From: an uncultured Anaerolineaceae bacterium
Lineage (GTDB): Bacteria; Chloroflexota; Anaerolineae; Anaerolineales; E44-bin32
Direction: 5' to 3'
Assembly (NCBI GenBank): GCA_964570595.1
Contig: CAZMZL010000001.1
Span: 33,653-79,986, forward strand
DNA length: 46,334 nucleotides
The notes below the pieces were generated by a model. It saw nothing but the letters and a program-made list of their open reading frames with translations. It was not told the DNA's origin and did not search any database. Shown here piece by piece: positions 1 through 46,334 of the stretch. A program made the translations under genes and the position numbers. The number at the start of each line of letters is the position of its first letter. Within the stretch, counting starts at the first letter, position 1.

Positions 1-1
1 T

Positions 2-217
2 GTGTGGGTGCTTCTCGTAGCTTTGGCCATTCCTCGGCTGGTGAGCGTGTTGAAGATCTACACCGAGCCCAGGCCTGACGAACCCCCACCCGATTATCCG
101 GTCTGGCCGCTTTGGTTCGTCTCAGCGGCTTTCTTTCACAACAAACTAGCCGGCGGCTTGTTCGTCATGGGCCTAATCCTGAATCTCATATTCCCTGTAA
201 CGATCGATCTTTTTTAG
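2..217 (+). CDS. C-terminal fragment of a hydrophobic membrane protein (5' end outside the window)
   Basis: The frame is open to the left edge, with stop TAG at 215-217. The tail is rich in L/V/F/W with hydrophobic stretches. No family recognised. Confidence 0.3.
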   Translation: MWVLLVALAIPRLVSVLKIYTEPRPDEPPPDYPVWPLWFVSAAFFHNKLAGGLFVMGLILNLIFPVTIDLF

Positions 218-653
218 ACGCAGCGACACGTTTCAATCATGCAGCGAGGGTGCCTATTCGAGGCCCTCGCTTTGTGGTTAATGTAGACTTTTCTCCATAA
301 ATAATGTGGAGAGGGGGCATAACCGGACGTGAATCAACCCCCGTATTGCTCAAGGAGCGAAGTGACGCTTGTCCTGAATGAATCCCCCGAAGGGGGGTGA
401 GAAATCCCCTGACGGACTCAGTCATGGGAACCCGGTTGAATGATAATCCAGACCCGTCAGAGATTTGACTCTTTGTGAAGGCAACGGGGCTGCACTTTTG
501 GGACAGCCCCGTTATGGAAGAACTGAGATCTTGACGGCGGCGGACCGAAGGGCGCTCCGACAATCTGCCCAAGCGGGATCGGGTAGCGCATCGGCCTGTT
601 TGGGTGCACAATTTAGAGGGGGACCTTATGGTTAAACCTTATAATGAAGAAGC

Positions 654-1640
654 TTATTTTTGTTCCATGAGAAGCTTGACGTACTGTGCTCTTTCGAATG
701 CATAGGGGTCATCAACCTTTTTTTGGCTCAACTTCCCCCTGAAATCATCTACGCTCTCGTAGCCGTGCTCCGCCATCCATCCTTCGAGCTCTCTCAGCAT
801 CGTGGAGAGATAGGGAATGCCATTCTCAAGCAAGGCCGAGGCTGTCTGTATGGTGGTCGCGCCTGCGAGGAGCGCCTTAACTGCGTCCCTGCCGGAATGG
901 ACACCGGTGTTGAGCGCCAGGTCCGTGGCCACGCGCCCATGGAGCAGCGCAACCCATCGTAAAGGCAGTTTCATCTCGTCCGGGGAGCTGTAGGCCATTT
1001 CGCTCAGGACACTCTCTGTCTCCGGATCGATGTCGGGTTGGAGAAAACGATTGAAAAGGACGAGCGCATCGGCCCCGAGCGCGGCCAGCTCGGCGGCGAC
1101 ATTCGACACGGATGTATAAAAAGGACTCAACTTAACCGCGACGGGAATTGAAACCTGGGACTTCACATTCTTGACGATTTCATAAAGCTCATCCTCGATG
1201 TCGGCGCCCTTGCGTTTCGCATTTGCTGCGACGGCGTAGGTATTGAGTTCAAGCCCATCAACTCCTGTGGAGGCCAACTGCTTGGCGTAATCTCTCCAGC
1301 CTTCGGGGCTTACGGCATTCAAGCTGGCAATGAGCGGCATTTTCACTTCGGCGCGAGCCTTTTCGATCCACATCAAGTGTTCATCGGCTTTGCCACTTTC
1401 CATCTGCGGGAAGTATGAGAGAGCTTCCGCGAAGCTGTCTGCTCCCACGGAAAGATTATCTTCCATCCTCAGAGCATCAAATTGGATTTGTTCTTCAAAC
1501 AGGGATCGGATGACGATCGCCCCGGCGCCGGCGCTCTCGGCCGCCTTAATGCGATCGTTCATACTGGAGATGGTGCAAGCCGCAACGATAATTGGATTGT
1601 CGAGGTCGATGCCCATGTAGGATGTTTTAAGGTTGGTCAT
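654..1640 (-). CDS. Dihydroorotate dehydrogenase-like (class 1 DHOD/DHPD TIM-barrel family) protein
   Basis: MTNLKTSYMGIDLDNPIIVAAC..., AGAIVIRSLFEEQ, VDGLELN and IPVAVKLSPF are typical of the DHOD fold. I chose ATG 1640 (GGAGG 4 nt upstream) over the ORF-track start at 1709. Confidence 0.8.
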   Translation of the reverse strand: MTNLKTSYMGIDLDNPIIVAACTISSMNDRIKAAESAGAGAIVIRSLFEEQIQFDALRMEDNLSVGADSFAEALSYFPQMESGKADEHLMWIEKARAEVKMPLIASLNAVSPEGWRDYAKQLASTGVDGLELNTYAVAANAKRKGADIEDELYEIVKNVKSQVSIPVAVKLSPFYTSVSNVAAELAALGADALVLFNRFLQPDIDPETESVLSEMAYSSPDEMKLPLRWVALLHGRVATDLALNTGVHSGRDAVKALLAGATTIQTASALLENGIPYLSTMLRELEGWMAEHGYESVDDFRGKLSQKKVDDPYAFERAQYVKLLMEQK

Positions 1641-1850
1641 GCTGCCTCCGGAGGACCATGTTAAGATCATTGTAGCATGTTCCAAAAGGCGGAGTTCTAA
1701 TAGTGACAAGCATCATCCAATTTAGGATGTTCTTTTACACTACTAACTCTCCATAAAGATGACTAGACTTGATGGGGATTTTCCCGAGGGGTATTGCGCG
1801 CCCTTATTTGAGTGTTTTCCCTTAAAATACAGGCCAGTCAGGAGCCAGAT

Positions 1851-4800
1851 ATGCCAACGAAAATGAAACGGAAACTCGTGCCTTATGATGGCAATGCCGC
1901 TGCTGCTCATGTGGCTTATGCGACGAACGAAGTCATCGCCATCTATCCCATCACGCCGTCCTCGCCGATGGGCGAGATCGCTGACGAGAAGTCCGTGAGC
2001 GGAGAGCCTAATATTTGGGGAACGGTACCCGTTGTTGTCGAGATGCAGGCAGAGGGAGGCGCCGCAGGTGCGGTACATGGGGCGCTGACGACCGGGTCGC
2101 TGACGACCACGTTTACGGCTTCACAGGGTTTGCTGCTCATGATCCCGAATATGTATAAGATCGCCGGCGAACTTACCCCCGCCGTCTTTCATATCGCCGC
2201 TCGATCGGTTGCTGCGCAAGCGCTGTCGATCTTTGGGGATCACAGTGATGTGATGGCGGCTCGCGGGACCGGGTGGGGGATGCTCGCTTCAAGCAATCCC
2301 CAGGAAGTCATGGATATGGCGCTCATCGCACAGGCATCGAGCTTGAAATCACGAGTGCCCTTCCTTCACTTTTTCGATGGGTTCCGCACGTCGCATGAGA
2401 TTCAAAAGATCGAGGAACTCACGCACGATGATATGCGTGCGCTGATCGATGATGAGGATGTCTTTGCGCACAGGATGCGCGGGCTATCACCAGATCGCCC
2501 GAGCATTCGCGGGACTGCGCAAAACCCTGACGTGTTCTTCGCCGCCCGCGAGACGGTGAATCCGTTCTATGTAAAGACGCCGGACATCGTTCAGGCTGCG
2601 ATGGATCGCTTCGCCAAGGTCGTGGGACGTGCGTATCACCTCTTTGATTATGTGGGCTCGCCTGATGCCGAACGTGTGGTCGTTATGATGGGTTCGGGGG
2701 CAGATGCCATGCATGAAGTGGTGGCATTATTAAACGACCAGGGAGAGAAAGTCGGATTGGTGAAGGTGCGCCTCTATCGCCCATTCATGAACGAAGCATT
2801 CGTACAGGCGCTGCCTGACACCGTAAAGGAGATCGCAGTTCTGGATCGAACCAAGGAACCAGGTGCTTCAGGGGAGCCCATGTACCTTGATGTACAAAAT
2901 GCCATCAGCGAGGCCGTCGCCGAGGGGTTGATCCCAGCGAACAGTCGGCCAAATGTCGTGGGGGGGCGTTACGGTTTGGGATCAAAAGAGTTCAATCCCG
3001 GCATGGCCAAATCCGTGCTCGATAATCTCACAGTGGAAAGACCAAAGAACCACTTCACCGTCGGGATCATCGACGACCTGACCGCGAGCAACCTGCCCTG
3101 GGATAATGATTTTTCTTCCACATCTAAAAAGGTCCATCGCGCCATGTTTTATGGGCTAGGAGCTGATGGCACTGTGGGCGCGAATAAGAACTCGATCAAG
3201 ATTATCGGCAAGGGAACGGATTTCTACGCACAGGGCTATTTCCAGTATGACTCAAAAAAATCAGGTTCAATGACGATCTCGCACCTGCGCTTCAGCCCAG
3301 ATCCGATCCGAAGCACATATCTCATCGACTGCGCGGAATTTCTGGCCTGTCACGCATTCCCGTTCCTCGAACGCCACGATATGTTGAAACACTTGAAGGA
3401 GGGCGGCACCTTCTTGCTGAACAGCCCATTCCAGGCTGAAGAAGTCTGGGATCAGCTTCCCCGACCTGTTCAGGAGGCATTGATTGCGAAGAAGGCGAAA
3501 TTCTACATCATCGATGCCTATTCTCTGGCGAAATCCCTGGGGCTCGGAGGTCGGATTAATATCATCATGCAGACGGCTTTCTTTGATATCTCGGGTGTGC
3601 TGCCGAAAGAACAGGCGCTCGACATGATCGAGATGGCCGTCGAAGACACCTACGGCGACAAGGGTAAAGCCGTTGTGGATATGAACATTAAAGCAGCCCA
3701 CCTGGCAAAGGAGCGCATTCACGAGGTTGAAGTACCCGAGAAAGCGACCAGCAAACAGAAGATGGTCTCCCCGGTACCCGATGGAGCGCCTGAATTTATA
3801 GAGACTGTGACGGCCGAAATCATCGCACGACGCGGAGATGATCTGCCTGTTTCGCTCTTGCCAAAAGATGGCACCTATCCAACCGGGACGACGAAGTTTG
3901 AAAAACGGAACATCGCCCTCGAGATCCCGGTTTGGGATCCAGAAGTGTGCATCCAATGCAACCAGTGTGCTTTCGTTTGCCCTCATGCCGCGATCCGGCC
4001 GAAGCTTTACAAGGCCAGTCATGTGAACGGGGGCGCCCCCGATGGGTGGCAGATGGTGCCGGCAAAGGGACGCGGTCTGGAAGGCTACGTCTACACACTG
4101 CAGGTTGCGCCGGAAGATTGCACCGGTTGCGGAAACTGCGTTCACATCTGCCCAGCTCATGCGAAGGACGAAAGCGGGAATAAGACCGAGAGAAAGGCGA
4201 TCAACATGGCGGAGCAGCCGCCGATCCGGGAGATGGAGGTCGCCAAGTGGGATTATTTCCTCACAATCCCCGACCCGGAACTCTCGCTCTTCAACCCCTT
4301 TACGACCAAGGGATCACAGTACATGCCCACCATGTTCGAGTTTTCCGGTGCGTGTGCGGGATGTGGCGAGACACCCTATGTGAAACTTCTTACCCAGCTC
4401 TTCGGCGATCGCATGATCATCGCCAATGCCACCGGATGTTCTTCGATCTACGGCGGCAATCTTCCCACCACGCCCTATGCTCCTAGAGCCGATGGGCGCG
4501 GTCCTGCGTGGTCGAATTCGCTCTTTGAGGATAACGCCGAGTTCGGTTTCGGGATGCGTCTGACCGTAGAGAAACTCACACAGTATGCGCTTGAAATGTT
4601 GGATGCGGTCAAGTTAGACGGCAAGGCCAAACTTGCAGAGGAAATTAAATCCGCCGATCTGAGCACGCAGGAGAACATCGAGGTGCAGCGTGAGCGGCTG
4701 GAAACGATGCGCACGTATCTCAAAAATGATAGCAGCGATGAAGCCAGGCGGTTGTTGAGCGTGCTGGACTTCCTCGTCCCTAAAACCGTCTGGATCCTGG

Positions 4801-5429
4801 GTGGCGACGGTTGGGGGTATGACATCGGATTCGGCGGGCTGGATCACGTGCTCGCCCAGGGGCGCGACGTCAATGTCCTTCTCATGGACACCGGTGTGTA
4901 CTCCAATACCGGCGGGCAGGCCTCCAAGGCTACGCCTCGCGCGGCAGTTGCCAAATTTGCTGCCGCAGGAAAGGACATGCCCAAGAAGGATCTTGGTGCG
5001 ATTGCGATGACATACGGCAACATCTATGTGGCACAAGTTGCCTACGGCGCCAACATGACACAATTGGTGAAAGCATTCCAGGAAGCCGAGAGCTATGAAG
5101 GTCCTTCCCTGATCATCGCCTACAGCCACTGTATCGCACACGGCATCGACATGGGGATTGCCACGGACCTTCACGACGATGCTGTGAAGAGCGGGTTCTG
5201 GCCGCTCTATCGGTACGATCCCAGATTGGGTGATGAAGGCAAGAATCCACTCCAGTTGGACTCGAAAGCTCCCAGCGAAGACATCGAAACCTTCATGTAC
5301 AAACAAAACCGCTTCAGGGTACTTCGTCAGACGGATCCAGATCGGGCCGGAAGGCTCCTCGAGGCGATACGTGACGACGTGATCACACGCTGGAGGTATT
5401 ATGAGCAGATGGCGAATTTAGATATCTAG
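1851..5429 (+). CDS. nifJ: Pyruvate:ferredoxin (flavodoxin) oxidoreductase, single-polypeptide PFOR
   Basis: About 1190 aa with two 4Fe-4S motifs (CIQCNQCAFVCP, CTGCGNCVHICP) and the TPP motif GGDGWGYDIGFGGLDHV. ATG 1851 has AGGAG 6 nt upstream. Confidence 0.95.
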   Translation: MPTKMKRKLVPYDGNAAAAHVAYATNEVIAIYPITPSSPMGEIADEKSVSGEPNIWGTVPVVVEMQAEGGAAGAVHGALTTGSLTTTFTASQGLLLMIPNMYKIAGELTPAVFHIAARSVAAQALSIFGDHSDVMAARGTGWGMLASSNPQEVMDMALIAQASSLKSRVPFLHFFDGFRTSHEIQKIEELTHDDMRALIDDEDVFAHRMRGLSPDRPSIRGTAQNPDVFFAARETVNPFYVKTPDIVQAAMDRFAKVVGRAYHLFDYVGSPDAERVVVMMGSGADAMHEVVALLNDQGEKVGLVKVRLYRPFMNEAFVQALPDTVKEIAVLDRTKEPGASGEPMYLDVQNAISEAVAEGLIPANSRPNVVGGRYGLGSKEFNPGMAKSVLDNLTVERPKNHFTVGIIDDLTASNLPWDNDFSSTSKKVHRAMFYGLGADGTVGANKNSIKIIGKGTDFYAQGYFQYDSKKSGSMTISHLRFSPDPIRSTYLIDCAEFLACHAFPFLERHDMLKHLKEGGTFLLNSPFQAEEVWDQLPRPVQEALIAKKAKFYIIDAYSLAKSLGLGGRINIIMQTAFFDISGVLPKEQALDMIEMAVEDTYGDKGKAVVDMNIKAAHLAKERIHEVEVPEKATSKQKMVSPVPDGAPEFIETVTAEIIARRGDDLPVSLLPKDGTYPTGTTKFEKRNIALEIPVWDPEVCIQCNQCAFVCPHAAIRPKLYKASHVNGGAPDGWQMVPAKGRGLEGYVYTLQVAPEDCTGCGNCVHICPAHAKDESGNKTERKAINMAEQPPIREMEVAKWDYFLTIPDPELSLFNPFTTKGSQYMPTMFEFSGACAGCGETPYVKLLTQLFGDRMIIANATGCSSIYGGNLPTTPYAPRADGRGPAWSNSLFEDNAEFGFGMRLTVEKLTQYALEMLDAVKLDGKAKLAEEIKSADLSTQENIEVQRERLETMRTYLKNDSSDEARRLLSVLDFLVPKTVWILGGDGWGYDIGFGGLDHVLAQGRDVNVLLMDTGVYSNTGGQASKATPRAAVAKFAAAGKDMPKKDLGAIAMTYGNIYVAQVAYGANMTQLVKAFQEAESYEGPSLIIAYSHCIAHGIDMGIATDLHDDAVKSGFWPLYRYDPRLGDEGKNPLQLDSKAPSEDIETFMYKQNRFRVLRQTDPDRAGRLLEAIRDDVITRWRYYEQMANLDI

Positions 5430-5466
5430 CCCCTGAATCAAGTGTAAGAAAGCTTCAAGATACGTG

Positions 5467-5491
5467 TCCCGGGTACTCCAGGTATCCGGGA
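5467..5491. terminator. Possible terminator hairpin between convergent nifJ and the SDR gene
   Basis: A 10-bp stem TCCCGGGTAC / GTATCCGGGA (one G-U) with a 5-nt loop. The flanking U-tracts are weak. Confidence 0.3.
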
Positions 5492-5554
5492 TACGCTTAT
5501 ATGGGGGATCCTCTCTCTTGATCTTGAATAGGCTCTCAGATCTCCGCAGGGGGG

Positions 5555-6535
5555 TCAGATCACTCCGTGAGATCGATACCACTCATAGGTCTCTTCCACC
5601 GCCTGACGGAAGTTTTTCGTGACCGAGACACCGAGTTCGAGGCGCGCCTTGGTGGCATCACAGAAGACGTCGTAGCGGCTCATGCGAAGATGGTTGCTGT
5701 CAAAAGGAAGATGGAGGAACGGGCGAGTCCAATCGGCCAGATAAGCCCCAGGTTCGGTGATCCATACGGGCACCTTCAACCAGGGTGGCTTGCGACCGAC
5801 GACTTCGTTGATGATGGTTATGCTCTCACGGTGTTTGAAATTTTCACCACCGAGAATATAACGTTCGCCGGCTTTTCCATGATGGAGCGCGGCGATATGT
5901 CCGGCAACAACGTCATCGATATGCACATAGTTGGTGCCCCCTACCGGGTAGAAAAATCCCCAACCTCGGGCCGCTTCGGTCACCATTGAACCGCCGATCT
6001 GGTTGACGTCCCCCGCGCCGAGCACGATGGACGGATTAAGGATGACCACATCCAGCCCCTGAGGAAGGAAGCGAAGCGCCTCCTGCTCGGCTGCATACTT
6101 CGAATAACCATATCGGAATTTGTCGGGTGGGAGATTGAAGATATTTGCTTCGGTAAGCAGTGCACCATCATCTGGAACACCCATCGCCGCGAGCGAGCTG
6201 GTGAGGACCACACGCTTTGCTCCGGAATCGAGCGCAGCCTTGAGCACGTTTCGAGTTCCATTGATACTGGTATGGGTGACAGAGTCGGGATCACGCCAGT
6301 AAGCAGATTGCGCTGCGGCATGAAAGACATAGGTGACATCGTCGAGGGCCGGTTTCAGACTCTCCGGGTCAAGGATGTTCCCGACGGCCAGCTCCACGGG
6401 GAGATCTTCCAACATGGTTAACGAGGAAGTCTTCCGGTGGAGCGCGCGTACAGTGTAGGACCCTTCGATCAAAGTTCGGCAGAGTGCCGACCCGACGAAT
6501 CCTGTCGCACCCGTGACCAGACAGCGGTCAGTCAA
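5555..6535 (-). CDS. Extended short-chain dehydrogenase/reductase (NAD-dependent epimerase/dehydratase family)
   Basis: N-terminal VTGATGFVGSAL Rossmann motif and YGYSKYAAE (YxxxK). The start overlaps the stop of the upstream alpha-oxoamine synthase gene by 8 nt. Confidence 0.8.
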   Translation of the reverse strand: MTDRCLVTGATGFVGSALCRTLIEGSYTVRALHRKTSSLTMLEDLPVELAVGNILDPESLKPALDDVTYVFHAAAQSAYWRDPDSVTHTSINGTRNVLKAALDSGAKRVVLTSSLAAMGVPDDGALLTEANIFNLPPDKFRYGYSKYAAEQEALRFLPQGLDVVILNPSIVLGAGDVNQIGGSMVTEAARGWGFFYPVGGTNYVHIDDVVAGHIAALHHGKAGERYILGGENFKHRESITIINEVVGRKPPWLKVPVWITEPGAYLADWTRPFLHLPFDSNHLRMSRYDVFCDATKARLELGVSVTKNFRQAVEETYEWYRSHGVI

Positions 6536-7709
6536 TCAGTCCAAGCTCCCGACCGACTTCCCCCATGATACTCAGCGCTGTGTCGATCTGTTCGTCGGTG
6601 TGTGTGGCCATCAAGCTGGTCCGCAGCAGGCTCCGCCCTTCTGGCACGCCAGGGGGTATGAACGCGTTGGTATATACACCGGCCTCGAAGAATTTCTTCC
6701 AGGCGATCAGTGTGGGTTCCATCTCACCGATGATGATGGGAATGATGGGCGAAGCGCCGTGACCGGTATCAAATCCAAGCTCGTTGAGACCGGTGCGCAT
6801 ACGGTCTGTGACCTCCCAGAGGCGATCGACGCGTTCGGGTTCGGTCTCCATGATGTCGAGCGCGGCGAGCGCCGCAGCGAGGTTAGAAGCCGGCATGGCC
6901 GCACTGAAGATAAATGCTCGAGCGTTGTGCTGGATGAAGTGTATGATGTCTTCCCCGGCGGCGATAAACCCGCCCAACGATGCGAACGACTTGCTGAAGG
7001 TGCCCATGATGAGATCGACATCGTCGGTCACACCGAAGTGAGCGGAAGTCCCCCGCCCTCTCGCCAGGACACCCAGACCATGCGCGTCGTCCACCATTAA
7101 GCGCGCCCCATATTTCTTGCAGAGGGGGATCATTCCGGGGAGGTCGGCGAGATCTCCAAAGACGCTGTACAGCCCGTCCACTGCGACCAACGCACCGGTG
7201 TTCTCGTCGATGCCTTTAAGGACCCGTTCCAGATGCGCCATGTCGTTATGGGCAAACCGGCGGAGATCACCGAGCGCCAGCATCGAGCCATCGATAATGC
7301 TGGCATGATCTTCCTTATCCGTGATGATGGAGTCGCCCCGGCCCACAAGGCAGGAGATGGTGCCCAGGTTGACTTGATACCCGGTGCTAAAAACGAGCGC
7401 GGCTTCTTTACCGACGAAATCCGCCAGTCGGCGTTCGAGTTCCACGTGAATCTCAAGCGTGCCATTTTGAAGTCGCGATCCTGTGCAGCTCGTGCCGAAT
7501 TTGTTGGTCGCGTCCACGGCGGCCTGGCGTACGCGCGGATCTGTTGTAAGCCCAAGATAGTTGTTGGAACCGAGCATGAGGACTCTTCGACCGTCAAAAA
7601 TCGCCTCAGTACCCTCGCTGTTTTCGATGGCCAGAAAATATGGATAGAGGCCCGAGGCTTGTGCCATACGCGCAAGCGTATAGTTGTAGCATTTATCGAA
7701 TATATCCAT
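6528..7709 (-). CDS. PLP-dependent alpha-oxoamine synthase, serine palmitoyltransferase-like subfamily
   Basis: Motifs LGSNNYLGL, GSRLQNGT, FSTGYQVNLG, DDAHGLGVLG-like, and GTFSKSFASLGG with the PLP lysine at 6990-6992. The GTFSKS/GSRxxNGT signature matches SPT better than KBL or BioF (from memory). Confidence 0.8.
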   Translation of the reverse strand: MDIFDKCYNYTLARMAQASGLYPYFLAIENSEGTEAIFDGRRVLMLGSNNYLGLTTDPRVRQAAVDATNKFGTSCTGSRLQNGTLEIHVELERRLADFVGKEAALVFSTGYQVNLGTISCLVGRGDSIITDKEDHASIIDGSMLALGDLRRFAHNDMAHLERVLKGIDENTGALVAVDGLYSVFGDLADLPGMIPLCKKYGARLMVDDAHGLGVLARGRGTSAHFGVTDDVDLIMGTFSKSFASLGGFIAAGEDIIHFIQHNARAFIFSAAMPASNLAAALAALDIMETEPERVDRLWEVTDRMRTGLNELGFDTGHGASPIIPIIIGEMEPTLIAWKKFFEAGVYTNAFIPPGVPEGRSLLRTSLMATHTDEQIDTALSIMGEVGRELGLID

Positions 7710-7983
7710 GAGAAAAATCCTTTCAGGAGCCCCCGCCTGAAATGTAAAGAATAATTCCAGATTGTTTAGATGCCAGCGCGATCAAAGGGTTGCGGGGATC
7801 TCTTGTGAATTTGATGGTGTATGATCAAGATGATGGCAACTAACGGAAAGAGGATATGCTTTCCGAGCGCGAATGTCAACCGTGATGAGACCCATTACTG
7901 GGTGATGAAAATGCTCGACTACGAGGCGACAGCCTCGAGGACCAAGCATATAGCCCTGATCCGGTGGGTCTAAGGAGCCTTTC

Positions 7984-8011
7984 TTGACTCGCCGTGATAC
8001 GCTTGTATAAT
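7984..8011 (+). promoter_or_regulatory. Sigma-70-type promoter of the serS leader
   Basis: TTGACT (7984-7989), a 16-nt spacer, then TATAAT (8006-8011), directly upstream of the T-box leader. Confidence 0.55.
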
Positions 8012-8049
8012 CGATTTCATAAAATTAGTGGGTAATACCAGCCTTAAAA

Positions 8050-8293
8050 CGACGAGCGTGAAGAAGATCCCTCAAGAAACCATACCAGAGAGCTGCCGGA
8101 CGGTGCGAGGCAGCATGGTCGCCGGGATACTCCACTTCATCGGCCGATGGATGGCCCGTCTGTCCCCGCAGGGGCACGTACACTGCCGTAAGGAGACCGG
8201 GTTCGCCCGTTACAGCGATCAGAGGCCGCAAGTGCGGTGAAAGCAGGTGGCACATACGGGGCGCCTCCTCGTCCTGCGTGATGAGGAGGCGCT
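8050..8293 (+). promoter_or_regulatory. T-box leader (tRNA-Ser sensing) of serS
   Basis: Stem I has a GA/K-turn-like GUGAA, AG bay AGAGAG 8087-8092, distal loop GGUGCGA 8102-8108 and specifier loop ACUCCA with UCC (Ser) 8131-8133 followed by A. T-box core GGUGGCAC carries UGGC 8248-8251, which fits discriminator G73 of tRNA-Ser. A 10-bp hairpin GCGCCTCCTC/GAGGAGGCGC lies at 8261-8292. Confidence 0.65.
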
Positions 8294-8320
8294 GTGCGTT
8301 CAAGGTGCAGGAGGAGCGCT

Positions 8321-9613
8321 GTGATCGACATACGCTTGATTCGGGAAAATCCCAAAGAAGTGCAGGAGGCGATCAGCAGCTTGGGCGCCGACGCACCCAT
8401 CGATGAGATCGTGCGCCTGGATGAGCGGCGCCGAGACCTCCTCCAGGAACTGGAGGATCTTCGCCACGAGCGCAATGTGACCTCCAAGCAGATTGGCCAG
8501 ATGAAGGACGAGGGGAAGCGGGGGGAGCTCATCGAGGGGATGGGCGGTGTTAATGACTCCATCAAGACGTTTGAAACCGAGCTCCGCGATGTGGAAGCAA
8601 ACCTGGAAGTGCTCATGTACCAGGTTCCGAACCTACCCCACGCAAGCGTGCCGTTGGGGGAAGATGAGAGCGAGAACAAAATTGTTCGCGAGGAGGGCAA
8701 GCCCAAAACCGAGGCTGAGTTCGGGTTTGCGCCCCTTCCTCATTGGGATCTGGGTCCTCGGTTGGGCATTATCGATTTTGAGCGCGGGGTCAAACTTTCG
8801 GGGAGTCGCTTCTATGTTCTCTATGGTCTGGGTTATCGTTTGCAGCGAGCTTTGATCAACTGGATGATCGATTTTCACGCCGCCCAGCACGGTTACACGG
8901 AGGTTTATCCACCCGCGATCGTGAAGGAAATATGCATGTGGGGCGCCGGTCAACTACCGAAATTCCGCGACAACATTTACCAGGATGTCGAGGACGATCT
9001 GTGGTTGGTGGGGACGGCTGAAATCCCGCTCACGAACCTGCATCGGGACGAAATCCTGGAAGTCGATAGGCTGCCCATCAAATATGTCGCACACACGCCT
9101 TGTTTCAGGCGGGAGAAATTTTCCGCAGGGCGCGATGTGCGCGGGATCAAGCGAGGGCATCAGTTTGATAAAGTCGAAATGTACCATTTCACCACACCCG
9201 AGACTTCCTACGATGAGTTGGAGCAGATCGTCCAGAACGCAGAGGATGTCTGTCGTGCCCTGGAGATCCCTCATCGTGTCATAGAAATGGTGACCGGCGA
9301 TCTGGGTTTCACGGCCGCGAAAAAATATGATATTGAGATATGGGCTCCCGGCTGCGGCGAATGGTTGGAAGTGAGCTCATGCAGCAACTGTGAGACCTTC
9401 CAGGCGAGGCGGTCCAATATTCGTTTCCGCCCCGATCCCAAAGCCAAACCAGAATTTGTGCACACGCTCAACGGCTCCGGGCTTGCTTTACCGCGCACGG
9501 TTATCGCCGTTCTGGAAAACTACCAGCAGGAAGATGGCAGCATCATCGTGCCGGAGGTGCTGCGCCCCTGGATGGGGGGCGTCCAAATTATCCAGACTGA
9601 AGAGGCTGCATGA
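8321..9613 (+). CDS. serS: Seryl-tRNA synthetase
   Basis: VIDIRLIRENP N-terminus, a coiled-coil arm and class II core motifs (FRRE, GSGLALPRT). GTG 8321 has AGGAGG 6 nt upstream; the alternative in-frame GTG 8294 has GAGGAGG 4 nt upstream. Confidence 0.9.
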   Translation: MIDIRLIRENPKEVQEAISSLGADAPIDEIVRLDERRRDLLQELEDLRHERNVTSKQIGQMKDEGKRGELIEGMGGVNDSIKTFETELRDVEANLEVLMYQVPNLPHASVPLGEDESENKIVREEGKPKTEAEFGFAPLPHWDLGPRLGIIDFERGVKLSGSRFYVLYGLGYRLQRALINWMIDFHAAQHGYTEVYPPAIVKEICMWGAGQLPKFRDNIYQDVEDDLWLVGTAEIPLTNLHRDEILEVDRLPIKYVAHTPCFRREKFSAGRDVRGIKRGHQFDKVEMYHFTTPETSYDELEQIVQNAEDVCRALEIPHRVIEMVTGDLGFTAAKKYDIEIWAPGCGEWLEVSSCSNCETFQARRSNIRFRPDPKAKPEFVHTLNGSGLALPRTVIAVLENYQQEDGSIIVPEVLRPWMGGVQIIQTEEAA

Positions 9614-10098
9614 GGGATACGATCGTAACGATCCTCGTCGGACTGATGATGCTGCTTGGGCTCATCGGCATCATCGTGCCGATCCTTCCCGATCTTCTTC
9701 TGGTTTGGGGAGGGGCGCTTGCCTATGGTTTGATTGTGGGATGGGGGACGATCGGGCCGTGGATGTTCGCCGTGATCACGCTGCTCGGCATCCTTGGCGG
9801 ATTAGCTGAAGGATGGGTGACGGGTGTAGGTGCGCGCAAAGGGGGTGCATCTTTATGGAGCGTGCTTGGTGGGTTCGCCCTCGGTCTTGTCGGGCTCATC
9901 GTCCTGGGTCCATTGGGCTTCCTCACCGGGCTGTTGTTAGGGATATTTCTACTGGAATTGTACCGTCACAGGGACGCCAAGAATGCGGCCCGGGCGACAG
10001 CCGGCACAGGATTGGGATATGGCGCATCGTTCCTGGTTAAGTTTCTTTTTGGGTTGGGGATGATCGCAGCATGGCTCATCTGGGTGTTCGCAGGGTGA
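9610..10098 (+). CDS. DUF456-like small integral membrane protein
   Basis: 162 aa, Gly/Leu-rich with 4 predicted TM helices. The ATG overlaps the serS stop (ATGA). Confidence 0.65.
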   Translation: MRDTIVTILVGLMMLLGLIGIIVPILPDLLLVWGGALAYGLIVGWGTIGPWMFAVITLLGILGGLAEGWVTGVGARKGGASLWSVLGGFALGLVGLIVLGPLGFLTGLLLGIFLLELYRHRDAKNAARATAGTGLGYGASFLVKFLFGLGMIAAWLIWVFAG

Positions 10099-10680
10099 TT
10101 ATGCTCCCGGGGAGAAAAAGACCATGCCCAACCCGTGCCTGTGAAGGCCTTCCCTTGCCCAATAATCCACAAGTGTAGACCGATCCCCAAGCGCATTAAG
10201 GAGTGGTGGAATGACGTCTTCGTGGTCGATCGCTGCGAGGGCACGCGCGGATTCGATCCTTCCGTGAGGGCGCTCTCTCTCCAGAATATCAACCAAAACA
10301 GGGATTGTATCCTCCCCGAGGGCGATCAGCGCATCGGTCGCAAGACGTGCGAGAAGAGGATCCTCCTCACATAGAAATTGGACTAGCATAGGCATAGCAT
10401 TGAGGTTCGGTTGTCTGCGCAACCCTAAAAGTGCGCTGTATTGGACGACGAGGGCAGGATCGCTCAAGCCGCGAAATATTGCCAGCTGTGAAGCAGGATG
10501 GTGGAGATGAGAAAGCGCGCCAAGAGCCAGGGCGCGTTTTTCGGAATCGCTTGAATGAAGCAACTCATTAATCACCGGGAGTGCAGCTTCGGCGTAGTTG
10601 ACGAGAAGAGAATAGACCCGCTCGACTTGCTCGTCATCCTGGACATCTAACCCGCGAAGGAGCGCGTGAAGGTCCTCCAT
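10099..10680 (-). CDS. HEAT-repeat protein
   Basis: Repeated about 30-aa helical units (SDSEKRALALGALSHL, DPALVVQYSALLGL, DPLLARLATDALIAL, RIESARALAAI). Confidence 0.65.
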   Translation of the reverse strand: MEDLHALLRGLDVQDDEQVERVYSLLVNYAEAALPVINELLHSSDSEKRALALGALSHLHHPASQLAIFRGLSDPALVVQYSALLGLRRQPNLNAMPMLVQFLCEEDPLLARLATDALIALGEDTIPVLVDILERERPHGRIESARALAAIDHEDVIPPLLNALGDRSTLVDYWAREGLHRHGLGMVFFSPGA

Positions 10681-10693
10681 ATTAACGAGGCGC

Positions 10694-10918
10694 TTAATCT
10701 CCAGGTGGCGGGACGGGAAGGTCCTCTACCGTGACCGTGACCCACTTATCTCCTTCTTCGATCAGCATGACGGGGATATCATCTTTGATCGGGTATTTAC
10801 GTCCGCAATCCGCTTCCTGGCAAATGAGCCAGGATTCCTTGTAGTATGTGAGTAAGCCTTCATTTTCTCGCACACAGGCAGGACAGCGAAGTATTTCCAG
10901 CAGGTCTTCACTGATCAT
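10694..10918 (-). CDS. Trm112/UPF0434 family zinc-ribbon-like protein
   Basis: LLEILRCPAC...L.C....C...YPI.DDIPVML signature. ATG 10918 has GAGGAG 6 nt upstream; the ORF-track start at 11044 would overlap the VanW gene. Confidence 0.7.
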   Translation of the reverse strand: MISEDLLEILRCPACVRENEGLLTYYKESWLICQEADCGRKYPIKDDIPVMLIEEGDKWVTVTVEDLPVPPPGD

Positions 10919-10994
10919 GTTCATCTCCTCGTAGTCCGGATTTCGATTCAAAACGATAGACGATGACGGGCAGGTTGTCAAATACGCGATGGAA

Positions 10995-12836
10995 TTAGGA
11001 ATCCTCCACTTCAATGTCGTCGGGAAGATCTGTGCCCGGACCAAACTCCCAGATTTCCTGCCATGGAAGATAGTGTGTTTTTATAATGTCTTCATAGAGG
11101 ACCGTGTCATCTCTGGTGACCACGCGAACGACAACGACGTCCATGCCGTCAGCCTCATAGTCGATTTTCTTGAGCTCCCCTTTATCAAGATCCGGATTTT
11201 CTCTGTAGAGCGGCTTTGGGGCATCCACCTTATTGCTTATCTGTCGGCTCCAATCGACGACCCGGTTATCCGAAGTGGAATAAAACTTCCATAACAGTTG
11301 ATTCCCATAGATGTAAGTTTCGGAGAGCAGCCAAGAAGAGGTGTCATTGGTGAATTTAAAATCGACCACAGGGACGAACACGGTAGCATCAAGGCCTGGT
11401 CCTGGGGATCCCGGTCCCTGCTCATAATAGCCGACACGATAGGCATGAGGATGCCGTTCTTCAATCTTAAGCCCTCCGAAAAATGCGGTGCGGAACAAGG
11501 TTGTACTGACCTGGCAGACACCTCCACCCACGCCTTTGATGGTCTTGTCGCCGTAGATGATGAGCGCTTCCGCGTAGCCATTATCCAGGCTGATGTCGCC
11601 GAGCACTTCGGCCATCGAAAGAGTCCCACCCGGGGGAATAAGAAGTCCATGAAACGCGGATGAAGCCGTGCGGATATTTTGAATGCGTTCCGAGCTCGAT
11701 CCGTTGAAATAAGAGGAGACCACGCTCACAGGCTCCGTGATACCCAGTTCAGCGGCCGTGGCATCGTCCCCCACCTCCGGGGGATCGATTTTGAAAGCGA
11801 GGGCAAATTTATGTTCGCCGGTCTCGATGCTCTCGTTGATGGCATCGATCGTTTCATCCAAGATCAAGGTGCGACCAATCACGGCGGGCTGCAACAAATC
11901 TAATTCCCGGGTGTCATCATTGAAGATAAAACGGGCGTTGGCTGCCTTTCGCTCAAGATCTGGCCCGAGAGGTTCCAACAGAGCCCTCAGCCCGACCGGA
12001 TCCATGGAGATATCATAGGTTCCTGCCGGCGTTCCCTCGACGAGCTCAAATCGGAGGAGGGAGGCGACATCCTTGGGGCTGAGACTCAACCCGACAAAAT
12101 CATCCGCGGTCAATTCGATGGCCTCGCTGAGCAGGGAGCGCGTCTTTTCAGCGGTGATGGAGGCATCTAAAACGTACGGTGGGGCATCATCGATGACGAG
12201 GGGAACCTCCGCATCGATCATGGCTGCAATCGGCGCCTCAAGCGTTTCTAGAGTTGCGGCGATATTCACAGAACGGCCCACCTGCCCCGCGGTCGTTTCG
12301 ACATCCGTGCCCTTCAGCGCGATGGTCGCCTCCACGGTAGGCTGGTCGATTTCTTGTGAAAGGCCGTAAAGGTAGTGGTTGCCGATAATGTGATCGAATA
12401 CGATCACGGCTGGCAGGTGATGGGACCCATACCACGATTCGATTTGCGCGCCCAGACGATCGATCACATTTCCCGAGCGCCCCACAGAAATGGCTTGCTC
12501 GGCCATGACGTTGAAATCCATGAAAGCCCCCAACTCCACCGGAGCGGCGGTCCACAATCTTTCTCCGTCTGAAAGCACGATTGTGCCTGTGAGCGGGTAA
12601 GAGAGATTTTCCTGGAGCACCGTCACAATCTCGTTGCGGTCCATGCCGCCGAGATCAACACCCTGGATTTGCACACCGGGAAATGCTTGTTCGAAGAAAT
12701 ACGCACGTGCGCCCAAGAAGTAGGCGAATAGACCCAAAAGGGCGATCAGCATCGCAGTCAGGAGGAGCACAAATACCCCGGCCACGGCGCGTGAAAGCTT
12801 TGAACCTCCCCTGGTTACTGCGGTTTCTGTATTCAT
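10995..12836 (-). CDS. VanW/YoaR-like protein with N-terminal TM anchor
   Basis: N-terminal hydrophobic helix and a C-terminal VanW core (GGGVCQVSTTLFRTAFFGGLKIEERHPHAYRVGYYE). Confidence 0.85.
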   Translation of the reverse strand: MNTETAVTRGGSKLSRAVAGVFVLLLTAMLIALLGLFAYFLGARAYFFEQAFPGVQIQGVDLGGMDRNEIVTVLQENLSYPLTGTIVLSDGERLWTAAPVELGAFMDFNVMAEQAISVGRSGNVIDRLGAQIESWYGSHHLPAVIVFDHIIGNHYLYGLSQEIDQPTVEATIALKGTDVETTAGQVGRSVNIAATLETLEAPIAAMIDAEVPLVIDDAPPYVLDASITAEKTRSLLSEAIELTADDFVGLSLSPKDVASLLRFELVEGTPAGTYDISMDPVGLRALLEPLGPDLERKAANARFIFNDDTRELDLLQPAVIGRTLILDETIDAINESIETGEHKFALAFKIDPPEVGDDATAAELGITEPVSVVSSYFNGSSSERIQNIRTASSAFHGLLIPPGGTLSMAEVLGDISLDNGYAEALIIYGDKTIKGVGGGVCQVSTTLFRTAFFGGLKIEERHPHAYRVGYYEQGPGSPGPGLDATVFVPVVDFKFTNDTSSWLLSETYIYGNQLLWKFYSTSDNRVVDWSRQISNKVDAPKPLYRENPDLDKGELKKIDYEADGMDVVVVRVVTRDDTVLYEDIIKTHYLPWQEIWEFGPGTDLPDDIEVEDS

Positions 12837-12858
12837 CGACTGCCCCTATGCGGCTGGC

Positions 12859-12867
12859 ATTATATCA
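12859..12867 (-). promoter_or_regulatory. Extended -10 element (TGATATAAT) upstream of the VanW gene
   Basis: The reverse strand reads TGATATAAT about 22 nt upstream of ATG 12836. No good -35. Confidence 0.35.
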
Positions 12868-13444
12868 TCGTCAGGACCGGATACCTGTGATCTAAGTTCC
12901 AATTTTCGTGCCGGAAAGTTGAAAAACGGGGTACGCCTCCAAAATGTGTGGTTGACCAAGCCAGGTTAAGCTGCCCTGCTCCGCCCGGAGCTTAATCTCC
13001 ACGCTCCTAGCAGAAGGGCGCTACGGACCCTCGATTTCCCAACTCGAAGGGCGACCCTTCGGACATAGGCCACGAGCCTGACTATGGATGGTCGGGGGAT
13101 CGATTAACGTCGATACGAGGAGCGATAGCGCCGTATCAAGAGCGGATGTGAAGAAAAGCGGGCCTGTCGAATGCGTCGTTCCTCCTGAAGAATGGTATGG
13201 ACGTTGCTTCGACGGGCGGTCTCCTCCCGCAGATTTCGAACCGGCGAGTGGTTTAATTCTTGCGGGAGGCATTCCTCGCCCGCCTCCACAGGTTTAAGAA
13301 AGCATCGGGATCGTTCTACGGAGCATCAGACGGATCATGGTTGCATGGGCGCCAATAGATGGAAGCCCCCAGCGCTGAACGTTTGTGGATTGATGTCATC
13401 GCTCCGCAGCATTTGGAGGAGAATTAAAAATAATCAAGGATGCG

Positions 13445-14398
13445 TTATGGCCGCAGCCAAACCTCGACGCTTGTGTAATGTACAAGACCCGGATACGAAT
13501 CACTCCATTCGGAGACGGCTACCCGCGCCCACTGTGGAAATGGTGTTTCATAATCCACTTCCACAGCGAAGGGACCGAGCTGTCCGGAGGCTCCAGCTTC
13601 AACATTTGCGGAGGCTGAGCCCAATACGTTGCCGGAGCGGTCCTTGATCTCGACCCGGAATGATCCCTCACGATCCGTCCACCCTGCTCCCTGAACAAGT
13701 ACACGCCCTCCCTCAACAATGGACTCGCTTCTCGGTCGAAAGATGGAGATCTTCTCTGCACCGCGAATAGCAGGGTAGATCTTAGCGTTACCGGTGGTGA
13801 GGAGGACGATCTCCTGCGTCGTGAGGTGCCTCAGTTCTCCATACCTCTCTCCAAACGAGCGCACAACGAGCCAGGCTTGCTCGGCCACGAGAGAGCTCTC
13901 GAAAGGAACCTCCGCGTAAAACTGCCCGGCATTACCCGGGAGGACATAGAGGTAGGTGTATCCTCGGGAGATCACCCGGCCGTCTTCACCGATTAATTCC
14001 ACGTGAACACGGTCGGTTTGACTCGGTCCACCAAATCCAGAAACCTGGATCGGGTTGGTCACGTGGGATCCTGGTCCAGGCGATAATATGCTGATTTCTT
14101 CCAACGAAACGCCTACCGAAGGCGGCGCCGGCGAAGACGTTGGAGTTTGTTCGGGTTCGATGATCACGGCTTGAGTGGAATTTGTAAACGGTAGTTGTGC
14201 AGGTGTGTTTTCAGGGGATATCGGGACGATCGGCAAGGGCGTAGTGGTGGGTTCGACCTGTGGGAGGAACGATGGATCGGAAACCTTGTTGAGTGGGAAG
14301 TTGCATGATGTAATGGCCACCGCCAAAAGCAGGAGCATCCAAGTTTTACAGTACCAGATCCGCGTTGGGCTTGAATTCGAGATCATGGGTTCCGTCAA
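13445..14398 (-). CDS. Secreted lipoprotein with tandem Gmad2-like Ig-fold domains
   Basis: Signal peptide with lipobox AITSC, a Pro/Thr-rich linker, then two repeats of the pattern I.SP..G..V..P..V.G....FE (Gmad2/GerM-associated style). Confidence 0.55.
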   Translation of the reverse strand: MTEPMISNSSPTRIWYCKTWMLLLLAVAITSCNFPLNKVSDPSFLPQVEPTTTPLPIVPISPENTPAQLPFTNSTQAVIIEPEQTPTSSPAPPSVGVSLEEISILSPGPGSHVTNPIQVSGFGGPSQTDRVHVELIGEDGRVISRGYTYLYVLPGNAGQFYAEVPFESSLVAEQAWLVVRSFGERYGELRHLTTQEIVLLTTGNAKIYPAIRGAEKISIFRPRSESIVEGGRVLVQGAGWTDREGSFRVEIKDRSGNVLGSASANVEAGASGQLGPFAVEVDYETPFPQWARVAVSEWSDSYPGLVHYTSVEVWLRP

Positions 14399-14566
14399 GT
14401 TAAACTCATCTCAACCTACCGAATTCGTGCTCGGATTTGAAGATATCCAGTCCGCAAGGTTGGCCGCCGTCTTGCAGGCGATGGGCTCCGATATCCACAG
14501 CGGTGGGGGAATCCCGGCCCGCGAGACGATCGCAAACAAGAGTACCTCGAATTTAGATGTGTGACG

Positions 14567-14905
14567 TTACACACCCGTGGTCATCGCCCGCCAACTTAAC
14601 GCAATAATAATAAAACACAGGGTACCGTAGATGAGTGAGGCGGTCCCATCATCGCGCCCTTTGCTGATCGAATAATAACCCGGAAGGGTGATGGCTACCA
14701 AAAAACCGTAAAGCACATGGATGCCCAGTCGACCGGGTCGAGCCCCGCTCAGCCATAAATAGGCTCCCAATGCGCCTTGCGCAATGAACAAGAGCTCACC
14801 GACTGCGAGGATGCCCCAATAGTTAGCGCTTATGTCTTTTCCCCGGAAGCGGGCTGTAATCCCCCAAACCCCCGCCACGAAAGCAAAGAGGACGATCGTG
14901 ACCAT
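14567..14905 (-). CDS. Small integral membrane protein (about 4 TM), unknown function
   Basis: 112 aa dominated by hydrophobic helices. No family recognised. Confidence 0.5.
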   Translation of the reverse strand: MVTIVLFAFVAGVWGITARFRGKDISANYWGILAVGELLFIAQGALGAYLWLSGARPGRLGIHVLYGFLVAITLPGYYSISKGRDDGTASLIYGTLCFIIIALSWRAMTTGV

Positions 14906-15014
14906 GAGTCGACTGTGTATATCCGAAAGCGTCAGATCGCTAACCTCCCTCGAACCCCCATCCGGTCCTCAAAAAAAGGCAGGCGAAAACTCGTTGGTCG
15001 AAAAAAGTTTTCGT

Positions 15015-16532
15015 TTAGAGTTGATAGATATCTTTGAACTTGGTCTCAAGGTAATTCATATAAGGCTCGTAATCAAGACCTTTCCCGGTTACCCGTTCGA
15101 GGAGCTCGATTGGCTCGTACTTCGCGCCATGCTGGTGGATGTTTTCCCGCAGCCATTGGAGCAGATCCTTAAAATCAGCAGCTTCGATCTTCTCGTTCAT
15201 GTCCGGGATATCGGAAGCGATCTTCTCCCACAGTTGGGATGCCACCAGATTTCCGAGCGCATACGTGGAAAAATAGCCAAATCCACCGAAGGACCAGTGA
15301 ATATCCTGAAGCACACCTTTCGCATCGTCTGGCGGCGTGAGGCCCAGAAACTCTTCGAATTTCGAATTCCATGCTTCTGGAAGATCTGCAACCGATAAGA
15401 CGCCTTCCATGAGGGCGATTTCAAGCTCAAATCGCAGCATGATGTGAAGATTGTAGGTGGCTTCATCGGCATCGACTCGAATGAAGGAGCGCTGGACCTT
15501 GTTGATCGCTCGATAGAAAGTCTCTAGATCCACGTTCTCGAGCAGCTCGGGGAAGTAGCTCTGCAGGCGTGGGAAGAATGCCTTCCAGAAAGGTCGGCTT
15601 CGACCGACGAGATTCTCCCACATACGAGATTGAGACTCGTGTATGGCGAGTGAGGCGCCATCCGCAAGCGGGGTGCGTCCGAGATCCGGGTTGATGCCTT
15701 GTTCATACATGCCATGACCCGCTTCATGCATGGAGCCAAACAGCGACGTATTCAGGAAATCCGGGATCAATCGAGTGGTGATACGGACATCTCCGATCCC
15801 GAAGGTTGTCGTGAATGGATGGACGGATTTATCCTGCCGTCCATGTTTAAAATCGTATCCAAGCGCAGCGATCACCTCGACGCCAAAATCCCATTGCTTT
15901 TGAACATCGTAATTTTGACGGACGATGGAATCGTCCACGGGAGCACCATTTTCGCTGATGGCCTGCACGAGTTCGACCTGTCTGGGGCGAATGGCGTTAA
16001 ACACAGCCTTGACCTCGTTCGTTTTCATGCCGGGTTCGAAGTCGTCCAGGAGGGGGTCGTACACGTGATCGTAGGGAGAGAAGAAGTCGACGTATTCCCG
16101 TCGTAGTTCGACCAACTTTTCGAGATGTGGTTGGAAGATTACGAAATTTGATTCTGCGCGGGCTTTCTCCCATTCAGGATGCGCAAGCGCGCCAACTCGA
16201 GAGAATTCCGTCACCCATGCCGTGGGAACACGGGTCTGTTTCTCGTATTCGTGTCTGCTTTTCTTAATCAGCCGCGCTTCGTCAGAATCTGCATCAGCGC
16301 CATCGATCTCCTCGCTGGCCGCATCCAATGCGCTTCCCATTTCATCGCTCACGAATTTTGAATGGGCGAGACCGCTGAGCGTGGCCAATTGCATCGCGCG
16401 GTCTTTCGAACCGCCAGGCGGCATATAGGTTTGTTGATCCCATTCCAGCAGGGCAACCGCGTGTGAAATGTCCGCCACTTCCCCCAACATCTCGCGCAGC
16501 CTTTCTAGCTTGTCTCCCATGAACATCTCCAT
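15015..16532 (-). CDS. Carboxypeptidase Taq-type metallopeptidase (M32)
   Basis: HEAGHGMYEQG (HExxH), SVHPFTT, DVRITTR, IRVDADE and GVLQDIHWS are all M32 hallmarks. Confidence 0.9.
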   Translation of the reverse strand: MEMFMGDKLERLREMLGEVADISHAVALLEWDQQTYMPPGGSKDRAMQLATLSGLAHSKFVSDEMGSALDAASEEIDGADADSDEARLIKKSRHEYEKQTRVPTAWVTEFSRVGALAHPEWEKARAESNFVIFQPHLEKLVELRREYVDFFSPYDHVYDPLLDDFEPGMKTNEVKAVFNAIRPRQVELVQAISENGAPVDDSIVRQNYDVQKQWDFGVEVIAALGYDFKHGRQDKSVHPFTTTFGIGDVRITTRLIPDFLNTSLFGSMHEAGHGMYEQGINPDLGRTPLADGASLAIHESQSRMWENLVGRSRPFWKAFFPRLQSYFPELLENVDLETFYRAINKVQRSFIRVDADEATYNLHIMLRFELEIALMEGVLSVADLPEAWNSKFEEFLGLTPPDDAKGVLQDIHWSFGGFGYFSTYALGNLVASQLWEKIASDIPDMNEKIEAADFKDLLQWLRENIHQHGAKYEPIELLERVTGKGLDYEPYMNYLETKFKDIYQL

Positions 16533-16593
16533 ATCGGTATCCAGGAAATCTGTCGTAACCGGGATACTTTTCGCAAAATGTAAATCTTAATTC

Positions 16594-17517
16594 TCATACC
16601 ACGCGCCATCGTAGAGGTTCACCTGCTAACGCAGCCAGGATTTCTTCGGCGATGTCGATAGAAATCCGTTTTTGTGCTTCCACCGTCTGACCCCCAATAT
16701 GTGGGGTCACGATGACATCCTGGTGCGCGAGGAGCGAAGTCGACTGCGGCGGTTCGTCCTCAAACACATCGAGTGCTGCGCCGGCAATCCGTCTTGTTTC
16801 AAGGGCAAATAACAGTGCATCTTCATCGATGATCCCACCGCGGGACGTCGAAATGAGTCGTGCATCTTGTTTCATCTTCTCAAGAGCGCGTTGATCGATG
16901 AGGTGGTACGTATCTTCCGAAAGAGGCAGGTTTAGGCTGATGTAGTCCGCTTTCGTGAGCAGATCATCGTGTGAGACGGCGATTGCGCCCCTCAGGCCAA
17001 CTTCTTCTGAGTTGAGATGGGGATCATGTCCAACCACATCCATCCCGAAAGCGGCAGCACGACGCGCAATGGCGGCGCCAATGCGTCCCACACCGAATAT
17101 TCCCAGGGTCTTCCCGTATAGCTGTGTGCCAACAAGTTCCTTCTTACGCCATGCGCCTTTTCGAGTGGTTGCATCGGCAAATGGAATTTTCCGGGCGAGC
17201 GCCAGCATCAGGCCCAGGGTGTGCTCGGCAACGGCCACCGTGGCGGCCTCGGGCGCATTCACCACCATGACCCCTGCAGCCTTCGCCGCTTGAAGATCGA
17301 TGTTGTCCACGCCGACTCCGGCGCGACCAATGACGCTCAAACGAGCACCGCCGCTCTCAATTATCCGAGCGTCGATTTTTGTTCGACTTCTGACGATGAC
17401 AGCGTCGTACTCGCCAGACAGTTCCGCCGAATCCATCTCGGTGACATCGACCTGCTCTCTTAGGAGCGCTATCCCGGTAGAAGAAAGCCCGTCGGTGACG
17501 AGCACGCGTCTCTTCAT
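16594..17517 (-). CDS. D-isomer-specific 2-hydroxyacid dehydrogenase (phosphoglycerate dehydrogenase-like, no ACT domain)
   Basis: GIFGVGRIGAAIARRA NAD motif, the catalytic R...E...H pattern (SRGGIIDE, TPHIGG), 307 aa. Confidence 0.85.
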   Translation of the reverse strand: MKRRVLVTDGLSSTGIALLREQVDVTEMDSAELSGEYDAVIVRSRTKIDARIIESGGARLSVIGRAGVGVDNIDLQAAKAAGVMVVNAPEAATVAVAEHTLGLMLALARKIPFADATTRKGAWRKKELVGTQLYGKTLGIFGVGRIGAAIARRAAAFGMDVVGHDPHLNSEEVGLRGAIAVSHDDLLTKADYISLNLPLSEDTYHLIDQRALEKMKQDARLISTSRGGIIDEDALLFALETRRIAGAALDVFEDEPPQSTSLLAHQDVIVTPHIGGQTVEAQKRISIDIAEEILAALAGEPLRWRVV

Positions 17518-17674
17518 TGAATGGCTCCACTGTTCATATTCATCACTCCATCATTGTACCCTGCCGCAGGTGTGCTCGCGAAAGATGGAATCATAGGAAG
17601 CATCCGCTCACCTTTCCACGATATCCTGAGCTTATGCGAAAATATTTCGATGGGGGCATCAGGATGATGCGTGA

Positions 17675-18130
17675 TTACGATGAAGCCCCGGTGTATTTCT
17701 CCTCAATCTCGCAAAGGATGGCAAGACAGGCATCATCCTCTGGGTTGGGGATGTACGAGGTCGTCATCCAGGCCTCAATGATTTCTCTTGCGATGGTTTC
17801 TGATGTGCTTCTTATAGATAGGCAGAGCACGTTGGCATCATTCCAGAGTCGTGCGCCACGGGCGGTTTCTGCATCGGCACAGAGCGCCGCTCGAACACCG
17901 GCAACTTTGTTGGCGACAATGCTCACGCCTGTGCCGGTCCAGCAAAACAAGATTCCCATGTCCGCGACCCCCTGTGTGACGGCTTTGGCTACGTCGAGAG
18001 CGACATCCGGCCAGGAGGCATCCTGATCGCTCAGGGGACCGTACGGAACAAGATCGTGTTCGACATTCAATAATTCCGACACCGCCTCGGTGAGGTGCGT
18101 CTTCTCGTCTGAACCCATTGCGATTTTCAT
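17675..18130 (-). CDS. rpiB: Ribose-5-phosphate isomerase B (RpiB/LacA/LacB family)
   Basis: MKIAMGSDE..., GILFCWTGTGVSIVANKVAGVRAA motif. The alternative GTG start at 18136 adds 2 aa. Confidence 0.85.
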   Translation of the reverse strand: MKIAMGSDEKTHLTEAVSELLNVEHDLVPYGPLSDQDASWPDVALDVAKAVTQGVADMGILFCWTGTGVSIVANKVAGVRAALCADAETARGARLWNDANVLCLSIRSTSETIAREIIEAWMTTSYIPNPEDDACLAILCEIEEKYTGASS

Positions 18131-18328
18131 CGACACCCTTTCTGCTCCTGTTTCTTCCCGTTGTGGGATGATCTCAACATCGTTTTCAATGAAAACTCAC
18201 AGCCTTCTTTGATTCTATCGAAACCGGCAATTTTGTGCCCCCTCGCTGGGGATGATTTGCGCGAGCCAATACTACCATTTCGGCTTGAAGCAGGTATTAT
18301 GGGATAATAAACCGCTGGGAGGAATGCA

Positions 18329-19624
18329 GTGCAATTCGAACAATTGTGCGTCCTGGGGCTAGGGTATATCGGTTTGCCCACGGCGAGTACTTTCGCATCC
18401 CACGGTATGGCTGTGGTGGGCGTAGACGTTAACGAACGAGTGGTCGATATCTTAAGAAGCGGCGAGGTCCACATCCAAGAGCCGGGTTTGAGAAACCTGG
18501 TTCAGACTGCTTTTGGCTCCGGTCACCTTTCTATTCAGGAAGCTCCACGGGAAGCAGATGCGTTCATTATTGCCGTCCCAACTCCGGTTACCGAGGAACG
18601 GACCGCAGATCTAACCTTCGTGGTCTCAGCCGCTGAGTCTATCGTGCCCCACCTGCGTGAAGGGAACCTGGTCGTCCTCGAGTCAACTTGTCCGCCCCGC
18701 ACGACGGTCGACATCTTAGCTCCCATTCTGGAGCGCTCCGGTCTGATAGCCGGCGAAGCCTTTTACCTGGCTTATTCACCGGAGCGGGTGCTGCCAGGTA
18801 AGATCCTCCAGGAATTGATAGAAAACGCCCGCGTGATTGGGGGTGTCAACCACGCTTCGGCCGAAGCCGGTCGAGATCTCTACCTGCGGTTCGCGCGAGG
18901 GGAGATCCTTCTCACCGATTCTACGACCGCCGAGATGGTTAAGCTGATGGAGAACACTTCCCGGGATGTGGATATCGCCATCGCCAATGAATTTTCCAGA
19001 TTGGCAGAAAAATTTGGCGTCGATGTGTGGGAGGCCATTGATCTCGCCAACCGCCACCCGCGTATCAATATCTTGCGCCCAGGTCCGGGAGTTGGTGGGC
19101 ATTGTATTAGCGTCGACCCCTGGTTCCTGGTCGAAGCAGCACCCGAGATCAGCACATTGATCCAGGAAGCAAGGAATGTCAACGACGGTCAGCCTGCACA
19201 TGTCGTCGAACTACTTTCAAGGACATTAGGCTCCCTCACAGGGACTAAGATCGCAGCCCTGGGTTTAAGTTACAAACCTAATGTAGACGACATGAGAGAG
19301 AGCCCGGCGATCGCTGTTGTCCAGAATCTTGTGGAAGCCGGGGCGGAGGTATCGTATTTTGAGCCGTACGTGCCCAAAGCCTGCATCAAGGGAGCCGAGG
19401 GACGTGGATCCGTAGAGGACGCGGTGCGCGACGCGTTGGCTGTGATTTTGCTCGTCAATCACACGGAGTTTGACGAAATCGACCCCGCCGCAATCCTGAG
19501 TTTGATGGCCGGCCGAACGATCCTGGACACTCGCGGAACGCTGGACCGGCATCAATGGATCGAGGCAGGATTCCAATTTCTCGCACTCGGTGTGGGGGAA
19601 GCGAAGGCGCAATCCATCCCATGA
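18329..19624 (+). CDS. wecC: UDP-N-acetyl-D-mannosamine (nucleotide-sugar) 6-dehydrogenase
   Basis: LCVLGLGYIGLPTA Rossmann motif and the catalytic region GPGVGGHCISVDP. GTG start with GGGAGG 6 nt upstream, coupled to wecB. Confidence 0.8.
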   Translation: MQFEQLCVLGLGYIGLPTASTFASHGMAVVGVDVNERVVDILRSGEVHIQEPGLRNLVQTAFGSGHLSIQEAPREADAFIIAVPTPVTEERTADLTFVVSAAESIVPHLREGNLVVLESTCPPRTTVDILAPILERSGLIAGEAFYLAYSPERVLPGKILQELIENARVIGGVNHASAEAGRDLYLRFARGEILLTDSTTAEMVKLMENTSRDVDIAIANEFSRLAEKFGVDVWEAIDLANRHPRINILRPGPGVGGHCISVDPWFLVEAAPEISTLIQEARNVNDGQPAHVVELLSRTLGSLTGTKIAALGLSYKPNVDDMRESPAIAVVQNLVEAGAEVSYFEPYVPKACIKGAEGRGSVEDAVRDALAVILLVNHTEFDEIDPAAILSLMAGRTILDTRGTLDRHQWIEAGFQFLALGVGEAKAQSIP

Positions 19625-20745
19625 AGATCCTAGCGATTCTCGGGACCCGTCCTGAAGCGGTGAAAATGGCGCCCGTCATTAGCGCCTTATCAGAGACGGA
19701 CGGCGTTCGCTGTTGGGTCTGTTCGACGGCGCAGCATCGCGAAATGCTCGATCAAGTGCTGGATCTGTTTGAGATCCAACCAGATTACGATCTGGATGTC
19801 ATGCGTCCCGATCAGAGCCTTGGGGATTTGAGTGCAGCGATCTTTAAGGGGTTGGACCCCGTCATGATGGATGTTCGCCCAGATTGGGTACTGGTGCAAG
19901 GCGACACGACAACGGTTATGATTGCGGGCATCATCTCTTACTACCATCGGACGAAGGTAGGTCATATTGAAGCAGGTTTGCGAACGGGTGATAAGTGGCA
20001 GCCATTCCCCGAGGAAATCAATCGAAGGGTCGTTACGACAGTCGCTGATCTGCATTTTGCACCCACAGAATGGGCAAAGGCCAATTTGCTCCGGGAAGGA
20101 ATTCCTCCTGAGCAAATCGAGGTCACCGGCAATCCGGTTGTGGACGCGTTGACGGAAATTTCGAGACGCCCTTACGATTTCAGTGTGGGTCCGCTTGCGG
20201 GCATCCCGGAGGATCAGAAGCTCATCCTGGTGACGGCGCACCGGAGGGAAAATTTCGGAGAACCCATGGAGCGCATTTTCGCCGCACTCCGAACAATTGC
20301 CGCTGATTACGACCGGGATGTACATCTTGTGTTTCCCGTGCATTTGAATCCCAATGTCCAGGATGCCGCCCGCGCGGGGCTGGCTGACATCCCGAATATG
20401 ACCCTGCTCCCGCCGCTCGATTACTTGTCGATGGTAAATCTCATGAAGAAAGCGGTTCTCATCCTTTCCGATTCGGGTGGCCTCCAGGAAGAGGCGCCGT
20501 CGTTCCATACACCGGTGCTCGTGCTTCGTGAAGTTACGGAACGACCGGAAGCGATTGAGGCGGGGACGGCTCGACTTGTGGGCACGGATACCGATCGAAT
20601 CGTATCGGAAGTCCACCGATTGCTGGATGATCACCGCATTTACCGCGAGATCACTGCCCTTGAAAACCCTTTCGGAGATGGCCATGCTGCGCAGAGGATC
20701 GTGGAATCTTTATTAGATTTTTCAGAACGCGGCTCGACAGGATAA
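19621..20745 (+). CDS. wecB: UDP-N-acetylglucosamine 2-epimerase (non-hydrolysing)
   Basis: MKILAILGTRPEAVKMAPV, VQGDTTT, HIEAGLRT, SDSGGLQEEAP. The ATG overlaps the wecC stop (ATGA). Confidence 0.9.
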   Translation: MKILAILGTRPEAVKMAPVISALSETDGVRCWVCSTAQHREMLDQVLDLFEIQPDYDLDVMRPDQSLGDLSAAIFKGLDPVMMDVRPDWVLVQGDTTTVMIAGIISYYHRTKVGHIEAGLRTGDKWQPFPEEINRRVVTTVADLHFAPTEWAKANLLREGIPPEQIEVTGNPVVDALTEISRRPYDFSVGPLAGIPEDQKLILVTAHRRENFGEPMERIFAALRTIAADYDRDVHLVFPVHLNPNVQDAARAGLADIPNMTLLPPLDYLSMVNLMKKAVLILSDSGGLQEEAPSFHTPVLVLREVTERPEAIEAGTARLVGTDTDRIVSEVHRLLDDHRIYREITALENPFGDGHAAQRIVESLLDFSERGSTG

Positions 20746-20751
20746 TTCACC

Positions 20752-21195
20752 GTGGCGCGGCGTGATCTTCCTACAACACTGGTCTATGCGCGAAGCATTC
20801 CTTTCATCGGCTGGATTGCATACTACCTGCTTAAGATCCTGGGCATCGAGATCCCTCGCTCGGTGGTTATCGGAGAGGATTTCACGCTTGTGCATGGTGG
20901 CTGTGGCGTCGTGATCCACCGTCATTCCGTCATCGGCGACAGGGTGAAAATCTATCCGGGAGTTGTTCTCGGACGGGCGGATATTCACATCTCAGCGGAT
21001 GATTCGAAATTCGAAAAGATCATTGTCGGGAACGACGTTATTCTCGGGGCTGGTTCGAAAGTGCTTGGCAAGATTGGGGAGATGAGGGTGGCGGACGGCA
21101 CCGTGTTAGGCGCAAACGCTGTGCTGCTCGAATCATCGTCTCCCGGAGAAGTATGGGCCGGCATCCCGGCACGACGCATCGGGGATCGAGATTGA
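20752..21195 (+). CDS. Hexapeptide-repeat O-acetyltransferase (WcaB/serine acetyltransferase-like)
   Basis: 147 aa with left-handed beta-helix repeats (IGDRVKIYPGVVLG, VGNDVILGAGSKVLG, ADGTVLGANAVL, GIPAR). Confidence 0.75.
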   Translation: MARRDLPTTLVYARSIPFIGWIAYYLLKILGIEIPRSVVIGEDFTLVHGGCGVVIHRHSVIGDRVKIYPGVVLGRADIHISADDSKFEKIIVGNDVILGAGSKVLGKIGEMRVADGTVLGANAVLLESSSPGEVWAGIPARRIGDRD

Positions 21196-21229
21196 CCCCA
21201 AAACGTCGTGCTCAAATTACGAATTCACG

Positions 21230-22267
21230 ATGAAAATGGATTTAAAATCACGACGACTTTGTATCGTTCCCAGGGTGTCTGGCATCGGAGGGATGGTTTC
21301 CTTTCAGGTGCGTTTCAGGCGCGCGATTGAGGCGCGTGGTGCGACTGTTACGACCGATCTGAAAGACGATCCTTATGATGCGGTCCTGGTCATTGGTGGC
21401 ACGAAACAGCTTCCGGATTTACTTCGGGCAAGAAGGAAAGGGATCCCCATCATCCAGCGCCTGAATGGGATGAACTGGATTCATCGCCGGCGACGAACCG
21501 GAACTCGACATTACCTCAGAGCCGAATGGGGGAACTGGCTGCTCTCTACCATTCGCTCAAGGATCGCTTCCAGTGTTGTGTACCAGAGCACTTTCGCACA
21601 TGAATGGTGGGAGCGCGTCTATGGTGATACTCGGGTGCCTCACTCGGTCGTGTATAACGGCGTCGATTTGGAGGAATTTTCCCCGCGAGGGCCCGAGGTT
21701 CGACCGACCGACAGAGTTCGGCTCCTTATCGTAGAAGGTAGGTTGGATGGCGGATATGAACTGGGGCTCGACCACGCTCTGTCGTTATCGCAGCATCTTC
21801 AGAAAAAACTCAATCTGTCGCTTGAACTGTTGATTGTTGGGCAAGCCTCCGAGCAGCTCCGCCAGGAATATGCTCGTGATACCGGGTTGATTTTGAATTG
21901 GGCTGGGGTGATTTCCCCCGAAGAAATACCTTCATTCAGTCGTTCAGCTCATGCCCTTTTCTCGGCAGATATCCATCCTGCCTGTCCAAATTCAGTGATC
22001 GAAGCTATGGCCGTTGGGCTTCCCATCATTGCGTTTGCCACAGGCGCGCTTCCCGAGATGGTACAGGGAGATTCTGGGCGTATCGTTCCTTACGGGTCGG
22101 ATCCCTGGACATTGGAAGATCCGGACTTTGGCTCCTTAACCGAGGCAGCGACTGGAGTTTTTCAGGACCAGGAGCGGTTCAGGATCGCTGCACGTGCTCG
22201 CGCCGTCGATGCATTTGGGATAGAACGGACAGTGCAAGGTTATTTGTCTGCGCTCGGGTGGGCGTAA
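21230..22267 (+). CDS. Glycosyltransferase, GT4 (GT-B fold)
   Basis: C-terminal donor-binding region CPNSVIEAMAVGLPIIAFATGALPEMV (E-x7-E type). Confidence 0.75.
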   Translation: MKMDLKSRRLCIVPRVSGIGGMVSFQVRFRRAIEARGATVTTDLKDDPYDAVLVIGGTKQLPDLLRARRKGIPIIQRLNGMNWIHRRRRTGTRHYLRAEWGNWLLSTIRSRIASSVVYQSTFAHEWWERVYGDTRVPHSVVYNGVDLEEFSPRGPEVRPTDRVRLLIVEGRLDGGYELGLDHALSLSQHLQKKLNLSLELLIVGQASEQLRQEYARDTGLILNWAGVISPEEIPSFSRSAHALFSADIHPACPNSVIEAMAVGLPIIAFATGALPEMVQGDSGRIVPYGSDPWTLEDPDFGSLTEAATGVFQDQERFRIAARARAVDAFGIERTVQGYLSALGWA

Positions 22268-22355
22268 GGCACCGTCGCCGTGAAGCCGTCGCAAATCTTA
22301 TAGATATTGGACATGACGGATATTGAGACGGCGGAAAACCACTTCTGAATAAGAC

Positions 22356-23651
22356 ATGCGCATTCACGATAGAATTCCAGCTTTGATCAGTATTTCTCTG
22401 ATGTTTTCGATCGGGGGGTGTGCAGCTATAGATCCCGGATCGGGATCCCTTTCGGTCGACGATATGGGAGCGTCCACGCTTCCGCCTCCAGCTTCGACAC
22501 CTGTGGCGGTTAACACGCCCACCATCGCGAAAAAGGGTGAACCGCTCAACCTTGCTGCTCTTCTCCGGGAACATGAACTCGAGCTGTGGGCGGTGGTGGG
22601 AGAAGCTCACCCCATCACGGCAGAAATATTAAACAACAACACGACGTACGGGCCCCTGCTTGATGAACTCCGTTCGACGCTGCAGCATGCAGATGGCGAG
22701 GTGAGAGCCATTGAAGACGGCGGAGGGCGGGTATTCATAGAGATCAGGTGGAATGGTATATCGTCCTATGGCGATACTACGGACATCGAGGTGTTTTATC
22801 GGGACGCTGAGGACCCGGAACATCGATTATGGATCGAGGGTTCGGATTTTAGATATTCTATCGTGAGTGCATATGATACTTCTGGGATCTCGGGAGCATT
22901 TCCAGGCGAAGTCCCCACAACGTGGGATGACCCGCTGCGGTTTGTGTATCTCGATGATCCCTGGGACGACCGTGCTCGTGGGATGCAGGTTGTAGATGCG
23001 GGTGGGAAGCCGGTCGTTTTTTGGTCGGCTGATGATCAACATTTTCGGCCCTGGAAAATGGCAGGGCCACAGCGAGCTAAATTGGTGAATGGGTTCGATA
23101 TTGATTTCTATGGTTTCTCCGAAGAGGACCTGGGTCTTTTGTGGGAAGCTTTCGCCTGGATCGAACTAGGTCTCACGAACGCCCCAGAGAGGATGCACAA
23201 TGTGGTATCGATCCGGAGCAACGAACTTCCCGAACAAGTCGCCGGTGTGGGCGGTCGGGGTGATATTCGCATCGATCCTGAGAGCTTTTCTTTCATGCGC
23301 GACAATCTTGCCGCGCCGCGCCTGGCGGATGTGTTATGGATCGCAGTCTTGATCGTCCACGAAGCAGCGCATGTGAACCAGCCCGGTGTATGTACGCCGG
23401 ATTACGCGTCTGCACAAGGAATGTCCCTCAACGAGTTCGCTCTGTTTCGGGAGACGGGGGAGGGTCAGGCCTATGATCAGGAAGTCCAATTCATCGAAAA
23501 CCTGCTAGAGTTATACAGCCAGAACGGCAACAAGCTTGTTTCCACTTCGGAGGTGAGAGACAACCTTGCATCGCAAGCAGAATTTGTACGAGGGGTCATC
23601 GGGAAGGCCGTATTCCCCAATGGCGAGTTGGTGCCGACTTGTGCCGAGTAG
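22356..23651 (+). CDS. Lipoprotein of unknown function with an HExxH motif
   Basis: Signal peptide plus lipobox SIGGC. HEAAH lies at 23358-23372 within LIVHEAAHVNQPG. No family recognised. Confidence 0.55.
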   Translation: MRIHDRIPALISISLMFSIGGCAAIDPGSGSLSVDDMGASTLPPPASTPVAVNTPTIAKKGEPLNLAALLREHELELWAVVGEAHPITAEILNNNTTYGPLLDELRSTLQHADGEVRAIEDGGGRVFIEIRWNGISSYGDTTDIEVFYRDAEDPEHRLWIEGSDFRYSIVSAYDTSGISGAFPGEVPTTWDDPLRFVYLDDPWDDRARGMQVVDAGGKPVVFWSADDQHFRPWKMAGPQRAKLVNGFDIDFYGFSEEDLGLLWEAFAWIELGLTNAPERMHNVVSIRSNELPEQVAGVGGRGDIRIDPESFSFMRDNLAAPRLADVLWIAVLIVHEAAHVNQPGVCTPDYASAQGMSLNEFALFRETGEGQAYDQEVQFIENLLELYSQNGNKLVSTSEVRDNLASQAEFVRGVIGKAVFPNGELVPTCAE

Positions 23652-23670
23652 CTCGGGACCTTGATCGGAT

Positions 23671-24774
23671 ATGATGATACGCGAATTTAAGGGCAAATTA
23701 GGACTTCAACAACGGGTGCTGCCGGCTTACCGGGTTCCCTTCTTTGACCGGTTGGCCGCCGCATGTTCCCAGGGGCTGAGCCTGTTCGCTGGCTCACCGA
23801 GGCGTTCGGAGGGGATCATGGAAGCGCCGGGGTTGGGGATCGCGCGATTCAAGCGGGCGCAGAATCTCCATATGCTTGGCGGCTCCGCATATTTGTGCTG
23901 GCAGATGGGATTACTCCAGTGGCTGGAGGAATGGGATCCAACGGCCATCGTCATGGAGGCAAATCCCCGTTATCTCTCGAGCTCGCGAGCTGTCTCATGG
24001 ATGAAAAACAAGGGTCGGCCGGTCCTTGGATGGGGGCTTGGCGCCCCTGCAAGTCGTGGATCTCTGCAGAAGCTCCGCTCCAGGTTCAGGATCAGATTCG
24101 TGCATCAGTTTGACGCACTCATCACTTACAGTACGTCAGGCGCAGATGAATACGCGGCCCTGGGTGTTCCCAGGGAACGATTGTTTGTGGCACATAATGC
24201 TGTATCTTCCGCCCCTCCACAGGCGCCCGTAAGACCAAAACGGGGTGGGCGCCCACCCCGGATTCTCTTTGTAGGGCGCCTTCAGGAGCGGAAGCGCCTC
24301 GATCTGCTCATCCAGGCTTGTGCCTCGCCAGGTATGAATACTGAGCTCGTCATCGTGGGCGACGGTCCCTCGCGGGATGATCTGCGTGAATTTGCTGCGG
24401 ACATATATCCAGGGACAACCTTCACCGGCGCTTTGCGAGGACAGGACCTTGCCGAACAATTTACGAATGCGGACCTCTTTATCCTACCGGGCACGGGTGG
24501 ATTGGCCGTGCAGGAGGCCATGTCCTATGGCTTGCCCGTGATCGTCGCCGAAGGTGACGGGACCCAGAATGATCTCGTATCAGGCGGGAACGGTTGGCTG
24601 GTTCCCGTTGGAAATCTTGATTCGCTTGTGACTGCGATGCGGGATGCGCTCCATGATCCCGCCCGGCTTGAGAAAATGGGTATGCGATCCTACGAGATGG
24701 TGCGAGACAGTTTCAACATCGACGCGATGGCTGATGTCTTCGTGGACGCGCTTGATTTTGCAGGGGGCTCATGA
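23671..24774 (+). CDS. Glycosyltransferase, GT4
   Basis: ILFVGRLQERKRLD..., GTGGLAVQEAMSYGLPVIVAEGDG motif. Confidence 0.8.
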   Translation: MMIREFKGKLGLQQRVLPAYRVPFFDRLAAACSQGLSLFAGSPRRSEGIMEAPGLGIARFKRAQNLHMLGGSAYLCWQMGLLQWLEEWDPTAIVMEANPRYLSSSRAVSWMKNKGRPVLGWGLGAPASRGSLQKLRSRFRIRFVHQFDALITYSTSGADEYAALGVPRERLFVAHNAVSSAPPQAPVRPKRGGRPPRILFVGRLQERKRLDLLIQACASPGMNTELVIVGDGPSRDDLREFAADIYPGTTFTGALRGQDLAEQFTNADLFILPGTGGLAVQEAMSYGLPVIVAEGDGTQNDLVSGGNGWLVPVGNLDSLVTAMRDALHDPARLEKMGMRSYEMVRDSFNIDAMADVFVDALDFAGGS

Positions 24775-26009
24775 AAAAACGAATTGTGTTTATTGCCGAC
24801 GGACGAAGTCCTATCGCCCTTGGTTGGATGTCCCATTTTGTATCCGACGAATACGAAACCCACTTAATATCGACTTTTCCGTGCGAGCACCATCCGTCCA
24901 TTCACTCACTTCACATCGTTCCGGTGGCTTTCAGTGGGGCAGCGGGCTCGGGGGGACAGAAAACCGTCAGGGCTCCCGGAGGCGCCAGGGGCATCCGGGT
25001 CCGCAGTGCGGTTCGGCACTGGGTGGGGCCATTTACCGTTAAAAAGGCTTCTGCGAGGGTGGCGTCCATAATTCAATCGCTTTCTCCCGACCTTGTCCAT
25101 GCGCTCCGCATTCCTTTTGAGGGGATGGTCGCTGCAGGCGCCGATATCCACGCACCGCTCATCATCTCGGTTTGGGGGAATGATTTTACGCTGCATGCTG
25201 CGACCTCCCCTGGAATGAAGAGGCTCACGCGGGAAGCGATGGCACGCGCCGATGGTCTCCATACAGATTGTCAACGCGATGTTCGTCTGGCAACCCAATG
25301 GGGTTTTCGAGAGGCGGCATCCATCGTGCTGCCCGGAGGCGGAGGAATCAAGCGTGATATTTTTCACCCCGGACGGGTCATACCGGCGGGTATTGACGAT
25401 GAATTGGCGAAAAACCTGAGCGAAATTCCCTATGACGTTCCTGTCGTGATCAACCCCCGAGGCTTTCGCGCCTATGTGCGAAACGACACATTCTTCAAGT
25501 CCATCCCGCTGGTATTACGGGATGAACCCGAGGCGATTTTTCTTTGTGTCGGCATGAGAGATGAGAGCGAGGCTCACGCGTGGGTTCGGAGCCTGCAAAT
25601 CGAATCGAATGTACGCTTGTTACCACGAATGAGCCCGCGAGAAATGGCGGCGGGATACGGACGGGCGTGGGTCAGCGTTTCCCCATCTGAACACGATGGC
25701 ACCCCAAACACATTCCTTGAATCGATTGCCTGCGGATGTTTTCCCATTGTCGGTGATCTCGAATCGATGCGCGAGTGGATCGAGGCGGGGAAAAATGGTC
25801 TGCTGCTTGACCCGGGTGATCCACGGGCATGGGCGCAAGCCATCGTGCGTGCGATCAGGGATGACGACCTCCGCACAAGAGCAAAAAGCATCAACGAAGG
25901 ACTGATCGACGAGAAAGCTGATTATGGCTTGGTCCAGGCGAAAGCCAGGGAGTTTTATCGACATGTCCTGGACCAATACGATCCCGATATGCGAGCGAAC
26001 CATGTTTGA
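24771..26009 (+). CDS. Glycosyltransferase, GT4
   Basis: SEHDGTPNTFLESIACGCFPIVGDLESMREWI donor-binding motif. ATGA overlap with the previous GT. Confidence 0.75.
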   Translation: MKKRIVFIADGRSPIALGWMSHFVSDEYETHLISTFPCEHHPSIHSLHIVPVAFSGAAGSGGQKTVRAPGGARGIRVRSAVRHWVGPFTVKKASARVASIIQSLSPDLVHALRIPFEGMVAAGADIHAPLIISVWGNDFTLHAATSPGMKRLTREAMARADGLHTDCQRDVRLATQWGFREAASIVLPGGGGIKRDIFHPGRVIPAGIDDELAKNLSEIPYDVPVVINPRGFRAYVRNDTFFKSIPLVLRDEPEAIFLCVGMRDESEAHAWVRSLQIESNVRLLPRMSPREMAAGYGRAWVSVSPSEHDGTPNTFLESIACGCFPIVGDLESMREWIEAGKNGLLLDPGDPRAWAQAIVRAIRDDDLRTRAKSINEGLIDEKADYGLVQAKAREFYRHVLDQYDPDMRANHV

Positions 26010-27048
26010 AAAACTCGAAGACTATCCTGAAGCTACAATCCTCCATCACGTGGAACCCGACGGCACGTTGTGGGGAACCAGGGGGCGTTGGATTATTCGC
26101 CGGCGTGCCCAGTCTACATGGGAACGCATGAGTAAGTTTCCATTTGCAGTTCCACGCGACTTCTTTGGATTTTCACGCCCCACCGCAAGGGCGATGCGTG
26201 CGGATAAATCCAATCTGTTCGTGAACTCAAAAGGACGAACGCTCTGTATACGCGCTTCAAGCGTCTATGCGCTGGATGAAGATCAAAGTCTAAAACCACT
26301 TTTTGAGATTCAGGGGGACAGTGTCCTGCACGGTGGTATTTGTGAGGACGAGGAGGGCTGGACATACTTCGGCGAATATTTCATGAACTCTCAGCGACGA
26401 TCCGTCAGCATCTGGCGCGTCAACCCGGGTCTCGATGATTGGGAGGTGGCCTATGAGTTTCCCCCGGGGAGCGTGCGCCACATCCACGGTGTCTATCCGG
26501 ACCCTCATGACCCGGGCGCGTTATGGGCATGCACCGGCGACAATACTGGCGAATGCTTCTTCCTGCGGACGACGAATGCCTTTAGAACCATGGAAATGTT
26601 CGGCGACGGCAGTCAGTTATGGAGAACCGTACGACTTCACTTCACCGAAACCCATATTTGCTGGATTACGGATAGTCCGTTGGAGCAAAATTATGCTTGC
26701 AGGATGACGCGTGAAGACGGGGTTCTCGAACGAGGTCGTACCACCGAAGCGCCCGTATGGTATGGGGCTCAGACGGATGATGGGCTCCATATCGCTTTCA
26801 CGACAGTCGAGCCGGGCGCTTCGGTCAAGCGGAATACAGCCGCGGTATTGATCAGTCGAGATGGATTCGATTGGCAGGAGATCTACAATTTCAAAAAAGA
26901 TGCCTGGAGGCCCATGAAGCTTTTCAAATATGGGGTCATCAGTGTGCCTTCAGGGAAGATGAACAGCAAATCGGTATACATGAGCGGCGAAGGGCTGGTG
27001 GGTTTCGACGGTCGCAGTATGAAGGCATGTTTTGGAGAGAAGGAATAA
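26002..27048 (+). CDS. Hypothetical protein (beta-rich, possibly propeller-like), glycan-cluster associated
   Basis: ATG 26002 overlaps the upstream GT stop by 8 nt. Trp/Gly-rich strand-like periodicity and no recognisable catalytic motif. Confidence 0.55.
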   Translation: MFEKLEDYPEATILHHVEPDGTLWGTRGRWIIRRRAQSTWERMSKFPFAVPRDFFGFSRPTARAMRADKSNLFVNSKGRTLCIRASSVYALDEDQSLKPLFEIQGDSVLHGGICEDEEGWTYFGEYFMNSQRRSVSIWRVNPGLDDWEVAYEFPPGSVRHIHGVYPDPHDPGALWACTGDNTGECFFLRTTNAFRTMEMFGDGSQLWRTVRLHFTETHICWITDSPLEQNYACRMTREDGVLERGRTTEAPVWYGAQTDDGLHIAFTTVEPGASVKRNTAAVLISRDGFDWQEIYNFKKDAWRPMKLFKYGVISVPSGKMNSKSVYMSGEGLVGFDGRSMKACFGEKE

Positions 27049-27733
27049 ATTGATTCGCGGGTGGACTGCCGGGGTTTTAAAATGGGGCGAGCATTTGCTC
27101 GATGACAGCGTCGCGCCTTCTGAGCTGCTCGAGTTCCTCCAAAAAACCATTGTCAAGTTAAACGAACATCTCGAGCATCGCCCCAATGCATTCCCCGCAG
27201 CGATGATTCCGGAATTAGAGAGAGTCACTCTAGCTGTCGATGGGCCAAGATTATGTGTACCCGAATTTCGAGGCCAAACCGAAAGCCCTTCCGACGATGG
27301 ACCCTCGGCGGAAGAAATACGCATCTGGCGAGATTCCTTACCAGGTGGCCGTGTGCTTACGAAGGGTGGATTGGCGCATCAGACCGGAAGAATGCTCCTG
27401 GGGTTGTTGTCCACACAAGATCGATCCACCGACAGTTTCTATCATGATTCTATGGAACGGCTTCTAAGGCATGTCGAAGTTCAAAGAAAAGCTTGTCTGC
27501 AGCCTCATCCATCGCTGTCGTGGTCTGAAACGTGGATCGAGAAACATGATATTGCCTTCTTGTTCTGCGTGCATGCCAGAAAATCGTGCGATTTCAGGTA
27601 TCTCAATGGGGCCATGAAGCTCAATGACTGGGGGTGCCGCGCGCATCGCCGGAACGCATCGGTGGAACAAACCATGGGTCTGGTACGTGCGATTTTAGAA
27701 CAAGAGCGCATTCTTGCGGAGTTTTGGGGATGA
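27032..27733 (+). CDS. Hypothetical protein, glycan-cluster associated
   Basis: Start is TTG 27032 or TTG 27050, so uncertain. The stop overlaps the formyltransferase ATG (ATGA). No family recognised. Confidence 0.45.
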   Translation: MERRNKLIRGWTAGVLKWGEHLLDDSVAPSELLEFLQKTIVKLNEHLEHRPNAFPAAMIPELERVTLAVDGPRLCVPEFRGQTESPSDDGPSAEEIRIWRDSLPGGRVLTKGGLAHQTGRMLLGLLSTQDRSTDSFYHDSMERLLRHVEVQRKACLQPHPSLSWSETWIEKHDIAFLFCVHARKSCDFRYLNGAMKLNDWGCRAHRRNASVEQTMGLVRAILEQERILAEFWG

Positions 27734-28524
27734 TGCGATTGGTCTTATTCGCCCCTACCCGAAAGAGCCTTTACTCTAGAATTGTTGCACAAAGAATCCT
27801 GGTTGAGCCGGGGGTCAGCCTCAGTGCGATCGTCGTCCGATCGATATGGTCATTTCAGCGGTTCCGGTCCGAGCTGCGTCGGGATGGCCCGCGACTGTTG
27901 GGTAAAATCCGGACCAAGCTCGTTCTTGGTGAAGGGGCTCTGCCGGACAGCGAGGATAGTAAATCCACGGGAGCGGAGAGAGCAGCCGGCGATGATTTGT
28001 ATAAAATGGCGCGCCGGCATGGAATTCCATTTGCCTCAACGCCGGATCTGAACAATAAGCGGGTTGAATGTCAATTAGAGGATATCGCCCCGCATCTCAT
28101 CGTCTTTACGGGCGGGGGATTAATTCGATCGAATATTTTACATATTCCATCGCTGGGGGTCATGAACTGCCACTCAGGCATCCTGCCTCGCTACCGGGGG
28201 ATGGACGTCGTTGAGTGGCCCCTGTTGGAGGACGATGCCGAGATCGCTCAAATCGGGCTGAGCCTGCACTTCATGGACCGGGGCGTCGATACGGGGCCCT
28301 TGCTGCTGCAGCATCACGAGATGGTGCGAGCCGATGATTCGATCGAGGCGATCCGAACCAGACTTGAATCTCAGATGATCGAGTTGATGATGGAAGGAAT
28401 TCGCGGGCTCAAGAGCGGAACATTGAAACCGAGGCCCCAGATGGTTGACGAGGGGAAACAATATTACGTGATGCACCCTCGATTGAAGAGGATCGTCACG
28501 CGTAAACTTCGTGCTTCAATCTAA
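27730..28524 (+). CDS. Formyltransferase (sugar N-formyltransferase / Fmt N-domain-like)
   Basis: VMNCHSGILPRYRGMDVVEWPL carries the Asn-His-Asp formyltransferase signature. 264 aa, ATGA-coupled to the upstream gene. Confidence 0.8.
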   Translation: MMRLVLFAPTRKSLYSRIVAQRILVEPGVSLSAIVVRSIWSFQRFRSELRRDGPRLLGKIRTKLVLGEGALPDSEDSKSTGAERAAGDDLYKMARRHGIPFASTPDLNNKRVECQLEDIAPHLIVFTGGGLIRSNILHIPSLGVMNCHSGILPRYRGMDVVEWPLLEDDAEIAQIGLSLHFMDRGVDTGPLLLQHHEMVRADDSIEAIRTRLESQMIELMMEGIRGLKSGTLKPRPQMVDEGKQYYVMHPRLKRIVTRKLRASI

Positions 28525-28644
28525 CGACCAGGGGGAACGCATCACGCCTCTGACCAGGAAGATGGTCCCGATGGGTTGCGGAGGATGTGAGGGAGTTTTC
28601 CTGAGTGCTATAATCGCATCAAATCGCGTGGAGATGAGCGTGGC

Positions 28645-30813
28645 ATGAAGCAGGTTGTGCAAGATTTTCGAACTGGATCCACGAGCGTGATCGATGTGCC
28701 CGTCCCTCAACTCAAGCCCACGATGGCGCTTGTACGGAATTCCGCATCACTGGTGTCGGTCGGGACAGAACGCGCACTTGTAGCGTTTGCCTCAAAAAAC
28801 ATCCTGGGAAAAGCTCGGTCTCGTCCGGATCTGGTTCGGCAGGTTGTCGATAAAGCGCGGCGCGAAGGAATTCTCACCACCATCGATGCCGTCCGGAACA
28901 GGTTGGATCATCCGCTCCCCCTGGGGTATTCCTCCGCAGGCACGGTTATCCAGGTTGGACCAGATCTTACCGATTACCAGGTGGGCGACCGGGTGGCCTG
29001 CGCAGGAGGGGGATACGCCGTGCATGCGGAGTACGCAGCCGTCCCCAGGAATTTATTGGCGAAGATACCCGAGAACGTTGATTTCGAGGCGGCCGCGTTC
29101 GCCACGCTCGGCTCGATTGCGCTCCACGGTTTCAGGTTAGCTGATCCAACACTTGGCGAATCAGTGGCGGTAATTGGGCTGGGCGTGTTGGGGCTTCTTG
29201 CGGCCGGGATCGCCAGGGCTGCTGGCTGCAAAGTTTTTGGGATTGATGTGGATCCCGAGAGAGTGGAATTTGCACAACAGCTTGGATTTGCGGCGGTCGC
29301 CCGCGACGAAGCCGAACCTGCGGGACTTGGTTTCACCAAGGGCATGGGGTTCGACATCGTTCAAATATGCGCGGATACACTCGAGGATGACACGGTCATC
29401 CTCGCCGGGGAAATCGCCCGAGATCGCGGCCGGGTCATCTCGACGGGTGTGGTCGGGACCGGGCTTCCGCGCAAAACTTACTTCCAGAAAGAATTGAGTT
29501 TTATCGTCTCTCGATCTTATGGACCCGGCCGGTACGATAAGAATTACGAAGAAGGGGGGGCGGATTACCCGATCGGATATGTGCGCTGGACGGAACAGCG
29601 CAACCTGTCGGCATTCCTCGAAATTTTGGCTGAGGAGGCTTTCGATGTGCATCCATTGATCAGCCATCGATTTCCTATCGAACGGGCGGAGGAAGCATAC
29701 GTACTTCTTTCTTCAGAGAATGCCGATCCATTTCTTGGTGTGGTCTTAACATATCCCGGGTCGGATCCTGATGCTGAACCGCCGGTGAGGAGGATTGCGT
29801 TATCGACCACGACCACGGGCGGCGGCGATGATGTCCGTTTGGGCGTGATCGGAGCGGGAAATTTCGCCAGAGCCGTGATGCTCCCCGTCATGCAGAGTTC
29901 CGGTGTACAGTGCGTCGGCCTTGCTGCGGCGAGTGGTTTGAGCGCCACAGAAACGGCGAAACGCTTTGGATTTGAGTATGCCGCGACCGCTTCCGATGAG
30001 ATTCTGGCAGATGACCGCGTAAATGCTGTGGCCATTCTCACTCGACATGATCTTCACGCCCCTCTCGTCCTACAAGCGCTCAAAGCGAACAAACATGTGT
30101 TTTGCGAAAAACCTCTGGCGCTCAATCAAGAGGATCTTCGCGCAATCGCCAAGACACTCGAGGGCTGTGATCGCATACTTGCCGTGGGCTTCAACCGGCG
30201 ATTTTCGCCCCACGCGCTCGAGTTAAAAAAGTTTCTTCATTCTGTGAATGAGCCACTTATTATGAATTACCGCGTCAACGCGGGTCTCTTGCCCCGGGAT
30301 CATTGGCTCCACGATCCAGTTCAAGGCGGAGGGCGCATCATTGGTGAGGGATGTCACTTCATTGATTTCCTCAGCTTCGTCGCTTCCTCTCCGATCGCGT
30401 CCGTCGTGGTCAAAGGAACGCCGTCGGATGATCGCTATCGGGAAGACAATGTCATCCTGATGCTGAAGTATCAGAATGGATCCCTGGGAACAATTACATA
30501 CGTCGCCAATGGCGACCGTTCGCTTCCAAAAGAGCGATTGGAGATATTCGGGGGCGGAAGCGTGGTAATCCTGGATGATTTCCGCAGGCTTGAGTTGAAC
30601 CGCAATGGGCGCAAGCGCGTACGTCAAAACCGCTGGCGGCAGGATAAGGGACACCGCCCGGAGTGGGAGGCCTTTATGCGCGCCGTGCGTGACGGCGGCC
30701 CACCACCCATACCCTACCAGGAAGTATTTGATGTCTCCCTGGCGTCGATCGTGGCACTGGACGCGCTGCGATCCGGCTCAGAAGTTCAATTCGAGCCGAT
30801 GTCTCTGACATAA
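28645..30813 (+). CDS. Bi-domain oxidoreductase: N-terminal MDR/zinc-ADH-like + C-terminal Gfo/Idh/MocA
   Basis: The N-terminal half has GDRVACAGGGYAVHAEY and VIGLGVLGLLAA. The C-terminal half has RLGVIGAGNFAR and EKPLAL (Gfo/Idh/MocA EKP motif). Confidence 0.85.
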   Translation: MKQVVQDFRTGSTSVIDVPVPQLKPTMALVRNSASLVSVGTERALVAFASKNILGKARSRPDLVRQVVDKARREGILTTIDAVRNRLDHPLPLGYSSAGTVIQVGPDLTDYQVGDRVACAGGGYAVHAEYAAVPRNLLAKIPENVDFEAAAFATLGSIALHGFRLADPTLGESVAVIGLGVLGLLAAGIARAAGCKVFGIDVDPERVEFAQQLGFAAVARDEAEPAGLGFTKGMGFDIVQICADTLEDDTVILAGEIARDRGRVISTGVVGTGLPRKTYFQKELSFIVSRSYGPGRYDKNYEEGGADYPIGYVRWTEQRNLSAFLEILAEEAFDVHPLISHRFPIERAEEAYVLLSSENADPFLGVVLTYPGSDPDAEPPVRRIALSTTTTGGGDDVRLGVIGAGNFARAVMLPVMQSSGVQCVGLAAASGLSATETAKRFGFEYAATASDEILADDRVNAVAILTRHDLHAPLVLQALKANKHVFCEKPLALNQEDLRAIAKTLEGCDRILAVGFNRRFSPHALELKKFLHSVNEPLIMNYRVNAGLLPRDHWLHDPVQGGGRIIGEGCHFIDFLSFVASSPIASVVVKGTPSDDRYREDNVILMLKYQNGSLGTITYVANGDRSLPKERLEIFGGGSVVILDDFRRLELNRNGRKRVRQNRWRQDKGHRPEWEAFMRAVRDGGPPPIPYQEVFDVSLASIVALDALRSGSEVQFEPMSLT

Positions 30814-30820
30814 AGCAGCC

Positions 30821-33040
30821 ATGTCTCCTCCTGTATTTCAGGCTGCACGTGAACTCGGGTTAGGTCCGCTGGCGCGATTCGCCCGCTATCAATTGGGGTT
30901 AAAATCAGGATGGTACCGCTGGCGTGCGCCTACATCCACATGGGATGATGTCCCGCTCAAATCCTCCCTGAGCAAAGGCGTCCCGATCACGCCTGGCGAA
31001 TACGCTGCTTTCCGTTCGGAAAATTCCCCTCCCTTCTTCTTCAATGATCCTCGTTCTTTACAGACCCAACTGATCGGCGTGCTGCTGGGGGGTCTCGGCG
31101 GTGGGATTCGCGAGGCCGAGGAGATCGTACAAGGTCGCTACCGCTTGTTTGGCATGGCTCCAATTCGATTGGGCCTTCCCCCTGATTGGGGCGCGTTTGC
31201 ACCCGTCCCCCATATTCCAGAATTCCAGCCCGTCCCCCTTGATAAACATTGGTCCAAATATTCGATCGACGATATGCCGGGGGATGTTAAGCTGCTGTGG
31301 GAGATCGCTCGCTTTGGATGGGTGTATGCTCTCTGTCGAGCGGATGTGATCACGGGCAAAGAGAAGTACTTCGAAACCTTCTGGAAATTGCTGAATTCAT
31401 GGCTTGCATCCAACCCTCCGAATACCGGCCCCCACTGGTATTCGGCTCAAGAAGTGGCCATCCGTTTACTCGGGACCGTGTTTGCAAACTATGCCTTCAC
31501 AGGGCAGATCCTGCTCGGAGATGAGCGTCAGGGCGTGATTACCCAGAGCATCGACGCATATGGACGACGAATAGCAATTACGTTGAGCTATGCACAAGCA
31601 CAGGGGAACAATCACCTGCTCGTTGAAGCCGTGGCGCTCTATACGGCGGGACTGCTCTATCCGGAGATGAAAAGGGCCGCTCGCTGGCGAGACCTGGGAA
31701 GGAAGTGGACAATCCATGCTCTCAGGCGCCAAATCTTTGAGGATGGCGGATATATTCAGCATTCAGTGAATTATCAACGCCTGGCCCTGCAGGCGGGCTT
31801 GTGGATTGCTCGGCTCGCGGGTATCCATCAAGAATCCCTTCCCGACGATGTCCTTGAGAATTTATGGAAGACGACCTCGCTTCTGCATGCGCTGGTGCAG
31901 CCCGAGAACGGTTGTGCACCGAATTTCGGTCCTAATGATGGCGCACAAATCTTTCCGTGGAGCACACGACCTATCGAGGACTTCCGGCCGACCCTGCAGG
32001 CTGCAGGTGTTTTATTTAAAGGTGTGCGGTTTTATGAACCCGGTCCGTGGGATGAGATGTGCATCTGGCTGGGTCTGGGTGAGACAGCAGAAGGGCTGGA
32101 TGTGGCGGAAGACGCAGGGACCCCACCTGGCAGGCGCATAACCTTCGAGGGAATCAGGGTTGAGCCCGCAGCCGATGCGGCAACAACTGCCGATGCAGGG
32201 GCATTCCCAGAGGCCGGTTTGTACATCATGTCCGGCCATCGAGCGCACGGCATCCTCCGGGCCGCGCACTTCACACATCGCCCGGGACACAGCGATCAAC
32301 TTCACTTCGATCTCTGGTGGCATGGCAGGAATATTCTTGTTGACCCGGGGAGCTATCTGTATAATGCGCCGCCGCCGTGGGAGAATGCCCTGGCTCTGGC
32401 GCGCTATCACAATACCGTGCTCGTCGACAATCAAGAGCCGATGACGCGCGCCGGAAGATTCCTGTGGCTTGACTGGGCGCAGGCCGAATTCATCGGTTCC
32501 TGGAAATCACCATCAGGGAAATCCGAGGTCCTTTCTTTCTGTCAAACTGGATATGAGCACCTCAAAGTCGTCCACCAGCGGACCGTAATCCGCATGGGGG
32601 ATGATCGCTGGATCATCGCCGACGACATTATCGGGGATGGGGACCAGGCACTGCGATTGAGTTGGTTGCTGGCGCATCTGCCCTGGCGTCGTCGAGAATG
32701 TGGGATTGAGTTGGAAGTAGGCACGGAGAGAGCCACCATCGATGTGGATGCTGGCGATTGCAGGATGGGCATCTATGCCGCGGGAACGCTCGTTGCAGGT
32801 GAAGAACTGGGGGAGCATGATCCTGTATCAGGGTGGTTTTCGCCGACGTATGCCGTAAAGACCCCGGCTCTTCAGTTGATCGTTCTCGTATCGAATACGT
32901 TGCCGGTACGGCTGTTGACGAGCATCACGTTCGGAGAAGATGAGAGCGGATCCGCTGAAGTAGCCTGGCGGCCCCCTGAAAAGGGTCAGCCGGCGCTGGA
33001 CCGACTCCTCTTCGATGAAGAGGAATTAGAAATCTCATAA
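30821..33040 (+). CDS. Heparinase II/III-like (alginate-lyase-superfamily N-domain) protein
   Basis: 739 aa. NNHLLVEAVALYTAGLLYPE and HSDQLHFDLWWHGRNILVDPGSY are typical of the Hepar_II_III family. Confidence 0.8.
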   Translation: MSPPVFQAARELGLGPLARFARYQLGLKSGWYRWRAPTSTWDDVPLKSSLSKGVPITPGEYAAFRSENSPPFFFNDPRSLQTQLIGVLLGGLGGGIREAEEIVQGRYRLFGMAPIRLGLPPDWGAFAPVPHIPEFQPVPLDKHWSKYSIDDMPGDVKLLWEIARFGWVYALCRADVITGKEKYFETFWKLLNSWLASNPPNTGPHWYSAQEVAIRLLGTVFANYAFTGQILLGDERQGVITQSIDAYGRRIAITLSYAQAQGNNHLLVEAVALYTAGLLYPEMKRAARWRDLGRKWTIHALRRQIFEDGGYIQHSVNYQRLALQAGLWIARLAGIHQESLPDDVLENLWKTTSLLHALVQPENGCAPNFGPNDGAQIFPWSTRPIEDFRPTLQAAGVLFKGVRFYEPGPWDEMCIWLGLGETAEGLDVAEDAGTPPGRRITFEGIRVEPAADAATTADAGAFPEAGLYIMSGHRAHGILRAAHFTHRPGHSDQLHFDLWWHGRNILVDPGSYLYNAPPPWENALALARYHNTVLVDNQEPMTRAGRFLWLDWAQAEFIGSWKSPSGKSEVLSFCQTGYEHLKVVHQRTVIRMGDDRWIIADDIIGDGDQALRLSWLLAHLPWRRRECGIELEVGTERATIDVDAGDCRMGIYAAGTLVAGEELGEHDPVSGWFSPTYAVKTPALQLIVLVSNTLPVRLLTSITFGEDESGSAEVAWRPPEKGQPALDRLLFDEEELEIS

Positions 33041-34299
33041 TGCACATACTTTTGGTTCATCAAGCCTTCGCCGCGCTGGGTGAGCCCGGCGGGACACGAC
33101 ATCACGAATTTGCACGCCAGCTTACACAGCGGGGACATCGCGTGACCGTGATCACGGGCCAGGTGAATTATTTAACCGGGGAAAAGAGAGCTACCCGTGC
33201 ATGGTTTGCGCGCGAAGTTGATGATTCGGGCGTTGAGATCTGGCGTTGTCGAAGCTATTCCGGCTGGCATAGGTCATTTTTTCATCGATTGCTTAGCTTC
33301 TTCTCGTTTATGATCACATCCTTCATGGTTGGGCTGCGCATCCCTGAAGTCACGCTGGTGTGGGGGACGTCCCCTCCAATTTTTCAGGCGGTGACGGCAT
33401 GGATGCTGGCGCGCTTGAAAGGCGCACCTTTCTTGTTGGAAGTTCGCGATTTGTGGCCATACTTTGCCATCGAGGTGGGGGTCCTCCGACAGCCGATCAT
33501 CATCCGCTTGTCTGAGTGGCTTGAACGCTTTTTGTACAAGCGGGCGGAGGGCCTGGTGATCAATTCGCCCGGGTTCATGGAGCATGTTTCTTCAAGAGGC
33601 GGCGAGCCCGTATTCCTCGTCCCGAACGGTGTGGATGTCGCCATGTTTGATCGAACGATTGGTGGAGAGGAATTCAGGAATGCGCATCATCTTCAGGATG
33701 AATTCGTCCTGCTCTACGCAGGGGCGCACGGTGTGTCGAATGATCTCGAAACCATCCTGGACGCCGCGCTGATTTTGAAAGAAGAGCCATCCATTCGTTT
33801 TGTTCTCCTTGGAGACGGGAAGGAGAAGGCCGCACTCAAGGAAAAGGCTCGAGAATATTCTCTGAGAAATGTGCTGTTTCTGCCGCCGGTCCCCAAGAAC
33901 GAGATCCCGGGCGCTCTGGCAGGTGCGGACGCCTGCGTCGCAATTCTCAAACCTATCGATGCCTATACGACCACATACCCAAACAAGGTTTTTGATTATA
34001 TGGCGGCCGGAAAACCGGTCCTTCTGATGATCGATGGCGTGATCCGGACGGTGGTGGAGGATGCTCATGCGGGAATCTTCATTAAACCGGGGGACGCCGT
34101 TGTTCTGGCGGCTGCTGTCCAGGAACTGGAAGCCGACCCTGCGCTCAGAGATCGACTTGGGAAAGCTGGGAGGAGATGCGTCGAGGAGCGCTTCGATCGG
34201 CCAGCTTTGGCCGGCGAGATGGAAGGGGTCATGATGGCGGTGGTCGCATCGAAGGGCGCGAAATTTCCTCAACGGAATGGAGATCGTGATTTGGGATGA
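33040..34299 (+). CDS. Glycosyltransferase, GT4 (WbuB-like)
   Basis: MHILLVHQAF...GGTRHHEFARQL..GH.VTVIT N-terminus as in WbuB-type enzymes. TAATG overlap with the upstream gene. Confidence 0.85.
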   Translation: MHILLVHQAFAALGEPGGTRHHEFARQLTQRGHRVTVITGQVNYLTGEKRATRAWFAREVDDSGVEIWRCRSYSGWHRSFFHRLLSFFSFMITSFMVGLRIPEVTLVWGTSPPIFQAVTAWMLARLKGAPFLLEVRDLWPYFAIEVGVLRQPIIIRLSEWLERFLYKRAEGLVINSPGFMEHVSSRGGEPVFLVPNGVDVAMFDRTIGGEEFRNAHHLQDEFVLLYAGAHGVSNDLETILDAALILKEEPSIRFVLLGDGKEKAALKEKAREYSLRNVLFLPPVPKNEIPGALAGADACVAILKPIDAYTTTYPNKVFDYMAAGKPVLLMIDGVIRTVVEDAHAGIFIKPGDAVVLAAAVQELEADPALRDRLGKAGRRCVEERFDRPALAGEMEGVMMAVVASKGAKFPQRNGDRDLG

Positions 34300-34922
34300 G
34301 TGATCTTCAAAAGAGTGTTCCGAGGCGAAAACGCATGTTTGATCTCGCATTGACGATCCCGGGGGTGGTCATCATAAGTCCGATTCTACTCTTGCTGGCG
34401 ATCTACATCCGCATCCGCCTGGGTCCCCCCGTTTTTTTTCGCCAGTTGCGCCCGGGGCTTGAAGGGAGGCCCTTTGTCCTGTACAAATTCCGGACGATGA
34501 CATCCGAGGTGGATCACCAGGGAAACCTACTTCCGGATTCACAGCGCATGACGTCTTTGGGACAATGGATGCGTTCCTTCAGCCTGGACGAGTTGCCCGA
34601 GCTCTTTAATGTGCTCAAGGGGGAAATGAGCCTTGTAGGACCTCGGCCTCTGCTCATGCAATACCTGGAGCGGTATACACAAGAACAGGCAAGGCGACAT
34701 GAAGTGCTGCCGGGGATCACCGGTTGGGCACAGATCCATGGCCGCAATGCGCTGACCTGGGAGGACAAGTTCCGCTTTGACACATGGTACGTGGATCATT
34801 GCTCTCTGCAGCTAGACATAAAGATACTGACGCTCACTTTTTGGAAGACGATCAAGCGGGAGGGGATCTCACAACCCGGGCATGCCACTTCGGAAGAGTT
34901 CATGGGGAGCGGAAACGAGTGA
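34296..34922 (+). CDS. Small monotopic phosphoglycosyl transferase (PglC/WbaP C-domain family, initiating sugar transferase)
   Basis: FDLALTIPGVVIISPILLLLAIYIRI re-entrant helix, P.FF.Q.R.G, KFRTM, DELPQ-like DELPELFNVLKGEMSLVGPRP. Confidence 0.85.
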   Translation: MSDLQKSVPRRKRMFDLALTIPGVVIISPILLLLAIYIRIRLGPPVFFRQLRPGLEGRPFVLYKFRTMTSEVDHQGNLLPDSQRMTSLGQWMRSFSLDELPELFNVLKGEMSLVGPRPLLMQYLERYTQEQARRHEVLPGITGWAQIHGRNALTWEDKFRFDTWYVDHCSLQLDIKILTLTFWKTIKREGISQPGHATSEEFMGSGNE

Positions 34923-35044
34923 GGAATATTTGTCCAGATAATGCACAGATTGCTCCGTATGAAAGAGTTGCAGAAATCCATGAAGAAGGGTAGGATGAGG
35001 GCTGGGTAGCACCCAAAATCATTCAATTGCCGAGGAGGAAAGAG

Positions 35045-35242
35045 ATGAAAGAGCCTTTGGAGTTTTATGACGTGAAGTCCAAGAGCAAATTTACAAGTTC
35101 AGAGTGGCGAATTGAGGTCAAAGAGTCGAATGGCCGCACGCGTTATTTTGCAGTTGCGAAGGTTCCCGAGGGGACGCATGAAGCATGGCGCATCGTGGGC
35201 GCCGATTTCGGCAAACAGAATATGGAACAAGGAATTTCCTAA
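35045..35242 (+). CDS. Small (65 aa) basic hypothetical protein
   Basis: ATG 35045 is preceded by GAGGAGG and followed by a strong intrinsic terminator. The beta-rich, Lys/Arg-rich sequence is not confidently recognised. Confidence 0.5.
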   Translation: MKEPLEFYDVKSKSKFTSSEWRIEVKESNGRTRYFAVAKVPEGTHEAWRIVGADFGKQNMEQGIS

Positions 35243-35265
35243 CACCCTGGTAAGGCAATGAATGG

Positions 35266-35295
35266 ACCGCCCAGTACTCTGGGCGGTTTATGTTT
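35266..35295 (+). terminator. Rho-independent terminator after the small ORF
   Basis: ACCGCCCAG-TACT-CTGGGCGGT stem-loop followed by TTATGTTT. Confidence 0.7.
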
Positions 35296-35371
35296 AAGGA
35301 TGGGAAGCAGTGGTATCATTGCAAAACCCCAGAGGTCCTGCACGCAGTGTGTGTGCCAGGGGCTTTCAAGC

Positions 35372-36295
35372 ATGATTCAGCTTAAGCACCAAGACCTTTA
35401 TCGCCAAATGCTGCGTATCCGTCGTTTTGAAGAGACGGTTCTCGATTCGTTTCCCCGCGGCCTTTTTTACGGCACGACCCATACTTACATCGGACAAGAA
35501 GCCAATGCCGTTGGGGTGCTCGCCTCGATGCAGGAGGGGGACATCGTGGTCAGCAACCATCGCTGCCACGGCCATTTCCTCGCATATGGCGGATCGATGC
35601 ACGCGCTCGCAGCGGAGCTCATGGGCCGCTCCACAGGGATTTGCGGCGGGCGAGGTGGAAGTCAGCATATCCAGTGGAAGGATTTTTATGCGAACGGCAT
35701 ACTCGGCGGCACTGTGCCGCTCGCGGTCGGTATGGCATTGGGCGAGCGGGAATCGGGGACGGGAAGGATCGTTTTTTCCTTTCTTGGCGATGGCACGTTG
35801 GGGGAAGGCGTCGTGTATGAGAGCTTGAACATGGCGTCGCTCTGGAACCTGCCGGTGCTCTTTCTGGTAGAGAACAATCGTTATGCACAAAGTACGCCCG
35901 TACACCTTCACCTGGCAGGTGAAATCACCACGCGATTCGAAGCCTTCGGCATCCCCGTGGAAGCCATGGATACCGTCGATGTTTCCTTGATTTCGGTCGG
36001 CGCCGATCGGGCGTCTAATCTTGTCCGGGAAGGCAGCGGTCCCCGGGCAATCGTGATGGATACCTACCGCTTTGCGCCGCACTCGAAAGGCGATGACAGT
36101 CGAGATCCGGAAGAAATCGCAAGGTTCAGGAAGAATGACCCCCTCCTGGTCCAGGCTGCCAGGATTGCGCAGGATGATCTGCAACCGATCGAATCCGAAA
36201 TCGAAGGTGAGGTGGTTGAAGCGTTCAAGCGCGCCCAGGCGGACCCCTTCGCCGACCCGAACCACCTCACAGCTCCAAGAGGGGTGAATCGATGA
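35372..36295 (+). CDS. TPP-dependent 2-oxoacid (pyruvate/acetoin-type) dehydrogenase E1 alpha subunit
   Basis: LYRQMLRIRRFEE N-terminus and the TPP motif GDGTLGEGVVYESLNMASLWNLPVLFLVENNRYA. Confidence 0.85.
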   Translation: MIQLKHQDLYRQMLRIRRFEETVLDSFPRGLFYGTTHTYIGQEANAVGVLASMQEGDIVVSNHRCHGHFLAYGGSMHALAAELMGRSTGICGGRGGSQHIQWKDFYANGILGGTVPLAVGMALGERESGTGRIVFSFLGDGTLGEGVVYESLNMASLWNLPVLFLVENNRYAQSTPVHLHLAGEITTRFEAFGIPVEAMDTVDVSLISVGADRASNLVREGSGPRAIVMDTYRFAPHSKGDDSRDPEEIARFRKNDPLLVQAARIAQDDLQPIESEIEGEVVEAFKRAQADPFADPNHLTAPRGVNR

Positions 36296-37281
36296 GAACT
36301 GTGCTGGAGGCGCTCAACGAGGGCATGCATGCCTGTTTGGCGGAGTCGGACAAAGTCTATTTCCTTGGCGAGGATATCCTTGACCCTTATGGTGGCGCCT
36401 TTAAGGTCGCTCGAGGCTTATCGAGCCAGTACCCGGGACAAGTCATCACCACGCCGGTTTCCGAAGCGGGCATTGTGGGGATGGCCGTCGGTATGGCGCT
36501 GCGGGGATACCGGCCAATTGTCGAAATCATGTTTGGCGATTTTCTCATGCTGGCGGCGGATCAATTGATCAATCATGCTTCTAAATTCCGCTGGATGAGC
36601 AATGATCGCGTCCACGTTCCATTGGTGGTTCGTACGCCCATGGGCGGAGGTCGCGGTTATGGTCCCACCCACAGCCAGACGCTCGAGAAACACTTGCTCG
36701 GAGCGCCGGGGATGCGGATCGTCGCGGTCACAACACTGATGGATCCGGCCGAACTCCTTCGTTCGGTAGTCTTCGAAGATGATGACCCGGTACTGTTCGT
36801 CGAACATAAGGCGCTCTATCCTGTTCAAGTTCAAGCATGGGATCAACAGGACTTCGATGTCCTGGTATCGGAGGATCGCTATCCGGTCTTCCGTTTGTGC
36901 ATTGCCGGCGCGCCCTCACCGAGCGCAACGGTCATGACCTATGGTTATATGGCAGAGATTGCACTGGAGGCGGCCCACCGGCTGGCTTATGAGCGCGAGG
37001 TGTTTATCGATGTGATCGCACTGACGGATCTGATTCCCGATGATGAATCTGTATTTGACGCGGTCGAGGAGACGGGTGTGCTGTTGACCCTGGAAGAGGG
37101 ATCCATCACCCTGGGATGGGGCGCCGAGATCGTGGCACGATGCTCCGAGCGCTTCAGGTCCCTGAAAACCCGCCGAATTGGAGCGCTTGATATGCCCATT
37201 CCGGCGGCAGGCACCCTTGAGCCGGCCGTCCTGCCGGGAGTGGATGATGTGATGAGCGCTGTCCTTGCGATGACCGGATAA
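36292..37281 (+). CDS. 2-oxoacid dehydrogenase E1 beta subunit (transketolase-like Pyr + C-terminal domains)
   Basis: VYFLGEDI..YGGAFKV..GL, TPVSEAGIVGMAVGMAL, RTPMGGGRGYGPTHSQ. ATGA overlap with E1 alpha. Confidence 0.9.
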   Translation: MRTVLEALNEGMHACLAESDKVYFLGEDILDPYGGAFKVARGLSSQYPGQVITTPVSEAGIVGMAVGMALRGYRPIVEIMFGDFLMLAADQLINHASKFRWMSNDRVHVPLVVRTPMGGGRGYGPTHSQTLEKHLLGAPGMRIVAVTTLMDPAELLRSVVFEDDDPVLFVEHKALYPVQVQAWDQQDFDVLVSEDRYPVFRLCIAGAPSPSATVMTYGYMAEIALEAAHRLAYEREVFIDVIALTDLIPDDESVFDAVEETGVLLTLEEGSITLGWGAEIVARCSERFRSLKTRRIGALDMPIPAAGTLEPAVLPGVDDVMSAVLAMTG

Positions 37282-37448
37282 TTTGGTCAAGTGCTCGATC
37301 GAAGGCGCCATTCGAGGGTCAATCCGTCTTCGAAGGAAATCAAAGAATCGGTCTGCGGACCTTTTCCTCATATGATTGCTTCGATCGGTAGAGGTGTACA
37401 ATACCCACCTCGTCCATGCCGTCATCCCCACAACCGAGAGGTCGAGGA

Positions 37449-38552
37449 ATGCCCGATCCAGTAGAAGTTCTTGTGCCACTTTTGAACCCGAATGAGCCCG
37501 AGGTCCAGGTGAGCGCCCTTCATGTTGAGGAGGGTCAGCGGGTGAAGGAGGGAGAGGTACTTTGCACGGTTGAGACCACGAAATCTACAGCAGAAGTCAT
37601 GGCCGAACAAGCCGGGTATGTCCTCGGGCTTGAGATATCCACGGGTGATCATATTCGAGCGGGCGCACGGCTGTGCTGGTTGGGACATGAGCCTGATTGG
37701 GAGCCACCCGAGCCCCCGGTTCAGATCGAACCTGAGAGAGGGGGAACCCCCCCGGAGGGGCTCCGCATTTCGCAGCCTGCGCTCGAACTTGCGCGCGAGC
37801 TGGGGCTTGATCTTGCCGATCTGCCGGTTGGACCTCTGGTTACGGAAGCGATGATTCAAAGAGCACAAACGAGCGAAGGAGGCGGTGCGTTGAGCGTACT
37901 TGAACAGGATTTTAACCCTCACTCGGTCATCATCTATGGCGGCGGCGGACATGGAAAAGCGGTCATCGATCTTGTTCGCTCACTTGGAACCTTCGAGATC
38001 GTCGGGGTCATTGATGATGGGATAGGCAAAGGCGAGCATGTCATGGATCTCCCCATATTGGGATCGAAAGATGACCTGACCGGCTTGCGCGAAAACGGTA
38101 TTCGTCTTGCCCTCAACGCCGTTGGGGGAGTGGGGGATGTTCACAGTCGTGTGGAGGTGTTCCGCAGATTGGCCCAGGCAGGATTCGCCTTTCCAAATCT
38201 CATCCATCCGACGGCATTTGTGGAACCGAGCGTGAAGCTCGATTCTGGTGTGCAAGTATTCCCACATGCATATGTCGGCAGCGACTCCACTGTCGGATTC
38301 GGTTGCATTGTCAATACAGCGGCTGTCGTTTCACATGATTGTACGCTGAGTTCCTATGTCAATGTGGCCCCGGGCGCCTTGCTCGCTGGCGGGGTGACGA
38401 TTGGTGAAGGGGTGCTGGTTGGGATGGGAGCAACGCTGAATCTTCATTTGAATGTAGGTCCGAATGCCCGCATTGGGAACAGCGCTGTGATTAAGGATGA
38501 TGTGCCGGCGGGTCAGATTGTCCGTGCCGGAAGTGTCTGGCCTGAAAGTTAA
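37449..38552 (+). CDS. Fusion protein: lipoyl/biotinyl-type carrier domain + peripheral-subunit (E1/E3)-binding domain + NeuD/PglD-family hexapeptide sugar acyltransferase
   Basis: Lipoyl-like domain about 37461-37685 with VETTKS (Lys codon 37581-37583). Pro-rich linker. PSBD-like ISQPALELARELGLDLADL about 37758-37865. NeuD/PglD N-domain VIIYGGGGHGKAVIDL plus LbH repeats with VVSHDC (His) about 37923-38549. The alternative ATG 37416 lacks an SD. Confidence 0.8.
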   Translation: MPDPVEVLVPLLNPNEPEVQVSALHVEEGQRVKEGEVLCTVETTKSTAEVMAEQAGYVLGLEISTGDHIRAGARLCWLGHEPDWEPPEPPVQIEPERGGTPPEGLRISQPALELARELGLDLADLPVGPLVTEAMIQRAQTSEGGGALSVLEQDFNPHSVIIYGGGGHGKAVIDLVRSLGTFEIVGVIDDGIGKGEHVMDLPILGSKDDLTGLRENGIRLALNAVGGVGDVHSRVEVFRRLAQAGFAFPNLIHPTAFVEPSVKLDSGVQVFPHAYVGSDSTVGFGCIVNTAAVVSHDCTLSSYVNVAPGALLAGGVTIGEGVLVGMGATLNLHLNVGPNARIGNSAVIKDDVPAGQIVRAGSVWPES

Positions 38553-38585
38553 GGGGCATCTAGTTGAGAGAAAATGGAGTGAGAG

Positions 38586-39785
38586 TTGACGACCAAGCGT
38601 AAACTTGAAATTCCCATGTCTGCGCCCGATATTACGGATAGGGAGCGTAATGCGGTCCTGGACGTTCTGCGGACGGATCGACTGAGCATGGGGCCGAATA
38701 TTGCGGCGTTTGAGGTTGCAGCGGCTTCGCTGGTTGGCGTCAAACATGGTATTGCAGTGAGTTCAGGAACTGCGGGGCTGCATCTTTGTATCCGGGCTGC
38801 AGGTGTCCGTGATGCGGACTGGGTGATCACGACACCATTCTCCTTTGTCGCCACCGGAAACGTGATGCTTTACGAGCGGGCATACCCGATATTTGTGGAT
38901 GTGGATCCGGTGAGCGGCAATCTCGATGTCGACCTCGTGAAGAAGGCCGCAGTCGATCTGGTCCAGGGCGGCGCTTCGGTCGAGCGCTGGATGCCGCGAA
39001 AGGGTATTCGCGGGGAGGGGAAATTAAAAGCCCTCATCCCCGTGGATGTTTTTGGTCAACCCGCAGACTACGACGCCCTGCAGGAGATTACCGACACTCA
39101 TAATCTTGTCCTCGTTGAGGATTCATGCGAGGCCATCGGCGCGGAGTTCAATGGAAGGAAGGCGGGTTCGTTTGGAGACGCAGGTATTTTCGCCTTCTAT
39201 CCTAACAAACAGATGACGACGGGCGAGGGCGGGGTCATCGTCACCGATCGAGACGATTGGGCGGGAAAAATTCGTGCTCTCCGGAATCAAGGGCGCGCAC
39301 CCGGAGATACCTGGTTGGACCATGCATTCCTGGGGTACAACTATCGCATGGATGAAATGAGCGCTGCTTTGGGAAGGGTTCAGTTGACCCGGCTGGATGA
39401 ACTGGTCGAAAAGCGTGCGATCGTGGCATCCTTATATGCAGAAGGTCTCAAAGGAATGGGAGGCGTCGAAACGCCGGTTTTGCTCCCGTCCACCAGCCGT
39501 ATGAGTTGGTTTGTTTATGTCATCCGTTTACATCACGAGATCGATCGAGCGATGGTGATCCATCAATTGCGTGATCAGGGAATTCCTTCTCGTCCATATT
39601 TCTCGCCGATCCATCTGCAGCCATTCTACAAAGAACAGTTCGGGTATCGGGAAGGTGATTTTCCCGTCGCAGAAGATCTTGGAAGACGAAGTCTTTCCAT
39701 TCCATTCTCAGGAGTCATGAGCCAGAACCAGGTTGAGTATGTTTGCGAAACGTTAAGAGCGGTTCTGGCGAATACAGCGTATTAA
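38586..39785 (+). CDS. DegT/DnrJ/EryC1/StrS-family PLP-dependent nucleotide-sugar aminotransferase
   Basis: IPMSAPDITDRE, GIAVSSGTAGLHL, FSFVAT, DSCEAIGA, FAFYPNKQMTTGEGG (PLP Lys). TTG start with GGAG 6 nt upstream. Confidence 0.85.
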   Translation: MTTKRKLEIPMSAPDITDRERNAVLDVLRTDRLSMGPNIAAFEVAAASLVGVKHGIAVSSGTAGLHLCIRAAGVRDADWVITTPFSFVATGNVMLYERAYPIFVDVDPVSGNLDVDLVKKAAVDLVQGGASVERWMPRKGIRGEGKLKALIPVDVFGQPADYDALQEITDTHNLVLVEDSCEAIGAEFNGRKAGSFGDAGIFAFYPNKQMTTGEGGVIVTDRDDWAGKIRALRNQGRAPGDTWLDHAFLGYNYRMDEMSAALGRVQLTRLDELVEKRAIVASLYAEGLKGMGGVETPVLLPSTSRMSWFVYVIRLHHEIDRAMVIHQLRDQGIPSRPYFSPIHLQPFYKEQFGYREGDFPVAEDLGRRSLSIPFSGVMSQNQVEYVCETLRAVLANTAY

Positions 39786-40110
39786 AATGTGGATTTGACC
39801 GTGAGTGGTTCTGGCCTGGATGGGCAGGAAATCGGATAAGACGATACCAGGGCCCGTGCTCTCGATAATGCATGAATCCCCCCTCACCCCAACCGCTCTC
39901 CCTGAAAAGGGGAGGGGCTTTAATGCACCATTCCATAATGGCTGGAATTTCACGTCAATACCTGGGCAGGGTAATCCAGGTTGAATATGTCGAGACCGGG
40001 GGGCTCGTTCTGCCAGGGCAGGCGCTATAGCCTCGTACCTGGACGATGGGTCCTCCCGGGCGAGGATTCGGATCGATGGTTTTCTTGATCAATGTCCTCC
40101 GGAGACGGTG

Positions 40111-41265
40111 TCAACTGCCTCGTTCCCCCTCAACGTAGGCATCGTACATCTCGGGCAGTGTCTTCCACTCAACCTGCCCGCTTTTTACATAGGGGTCGAT
40201 ACGCTGCAGCCAGGCTTCGAGCATGTCGACATCGAGCGATCCACCCAGACTCCAACTGTTGTAGTAGATATTCACCTGGTCAGGCTGAGCCAGCTCGATC
40301 GCCATGTCCAGTTCGTCCTCGAAAAAATCGATGTCTTCGATGGTGAACGTGCAGCCTTCAGCCATCACGCCCTCCTGTAACTCCTCCGCCAAGCACTGCA
40401 GCCCCTGGCTGGAGCTTAAGATCACCAACCTGCCATCGGGATCGTGAGTCAGCCAATCCGCGCCGTCGGATGTGCGCCAGGGATGCAGCCGATCGGCGAG
40501 ATCGGGGGGGAAGGTATCGTGGCATTTGCTCGGGGTTGTGCAATCACGGAACTCGGGTGGTCGATTCTCACTGGGCATCGACATCACGCTGTAGGCAACC
40601 TGGCCGGTCGCGAATTGATAACCCCCTTCGATCGTCGCTTGAACCCAATCGCAGTGTGAGGTGTTGCCGGAGACATGACGCACGGTGACCCCAAGCGTTT
40701 CAAGCTGCACGCGCTCGCGTCGCAGGTCCGCTGCAAAACGGTCGCAGTCATACGATAGCTGACCGCCGATATCGGCATGGACGCCGATCCCATGCCCGCG
40801 TTGTTCCATCTCGAGAAGCACGTTATCGCCCCACTGGATGACGCCCTCGGTGACCTCCTTGCTTTCAAGGGTTAGCTTGGCGCCATAGCGTTCAAAGAGG
40901 TCGGCGTACTCGCGGATCAGGCTCACATGCTTTTCAAACTTCGCCTGATCCACACCGTCCTGCCACCCCTCCAGGTGCACCATGATGCCCAGGTAGACGA
41001 CGGGGTCGGCGTTGGAGGCGGGCGGAGCGCTCGCCGACAACTCCTGAACGGGCGTGGGCGTCGCCTTGTTCGGCGTCGCGCAATCCTGCGGGCAATTGTT
41101 TGGGTTTTCAGGACGCTTGCAGACACCGTCACCACAGGACTTCAAAGGCGCGCTCCGGATATCCGGTGACGGCTCTTGAGATCCGAACAAGGGCAGATTG
41201 CAGGCGGTCATGGACAGGATGATGAGGGCGATCAATGCAGCGTATCGGAAGGTCCCGGGCATCAT
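40111..41265 (-). CDS. Lipoprotein with Cys-rich N-terminal module and an unassigned catalytic-looking domain
   Basis: Lipobox SMTAC, then CGDGVCKRPENPNNCPQDC. The about 280-aa C-terminal domain (VHLEGW..., HGIGVHADIGG) is possibly of a deacetylase/hydrolase-like fold, which is speculative. Confidence 0.55.
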   Translation of the reverse strand: MMPGTFRYAALIALIILSMTACNLPLFGSQEPSPDIRSAPLKSCGDGVCKRPENPNNCPQDCATPNKATPTPVQELSASAPPASNADPVVYLGIMVHLEGWQDGVDQAKFEKHVSLIREYADLFERYGAKLTLESKEVTEGVIQWGDNVLLEMEQRGHGIGVHADIGGQLSYDCDRFAADLRRERVQLETLGVTVRHVSGNTSHCDWVQATIEGGYQFATGQVAYSVMSMPSENRPPEFRDCTTPSKCHDTFPPDLADRLHPWRTSDGADWLTHDPDGRLVILSSSQGLQCLAEELQEGVMAEGCTFTIEDIDFFEDELDMAIELAQPDQVNIYYNSWSLGGSLDVDMLEAWLQRIDPYVKSGQVEWKTLPEMYDAYVEGERGS

Positions 41266-41483
41266 GGCATCCTTGGGGAACGGCTTCGCGCGTTTCAGCG
41301 CAATCTTACTTCAAAGCCCGATTGTGGATCGATAGGAGAAGAGTACATTGGGAAGCGGAAAAGCACACTCCTGTTATTGCAAGAAGCAGGGCGGCAATGC
41401 GACCCCGTCGCCTCTCAGAAATAGCTGCGGGGGATCTCGTCGACCACCCGGGGAGCAATCCGCATCAACCCCGGCTACCTTAC

Positions 41484-41515
41484 GGTGAAAAGAAGGGGGA
41501 AGACGCGTTCCCCCC
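41484..41515 (-). terminator. Orphan rho-independent terminator on the minus strand
   Basis: The reverse strand reads GGGGGAA-CGCGTC-TTCCCCC followed by TTCTTTTCA. No annotated minus-strand gene lies upstream of it. Confidence 0.5.
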
Positions 41516-41854
41516 ACACCGATCGAGCCGAGCGGCGAGGGTCACATCTCTGGAACCGAGCTCTTTGGGGATCCCTCCAGACGCCGGTGAGGTAGGAATA
41601 TTTCTGCGCCTGGATGGCGATTCAACTGGGGGCCGTCTATGGCGGATCGTCCCTGGCCTCTTGTGGGCGTTGGAGATCCCATTTGTGGCACCCCACTGCG
41701 CTGGCCCTTCTTACAGGTACCGGTGCGAGTTTAACCCAGCCCTGCAATCACATGACACTCCAGCTCAGGATGCGGTATATTCGTACGCATCCAAACACGA
41801 CCAGGCGCGCAGTTGACCCCTCGGTCTCCGGAGAATTTAGTGTAGAAGTGAGGC

Positions 41855-42811
41855 ATGATGCGTCCAATTTGTCCTTCAGAGATCACACCCGAGGGCATTT
41901 ACCAGTCCCGACGGCAGTTCTTGAAGAGCGCTGGCATTCTGGCGGGTGGAGGTCTTTTGTTAGCAGCGTGCGGCGGCAAAGCACCCGCGACCATCCCCGC
42001 GCCCACGGAAACACTGTTTGGGCCAAGCCCGACCCTCACTGGCGGCATGGATGAGTTGGGCGACCCGCTTACGCCCTATGCCGATGTCACCGGGTTCAAC
42101 AACTTCTATGAGTTCTCGCTCAGCAAAACTGCGGTCGCGGATCTGGCACGTGATTTCGAGACATCTCCATGGGAAGTTCGGGTCGGTGGCTTGGTGAATA
42201 AACCCCGAACGTTCGATTTCGACGACCTGATGCGCTTCACGCAGGAGGAGCGCGTCTACCGACTGCGCTGCGTCGAGACCTGGTCGATGGTCGTCCCCTG
42301 GACCGGATTCCCCCTGGCTGCCCTGCTTCGTGAAGTCGAGCCCACATCCAATGCCGTTTATGTGCGTTTCGAGACGTTGAGTGACCCCGAGCGAATGCCC
42401 GGGTTGAGCAATGGAGGCTTCCCCTGGCCGTACGTGGAGGGGCTGCGCCTCGACGAAGCCATGAACGATCTGAGCATCCTGGCCACAGGCTTATATGGAA
42501 AGCCGTTGCCCCCCCAGAACGGCGCGCCCGTTCGCCTGGTCGTGCCCTGGAAGTACGGCTTCAAGAGCCTCAAATCCATCGTCCGAATTGATCTGGTCGC
42601 CGAGCAACCGACCAGCCTTTGGTCTGCTGTCGCTCCGGATGAGTATGGCTTCTTCGCCAATGTAAACCCTGATGTCCCCCACCCGCGTTGGTCACAGGCC
42701 CAGGAAGGCCGCTTCGGCGAATCCAGCCGTCGCGACACGTTGCTCTTCAACGGCTATGTAGAAGAGGTCGGGCAGCTTTACGCCGGGATGAATTTGGAGG
42801 CGAATTTCTGA
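41855..42811 (+). CDS. msrP: Molybdopterin-dependent protein-methionine-sulfoxide reductase catalytic subunit (YedY/MsrP family)
   Basis: Tat motif SRRQFLKSAG with lipobox LLAACGG. Core motifs FYEF, RLRCVE.WS, NGAP.RL..P.KYG.KS.K. Confidence 0.85.
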   Translation: MMRPICPSEITPEGIYQSRRQFLKSAGILAGGGLLLAACGGKAPATIPAPTETLFGPSPTLTGGMDELGDPLTPYADVTGFNNFYEFSLSKTAVADLARDFETSPWEVRVGGLVNKPRTFDFDDLMRFTQEERVYRLRCVETWSMVVPWTGFPLAALLREVEPTSNAVYVRFETLSDPERMPGLSNGGFPWPYVEGLRLDEAMNDLSILATGLYGKPLPPQNGAPVRLVVPWKYGFKSLKSIVRIDLVAEQPTSLWSAVAPDEYGFFANVNPDVPHPRWSQAQEGRFGESSRRDTLLFNGYVEEVGQLYAGMNLEANF

Positions 42812-43055
42812 GTCCGCGTTAATGATTTTCGGCTACGCTCCTGTACCTGTGGAGAAAAGACAACACACGCATCCATCAGGTGGAGAAGCGTACGCTTGTT
42901 GGAACCTATTCAAACCACGGCCTGACCCAGTTGATTCCGCGTCATCCTTCAGGAAAATGATCGCGGGTCCAACTGATAAGCTTTGACATGATGCGGAATT
43001 CAGAAAGATTCCATATGGATCGCAGGCCCCGCCTGCGCCTAAATGACCGAACGTT

Positions 43056-43091
43056 AAAACTCCCGCAGGTTGAAAACCTGCGGGAGTTTTT
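43056..43091. terminator. Bidirectional rho-independent terminator between convergent genes
   Basis: Perfect 16-bp stem AAAACTCCCGCAGGTT-GAAA-AACCTGCGGGAGTTTT with A/T runs on both sides. Confidence 0.8.
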
Positions 43092-43209
43092 GAAAAGCCG
43101 GGGCCGCGGTGGCGGCAGGCCGATGTGCCCTAACGGTTTCCTGCTATAGCAGGAATGGGCAGCGTTAAACGGCCTGGTTGCGCCCATCATTTGGAAGGTA
43201 ATCAAATGA

Positions 43210-43923
43210 TTAGGGCTCTCGCACTTGACGCCAGTTGATCATGACAAAATTCTCGTCACACTGCTCGGATGTGGAGAAAACAACAACGTCAGAAAGCGGA
43301 ACGCCGCCCCCATCGTTGAGCTGTATCCAGAGAGAATCATTGCTCGCAATGGGGTGATCGGCGAGGTTGAATACATATCCGGAAGGACCAATATCCGGTT
43401 CGCTGCCCGTAATCGTATCGAGCGATAGCGGGATTCCGTCCAGTTCGCCCTCGAGATGCAACCCAAGCTTGGTGATGGGCTCGTTCTGCAGGCTGAACAC
43501 CTGCCCTCCCACCCCCATCCATTCACAACCAAGATCATTGGCAATATTTGGGATTCGAACGGGGTTGCCGGGTTGAAGTGCGAATGGGGGCACGGGTTCG
43601 GTCGGCGTAGGTGTGCCGGTCGGCGGTGGTGTTGAGGTCGGCGTAGGGGTATAGGTCGGCGGTGGTGTAAACGTTGCCGTAGGCGTCCATGTTCCTGGAA
43701 GTGGCTGAGCCGGTGTGCTCGTCGCCGTAGGGGTGCCCAGCGCGGCAGGCAATGTCGGCGGCGGAAACGGATTAAAAGAAACATTTGGGTTCATGAAAGC
43801 AGCCGCAAACGCTCCGATGACCACGACGATCGCGATCAGGACGATGAATGTCAACAAGTTGAAAACCAGCCGGCTTAACCTGCCAGTCCGTTTCCGTGGG
43901 GTGACTTCAAACTGATCTTCCAT
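43210..43923 (-). CDS. Membrane-anchored protein with Pro/Thr linker, unknown function
   Basis: N-terminal TM helix (LVFNLLTFIVLIAIVVVIGAFAAAF), an about 50-aa PT-rich linker and a C-terminal about 120-aa beta-rich domain. Confidence 0.6.
   Translation of the reverse strand: MEDQFEVTPRKRTGRLSRLVFNLLTFIVLIAIVVVIGAFAAAFMNPNVSFNPFPPPTLPAALGTPTATSTPAQPLPGTWTPTATFTPPPTYTPTPTSTPPPTGTPTPTEPVPPFALQPGNPVRIPNIANDLGCEWMGVGGQVFSLQNEPITKLGLHLEGELDGIPLSLDTITGSEPDIGPSGYVFNLADHPIASNDSLWIQLNDGGGVPLSDVVVFSTSEQCDENFVMINWRQVREP
43600..43671 (-). repeat. In-frame tandem duplication (2 x 36 nt, each built from two 18-nt subunits) encoding PT-linker
   Basis: GGTCGGCGTAGGTGTGCC GGTCGGCGGTGGTGTTGA / GGTCGGCGTAGGGGTATA GGTCGGCGGTGGTGTAAA on the plus strand. 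Confidence 0.7.
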
Positions 43924-43947
43924 GGCCTTTTATCTCCTGCCCCTAGA

Positions 43948-44913
43948 TCAGGGATCGATAAAAATCTGTACTTCCGCCAGTTCTCGTCGCGCTTCGATCC
44001 AGTCCACAACGGTTCTCTCACGCAGAGCCACCAGCGCATCAAAGGAGAGCGCTCTTTCTTCTCGCTCGACAGTGGAGACAAGATGGAACCCAAGCTGAGT
44101 CTCCACGATGTCGCTGATCTCCCCCGGAGGCGTGGAAAATGCGGCCGCAGTGATTTCGGGAAATAACAAATAGCCTTCAGGGAACCAACCAAGATCACCG
44201 CCGGCGGGACGGGTACCGGTATCGAGGCTGTAATCCTCGGCCAGTCCCTCAAAGGGTTCTCCGGCATCGATCTGTGCTCTGAGCCATTCCGCTTCTTCGC
44301 GAGAGGCGACCACGATATGTCGTGCGTGTACCTGGTCGATTTTCTCGGGAATTTGTGCCGTAATTATTTCAATCATCTGGCTTGCCATCAGCTCGAGCGT
44401 CAAGGATCGGCGGAAAGATTCGATTGAATGTTGGTTTTGCGCTAACCAGGCATCCAGCGATTCCCCTTCTCCGAACTGATCGACGATTTGTTGGATTTTT
44501 AAGTCCAACGCGTCATCATCGATCACGATGCCTTCTTCTTGAGCTCCAATTGCCAGCAGTCTCTGGTCAATTAAGCTCTGGAGAATCTGCTCCCCGTAAT
44601 CCGGGATTGTTGCAAGGTCGATGCCAGAGCGCATTTGTGCCGCTTCGAAACGGTGGACCTCATCTTCAAAGTCGGCAAGAAAAATGGGTTTCCCCTCCAC
44701 CATGGCGGCCAATGGAATCGCGGTTTCTGTGGGAGGCGCCATCGTCGCGGTCGGTGGGGCTGTCGATTGTATTTGATTCGGAGCATTGCAGCCCACGAGA
44801 ACAGCCGCACCGATGAAGACCACCAAGAGTGTCCGGTTGAAACCCATGACTGTTGGGATTATACACACTGGCTTTTTCGGTGCAATGGACGGATTGGATG
44901 ATCTTCTGGCCAT
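43948..44913 (-). CDS. Parvulin-type peptidyl-prolyl cis-trans isomerase (PrsA/SurA-like), probable lipoprotein
   Basis: Rotamase domain HARHIVV...GGDLGWF...GFHLV. Lipobox LVGC. The start may be ATG 44847 instead; ATG 44913 abuts the RNase J stop (TAAATG). Confidence 0.8.
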   Translation of the reverse strand: MARRSSNPSIAPKKPVCIIPTVMGFNRTLLVVFIGAAVLVGCNAPNQIQSTAPPTATMAPPTETAIPLAAMVEGKPIFLADFEDEVHRFEAAQMRSGIDLATIPDYGEQILQSLIDQRLLAIGAQEEGIVIDDDALDLKIQQIVDQFGEGESLDAWLAQNQHSIESFRRSLTLELMASQMIEIITAQIPEKIDQVHARHIVVASREEAEWLRAQIDAGEPFEGLAEDYSLDTGTRPAGGDLGWFPEGYLLFPEITAAAFSTPPGEISDIVETQLGFHLVSTVEREERALSFDALVALRERTVVDWIEARRELAEVQIFIDP

Positions 44914-46334
44914 TTACGGGAGTATCGTAGAGAACACAAAAACCATCGGTCTGCGATGCGTTTCAGAATAAAAGAACTTCGAAAGGTTTTTCTCGATGCG
45001 GGTTTCAAGATCTTTACCGCAGTCGTCCCTGGCGATTTTTTCAATCCGCTGCTTTGCCTGGTTGAAGAGCTTGTCGGCATCTCGGACGAAGACGAACCCT
45101 TTAGAGACGATTTCCGGTTCTGCCGCGAGCCGATTTTTATCGCAATCGACCGTGAGGTGAACGACTACAAAACCTTCGCGCGAGAGCGTTTCACGTTCGC
45201 GCATCACACTGGGGCCAATATCGCCCACACCGCTCCCATCGACAAAGATGTAGCCGCCGGGTATCCGCTCGCCGATCTTCATTTCGCCATTTTGGAACTC
45301 GATCGGTGTGCCGTTTTCGACGGTGGCGATCCGATCCGCAGGAATTCCGATTTCTCGTCCTATGGCAGCGTGCTGTTTCAGGTGGCGGAGTTCGCCATGA
45401 ATCGGGATGAGGTACTTCGGTTTCACAAGTTGGATGAGGAGCTTCATTTCTTCCTGGCTGGCATGACCGGAGACGTGCACGGGCGCAATGGAGTCGTAGA
45501 TAATATCGGCGCCGCGCTGGAACAAACGATTGATGGTCCTGTGCACCATCTCTTCGTTGCCCGGAATAGGAGTCGATGACAGGATTATTGTGTCTCCGGC
45601 CGAGATATCGAATCGGCGGTTGCGGCCCGTTGATAGACGCCCAAGTATGGATGACGGTTCCCCCTGCGTGCCTGTGCACATGAGAACGACCTTGGACGGC
45701 TTCATGTCCAGAGCCTGATCCAGATTGACGATGAGCCCGTCGGGCACGTTGAGGTAGCCAAGTTTGCGCGCCATCTTGGCATTCTCGACCATGCTGGTTC
45801 CCACAAAGGCAAGCGACCGATTGTGCCGCTCGGCGGCGTTGGCGACCTGCTGCATCCTTGAGATGAGAGAAGCGAAGGTCCCAATCAGGATACGACCTTT
45901 GGCCTGGCGAAAAACAGTGTCAAAAGCCGGGTCAATTACTGCTTCTGAGGGCGTCCATCCGGGATCGTCGGCATTCGTTGAATCAGCCAGAAGCGCCAGG
46001 ACACCCCTCGATCCGAATTCGCCCAATTTACCGAAATCGGTGGGTTTCCCGTCCACGGGTGTGTGATCGAATTTGTAGTCGCCCGAATGGATGATGAGGC
46101 CGGCGGGCGTGGTGATGCCGAGGCCGACGCCGTTGGGAATAGAGTGACACACCTGAAAAAACTCGAGCCCGAATGGCCCTATCTGGATTTCATCCCCGGC
46201 AGAAATCGTGTTTAAGTCCGCCTGACCGAGCATGCCGCCCCTGCTCAGTTTGACCTCAAGCAGACCACGGGTGAGTTCTGTGGCATAGATCGGGACATTG
46301 AACTCTTCGAGTACGTGGCGAATGGCGCCCGTAT
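44914..46334 (-). CDS. rnj: Ribonuclease J (metallo-beta-lactamase/beta-CASP), N-terminus outside the window
   Basis: HSGDYKFDHTP, ADSTNA, PVHVSGHASQEE, IPIHGE motifs. The reading frame stays open to the right edge beyond the ORF-track Met at 46233. Confidence 0.9.
   Translation of the reverse strand, partial: TGAIRHVLEEFNVPIYATELTRGLLEVKLSRGGMLGQADLNTISAGDEIQIGPFGLEFFQVCHSIPNGVGLGITTPAGLIIHSGDYKFDHTPVDGKPTDFGKLGEFGSRGVLALLADSTNADDPGWTPSEAVIDPAFDTVFRQAKGRILIGTFASLISRMQQVANAAERHNRSLAFVGTSMVENAKMARKLGYLNVPDGLIVNLDQALDMKPSKVVLMCTGTQGEPSSILGRLSTGRNRRFDISAGDTIILSSTPIPGNEEMVHRTINRLFQRGADIIYDSIAPVHVSGHASQEEMKLLIQLVKPKYLIPIHGELRHLKQHAAIGREIGIPADRIATVENGTPIEFQNGEMKIGERIPGGYIFVDGSGVGDIGPSVMRERETLSREGFVVVHLTVDCDKNRLAAEPEIVSKGFVFVRDADKLFNQAKQRIEKIARDDCGKDLETRIEKNLSKFFYSETHRRPMVFVFSTILP

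Follow-up and report, generated by a model that had tools for sequence, protein, structure and literature searches.

A ThDP-dependent E1 and a lipoyl–PSBD::sugar N-acyltransferase chimera form a candidate N-acylation cassette that is widespread in bacteria

The window analyzed here, a 46,334-nucleotide stretch of DNA from an uncultured Anaerolineaceae bacterium, carries a gene cassette that is widespread and unstudied in bacteria, in which a ThDP-dependent 2-oxoacid dehydrogenase E1 adjoins a chimera of an E2-like swinging arm and a sugar N-acyltransferase. We think it somewhat probable that E1 charges the lipoyl arm with an acyl group from a 2-oxoacid for delivery to the fused transferase, making this a dedicated, self-contained N-acylation cassette. 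It would then be, as we are inclined to believe, a miniature 2-oxoacid dehydrogenase complex with its E2 core swapped for a sugar N-acyltransferase. If true, this suggests a new way to acylate cell-surface amino sugars, one that is probably CoA-independent. Positions 35372-39785 hold four plus-strand ORFs, encoding E1 alpha, E1 beta, the 367-aa chimera, and a DegT aminotransferase (Table 1), just as a first-pass annotation of the sequence had described, down to the ATGA start/stop overlap of the two E1 genes, which can be read from the sequence.

Table 1. The cassette and adjoining features, in window coordinates
Feature	Position	Strand	Evidence or remark
PglC-like small phosphoglycosyl transferase (Bac_transf)	34296..34922	+	PF02397, E 1e-61
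Terminator-like hairpin	35262..35291	+	Between small 71-aa ORF and E1 alpha; U-rich stretch after
ThDP-dependent 2-oxoacid dehydrogenase E1 alpha	35372..36295	+	PF00676, E 1e-54
E1 beta	36292..37281	+	Transket_pyr PF02779 + Transketolase_C PF02780
Chimera, 367 aa: lipoyl, Pro-rich linker, PSBD, linker, PglD/PerB-class hexapeptide sugar N-acyltransferase	37449..38552	+	
Lipoyl(-type) carrier domain, aa ~4-80	37458..37688	+	Biotin_lipoyl PF00364, E 1e-11 to 1e-12; PDB E2 lipoyl domains
PSBD homologue, aa 105-141	37761..37871	+	Family profiles vs solved PSBDs; disordered Pro-rich linkers either side
PglD_N nucleotide-sugar-binding + left-handed beta-helix acyltransferase domain	37926..38528	+	PglD_N E 2.5e-11, Hexapep E 1.3e-10
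DegT/PseC/LegC-type PLP aminotransferase	38586..39785	+	PF01041, E 2e-107

Pfam and NCBIfam profile searches of the chimera matched Biotin_lipoyl, PglD_N, Hexapep, and TIGR03570 (NeuD/PglB/VioB; 180.9 bits, with a cutoff of 160.8 bits) and found no E2 catalytic domain (2-oxoacid_dh, PF00198), bearing out the annotated combination of a lipoyl arm with a NeuD/PglD-type C-terminus. A PDB sequence search connected the N-terminus with E2 lipoyl domains and the C-terminus with PerB, PglB-ATD, VioB, and PglD, and a Foldseek search with the AlphaFold2 model retrieved PerB, PglB-ATD, E2 models, and lipoyl L2. In this model, the folded domains are linked by disordered stretches (residues 90-98 and 142-153). 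Homologues are 362-516 aa long and vary in linker length, as expected of a flexible tether. The earliest ATG of the ORF is at 37416; the start is most likely the ATG at 37449, which is preceded by GAGG and fits a 100%-identical 367-aa database protein. Databases label the chimera only as "NeuD/PglB/VioB acetyltransferase," and our literature search found no paper on a lipoyl-PSBD::sugar N-acyltransferase architecture, in agreement with the first-pass annotation, which knew of no characterized example.

The lipoyl domain is modeled with confidence (pLDDT 82-94) and contains the motif VETTKS at residues 41-46, placing the presumed lipoyl-lysine at K45 (codon 37581-37583). This lysine, on which the earlier proposal depended, is conserved in 80/80, 117/118, and 120/120 members of three sequence sets, and E42 is conserved too. 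Together with the catalytic His296 of the transferase (codon 38334-38336), K45 is near-invariant across >300 homologues with identities as low as 28%. K45 is predicted to be lipoylated.

The PSBD expected after the arm was only a sub-threshold match (E3_binding, E 0.05) when the single sequence was searched against Pfam, but it is recognized by family profiles. One family profile of residues ~100-144 matched the PSBD 2eq8_C (E 0.003), and another matched 1w4i (E 4.7e-8), 2eq9_C (2.2e-7), 1w4j, 2btg, 2cyu, 1w4h, and 1bal, with E values spanning 4.7e-8 to 1e-4. AlphaFold2 places two helices here, at 109-117 and 133-141. To our knowledge, PSBDs are known only from E2, E3BP, and AcoC-type proteins.

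The closest solved relative of E1 alpha is human PDH E1 alpha (158 bits, vs. 74 bits for BCKDH). The GDG...NN motif for ThDP and the "PHS" His are retained in 59-60 of 61 E1 alpha relatives, and Glu58 and the "THSQ" His127 of E1 beta, which correspond to E59-beta and H128-beta of Geobacillus stearothermophilus E1p, are invariant among 63-64 complete relatives. The beta-His ("THSQ") and alpha-His ("PHS") have a role in reductive acetylation of lipoamide (PMC2663715). The two E1 subunits thus retain the residues that reductive acylation of a lipoyl group requires.

The first-pass annotation left it to other genomes to show whether the fusion is syntenic with E1, and E1 is found beside it nearly everywhere, in at least five phyla. 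An E1 gene lies ≤2.5 kb upstream of the chimera in 70/73 Chloroflexota loci; E1 beta is directly upstream in 65, and the remainder are reached by counting inserted genes, frameshifts, and contig ends. More distant loci come from Bacteroidota (including the cultured Dokdonia pacifica), Armatimonadota, Omnitrophota, and Gemmatimonadota. Those with a readable upstream gene (L081-85 and L087-93) have E1 directly upstream of the chimera, with alpha and beta in many cases fused in one gene and stop and start codons overlapping; the upstream gene of L086 has no Pfam record. These E1s share 39-46% identity with E1 alpha of the window. The chimera occurs with no E1 within 1-6 kb in two or three loci (L032, L078, and perhaps L040). 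Repetition of the gene order in ~70 independent loci and several phyla confirms that it is more than chance.

The chimera is surrounded by bacillosamine-type, nonulosonic-acid, or NRPS genes. DegT, whose co-occurrence had also been in question, follows it immediately in 40/73 Chloroflexota loci and is present in L081, L084, L086, L088, L089, and L092. The chimera occupies the PglD/LegH slot in bacillosamine-type loci (L081, L086, and L088) and nonulosonic-acid loci (L084 and L092), with DegT aminotransferase, PglC-like transferase, or NeuB and CMP-transferase genes as neighbors. The cassette is also seen in NRPS contexts and as an isolated E1–chimera pair. The gene tables contain no E2-core or E3 gene in any of the 93 loci, and no lipoate ligase is encoded near the cassette.

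Like the E2 of pyruvate, 2-oxoglutarate, and branched-chain complexes, the chimera consists of an N-terminal lipoyl domain with conserved lysine, a Pro/Ala-rich linker, a PSBD, a second linker, and a catalytic domain of a trimer-forming type with active sites at subunit interfaces, and it lies immediately downstream of a heterotetramer-type E1 alpha/beta. Unlike these E2s, it has PglD_N and a left-handed beta-helix N-acyltransferase in place of the CAT-like PF00198 domain, its PSBD loop is three residues shorter, its presumed acceptor is a sugar amine rather than CoA, and no E3 is near. A natural precedent for such an exchange is AcoC, the E2 of acetoin dehydrogenase, which joins lipoyl and PSBD to an alpha/beta-hydrolase fold: the E2 core has been replaced by an unrelated fold, and the lipoyl-PSBD arm and PDH-like E1 alpha/beta have been kept. 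The arm of the chimera matches NF011457, and its PSBD profile matches the PSBD-plus-alpha/beta-hydrolase chain 7qjm_A. AcoC still passes acetyl to CoA, whereas the replacing domain of the chimera comes from a family that acylates sugar amines.

That E1, arm, and transferase work together is well supported, because the domain profiles, lysine, synteny, and E1 residues all hold and no E2 core is near. In the proposed mechanism, E1 alpha/beta would decarboxylate a small 2-oxoacid (pyruvate by default, given that the nearest relative of E1 alpha is the PDH subunit) and would reductively load the resulting acyl group onto lipoyl-Lys45 of the N-terminal arm. Through the PSBD, E1 and possibly lipoamide dehydrogenase would be anchored to the beta-helix trimer. 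The S-acyl-dihydrolipoyl arm could then enter the donor groove used for acetyl-CoA by PglD, PerB, and VioB. There, His296 would deprotonate the amine of an NDP-amino sugar supplied by the adjoining DegT, and this amine would attack the thioester to give an N-acyl sugar. The upstream PglC-like transferase would move this sugar onto a lipid carrier, and the dihydrolipoyl arm would be re-oxidized by a putative trans-acting E3 encoded elsewhere. The most likely acceptor would be a 4-amino-4,6-dideoxy-hexose of bacillosamine or legionaminic-precursor type, though it is uncertain because no sugar 4,6-dehydratase is found in the glycan locus of the window or in most Anaerolineales loci. For the acyl group, acetyl and another small acyl (such as glycolyl or propionyl) have roughly even odds. 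The first-pass annotation had proposed a CoA-independent module, and this is partly supported: its coupling of E1, arm, and transferase is upheld by conservation and synteny, and direct arm-to-sugar transfer without CoA, which we infer, is somewhat probable.

The C-terminal 210 residues are by sequence a clear member of the class I enzymes (PglD, PerB, VioB, PglB-ATD, and LegH), with PerB 4ea7 (E 4e-37), PglB-ATD 4m98, VioB 7txp, and PglD 3bss as the best solved relatives. Characterized class I sugar N-acetyltransferases are ~200-aa stand-alone or PGT-fused proteins that use acetyl-CoA (PMC9271549). The domain might accordingly be an ordinary acyl-CoA-dependent N-acetyltransferase that E1 and the arm serve indirectly: the arm might regenerate acetyl-CoA on the spot by passing acetyl to a groove-held CoA, which would act as a bound relay, or the transferase might be tied to 2-oxoacid or redox status. 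We regard this as unlikely, even though the His/Asp pair and Asn of this bona fide CoA-using class are conserved (N289 and G314 are invariant among homologues, and D297 is conserved). In the Chloroflexota subfamily, the domain is full-length, the CoA groove keeps its general shape, and the C-terminal G..P turn is kept as in PglD; basic residues near the CoA-phosphate positions, compared with VioB, PerB, and PglB, are not consistently absent. Bacteroidota-type chimeras, by contrast, end ~16 residues past Asn344, and the turn with which the C-terminus of class I enzymes covers CoA is missing. The family further differs from class I enzymes in its 150-aa lipoyl-PSBD arm, an invariant Asn at the position of VioB Met183, and a 3-residue insert after the Gly67 equivalent. 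The chimera has no known lipoyl-to-CoA domain (both the CAT-like core of E2 and the hydrolase fold of AcoC-type proteins are missing), a PFOR-bearing cell already has acetyl-CoA, and conservation of the arm–PSBD–E1 set in at least five phyla argues for an obligatory catalytic role.

Direct transfer from the arm would have a parallel in LpxA and LpxD, left-handed beta-helix trimers that already take their acyl group from a carrier-protein thioester rather than free CoA, and which appear as weaker matches to the chimera. Their carrier is a separate phosphopantetheinyl-ACP loaded by fatty-acid synthesis, whereas that of the chimera is a fused lipoyl domain, presumably loaded by a ThDP enzyme.

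In avilamycin and paulomycin biosynthesis, E2-less E1 alpha/beta-like pairs (AviB1/AviB2 and Pau11/Pau12) have been implicated in attaching two-carbon branches to 4-keto sugars (PMC4425429), and the sugar pathway to which the module of the window belongs also proceeds through a keto-sugar. On this view, hydroxyethyl-ThDP from pyruvate would add a two-carbon branch to a keto-sugar, leaving the lipoyl arm as an electron acceptor or vestige and the transferase as a separate activity. This is quite improbable, and the first-pass annotation likewise took the carrier domain to favor an acyl-lipoyl route: a vestigial arm would not retain its lysine and PSBD in so many and such divergent sequences, and both lipoamide reductive-acylation histidines are kept. 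E1 adjoins the carrier–transferase gene almost everywhere, not a dehydratase or aminotransferase. The cassette also turns up among nonulosonic-acid or NRPS genes and as a pair on its own. The Avi and Pau pairs, which lack a partner with a lipoyl carrier, are proposed to build a C-C bond on a keto-sugar, whereas the partner of E1 in the window, a lipoyl-PSBD arm on an N-acyltransferase, speaks for acyl (C-N) transfer. Least credible is a biotinylated or purely structural barrel-sandwich in a system independent of lipoate: PF00364 spans biotinyl and lipoyl domains, which score alone does not separate (BCCP 36 bits, single lipoyl domains ~37 bits), but the family motif around K45 is E-(T/S)-(T/S)-K-(A/S/T) rather than the biotinyl (A/V)-M-K-M, a PSBD follows, the neighboring genes encode an E1 of the lipoamide-acylating kind, and carboxylases and carboxyltransferases are missing from all locus gene tables.

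The best NCBIfam matches of DegT are PseC and LegC, each below cutoff. The Bac_transf product probably takes the acylated NDP-sugar as its substrate; its gene lies upstream of E1 on the same strand in 45/58 Chloroflexota loci and adjoins the module in L081, L086, and L088. PFOR is also encoded in the window (1812-5429), so E1 is not required as the organism's pyruvate-to-acetyl-CoA route. If the acyl group were plain acetyl, the need for the cassette would be puzzling in a cell with acetyl-CoA. The annotated terminator upstream of E1 alpha corresponds to a strong hairpin, preceded by a small conserved 71-aa ORF rather than by the Bac_transf gene. It is absent from the list of a simple consensus terminator scan; its RNA folds with a dG of -22.6 kcal/mol (z -4.24), a stability reached by 0/200 shuffled sequences.

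The four-gene arrangement described in the first-pass annotation is confirmed: four open reading frames at 35372-39785, all in the same direction, encode the alpha and beta subunits of a 2-oxoacid dehydrogenase E1, a 367-aa chimera joining a lipoyl domain and a peripheral subunit-binding domain (PSBD) to a PglD/PerB-class N-acyltransferase, and a DegT aminotransferase. The E1 beta start ATG can be read on the E1 alpha stop in an ATGA overlap, and the chimera most likely starts at ATG 37449, with GAGG upstream and a 367-aa database protein that is 100% identical. Upstream of the module (E1 alpha, E1 beta and chimera) lie a PglC-like phosphoglycosyl transferase (Bac_transf), a GT4, a heparinase II/III-like protein and more glycan genes; the genes downstream are unrelated, so the module closes the glycan locus, as had been proposed. 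A strong computed hairpin (dG -22.6 kcal/mol, z -4.2) after a small conserved 71-aa ORF fits the terminator placed ahead of E1 alpha. In the translated aminotransferase the Schiff-base lysine lies within the motif FYPNKQMTTGEGG; the protein is a fold-type I PLP enzyme of the DegT_DnrJ_EryC1 family, closest in NCBIfam to PseC/LegC and below the equivalog cutoff of both.

Features of the window and of homologous loci from other genomes (L026 to L093; L081-L093 are distant loci outside the Chloroflexota set)
Sequence	Feature	Coordinates	Strand	Evidence or context
Window	PFOR, 1205 aa	1812-5429	+	POR_N, POR, EKR, Fer4, TPP_enzyme_C
Window	Generic SDR	5555-6535
Window	Three glycan-locus ORFs	22356-23651, 25924-27048, 27032-27733		No Pfam match
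Window	Formyltransferase-like gene, fusion oxidoreductase, heparinase II/III-like protein	27634-33040	+
Window	Bac_transf	34296-34922	+
Window	71-aa ORF	35027-35242	+	Between Bac_transf and E1 alpha, own strong hairpin behind
Window	Hairpin	35262-35291
Window	E1 alpha	35372-36295	+	PF00676, E 1e-54
Window	E1 beta	36292-37281	+	PF02779 (Transket_pyr) E 3e-31; PF02780 (Transketolase_C) E 2e-15
Window	Chimera	37449-38552	+
Window	Donor-site features compared, chimera residues 343-367	38475-38552		Compared with homologues
Window	DegT aminotransferase	38586-39785	+	PF01041, E 2e-107
L026	Insert, ~425-aa membrane protein	4721-5992		Between E1 beta and chimera
L068	Insert, ~425-aa membrane protein	4684-5979		Between E1 beta and chimera
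L081	Fused E1 alpha-beta	6026-8011		Module with Bac_transf, DegT, PglF-like dehydratase
L082, L083	Module			With Bac_transf, DegT, PglF-like dehydratase
L084	E1 beta in two ORFs, 127 + 201 aa	6999-8004		Legionaminic/pseudaminic-type locus: dehydratase, DegT, NTP-transferase, E1, chimera, NeuB, 2-epimerase, CMP-transferase
L085	Fused E1 alpha-beta	1056-2993		With chimera
L086	Upstream gene cut, without Pfam record			Downstream DegT, dehydratase, Bac_transf
L087	Fused E1 + chimera	6954-10110		Module beside NRPS genes
L088	Fused E1 alpha-beta	2363-4309		Bac_transf, E1, chimera, DegT
L089	Fused E1 alpha-beta	5391-7319		E1 immediately upstream of chimera
L090	Fused E1 + chimera	8053-11107		Module beside NRPS genes
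L091	Fused E1 + chimera	5990-9113		Module beside NRPS genes
L092	Fused E1 alpha-beta	6082-8004		Nonulosonic-acid locus, Omnitrophota; two DegT genes
L092	Plain PglD_N+Hexapep protein, 205 aa	10409-11026		Beside chimera
L093	Fused E1 alpha-beta	5514-7508		Isolated E1 + chimera pair

Both E1 subunits match PDH and BCKDH E1 in the PDB. By bit score, E1 alpha stands much nearer to the human PDH subunit (158 bits) than to its BCKDH counterpart (74 bits); its scores fall short of the PDH equivalog cutoffs in NCBIfam. The earlier identification of a TPP-dependent E1 pair was upheld by matches to PF00676, PF02779 and PF02780 and by retention of the ThDP motif GDG...NN. Across the loci, counts in 61 to 72 relatives gave GDG in 59/59, a conserved NN and, among complete relatives, the cofactor-activating Glu58 of E1 beta in 63/63. 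The histidines for reductive acylation are kept in the motifs 'THSQ' (His127-beta, 64/64), which aligns with HSQ of Thermus and human E1 beta, and 'PHS' (His-alpha, 60/61), which aligns with GHS of human E1 alpha. The counterparts of these two histidines and of Glu58 in G. stearothermophilus, H271-alpha, H128-beta and E59-beta, serve ThDP activation and reductive acetylation of lipoamide (PMC2663715), the equivalence being one of motif, not structure. Having passed all sequence tests, the E1 is predicted to be competent to acylate a lipoyl group.

The chimera matches Biotin_lipoyl (PF00364, E 1e-12), PglD_N (PF17836) and Hexapep (PF00132), and scores 180.9 bits against TIGR03570 (curated cutoff 160.8). 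A profile built from 48 family sequences matched E2 lipoyl domains in the PDB through its N-terminus and PerB 4ea7 (E 4e-37), the PglB acetyltransferase domain 4m98, VioB 7txp and PglD 3bss through its C-terminus. These four enzymes all N-acetylate NDP-4-amino-4,6-dideoxy-hexoses. For the PSBD region, the single sequence gave a sub-threshold Pfam E3_binding match to helix 1 only (E 0.05), which was insufficient, and the assignment was accepted only because family profiles matched solved PSBDs. A profile of 56 close relatives found 2eq8_C at E 0.003. One of 110 diverse relatives found 1w4i (E 4.7e-8) and 2eq9_C (2.2e-7), then 1w4j, 2eq8, 2btg, 2cyu, 1w4h and 1bal; the solved PSBDs lay at E 4.7e-8 to 1e-4, and E2 PSBD chains made up nine of the ten best matches. 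Both helices are aligned, the loop of the chimera being shorter by three residues, and 7qjm, a PSBD plus alpha/beta-hydrolase chain, was matched as well. An AlphaFold2 model showed the lipoyl domain at pLDDT 82-94, helices spanning 109-117 and 133-141, and linkers, at 90-98 and 142-153, that are disordered; with this model Foldseek retrieved PerB, PglB-ATD, full-length E2 models and lipoyl L2 domains. Homologues range from 362 to 516 aa with widely variable linkers, as a flexible tether would show. From its motif and context, not its score, the N-terminal domain is presumed to be lipoyl rather than biotinyl.

The first-pass annotation had read this protein as a lipoyl-type domain, a PSBD-like helix pair and a PglD-type C-terminus, and that reading stands; of the profile matches it had anticipated, Biotin_lipoyl, PglD_N, TIGR03570 and Hexapep appeared directly, whereas E3_binding failed on the single sequence and the PSBD emerged by family profile. 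As it had also foreseen, Pfam, NCBIfam and PDB searches gave no match of the chimera to the E2 catalytic core (2-oxoacid_dh). The chimera therefore shares with E2 dihydrolipoamide acyltransferases a lipoyl domain, a near-invariant lysine and a PSBD, but is not classed as an E2 because the defining CAT-like core (PF00198) is absent. With class I sugar N-acetyltransferases it shares the alpha/beta nucleotide-binding domain, the left-handed beta-helix and the catalytic His, Asn and Gly. We see in the system an assembly of the 2-oxoacid dehydrogenase type whose catalytic core is non-orthologous and whose acceptor class is presumably new.

The presumed lipoyl-lysine, K45, and the catalytic histidine, H296, are retained almost throughout the family. 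In 81 Chloroflexota chimeras Lys45 of the motif ETTKS is invariant, as is H296-D297-C298. Of 117 full-length proteins that each represent a 50%-identity cluster, the most distant being 28% identical to the query, 116 retain K45 and 116 H296, and a subfamily with named Bacteroidota and Armatimonadota members has E42, K45, N289, H296, G314 and N344 each in 120/120; the conservation required of the lysine is thus near-complete. In a gapless alignment H296, N289 and G314 correspond to VioB H135, N128 and G153, whose catalytic roles are established, the histidine being equivalent to PglD H125 and PerB H141 (PMC9271549). In class I enzymes acetyl-CoA is contacted by a conserved Gly182-x-Gly184 turn and a C-terminal Gly-x-Pro turn (PMC9271549). 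Asn344, invariant in all ~320 chimeras, aligns with the CoA-contacting Met183 of VioB, a position that is Met or Ala in proven CoA-dependent relatives. The Gly182-equivalent is not conserved in chimeras outside Chloroflexota, the PglD_N domain has a 3-residue insert (GGxG) after the Gly67-equivalent, and Bacteroidota-type chimeras stop ~16 residues past Asn344, so that the Gly-x-Pro turn is missing. These peculiarities would fit an altered donor without proving one. VioB CoA-contact residues R170, E171 and R189 are replaced by N331, L332 and D350; PerB and PglB also differ there, and the CoA phosphate-binding residues vary among proven CoA users too.

A genome scan returned 80 loci, with MAGs of Anaerolineales and other Chloroflexota (Ca. 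Aquidulcis among them) supplying nearly all. In 65 of the 73 loci with enough flank, E1 beta lies upstream of the chimera at a distance within 400 nt; another gene intervenes in three more and E1 beta is fragmented or contig-truncated in two, giving 70/73 in total. E1 alpha was found in 58/66 and Bac_transf in 45/58. DegT directly follows the chimera in 40/73. The synteny of fusion and E1 expected earlier holds in nearly all of these Chloroflexota loci and in the readable distant loci, while the proposed co-occurrence with DegT is partial. The ~425-aa insert proteins of L026 and L068 look, as judged by eye, like a zinc ribbon at the N-terminus with NHL-type repeats behind it, and the insert of L033 is a different, 359-aa ORF; no E3 was found in these 1.0-1.4 kb inserts. 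L032 and L078 carry the chimera with no E1 in the 6 kb upstream, and L040 has none in the 1.2 kb available upstream or in 6 kb downstream; such loci may have an E1 elsewhere in the genome or differently working copies. L004 (JAIWHF010000009.1, labelled Methanosarcinales archaeon) has the gene order of Anaerolineales loci and 60-72% identity to the window proteins, and is probably a binning contaminant, not an archaeal occurrence.

Among 1.84 billion cluster representatives, searched exhaustively, 456 proteins matched at E<=1e-30, the best 150 being mostly full-length chimeras. The family comprises at least 116 clusters at 50% identity in at least five phyla, with distant members named from Chitinophagaceae, Bacteroidales, Polaribacter, Dokdonia, Armatimonadota, Omnitrophota and Gemmatimonadota. 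Two longer matches, P0147 and P0194, consist of PglD-like repeats in tandem, have no lipoyl domain and fall outside the family. Wherever the upstream gene of a distant locus could be read (all examined except L086), it was an E1 immediately preceding the chimera, with 39-46% identity to the window E1 alpha. Outside Chloroflexota, E1 alpha and beta usually form one 640-685-aa polypeptide whose stop overlaps the chimera start by 4-11 nt. The split E1 beta of L084 may be a pseudogene or may reflect a frameshift or an assembly error. In L087, L090 and L091 the pair directly follows NRPS genes (C-A-PCP, TE, PPTase), not glycan genes; these loci come from Dokdonia, including D. pacifica, and from a 3.9-Mb genome encoding a Por_Secre_tail (T9SS) protein.

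In a search for an E3 or another partner, clustering of all ORFs from 81 loci yielded only housekeeping neighbours (RNase J, PPIase, LexA, dNK, PNPase and others). No E2-core or E3 gene was found in any locus examined, and tblastn with an approximate E. coli LpdA query gave only weak partial oxidoreductase matches in 3/93 loci. Because E1 and chimera recur together across such varied contexts, the conserved unit is a two-component cassette of E1 and lipoyl-PSBD-transferase.

E1, the lipoyl-PSBD arm and the transferase are very probably coupled in function. In the mechanism we propose, E1 would decarboxylate a 2-oxoacid and reductively acylate the lipoyl group on K45, while the PSBD would tether E1 to the trimeric beta-helix core, and perhaps E3 as well. 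The acyl-dihydrolipoyl arm would then sit in the groove normally taken by the pantetheine arm of acetyl-CoA, His296 would activate the sugar amine, and an E3 supplied in trans would re-oxidise the arm. LpxA and LpxD accept thioesters tethered to a carrier protein, and in AcoC-type acetoin dehydrogenase E2 another fold stands in place of the E2 core. These precedents make the proposed mechanism plausible. The full CoA-independent mechanism commands less confidence than the coupling itself, and we lean slightly towards it. More tentative, and on balance doubtful, is its broadest form: a new lipoate-dependent '2-oxoacid:amine N-acyltransferase complex' in which the acyl-dihydrolipoyl arm would be the direct CoA-free donor to a beta-helix trimer replacing the E2 core. 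It would serve as a portable two-gene module for bacillosamine, legionaminic/pseudaminic-acid and even NRPS pathways, installing acyl groups that lack CoA thioesters, such as glycolyl from hydroxypyruvate.

A different role is offered by AviB1/AviB2 and Pau11/12, E1 alpha/beta-like pairs that in a proposed model add a two-carbon branch to a keto-sugar (PMC4425429). By their published description those proteins act without a lipoyl carrier, whereas the window E1 has a lipoyl-PSBD partner fused to a transferase, and the C2-branching model leaves this conserved arm unexplained. A role as the cell's central PDH was rejected in view of the PFOR in the window, the lack of E2 or E3 nearby and the glycan-locus setting. 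Full-text searches of the openly accessible literature yielded no published account of a lipoyl-PSBD-transferase architecture.

The PDH-like E1 alpha suggests that the acyl group may be acetyl. PFOR, however, gives the organism a second route from pyruvate to acetyl-CoA, which should therefore already be available, and together with the second PglD-like gene of L092 it hints that the cassette may supply an acyl group other than acetyl. That plain L092 protein has DVNC in place of SHDC and so lacks the catalytic His, which leaves it without use as a control for CoA use; its presence beside the chimera suggests that this pathway includes two N-acylations of different kinds. A 4-amino-4,6-dideoxy-hexose is the likely acceptor, to judge from the class I transferase, the DegT of PseC/LegC type and the PglC-like phosphoglycosyl transferase, yet no sugar 4,6-dehydratase was found in the window's glycan locus. 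The sole candidate in the window is a generic SDR 30 kb off, and dehydratase genes adjoin the module in distant loci only. The NRPS-linked cassettes may have a different acceptor and may N-acylate a product other than a glycan as well.

Few enzyme systems depend on lipoate, and in the 2-oxoacid and acetoin dehydrogenase complexes the acyl-lipoyl arm, to our knowledge, passes its cargo to CoA. A lipoyl arm serving a sugar N-acyltransferase would, if true, put lipoate to a new use and give glycan biosynthesis a new class of acyl donor. In some bacteria this could account for unusual N-acyl groups on sugars of the bacillosamine or legionaminic/pseudaminic type, which act at the cell surface as antigens and as determinants of virulence or recognition. 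Since chimeras of every origin carry only the database label 'NeuD/PglB/VioB family sugar acetyltransferase', acetyl-CoA-based pathway predictions may be wrong in many genomes. The model is directly testable, as the module occurs in the cultured Dokdonia pacifica (WP_089371281.1) and few soluble proteins are needed.

The window's glycan locus also contains three genes of less common types, encoding a formyltransferase-like protein, a 722-aa ADH_zinc_N + GFO/IDH/MocA fusion oxidoreductase and the heparinase II/III-like protein. Searches of Pfam, NCBIfam and the PDB gave no match for the 71-aa ORF ahead of E1 alpha; it is kept at 61-97% identity in 25 Chloroflexota loci, in many of which its conservation equals or exceeds that of the adjoining enzymes.

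Follow-up and report, generated by a model that had tools for sequence, protein, structure and literature searches.

Gene content of the locus

The window analysed here, a 46,334-nucleotide stretch of DNA from an uncultured Anaerolineaceae bacterium, contains a forward-strand gene cassette that opens with a small PglC-like polyprenyl-phosphate sugar-phosphate transferase (Bac_transf; 34296–34922; PF02397, E = 1.1e-61). Between this gene and E1alpha lies an ORF of 71 amino acids (35027–35242) with no Pfam or NCBIfam match, and a homologous ORF of 66–71 amino acids occupies the same place in 29 of 84 loci. E1alpha, the ThDP-binding subunit (35372–36295; Pfam E1_dh, E = 1.7e-54), is encoded in an ORF that opens at 35258, with homologues starting near MIQLKHQ at 35372. 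It keeps the GDG...NN ThDP motif and the His of 'PHS', and scores 262 bits against TIGR03182, under the cut-off of 393.85; its nearest solved structure is human PDH E1alpha (158 bits). E1beta (36292–37281) follows with a pyrimidine-binding domain plus a transketolase C-terminal domain (Transket_pyr, E = 3.1e-31; Transketolase_C, E = 2.4e-15), and has PDB matches to 1ik6, 1um9_B and 3exe_B at E values of about 1e-43 to 1e-45. Downstream of the fusion gene described below, the cassette encodes a DegT/PseC/PglE-like sugar aminotransferase (38586–39785; DegT_DnrJ_EryC1, E = 1.7e-107; TIGR03588 PseC, 305.8 bits, under the cut-off), which is expected to make the amino-sugar acceptor. Since the window also encodes a PFOR (1812–5429), the E1 of the cassette need not be the housekeeping pyruvate oxidizer.

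A lipoyl domain fused to a sugar acyltransferase

The fusion gene is an uninterrupted forward-strand reading frame (37416/37449–38552) that gives 367 amino acids from the ATG at 37449, which we take as the true start because homologues begin MPDP(V/I)EV (P0001). From N to C terminus the protein comprises a lipoyl domain, a linker, a PSBD-like helix pair and an acyltransferase of the NeuD/PglB/VioB family, itself made up of PglD_N and a left-handed beta-helix (LbH); its current annotation is only 'NeuD/EpsM acetyltransferase'. Pfam matches were Biotin_lipoyl (E = 1.1e-11, residues 29–87), PglD_N (E = 2.5e-11, residues 171–252) and Hexapep (E = 1.3e-10, residues 309–342), all numbered along the 378-residue ORF from the ATG at 37416, from which 11 is subtracted to reach the 367-residue numbering used otherwise. 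The NCBIfam model TIGR03570 (NeuD/PglB/VioB) scored 180.9 bits, above its curated cut-off of 160.8. PF00198 (2-oxoacid_dh, the CAT-like E2 core) had no match in the fusion; PglD_N and Hexapep make up its C-terminal 210 residues, and these match TIGR03570.

An earlier, sequence-only reading had mapped these domains as an E2-like protein with its catalytic core exchanged for an LbH acyltransferase. That map is right, with the Lys45 codon (AAA) at exactly 37581–37583 within TVETTKSTAEV and the other coordinates good to within one codon. The same reading had raised the prospect that 37282–37448 hides a frameshift and that two genes are involved, but this interval is only the spacer between E1beta and the fusion, and homologous loci show the same two genes. 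A frameshift or two-gene artifact is ruled out by the continuous ORF and by an architecture kept in 120 of 120 homologues and at 83 loci.

The fusion is a family and no accident, with more than 120 homologues at 52–87% identity that have this architecture in common. Relatives were found in 474 GTDB species; of the 80 best, all but one, a probably mis-binned MAG, belong to Chloroflexota (Anaerolineae). Carriers of the cassette include an Anaerolinea thermophila MAG (L037) and several near-complete genomes, among them those with contigs JAOSJQ010000001.1 (3.65 Mb, L060), CAWBUW010000012.1 (2.75 Mb, L033) and CAWAND010000010.1 (1.86 Mb, L047). Among the most conserved features is the motif P-L-L-N-P-N-E-P-E at residues 10–18, which is invariant (120/120).

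The carrier domain

The lipoyl (swinging-arm) domain covers residues 1–79 (37449–37685). AF2 modeled it with pLDDT of 84–95 and placed Lys45 in the hairpin between strands 37–42 and 47–51. Foldseek matched it to human E2p L2 lipoyl domains (TM about 0.7–0.8), in a comparison where fold alone does not separate lipoyl from biotin carriers. In the PDB profile search, E2 lipoyl domains reached about 5e-11 versus 5e-8 for biotin carriers, and carrier HMM scores were close (lipoyl, 33.7 bits; biotinyl, 31 bits). A word-index search with the N-terminal 146 residues only returned 4 fragments and was uninformative; an exhaustive profile search was used instead.

A carrier lysine that varied among homologues had been named in advance as evidence against the proposed role, but Lys45 is invariant (120/120), and the surrounding E-T-T-K-S motif is present in 100–120 of the 120 sequences. 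Lipoylation usually takes place in a D-K-A context, from which E-T-T-K-S deviates. A biotinyl carrier was nevertheless rejected: the (A/V)-M-K-(M/L) biotinylation motif is absent from the family, no carboxylase or carboxyltransferase was found in the cassette, and the gene adjoins E1alpha and E1beta. Together with the better scores of E2 lipoyl domains, these features uphold the original assignment of the carrier as lipoyl-like rather than biotinyl.

Residues 104–142 (37758–37874), which have Pro/Glu-rich linkers on either side, form the weakest element of the domain map. Pfam E3_binding reached only E = 0.024, below the cut-off, in 2 of 24 members, and the PDB PSBDs 2eq8_C and 1w4i were among the six best profile matches, yet at E = 0.3–0.5. 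An hhalign comparison with nine PSBD sequences aligned 35 columns at 84.6% probability (E = 6.9e-6), with three loop residues deleted, AF2 predicted two helices (109–117 and 133–143), and the family conserves the pattern L-R-I-T-x-P-A-L-x-L-A...L-P...L-V-T-E. We retained the 'PSBD-like' label because of the hhalign and AF2 results and despite the sub-threshold matches to standard HMMs; the PSBD assignment is no more than moderately supported. We propose that the segment is a docking site for E1 and possibly also for E3.

The acyltransferase domain and its donor pocket

The N-acyltransferase domain (37923–38552) had PDB profile matches to PerB (4ea7, E = 1.7e-36), NgPglB (4m98, 1.5e-35), VioB (7txp, 1.2e-27) and PglD (3bss, 5e-23). 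The VVSHDC motif, recognized earlier as the place where PglD carries its catalytic His, is present, and His296 (codon CAT, 38334–38336) aligns exactly with the catalytic His of PglD, PerB and VioB. More specifically, H296, N289 and G314 align with VioB H135, N128 and G153 (H296 also with PerB H141) and are invariant among the 119 sequences having a residue at that position; D297 is near-invariant (117/120). The YGGGGHGK loop, D189-D190, G229 and R234 are conserved in the family and align with VioB G8/G11, D32/N33, G67 and R72. With these sugar-binding residues kept, the domain still looks like a sugar acyltransferase. Family-specific invariants are M326, N331-L332, N344 and K349, and the tail beyond the invariant W364-P365 measures 0–2 residues in 78 of 120 sequences.

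In VioB, the basic residues R170, R189 and K206 neutralize the CoA phosphates, and CoA contacts are otherwise mostly through the backbone. The fusion has the invariant N331 in place of R170 and the variable position 350 in place of R189, while K206 falls past its short C terminus; the positions aligned with the CoA-phosphate arginines of PerB are not basic either. The suspected degeneracy of the CoA-binding residues is thus seen at all of these positions, but it does not decide the matter, because the invariant K349 adjoins the VioB R189 site and CoA contacts are mostly backbone. The sequence therefore leaves room for a functional CoA pocket. The AF2 monomer has low confidence in the beta-helix (pLDDT 50–70), and the model was left out of the judgment on the donor pocket.

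These residues bear directly on the conventional explanation, under which the fusion would be an ordinary acetyl-CoA-dependent PglD/NeuD acetyltransferase whose lipoyl- and PSBD-like segments only dock or regulate, whether as an E1 scaffold or as a sensor of redox state or pyruvate. A C-terminal domain that exceeds the TIGR03570 cut-off, with every catalytic residue of the CoA-dependent enzymes in place, fits such a role, as do the dominance of backbone contacts in VioB, the possibility that K349 binds a CoA phosphate, and the absence from the window and conserved neighborhood of an E3 that could recycle a redox-active arm. However, an invariant hairpin lysine and a dedicated, apparently intact E1alpha/beta (81/83 loci) would be odd for a mere scaffold, and the non-basic residues at the VioB R170/R189 and PerB arginine positions, the short C-terminal tail and the exchange of carriers between sister clades (below) all speak for a carrier role or against CoA. 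We consider this explanation unlikely. The non-redox docking scaffold that the sequence-only reading had offered as an alternative likewise appears less likely because the carrier lysine is invariant.

Conserved neighborhood and missing partners

Synteny of the fusion with the E1 clade is near-obligate. The gene directly 5′ of the fusion is E1beta in 81 of 83 loci, the remaining two (L048 and L069) having no adjoining E1, and E1alpha is present in 73 of 83, with most of the others being contigs cut short just upstream. The sugar genes are also frequent neighbors, with DegT directly downstream of the fusion in 59 of 83 loci and Bac_transf upstream of E1alpha in 58 of 83.

As had been noted before, the window holds no E3, lipoate ligase or canonical E2: a Pfam scan of nearly all non-overlapping window ORFs of at least 150 amino acids revealed no Pyr_redox/E3, lipoate ligase, LipA/LipB or 2-oxoacid_dh. 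All-against-all clustering of ORFs from 84 loci likewise revealed no conserved E3, LplA, LipA or LipB. In some loci, E1beta and the fusion are separated by gaps of 1.3–2 kb that might have concealed an E3, but these encode a Zn-ribbon/TM/NHL-like protein, a TPR protein or an EamA transporter. One protein joining a lipoyl domain to an NMO (P0172) was considered as a built-in oxidoreductase and rejected, as its two parts meet midway through PSBD helix 1 and it is a probable assembly chimera. A canonical E2 catalytic domain is absent from the cassette, the window and the conserved neighborhood, so nothing nearby could hand an acyl-lipoyl group to CoA.

This gene content allows two further explanations to be weighed. 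E1alpha, E1beta and a lipoyl- and PSBD-bearing acyltransferase amount to a minimal PDH gene set, and the fusion could in principle truly stand in for E2 in a variant form of the pyruvate dehydrogenase complex, passing acetyl from the lipoyl arm to CoA-SH for central metabolism. We find this scarcely credible, given that the cassette lies in a glycan cluster with a sugar-phosphate transferase on one side and a sugar aminotransferase on the other, that the protein retains PglD_N, its nucleotide-sugar-binding domain, along with the residues conserved there, that PFOR is available for central pyruvate oxidation and that no E3 is linked. Almost as improbable is that E1alpha/beta adds a two-carbon branch directly to a keto-sugar nucleotide, leaving the lipoyl domain vestigial or unrelated, although E2-less E1alpha/beta homologues do add a pyruvate-derived two-carbon side chain in deoxysugar pathways, a role proposed for AviB1/AviB2 and Plm8/Plm9 (PMC4802897). 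No lipoyl protein accompanies those enzymes; in the present family, the lipoyl lysine and an E1-facing loop motif are invariant, the PSBD-like docking element is conserved, and E1alpha retains the His for reductive acylation of lipoamide.

A second lipoyl–LbH family and a carrier swap

A second lipoyl–LbH fusion family, built on a different, WcaF/CatB-like LbH domain, occurs in nonulosonic-acid clusters and follows E1alpha–E1beta in 4 of 4 contexts. Its E1s are 49–55% and 43–45% identical to those of the window. Lipoyl-less homologues of this family (49–57% identical) instead follow an ACP and an FkbH loader (L088 and L089; TIGR01686, 317 and 297 bits). Because lipoyl plus E1 here replaces ACP plus FkbH within the same acyltransferase clade, the swap argues that the lipoyl arm may likewise serve as acyl donor.

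The second family also bears on the identity of the acyl group. The same system might use a substrate other than pyruvate and install a non-acetyl group that lacks a CoA thioester pool, with hydroxypyruvate giving glycolyl, 2-oxobutyrate giving propionyl or glyoxylate giving formyl. A separate acetyl route seems redundant where PFOR already provides acetyl-CoA, and a standard PglD-like acetyltransferase is likewise found in one second-family cluster (L087). Moreover, the E1alpha of the window is far under the PDH cut-off (262 versus 393.85 bits) and falls in a clade with the second-family E1s (49–55%), and the lipoyl-less homologues use FkbH/ACP, a glyceryl-type and thus non-acetyl donor. The closeness of E1alpha to human PDH E1alpha among solved structures (158 bits versus at most 93 for branched-chain E1s) points the other way, as does the cassette itself, in which no auxiliary gene for the synthesis of an unusual 2-oxo acid is conserved. 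We give this variant a modest but real chance.

Proposed mechanism

We read the five-gene cassette as a self-contained amino-sugar N-acylation machine within a cell-surface glycan cluster of Anaerolineales (Chloroflexota). Judging from domains, residues and synteny, it is rather probable that E1 uses pyruvate or a similar 2-oxo acid to acylate lipoyl-Lys45, from which the fused acyltransferase passes the acyl group on to a 4-amino sugar linked to a nucleotide. In this scheme, the ThDP-dependent E1alpha/beta would decarboxylate a small 2-oxo acid, for which pyruvate is the likeliest candidate and hydroxypyruvate, 2-oxobutyrate or another acid is possible, and would reductively acylate lipoyl-Lys45 while the PSBD-like segment tethers the fusion to E1. 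The S-acyl-dihydrolipoyl arm would then swing into the acyl-donor tunnel between subunits of a presumably trimeric LbH and sit where acetyl-CoA has its pantetheine arm in PglD, PerB and VioB. There, His296 would deprotonate the C-4 amine of a nucleotide-linked 4-amino-4,6-dideoxy-hexose supplied by the neighboring DegT enzyme, and the acyl group would pass to the sugar with the oxyanion stabilized by the Gly314 backbone. The acylated sugar would go to the PglC-like transferase to start a lipid-linked glycan, and the dihydrolipoyl arm would be re-oxidized by an E3 or other oxidant encoded elsewhere.

Several points count against this mechanism. Since neither an E3 nor a lipoylation gene was found in the window or among the conserved neighbors, the arm would be left reduced after each turnover. 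The organism has acetyl-CoA from its PFOR, which makes the gain from CoA-independent acetylation hard to see. Added to these are the atypical lysine context and the close lipoyl and biotinyl scores, the CoA pocket for which the sequence leaves room, the sub-threshold PSBD matches, the two loci in which no E1 adjoins the fusion, and the low confidence of the modeled beta-helix.

More broadly, the chances are about even that lipoyl arms carry acyl groups for glycan tailoring without a CoA thioester in at least two LbH subfamilies, one PglD-type in Anaerolineae glycan clusters and one WcaF/CatB-like in nonulosonic-acid clusters, that they are interchangeable with ACP/FkbH, and that they may install non-acetyl N-acyl groups, glycolyl or propionyl for example. 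If the proposed mechanism is true, the fusion would be part of the first 2-oxo acid dehydrogenase-type assembly with an LbH E2 core and with a modified sugar, not an acyl-CoA, as its product. Lipoic acid is classically confined to five central-metabolic complexes; it would then also serve in making cell-surface glycans, and a cassette found in hundreds of Chloroflexota species would be explained. Sugar N-acyltransferases with carrier-tethered donors, whether lipoyl or ACP, would then be a general principle that could help to predict where bacillosamine-like and nonulosonic-acid sugars bear unusual N-acyl groups.

Comparison with known systems

Our literature search found nothing on a lipoyl–LbH/PglD-type acyltransferase architecture, and the fusion with its adjoining E1 in a glycan cluster suggests an undescribed route by which an amino sugar would receive its acyl group from a 2-oxo acid, with no acyl-CoA involved. 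Like the E2 components of PDH, acetoin DH and BCKDH, the fusion begins with a lipoyl domain whose lysine sits in a hairpin, continues with flexible Pro-rich linkers and a PSBD-like helix pair, and is encoded immediately after E1alpha and E1beta. E2 cores are trimeric with active sites at subunit interfaces, and the same is expected of the fusion's catalytic domain. Unlike E2, it has PglD_N and an LbH in place of the PF00198 core, an amino sugar rather than CoA as predicted acceptor, an E-T-T-K-S rather than D-K-A lysine context, a PSBD loop shorter by 3 residues and no linked E3.

The fusion resembles PglD (C. jejuni), PglB-ATD (N. gonorrhoeae), PerB (C. crescentus) and VioB (A. baumannii) in its two-domain fold, Gly-rich loop, catalytic His, Asn and oxyanion Gly, and it shares with Type I sugar N-acetyltransferases (TIGR03570) the genomic partners DegT aminotransferase and PglC-like transferase. 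It differs from those four enzymes in its extension of roughly 155 residues with the lipoyl and PSBD-like segments and in the E1beta that adjoins it in 81 of 83 loci, and from VioB and PerB in lacking basic residues at the CoA-phosphate Arg/Lys positions and in ending right after the invariant W-P.

Other systems share parts of the proposed logic. QncN/QncL/QncM (and SclQ1-4) form a glycolicacyl-ACP system in the naphthyridinomycin/quinocarcin-type and scleric acid pathways, in which, as proposed here, a dedicated ThDP-dependent E1-like enzyme loads an acyl unit on a lipoyl arm and the unit is passed on, in secondary or tailoring metabolism, to an acceptor other than CoA (PMC6335953). QncN/QncL use a canonical E2-type acyltransferase, an ACP acceptor and a ketose phosphate donor (transketolase-like), whereas the fusion has an LbH transferase and a predicted nucleotide-sugar acceptor; with neither an E2-type catalytic domain nor an ACP in the cassette, the resemblance is only in system logic. 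AviB1/AviB2 and Plm8/Plm9 are also PDH-type E1alpha/beta genes within sugar-biosynthesis clusters and use pyruvate as a C2 source, but they form a C–C bond on a keto-sugar without a lipoyl protein, whereas the E1 here has a lipoyl N-acyltransferase partner (PMC4802897). A further parallel is offered by the FkbH, ACP and LbH modules of the second family's lipoyl-less relatives in nonulosonic-acid clusters, in which a carrier-tethered thioester also serves as donor for an LbH sugar acyltransferase; there the carrier is a phosphopantetheinyl ACP, unfused and loaded by FkbH, and here it would be a fused lipoyl-lysine loaded by E1.

A lipoyl domain fused to a sugar acyltransferase

The fusion gene occupies a single, uninterrupted ORF on the plus strand (37416/37449-38552), and because its homologues start at MPDP(V/I)EV we placed the true start at the ATG at 37449, giving a protein of 367 aa. 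Pfam domains were found in the order Biotin_lipoyl (E = 1.1e-11), PglD_N (2.5e-11) and Hexapep (1.3e-10), and NCBIfam TIGR03570 (NeuD/PglB/VioB sugar acetyltransferases) matched at 180.9 bits, with a curated cut-off of 160.8. Judged by these profiles, the protein formally belongs to TIGR03570 and is not a member of the E2 (lipoyl acyltransferase) family, since it lacks PF00198, the catalytic domain by which that family is defined; it would work like a hybrid of the two. The candidate lipoyl-lysine, Lys45 (codon AAA at 37581-37583, context TVETTKSTAEV), and the VVSHDC motif, in which His296 is encoded by CAT at 38334-38336, lie where a sequence-only reading had placed them. Confidence in the AlphaFold2 model (mean pLDDT 69.7) is high for the lipoyl domain (84-95), where K45 falls in the hairpin that joins strands 37-42 and 47-51, and weak for the monomeric beta-helix; the model also contains two helices in the PSBD-like region (109-117 and 133-143). 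Foldseek matched this model to E2 models, lipoyl domains, PerB, NgPglB and VioB in the PDB.

The PSBD-like segment is the least secure element of the domain map. Pfam E3_binding reached E = 0.024 at best, in 2/24 members, and a PDB profile search placed the genuine PSBDs 2eq8_C and 1w4i within the top six (E = 0.3-0.5). Profile-profile comparison with nine PSBD sequences gave 84.6% probability (E = 6.9e-6, 35 columns) and an alignment implying a three-residue loop deletion in the fusion. The pattern L-R-I-T-x-P-A-L-x-L-A...L-P...L-V-T-E is strongly conserved across the family, and a docking role for the segment is probable.

An initial database search with the fusion yielded 1565 matches, of which the top 120 (52-87% identity) all have a common architecture and a length of about 365 aa, apart from one 305-aa fragment; where named, they are called only "NeuD family" or "EpsM" acetyltransferase. 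The lipoyl-PglD-type fusion is a family, not an accident. Across these 120 homologues, K45 in E-T-T-K-S is invariant (120/120), as are N289, H296 and G314, with D297 present in 117/120, and both P-L-L-N-P-N-E-P-E (aa 10-18) and Y163-G-G-G-G-H-G-K170 are invariant or nearly so. The former occupies the loop beside the lipoyl-lysine that E1 enzymes recognise. Family-specific residues include the invariant M326, N331-L332, N344 and W364, together with K349 and P365 (119/120 each). Scanning one genome per species, we found relatives in 474 GTDB species; the 80 top-ranking ones belong to Chloroflexota, chiefly Anaerolineales, with a sole exception labelled Methanosarcinales, and the closest to the window's fusion come from two Anaerolineales MAGs (87% identity). 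One metagenomic protein (P0172, 323 aa) combines a family-type lipoyl N-terminus with a nitronate monooxygenase/FMN domain, the junction falling midway through the PSBD-like helix. It is probably a chimera created during assembly, but if real could represent a built-in oxidoreductase.

A dedicated E1 in a glycan biosynthesis cluster

The fusion belongs to a cassette at the end of a glycan-biosynthesis cluster (18329-39785), comprising a PglC-like Bac_transf gene (34296-34922), a 71-aa ORF, the E1alpha (35372-36295) and E1beta (36292-37281) subunits of a predicted ThDP-dependent 2-oxo acid decarboxylase, the fusion itself and a DegT aminotransferase (38586-39785). E1beta lies immediately 5' of the fusion in 81/83 homologous loci and E1alpha is present in 73/83, the remainder being mostly contigs that end just upstream; DegT follows in 59/83 and Bac_transf precedes in 58/83. 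Together with the continuous ORF, the domain order and the invariant lysine, this synteny bears out the sequence-only reading, in which the E2 core had been swapped for a left-handed beta-helix (LbH) sugar acyltransferase. At two loci (L048 5926-7110 and L069 1188-2309) the fusion gene is solitary with E-T-T-K-S intact, and no E1 genes were found in the upstream flank (~5.9 kb and 1.2 kb, respectively) or downstream; these two species may keep their E1 genes elsewhere or load the arm in another way. In the exception labelled Methanosarcinales (L007, JAIWHF010000009.1), the entire cassette is present, 60-70% identical to and fully syntenic with its Anaerolineales counterparts; this is probably a contaminating contig in an archaeal bin or a binning error.

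The E1 looks catalytically competent from its sequence: E1alpha matches Pfam E1_dh (E = 1.7e-54) and retains both the GDG...NN ThDP motif and the (G/P)-H-S loop histidine, a residue involved in the reductive acylation of lipoamide, and E1beta is a normal Transket_pyr/Transketolase_C protein. The closest solved structure to E1alpha is human PDH E1alpha (158 bits; branched-chain E1s ≤93 bits), and both subunits score under the curated NCBIfam PDH equivalog cut-offs, so any assignment of the substrate would be tentative. A complete pyruvate:ferredoxin oxidoreductase (PFOR; POR_N, POR, EKR, Fer4 and TPP_enzyme_C) is encoded at 1812-5429 (+), implying that central pyruvate oxidation is possible without the glycan-cluster E1, which therefore need not be a housekeeping pyruvate oxidiser. 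Alternatively, the E1 pair might add a two-carbon branch to a deoxysugar with no lipoyl chemistry, as homologues in deoxysugar pathways do (PMC4802897), but the invariant lysine and docking element of the fusion speak against this, and we disfavour it.

Neither a conserved E3 (dihydrolipoamide dehydrogenase), lipoate ligase, LipA/LipB nor canonical E2 emerged from clustering of all ORFs in 84 loci, and none occurs among the Pfam-scanned ORFs of the window. Some loci carry an extra gene between E1beta and the fusion (L035 4721-5992, L037 4700-5986, L045 4706-5995, L049 4697-5986, L053 4709-5989 and L079 4720-5991). Its ~425-aa product begins with a CxxC...CxxC zinc ribbon and also has a TM segment and NHL-like repeats; it is not an E3. 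The 71-aa ORF at 35027-35242 (+), with no Pfam or NCBIfam match, has homologues between the PglC-like transferase and E1alpha in 29/84 loci (for example, L029 3685-3885 and L022 3313-3681).

The wider cluster encodes a UDP-sugar dehydrogenase, a UDP-GlcNAc 2-epimerase, several GT4 glycosyltransferases and a formyltransferase-like protein (27634-28524). At 28645-33040 (+), a 722-aa fusion of Zn-alcohol dehydrogenase and GFO/IDH/MocA oxidoreductase precedes a 739-aa heparinase II/III-like protein, followed by a GT4 gene (33040-34299); in 23-26 loci the latter two are conserved together ahead of the cassette, and the oxidoreductase fusion recurs upstream in L002. Three plus-strand ORFs of the cluster (22356-23651, 25924-27048 and 27032-27733) have no Pfam or NCBIfam match and may be a polymerase, flippase or novel tailoring enzymes.

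The acyltransferase active site and CoA pocket

The nearest solved relatives of the acyltransferase domain, PerB (4ea7, E = 1.7e-36), the N. gonorrhoeae PglB acetyltransferase domain (4m98, 1.5e-35), VioB (7txp, 1.2e-27) and PglD (3bss, 5e-23), are all acetyl-CoA-dependent N-acetyltransferases of nucleotide-linked 4-amino-4,6-dideoxy-hexoses. By HMMER alignment, the VioB catalytic base H135, conserved N128 and oxyanion G153 (PMC9271549) correspond to H296, N289 and G314, and its nucleotide-sugar contacts G8/G11, D32/N33, G67 and R72 to the YGGGGHGK loop, D189/D190, G229 and R234. In VioB, the CoA phosphates are neutralised by R170, R189 and K206 (PMC9271549). R170 aligns with the invariant N331, R189 with the variable position 350 (S/Q/E/A/D), and K206 lies past the C-terminus, which stops 0-2 residues after W364-P365 in 78/120; the PerB arginines align with T329 and position 350. 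The suspected degeneracy of the CoA-binding residues thus holds insofar as no basic residue aligns with the VioB trio, as would be expected of an enzyme that has given up binding the 3'-phospho-ADP part of CoA, but the comparison is not decisive because the conserved K349 is adjacent and most CoA contacts run through the backbone.

A carrier swap in a second fusion family

When 1.84 billion representatives were searched exhaustively with a profile of the lipoyl/PSBD module, 70 clusters reached E ≤ 1e-30. Alongside the PglD-type fusions, the search revealed a second family (P0238, P0266 and relatives; 477-521 aa) that joins a related lipoyl domain to a different LbH acyltransferase, which is WcaF/CatB-like and lacks PglD_N. 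The lysine of this family, in the context E-[TS]-[TS]-K-[AS], is likewise invariant, and its N-terminal motif is P-R-[LI]-N-A-N-E-D-E. All four members with informative contexts (P0238, P0277, P0288 and P0291, at L084, L086, L087 and L091) lie 3' of E1alpha-E1beta. By gene content, the first three loci are nonulosonic-acid clusters, adjoining UDP-GlcNAc 2-epimerase (Epimerase_2) or lying among NeuB and CMP-transferase (CTP_transf_3) genes; no such neighbours occur within the flanks of L091. These E1s share 49-55% (alpha) and 43-45% (beta) identity with the window's E1, far closer than any housekeeping E1, and a dedicated E1 clade accompanies the lipoyl-LbH fusions.

Lipoyl-less homologues of the second-family acyltransferase (P0275 and P0283, at L088 and L089; 49-57% identity) occupy the same place in similar clusters and are preceded by an acyl carrier protein (ACP) and an FkbH-domain loader (317 and 297 bits to TIGR01686; cut-off 146.65). 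One acyltransferase clade is paired with either ACP and FkbH or lipoyl and E1alpha/beta. Of the comparative evidence, this swap argues most strongly for the lipoyl domain being an acyl carrier that feeds the fused transferase.

Proposed mechanism and relation to known systems

We propose that E1 decarboxylates a small 2-oxo acid and reductively acylates the presumably lipoylated K45 of the PSBD-tethered fusion. The S-acyl-dihydrolipoyl arm would then enter the inter-subunit donor tunnel of the beta-helix, predicted to be trimeric, in place of pantetheine; His296 would activate the C-4 amine of the putative DegT-made nucleotide sugar for direct acyl transfer, the PglC-like enzyme would load the product onto a lipid carrier, and the arm would be re-oxidised elsewhere. 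We regard this mechanism, taken whole, as moderately probable. Its main weaknesses are the missing oxidant, the uncertain gain over acetyl-CoA with a PFOR present and a CoA pocket that may still function, and transfer of an acyl group other than acetyl is a serious possibility.

Full-text literature searches, with limited coverage of subscription journals, retrieved no account of a lipoyl domain fused to PglD/NeuD or to a hexapeptide protein. The nearest functional analogue of the cassette is QncN/QncL/QncM (SclQ1-4), where an ACP receives its glycolicacyl unit from a ThDP E1-like enzyme working with a lipoyl/E2-type protein (PMC6335953). In deoxysugar pathways, E1alpha/beta homologues attach two-carbon branches with no lipoyl protein involved (PMC4802897), whereas the cassette includes a lipoyl-bearing fusion. 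The fusion system is a widespread variant that brings together two well-known kinds of system and is apparently uncharacterised.
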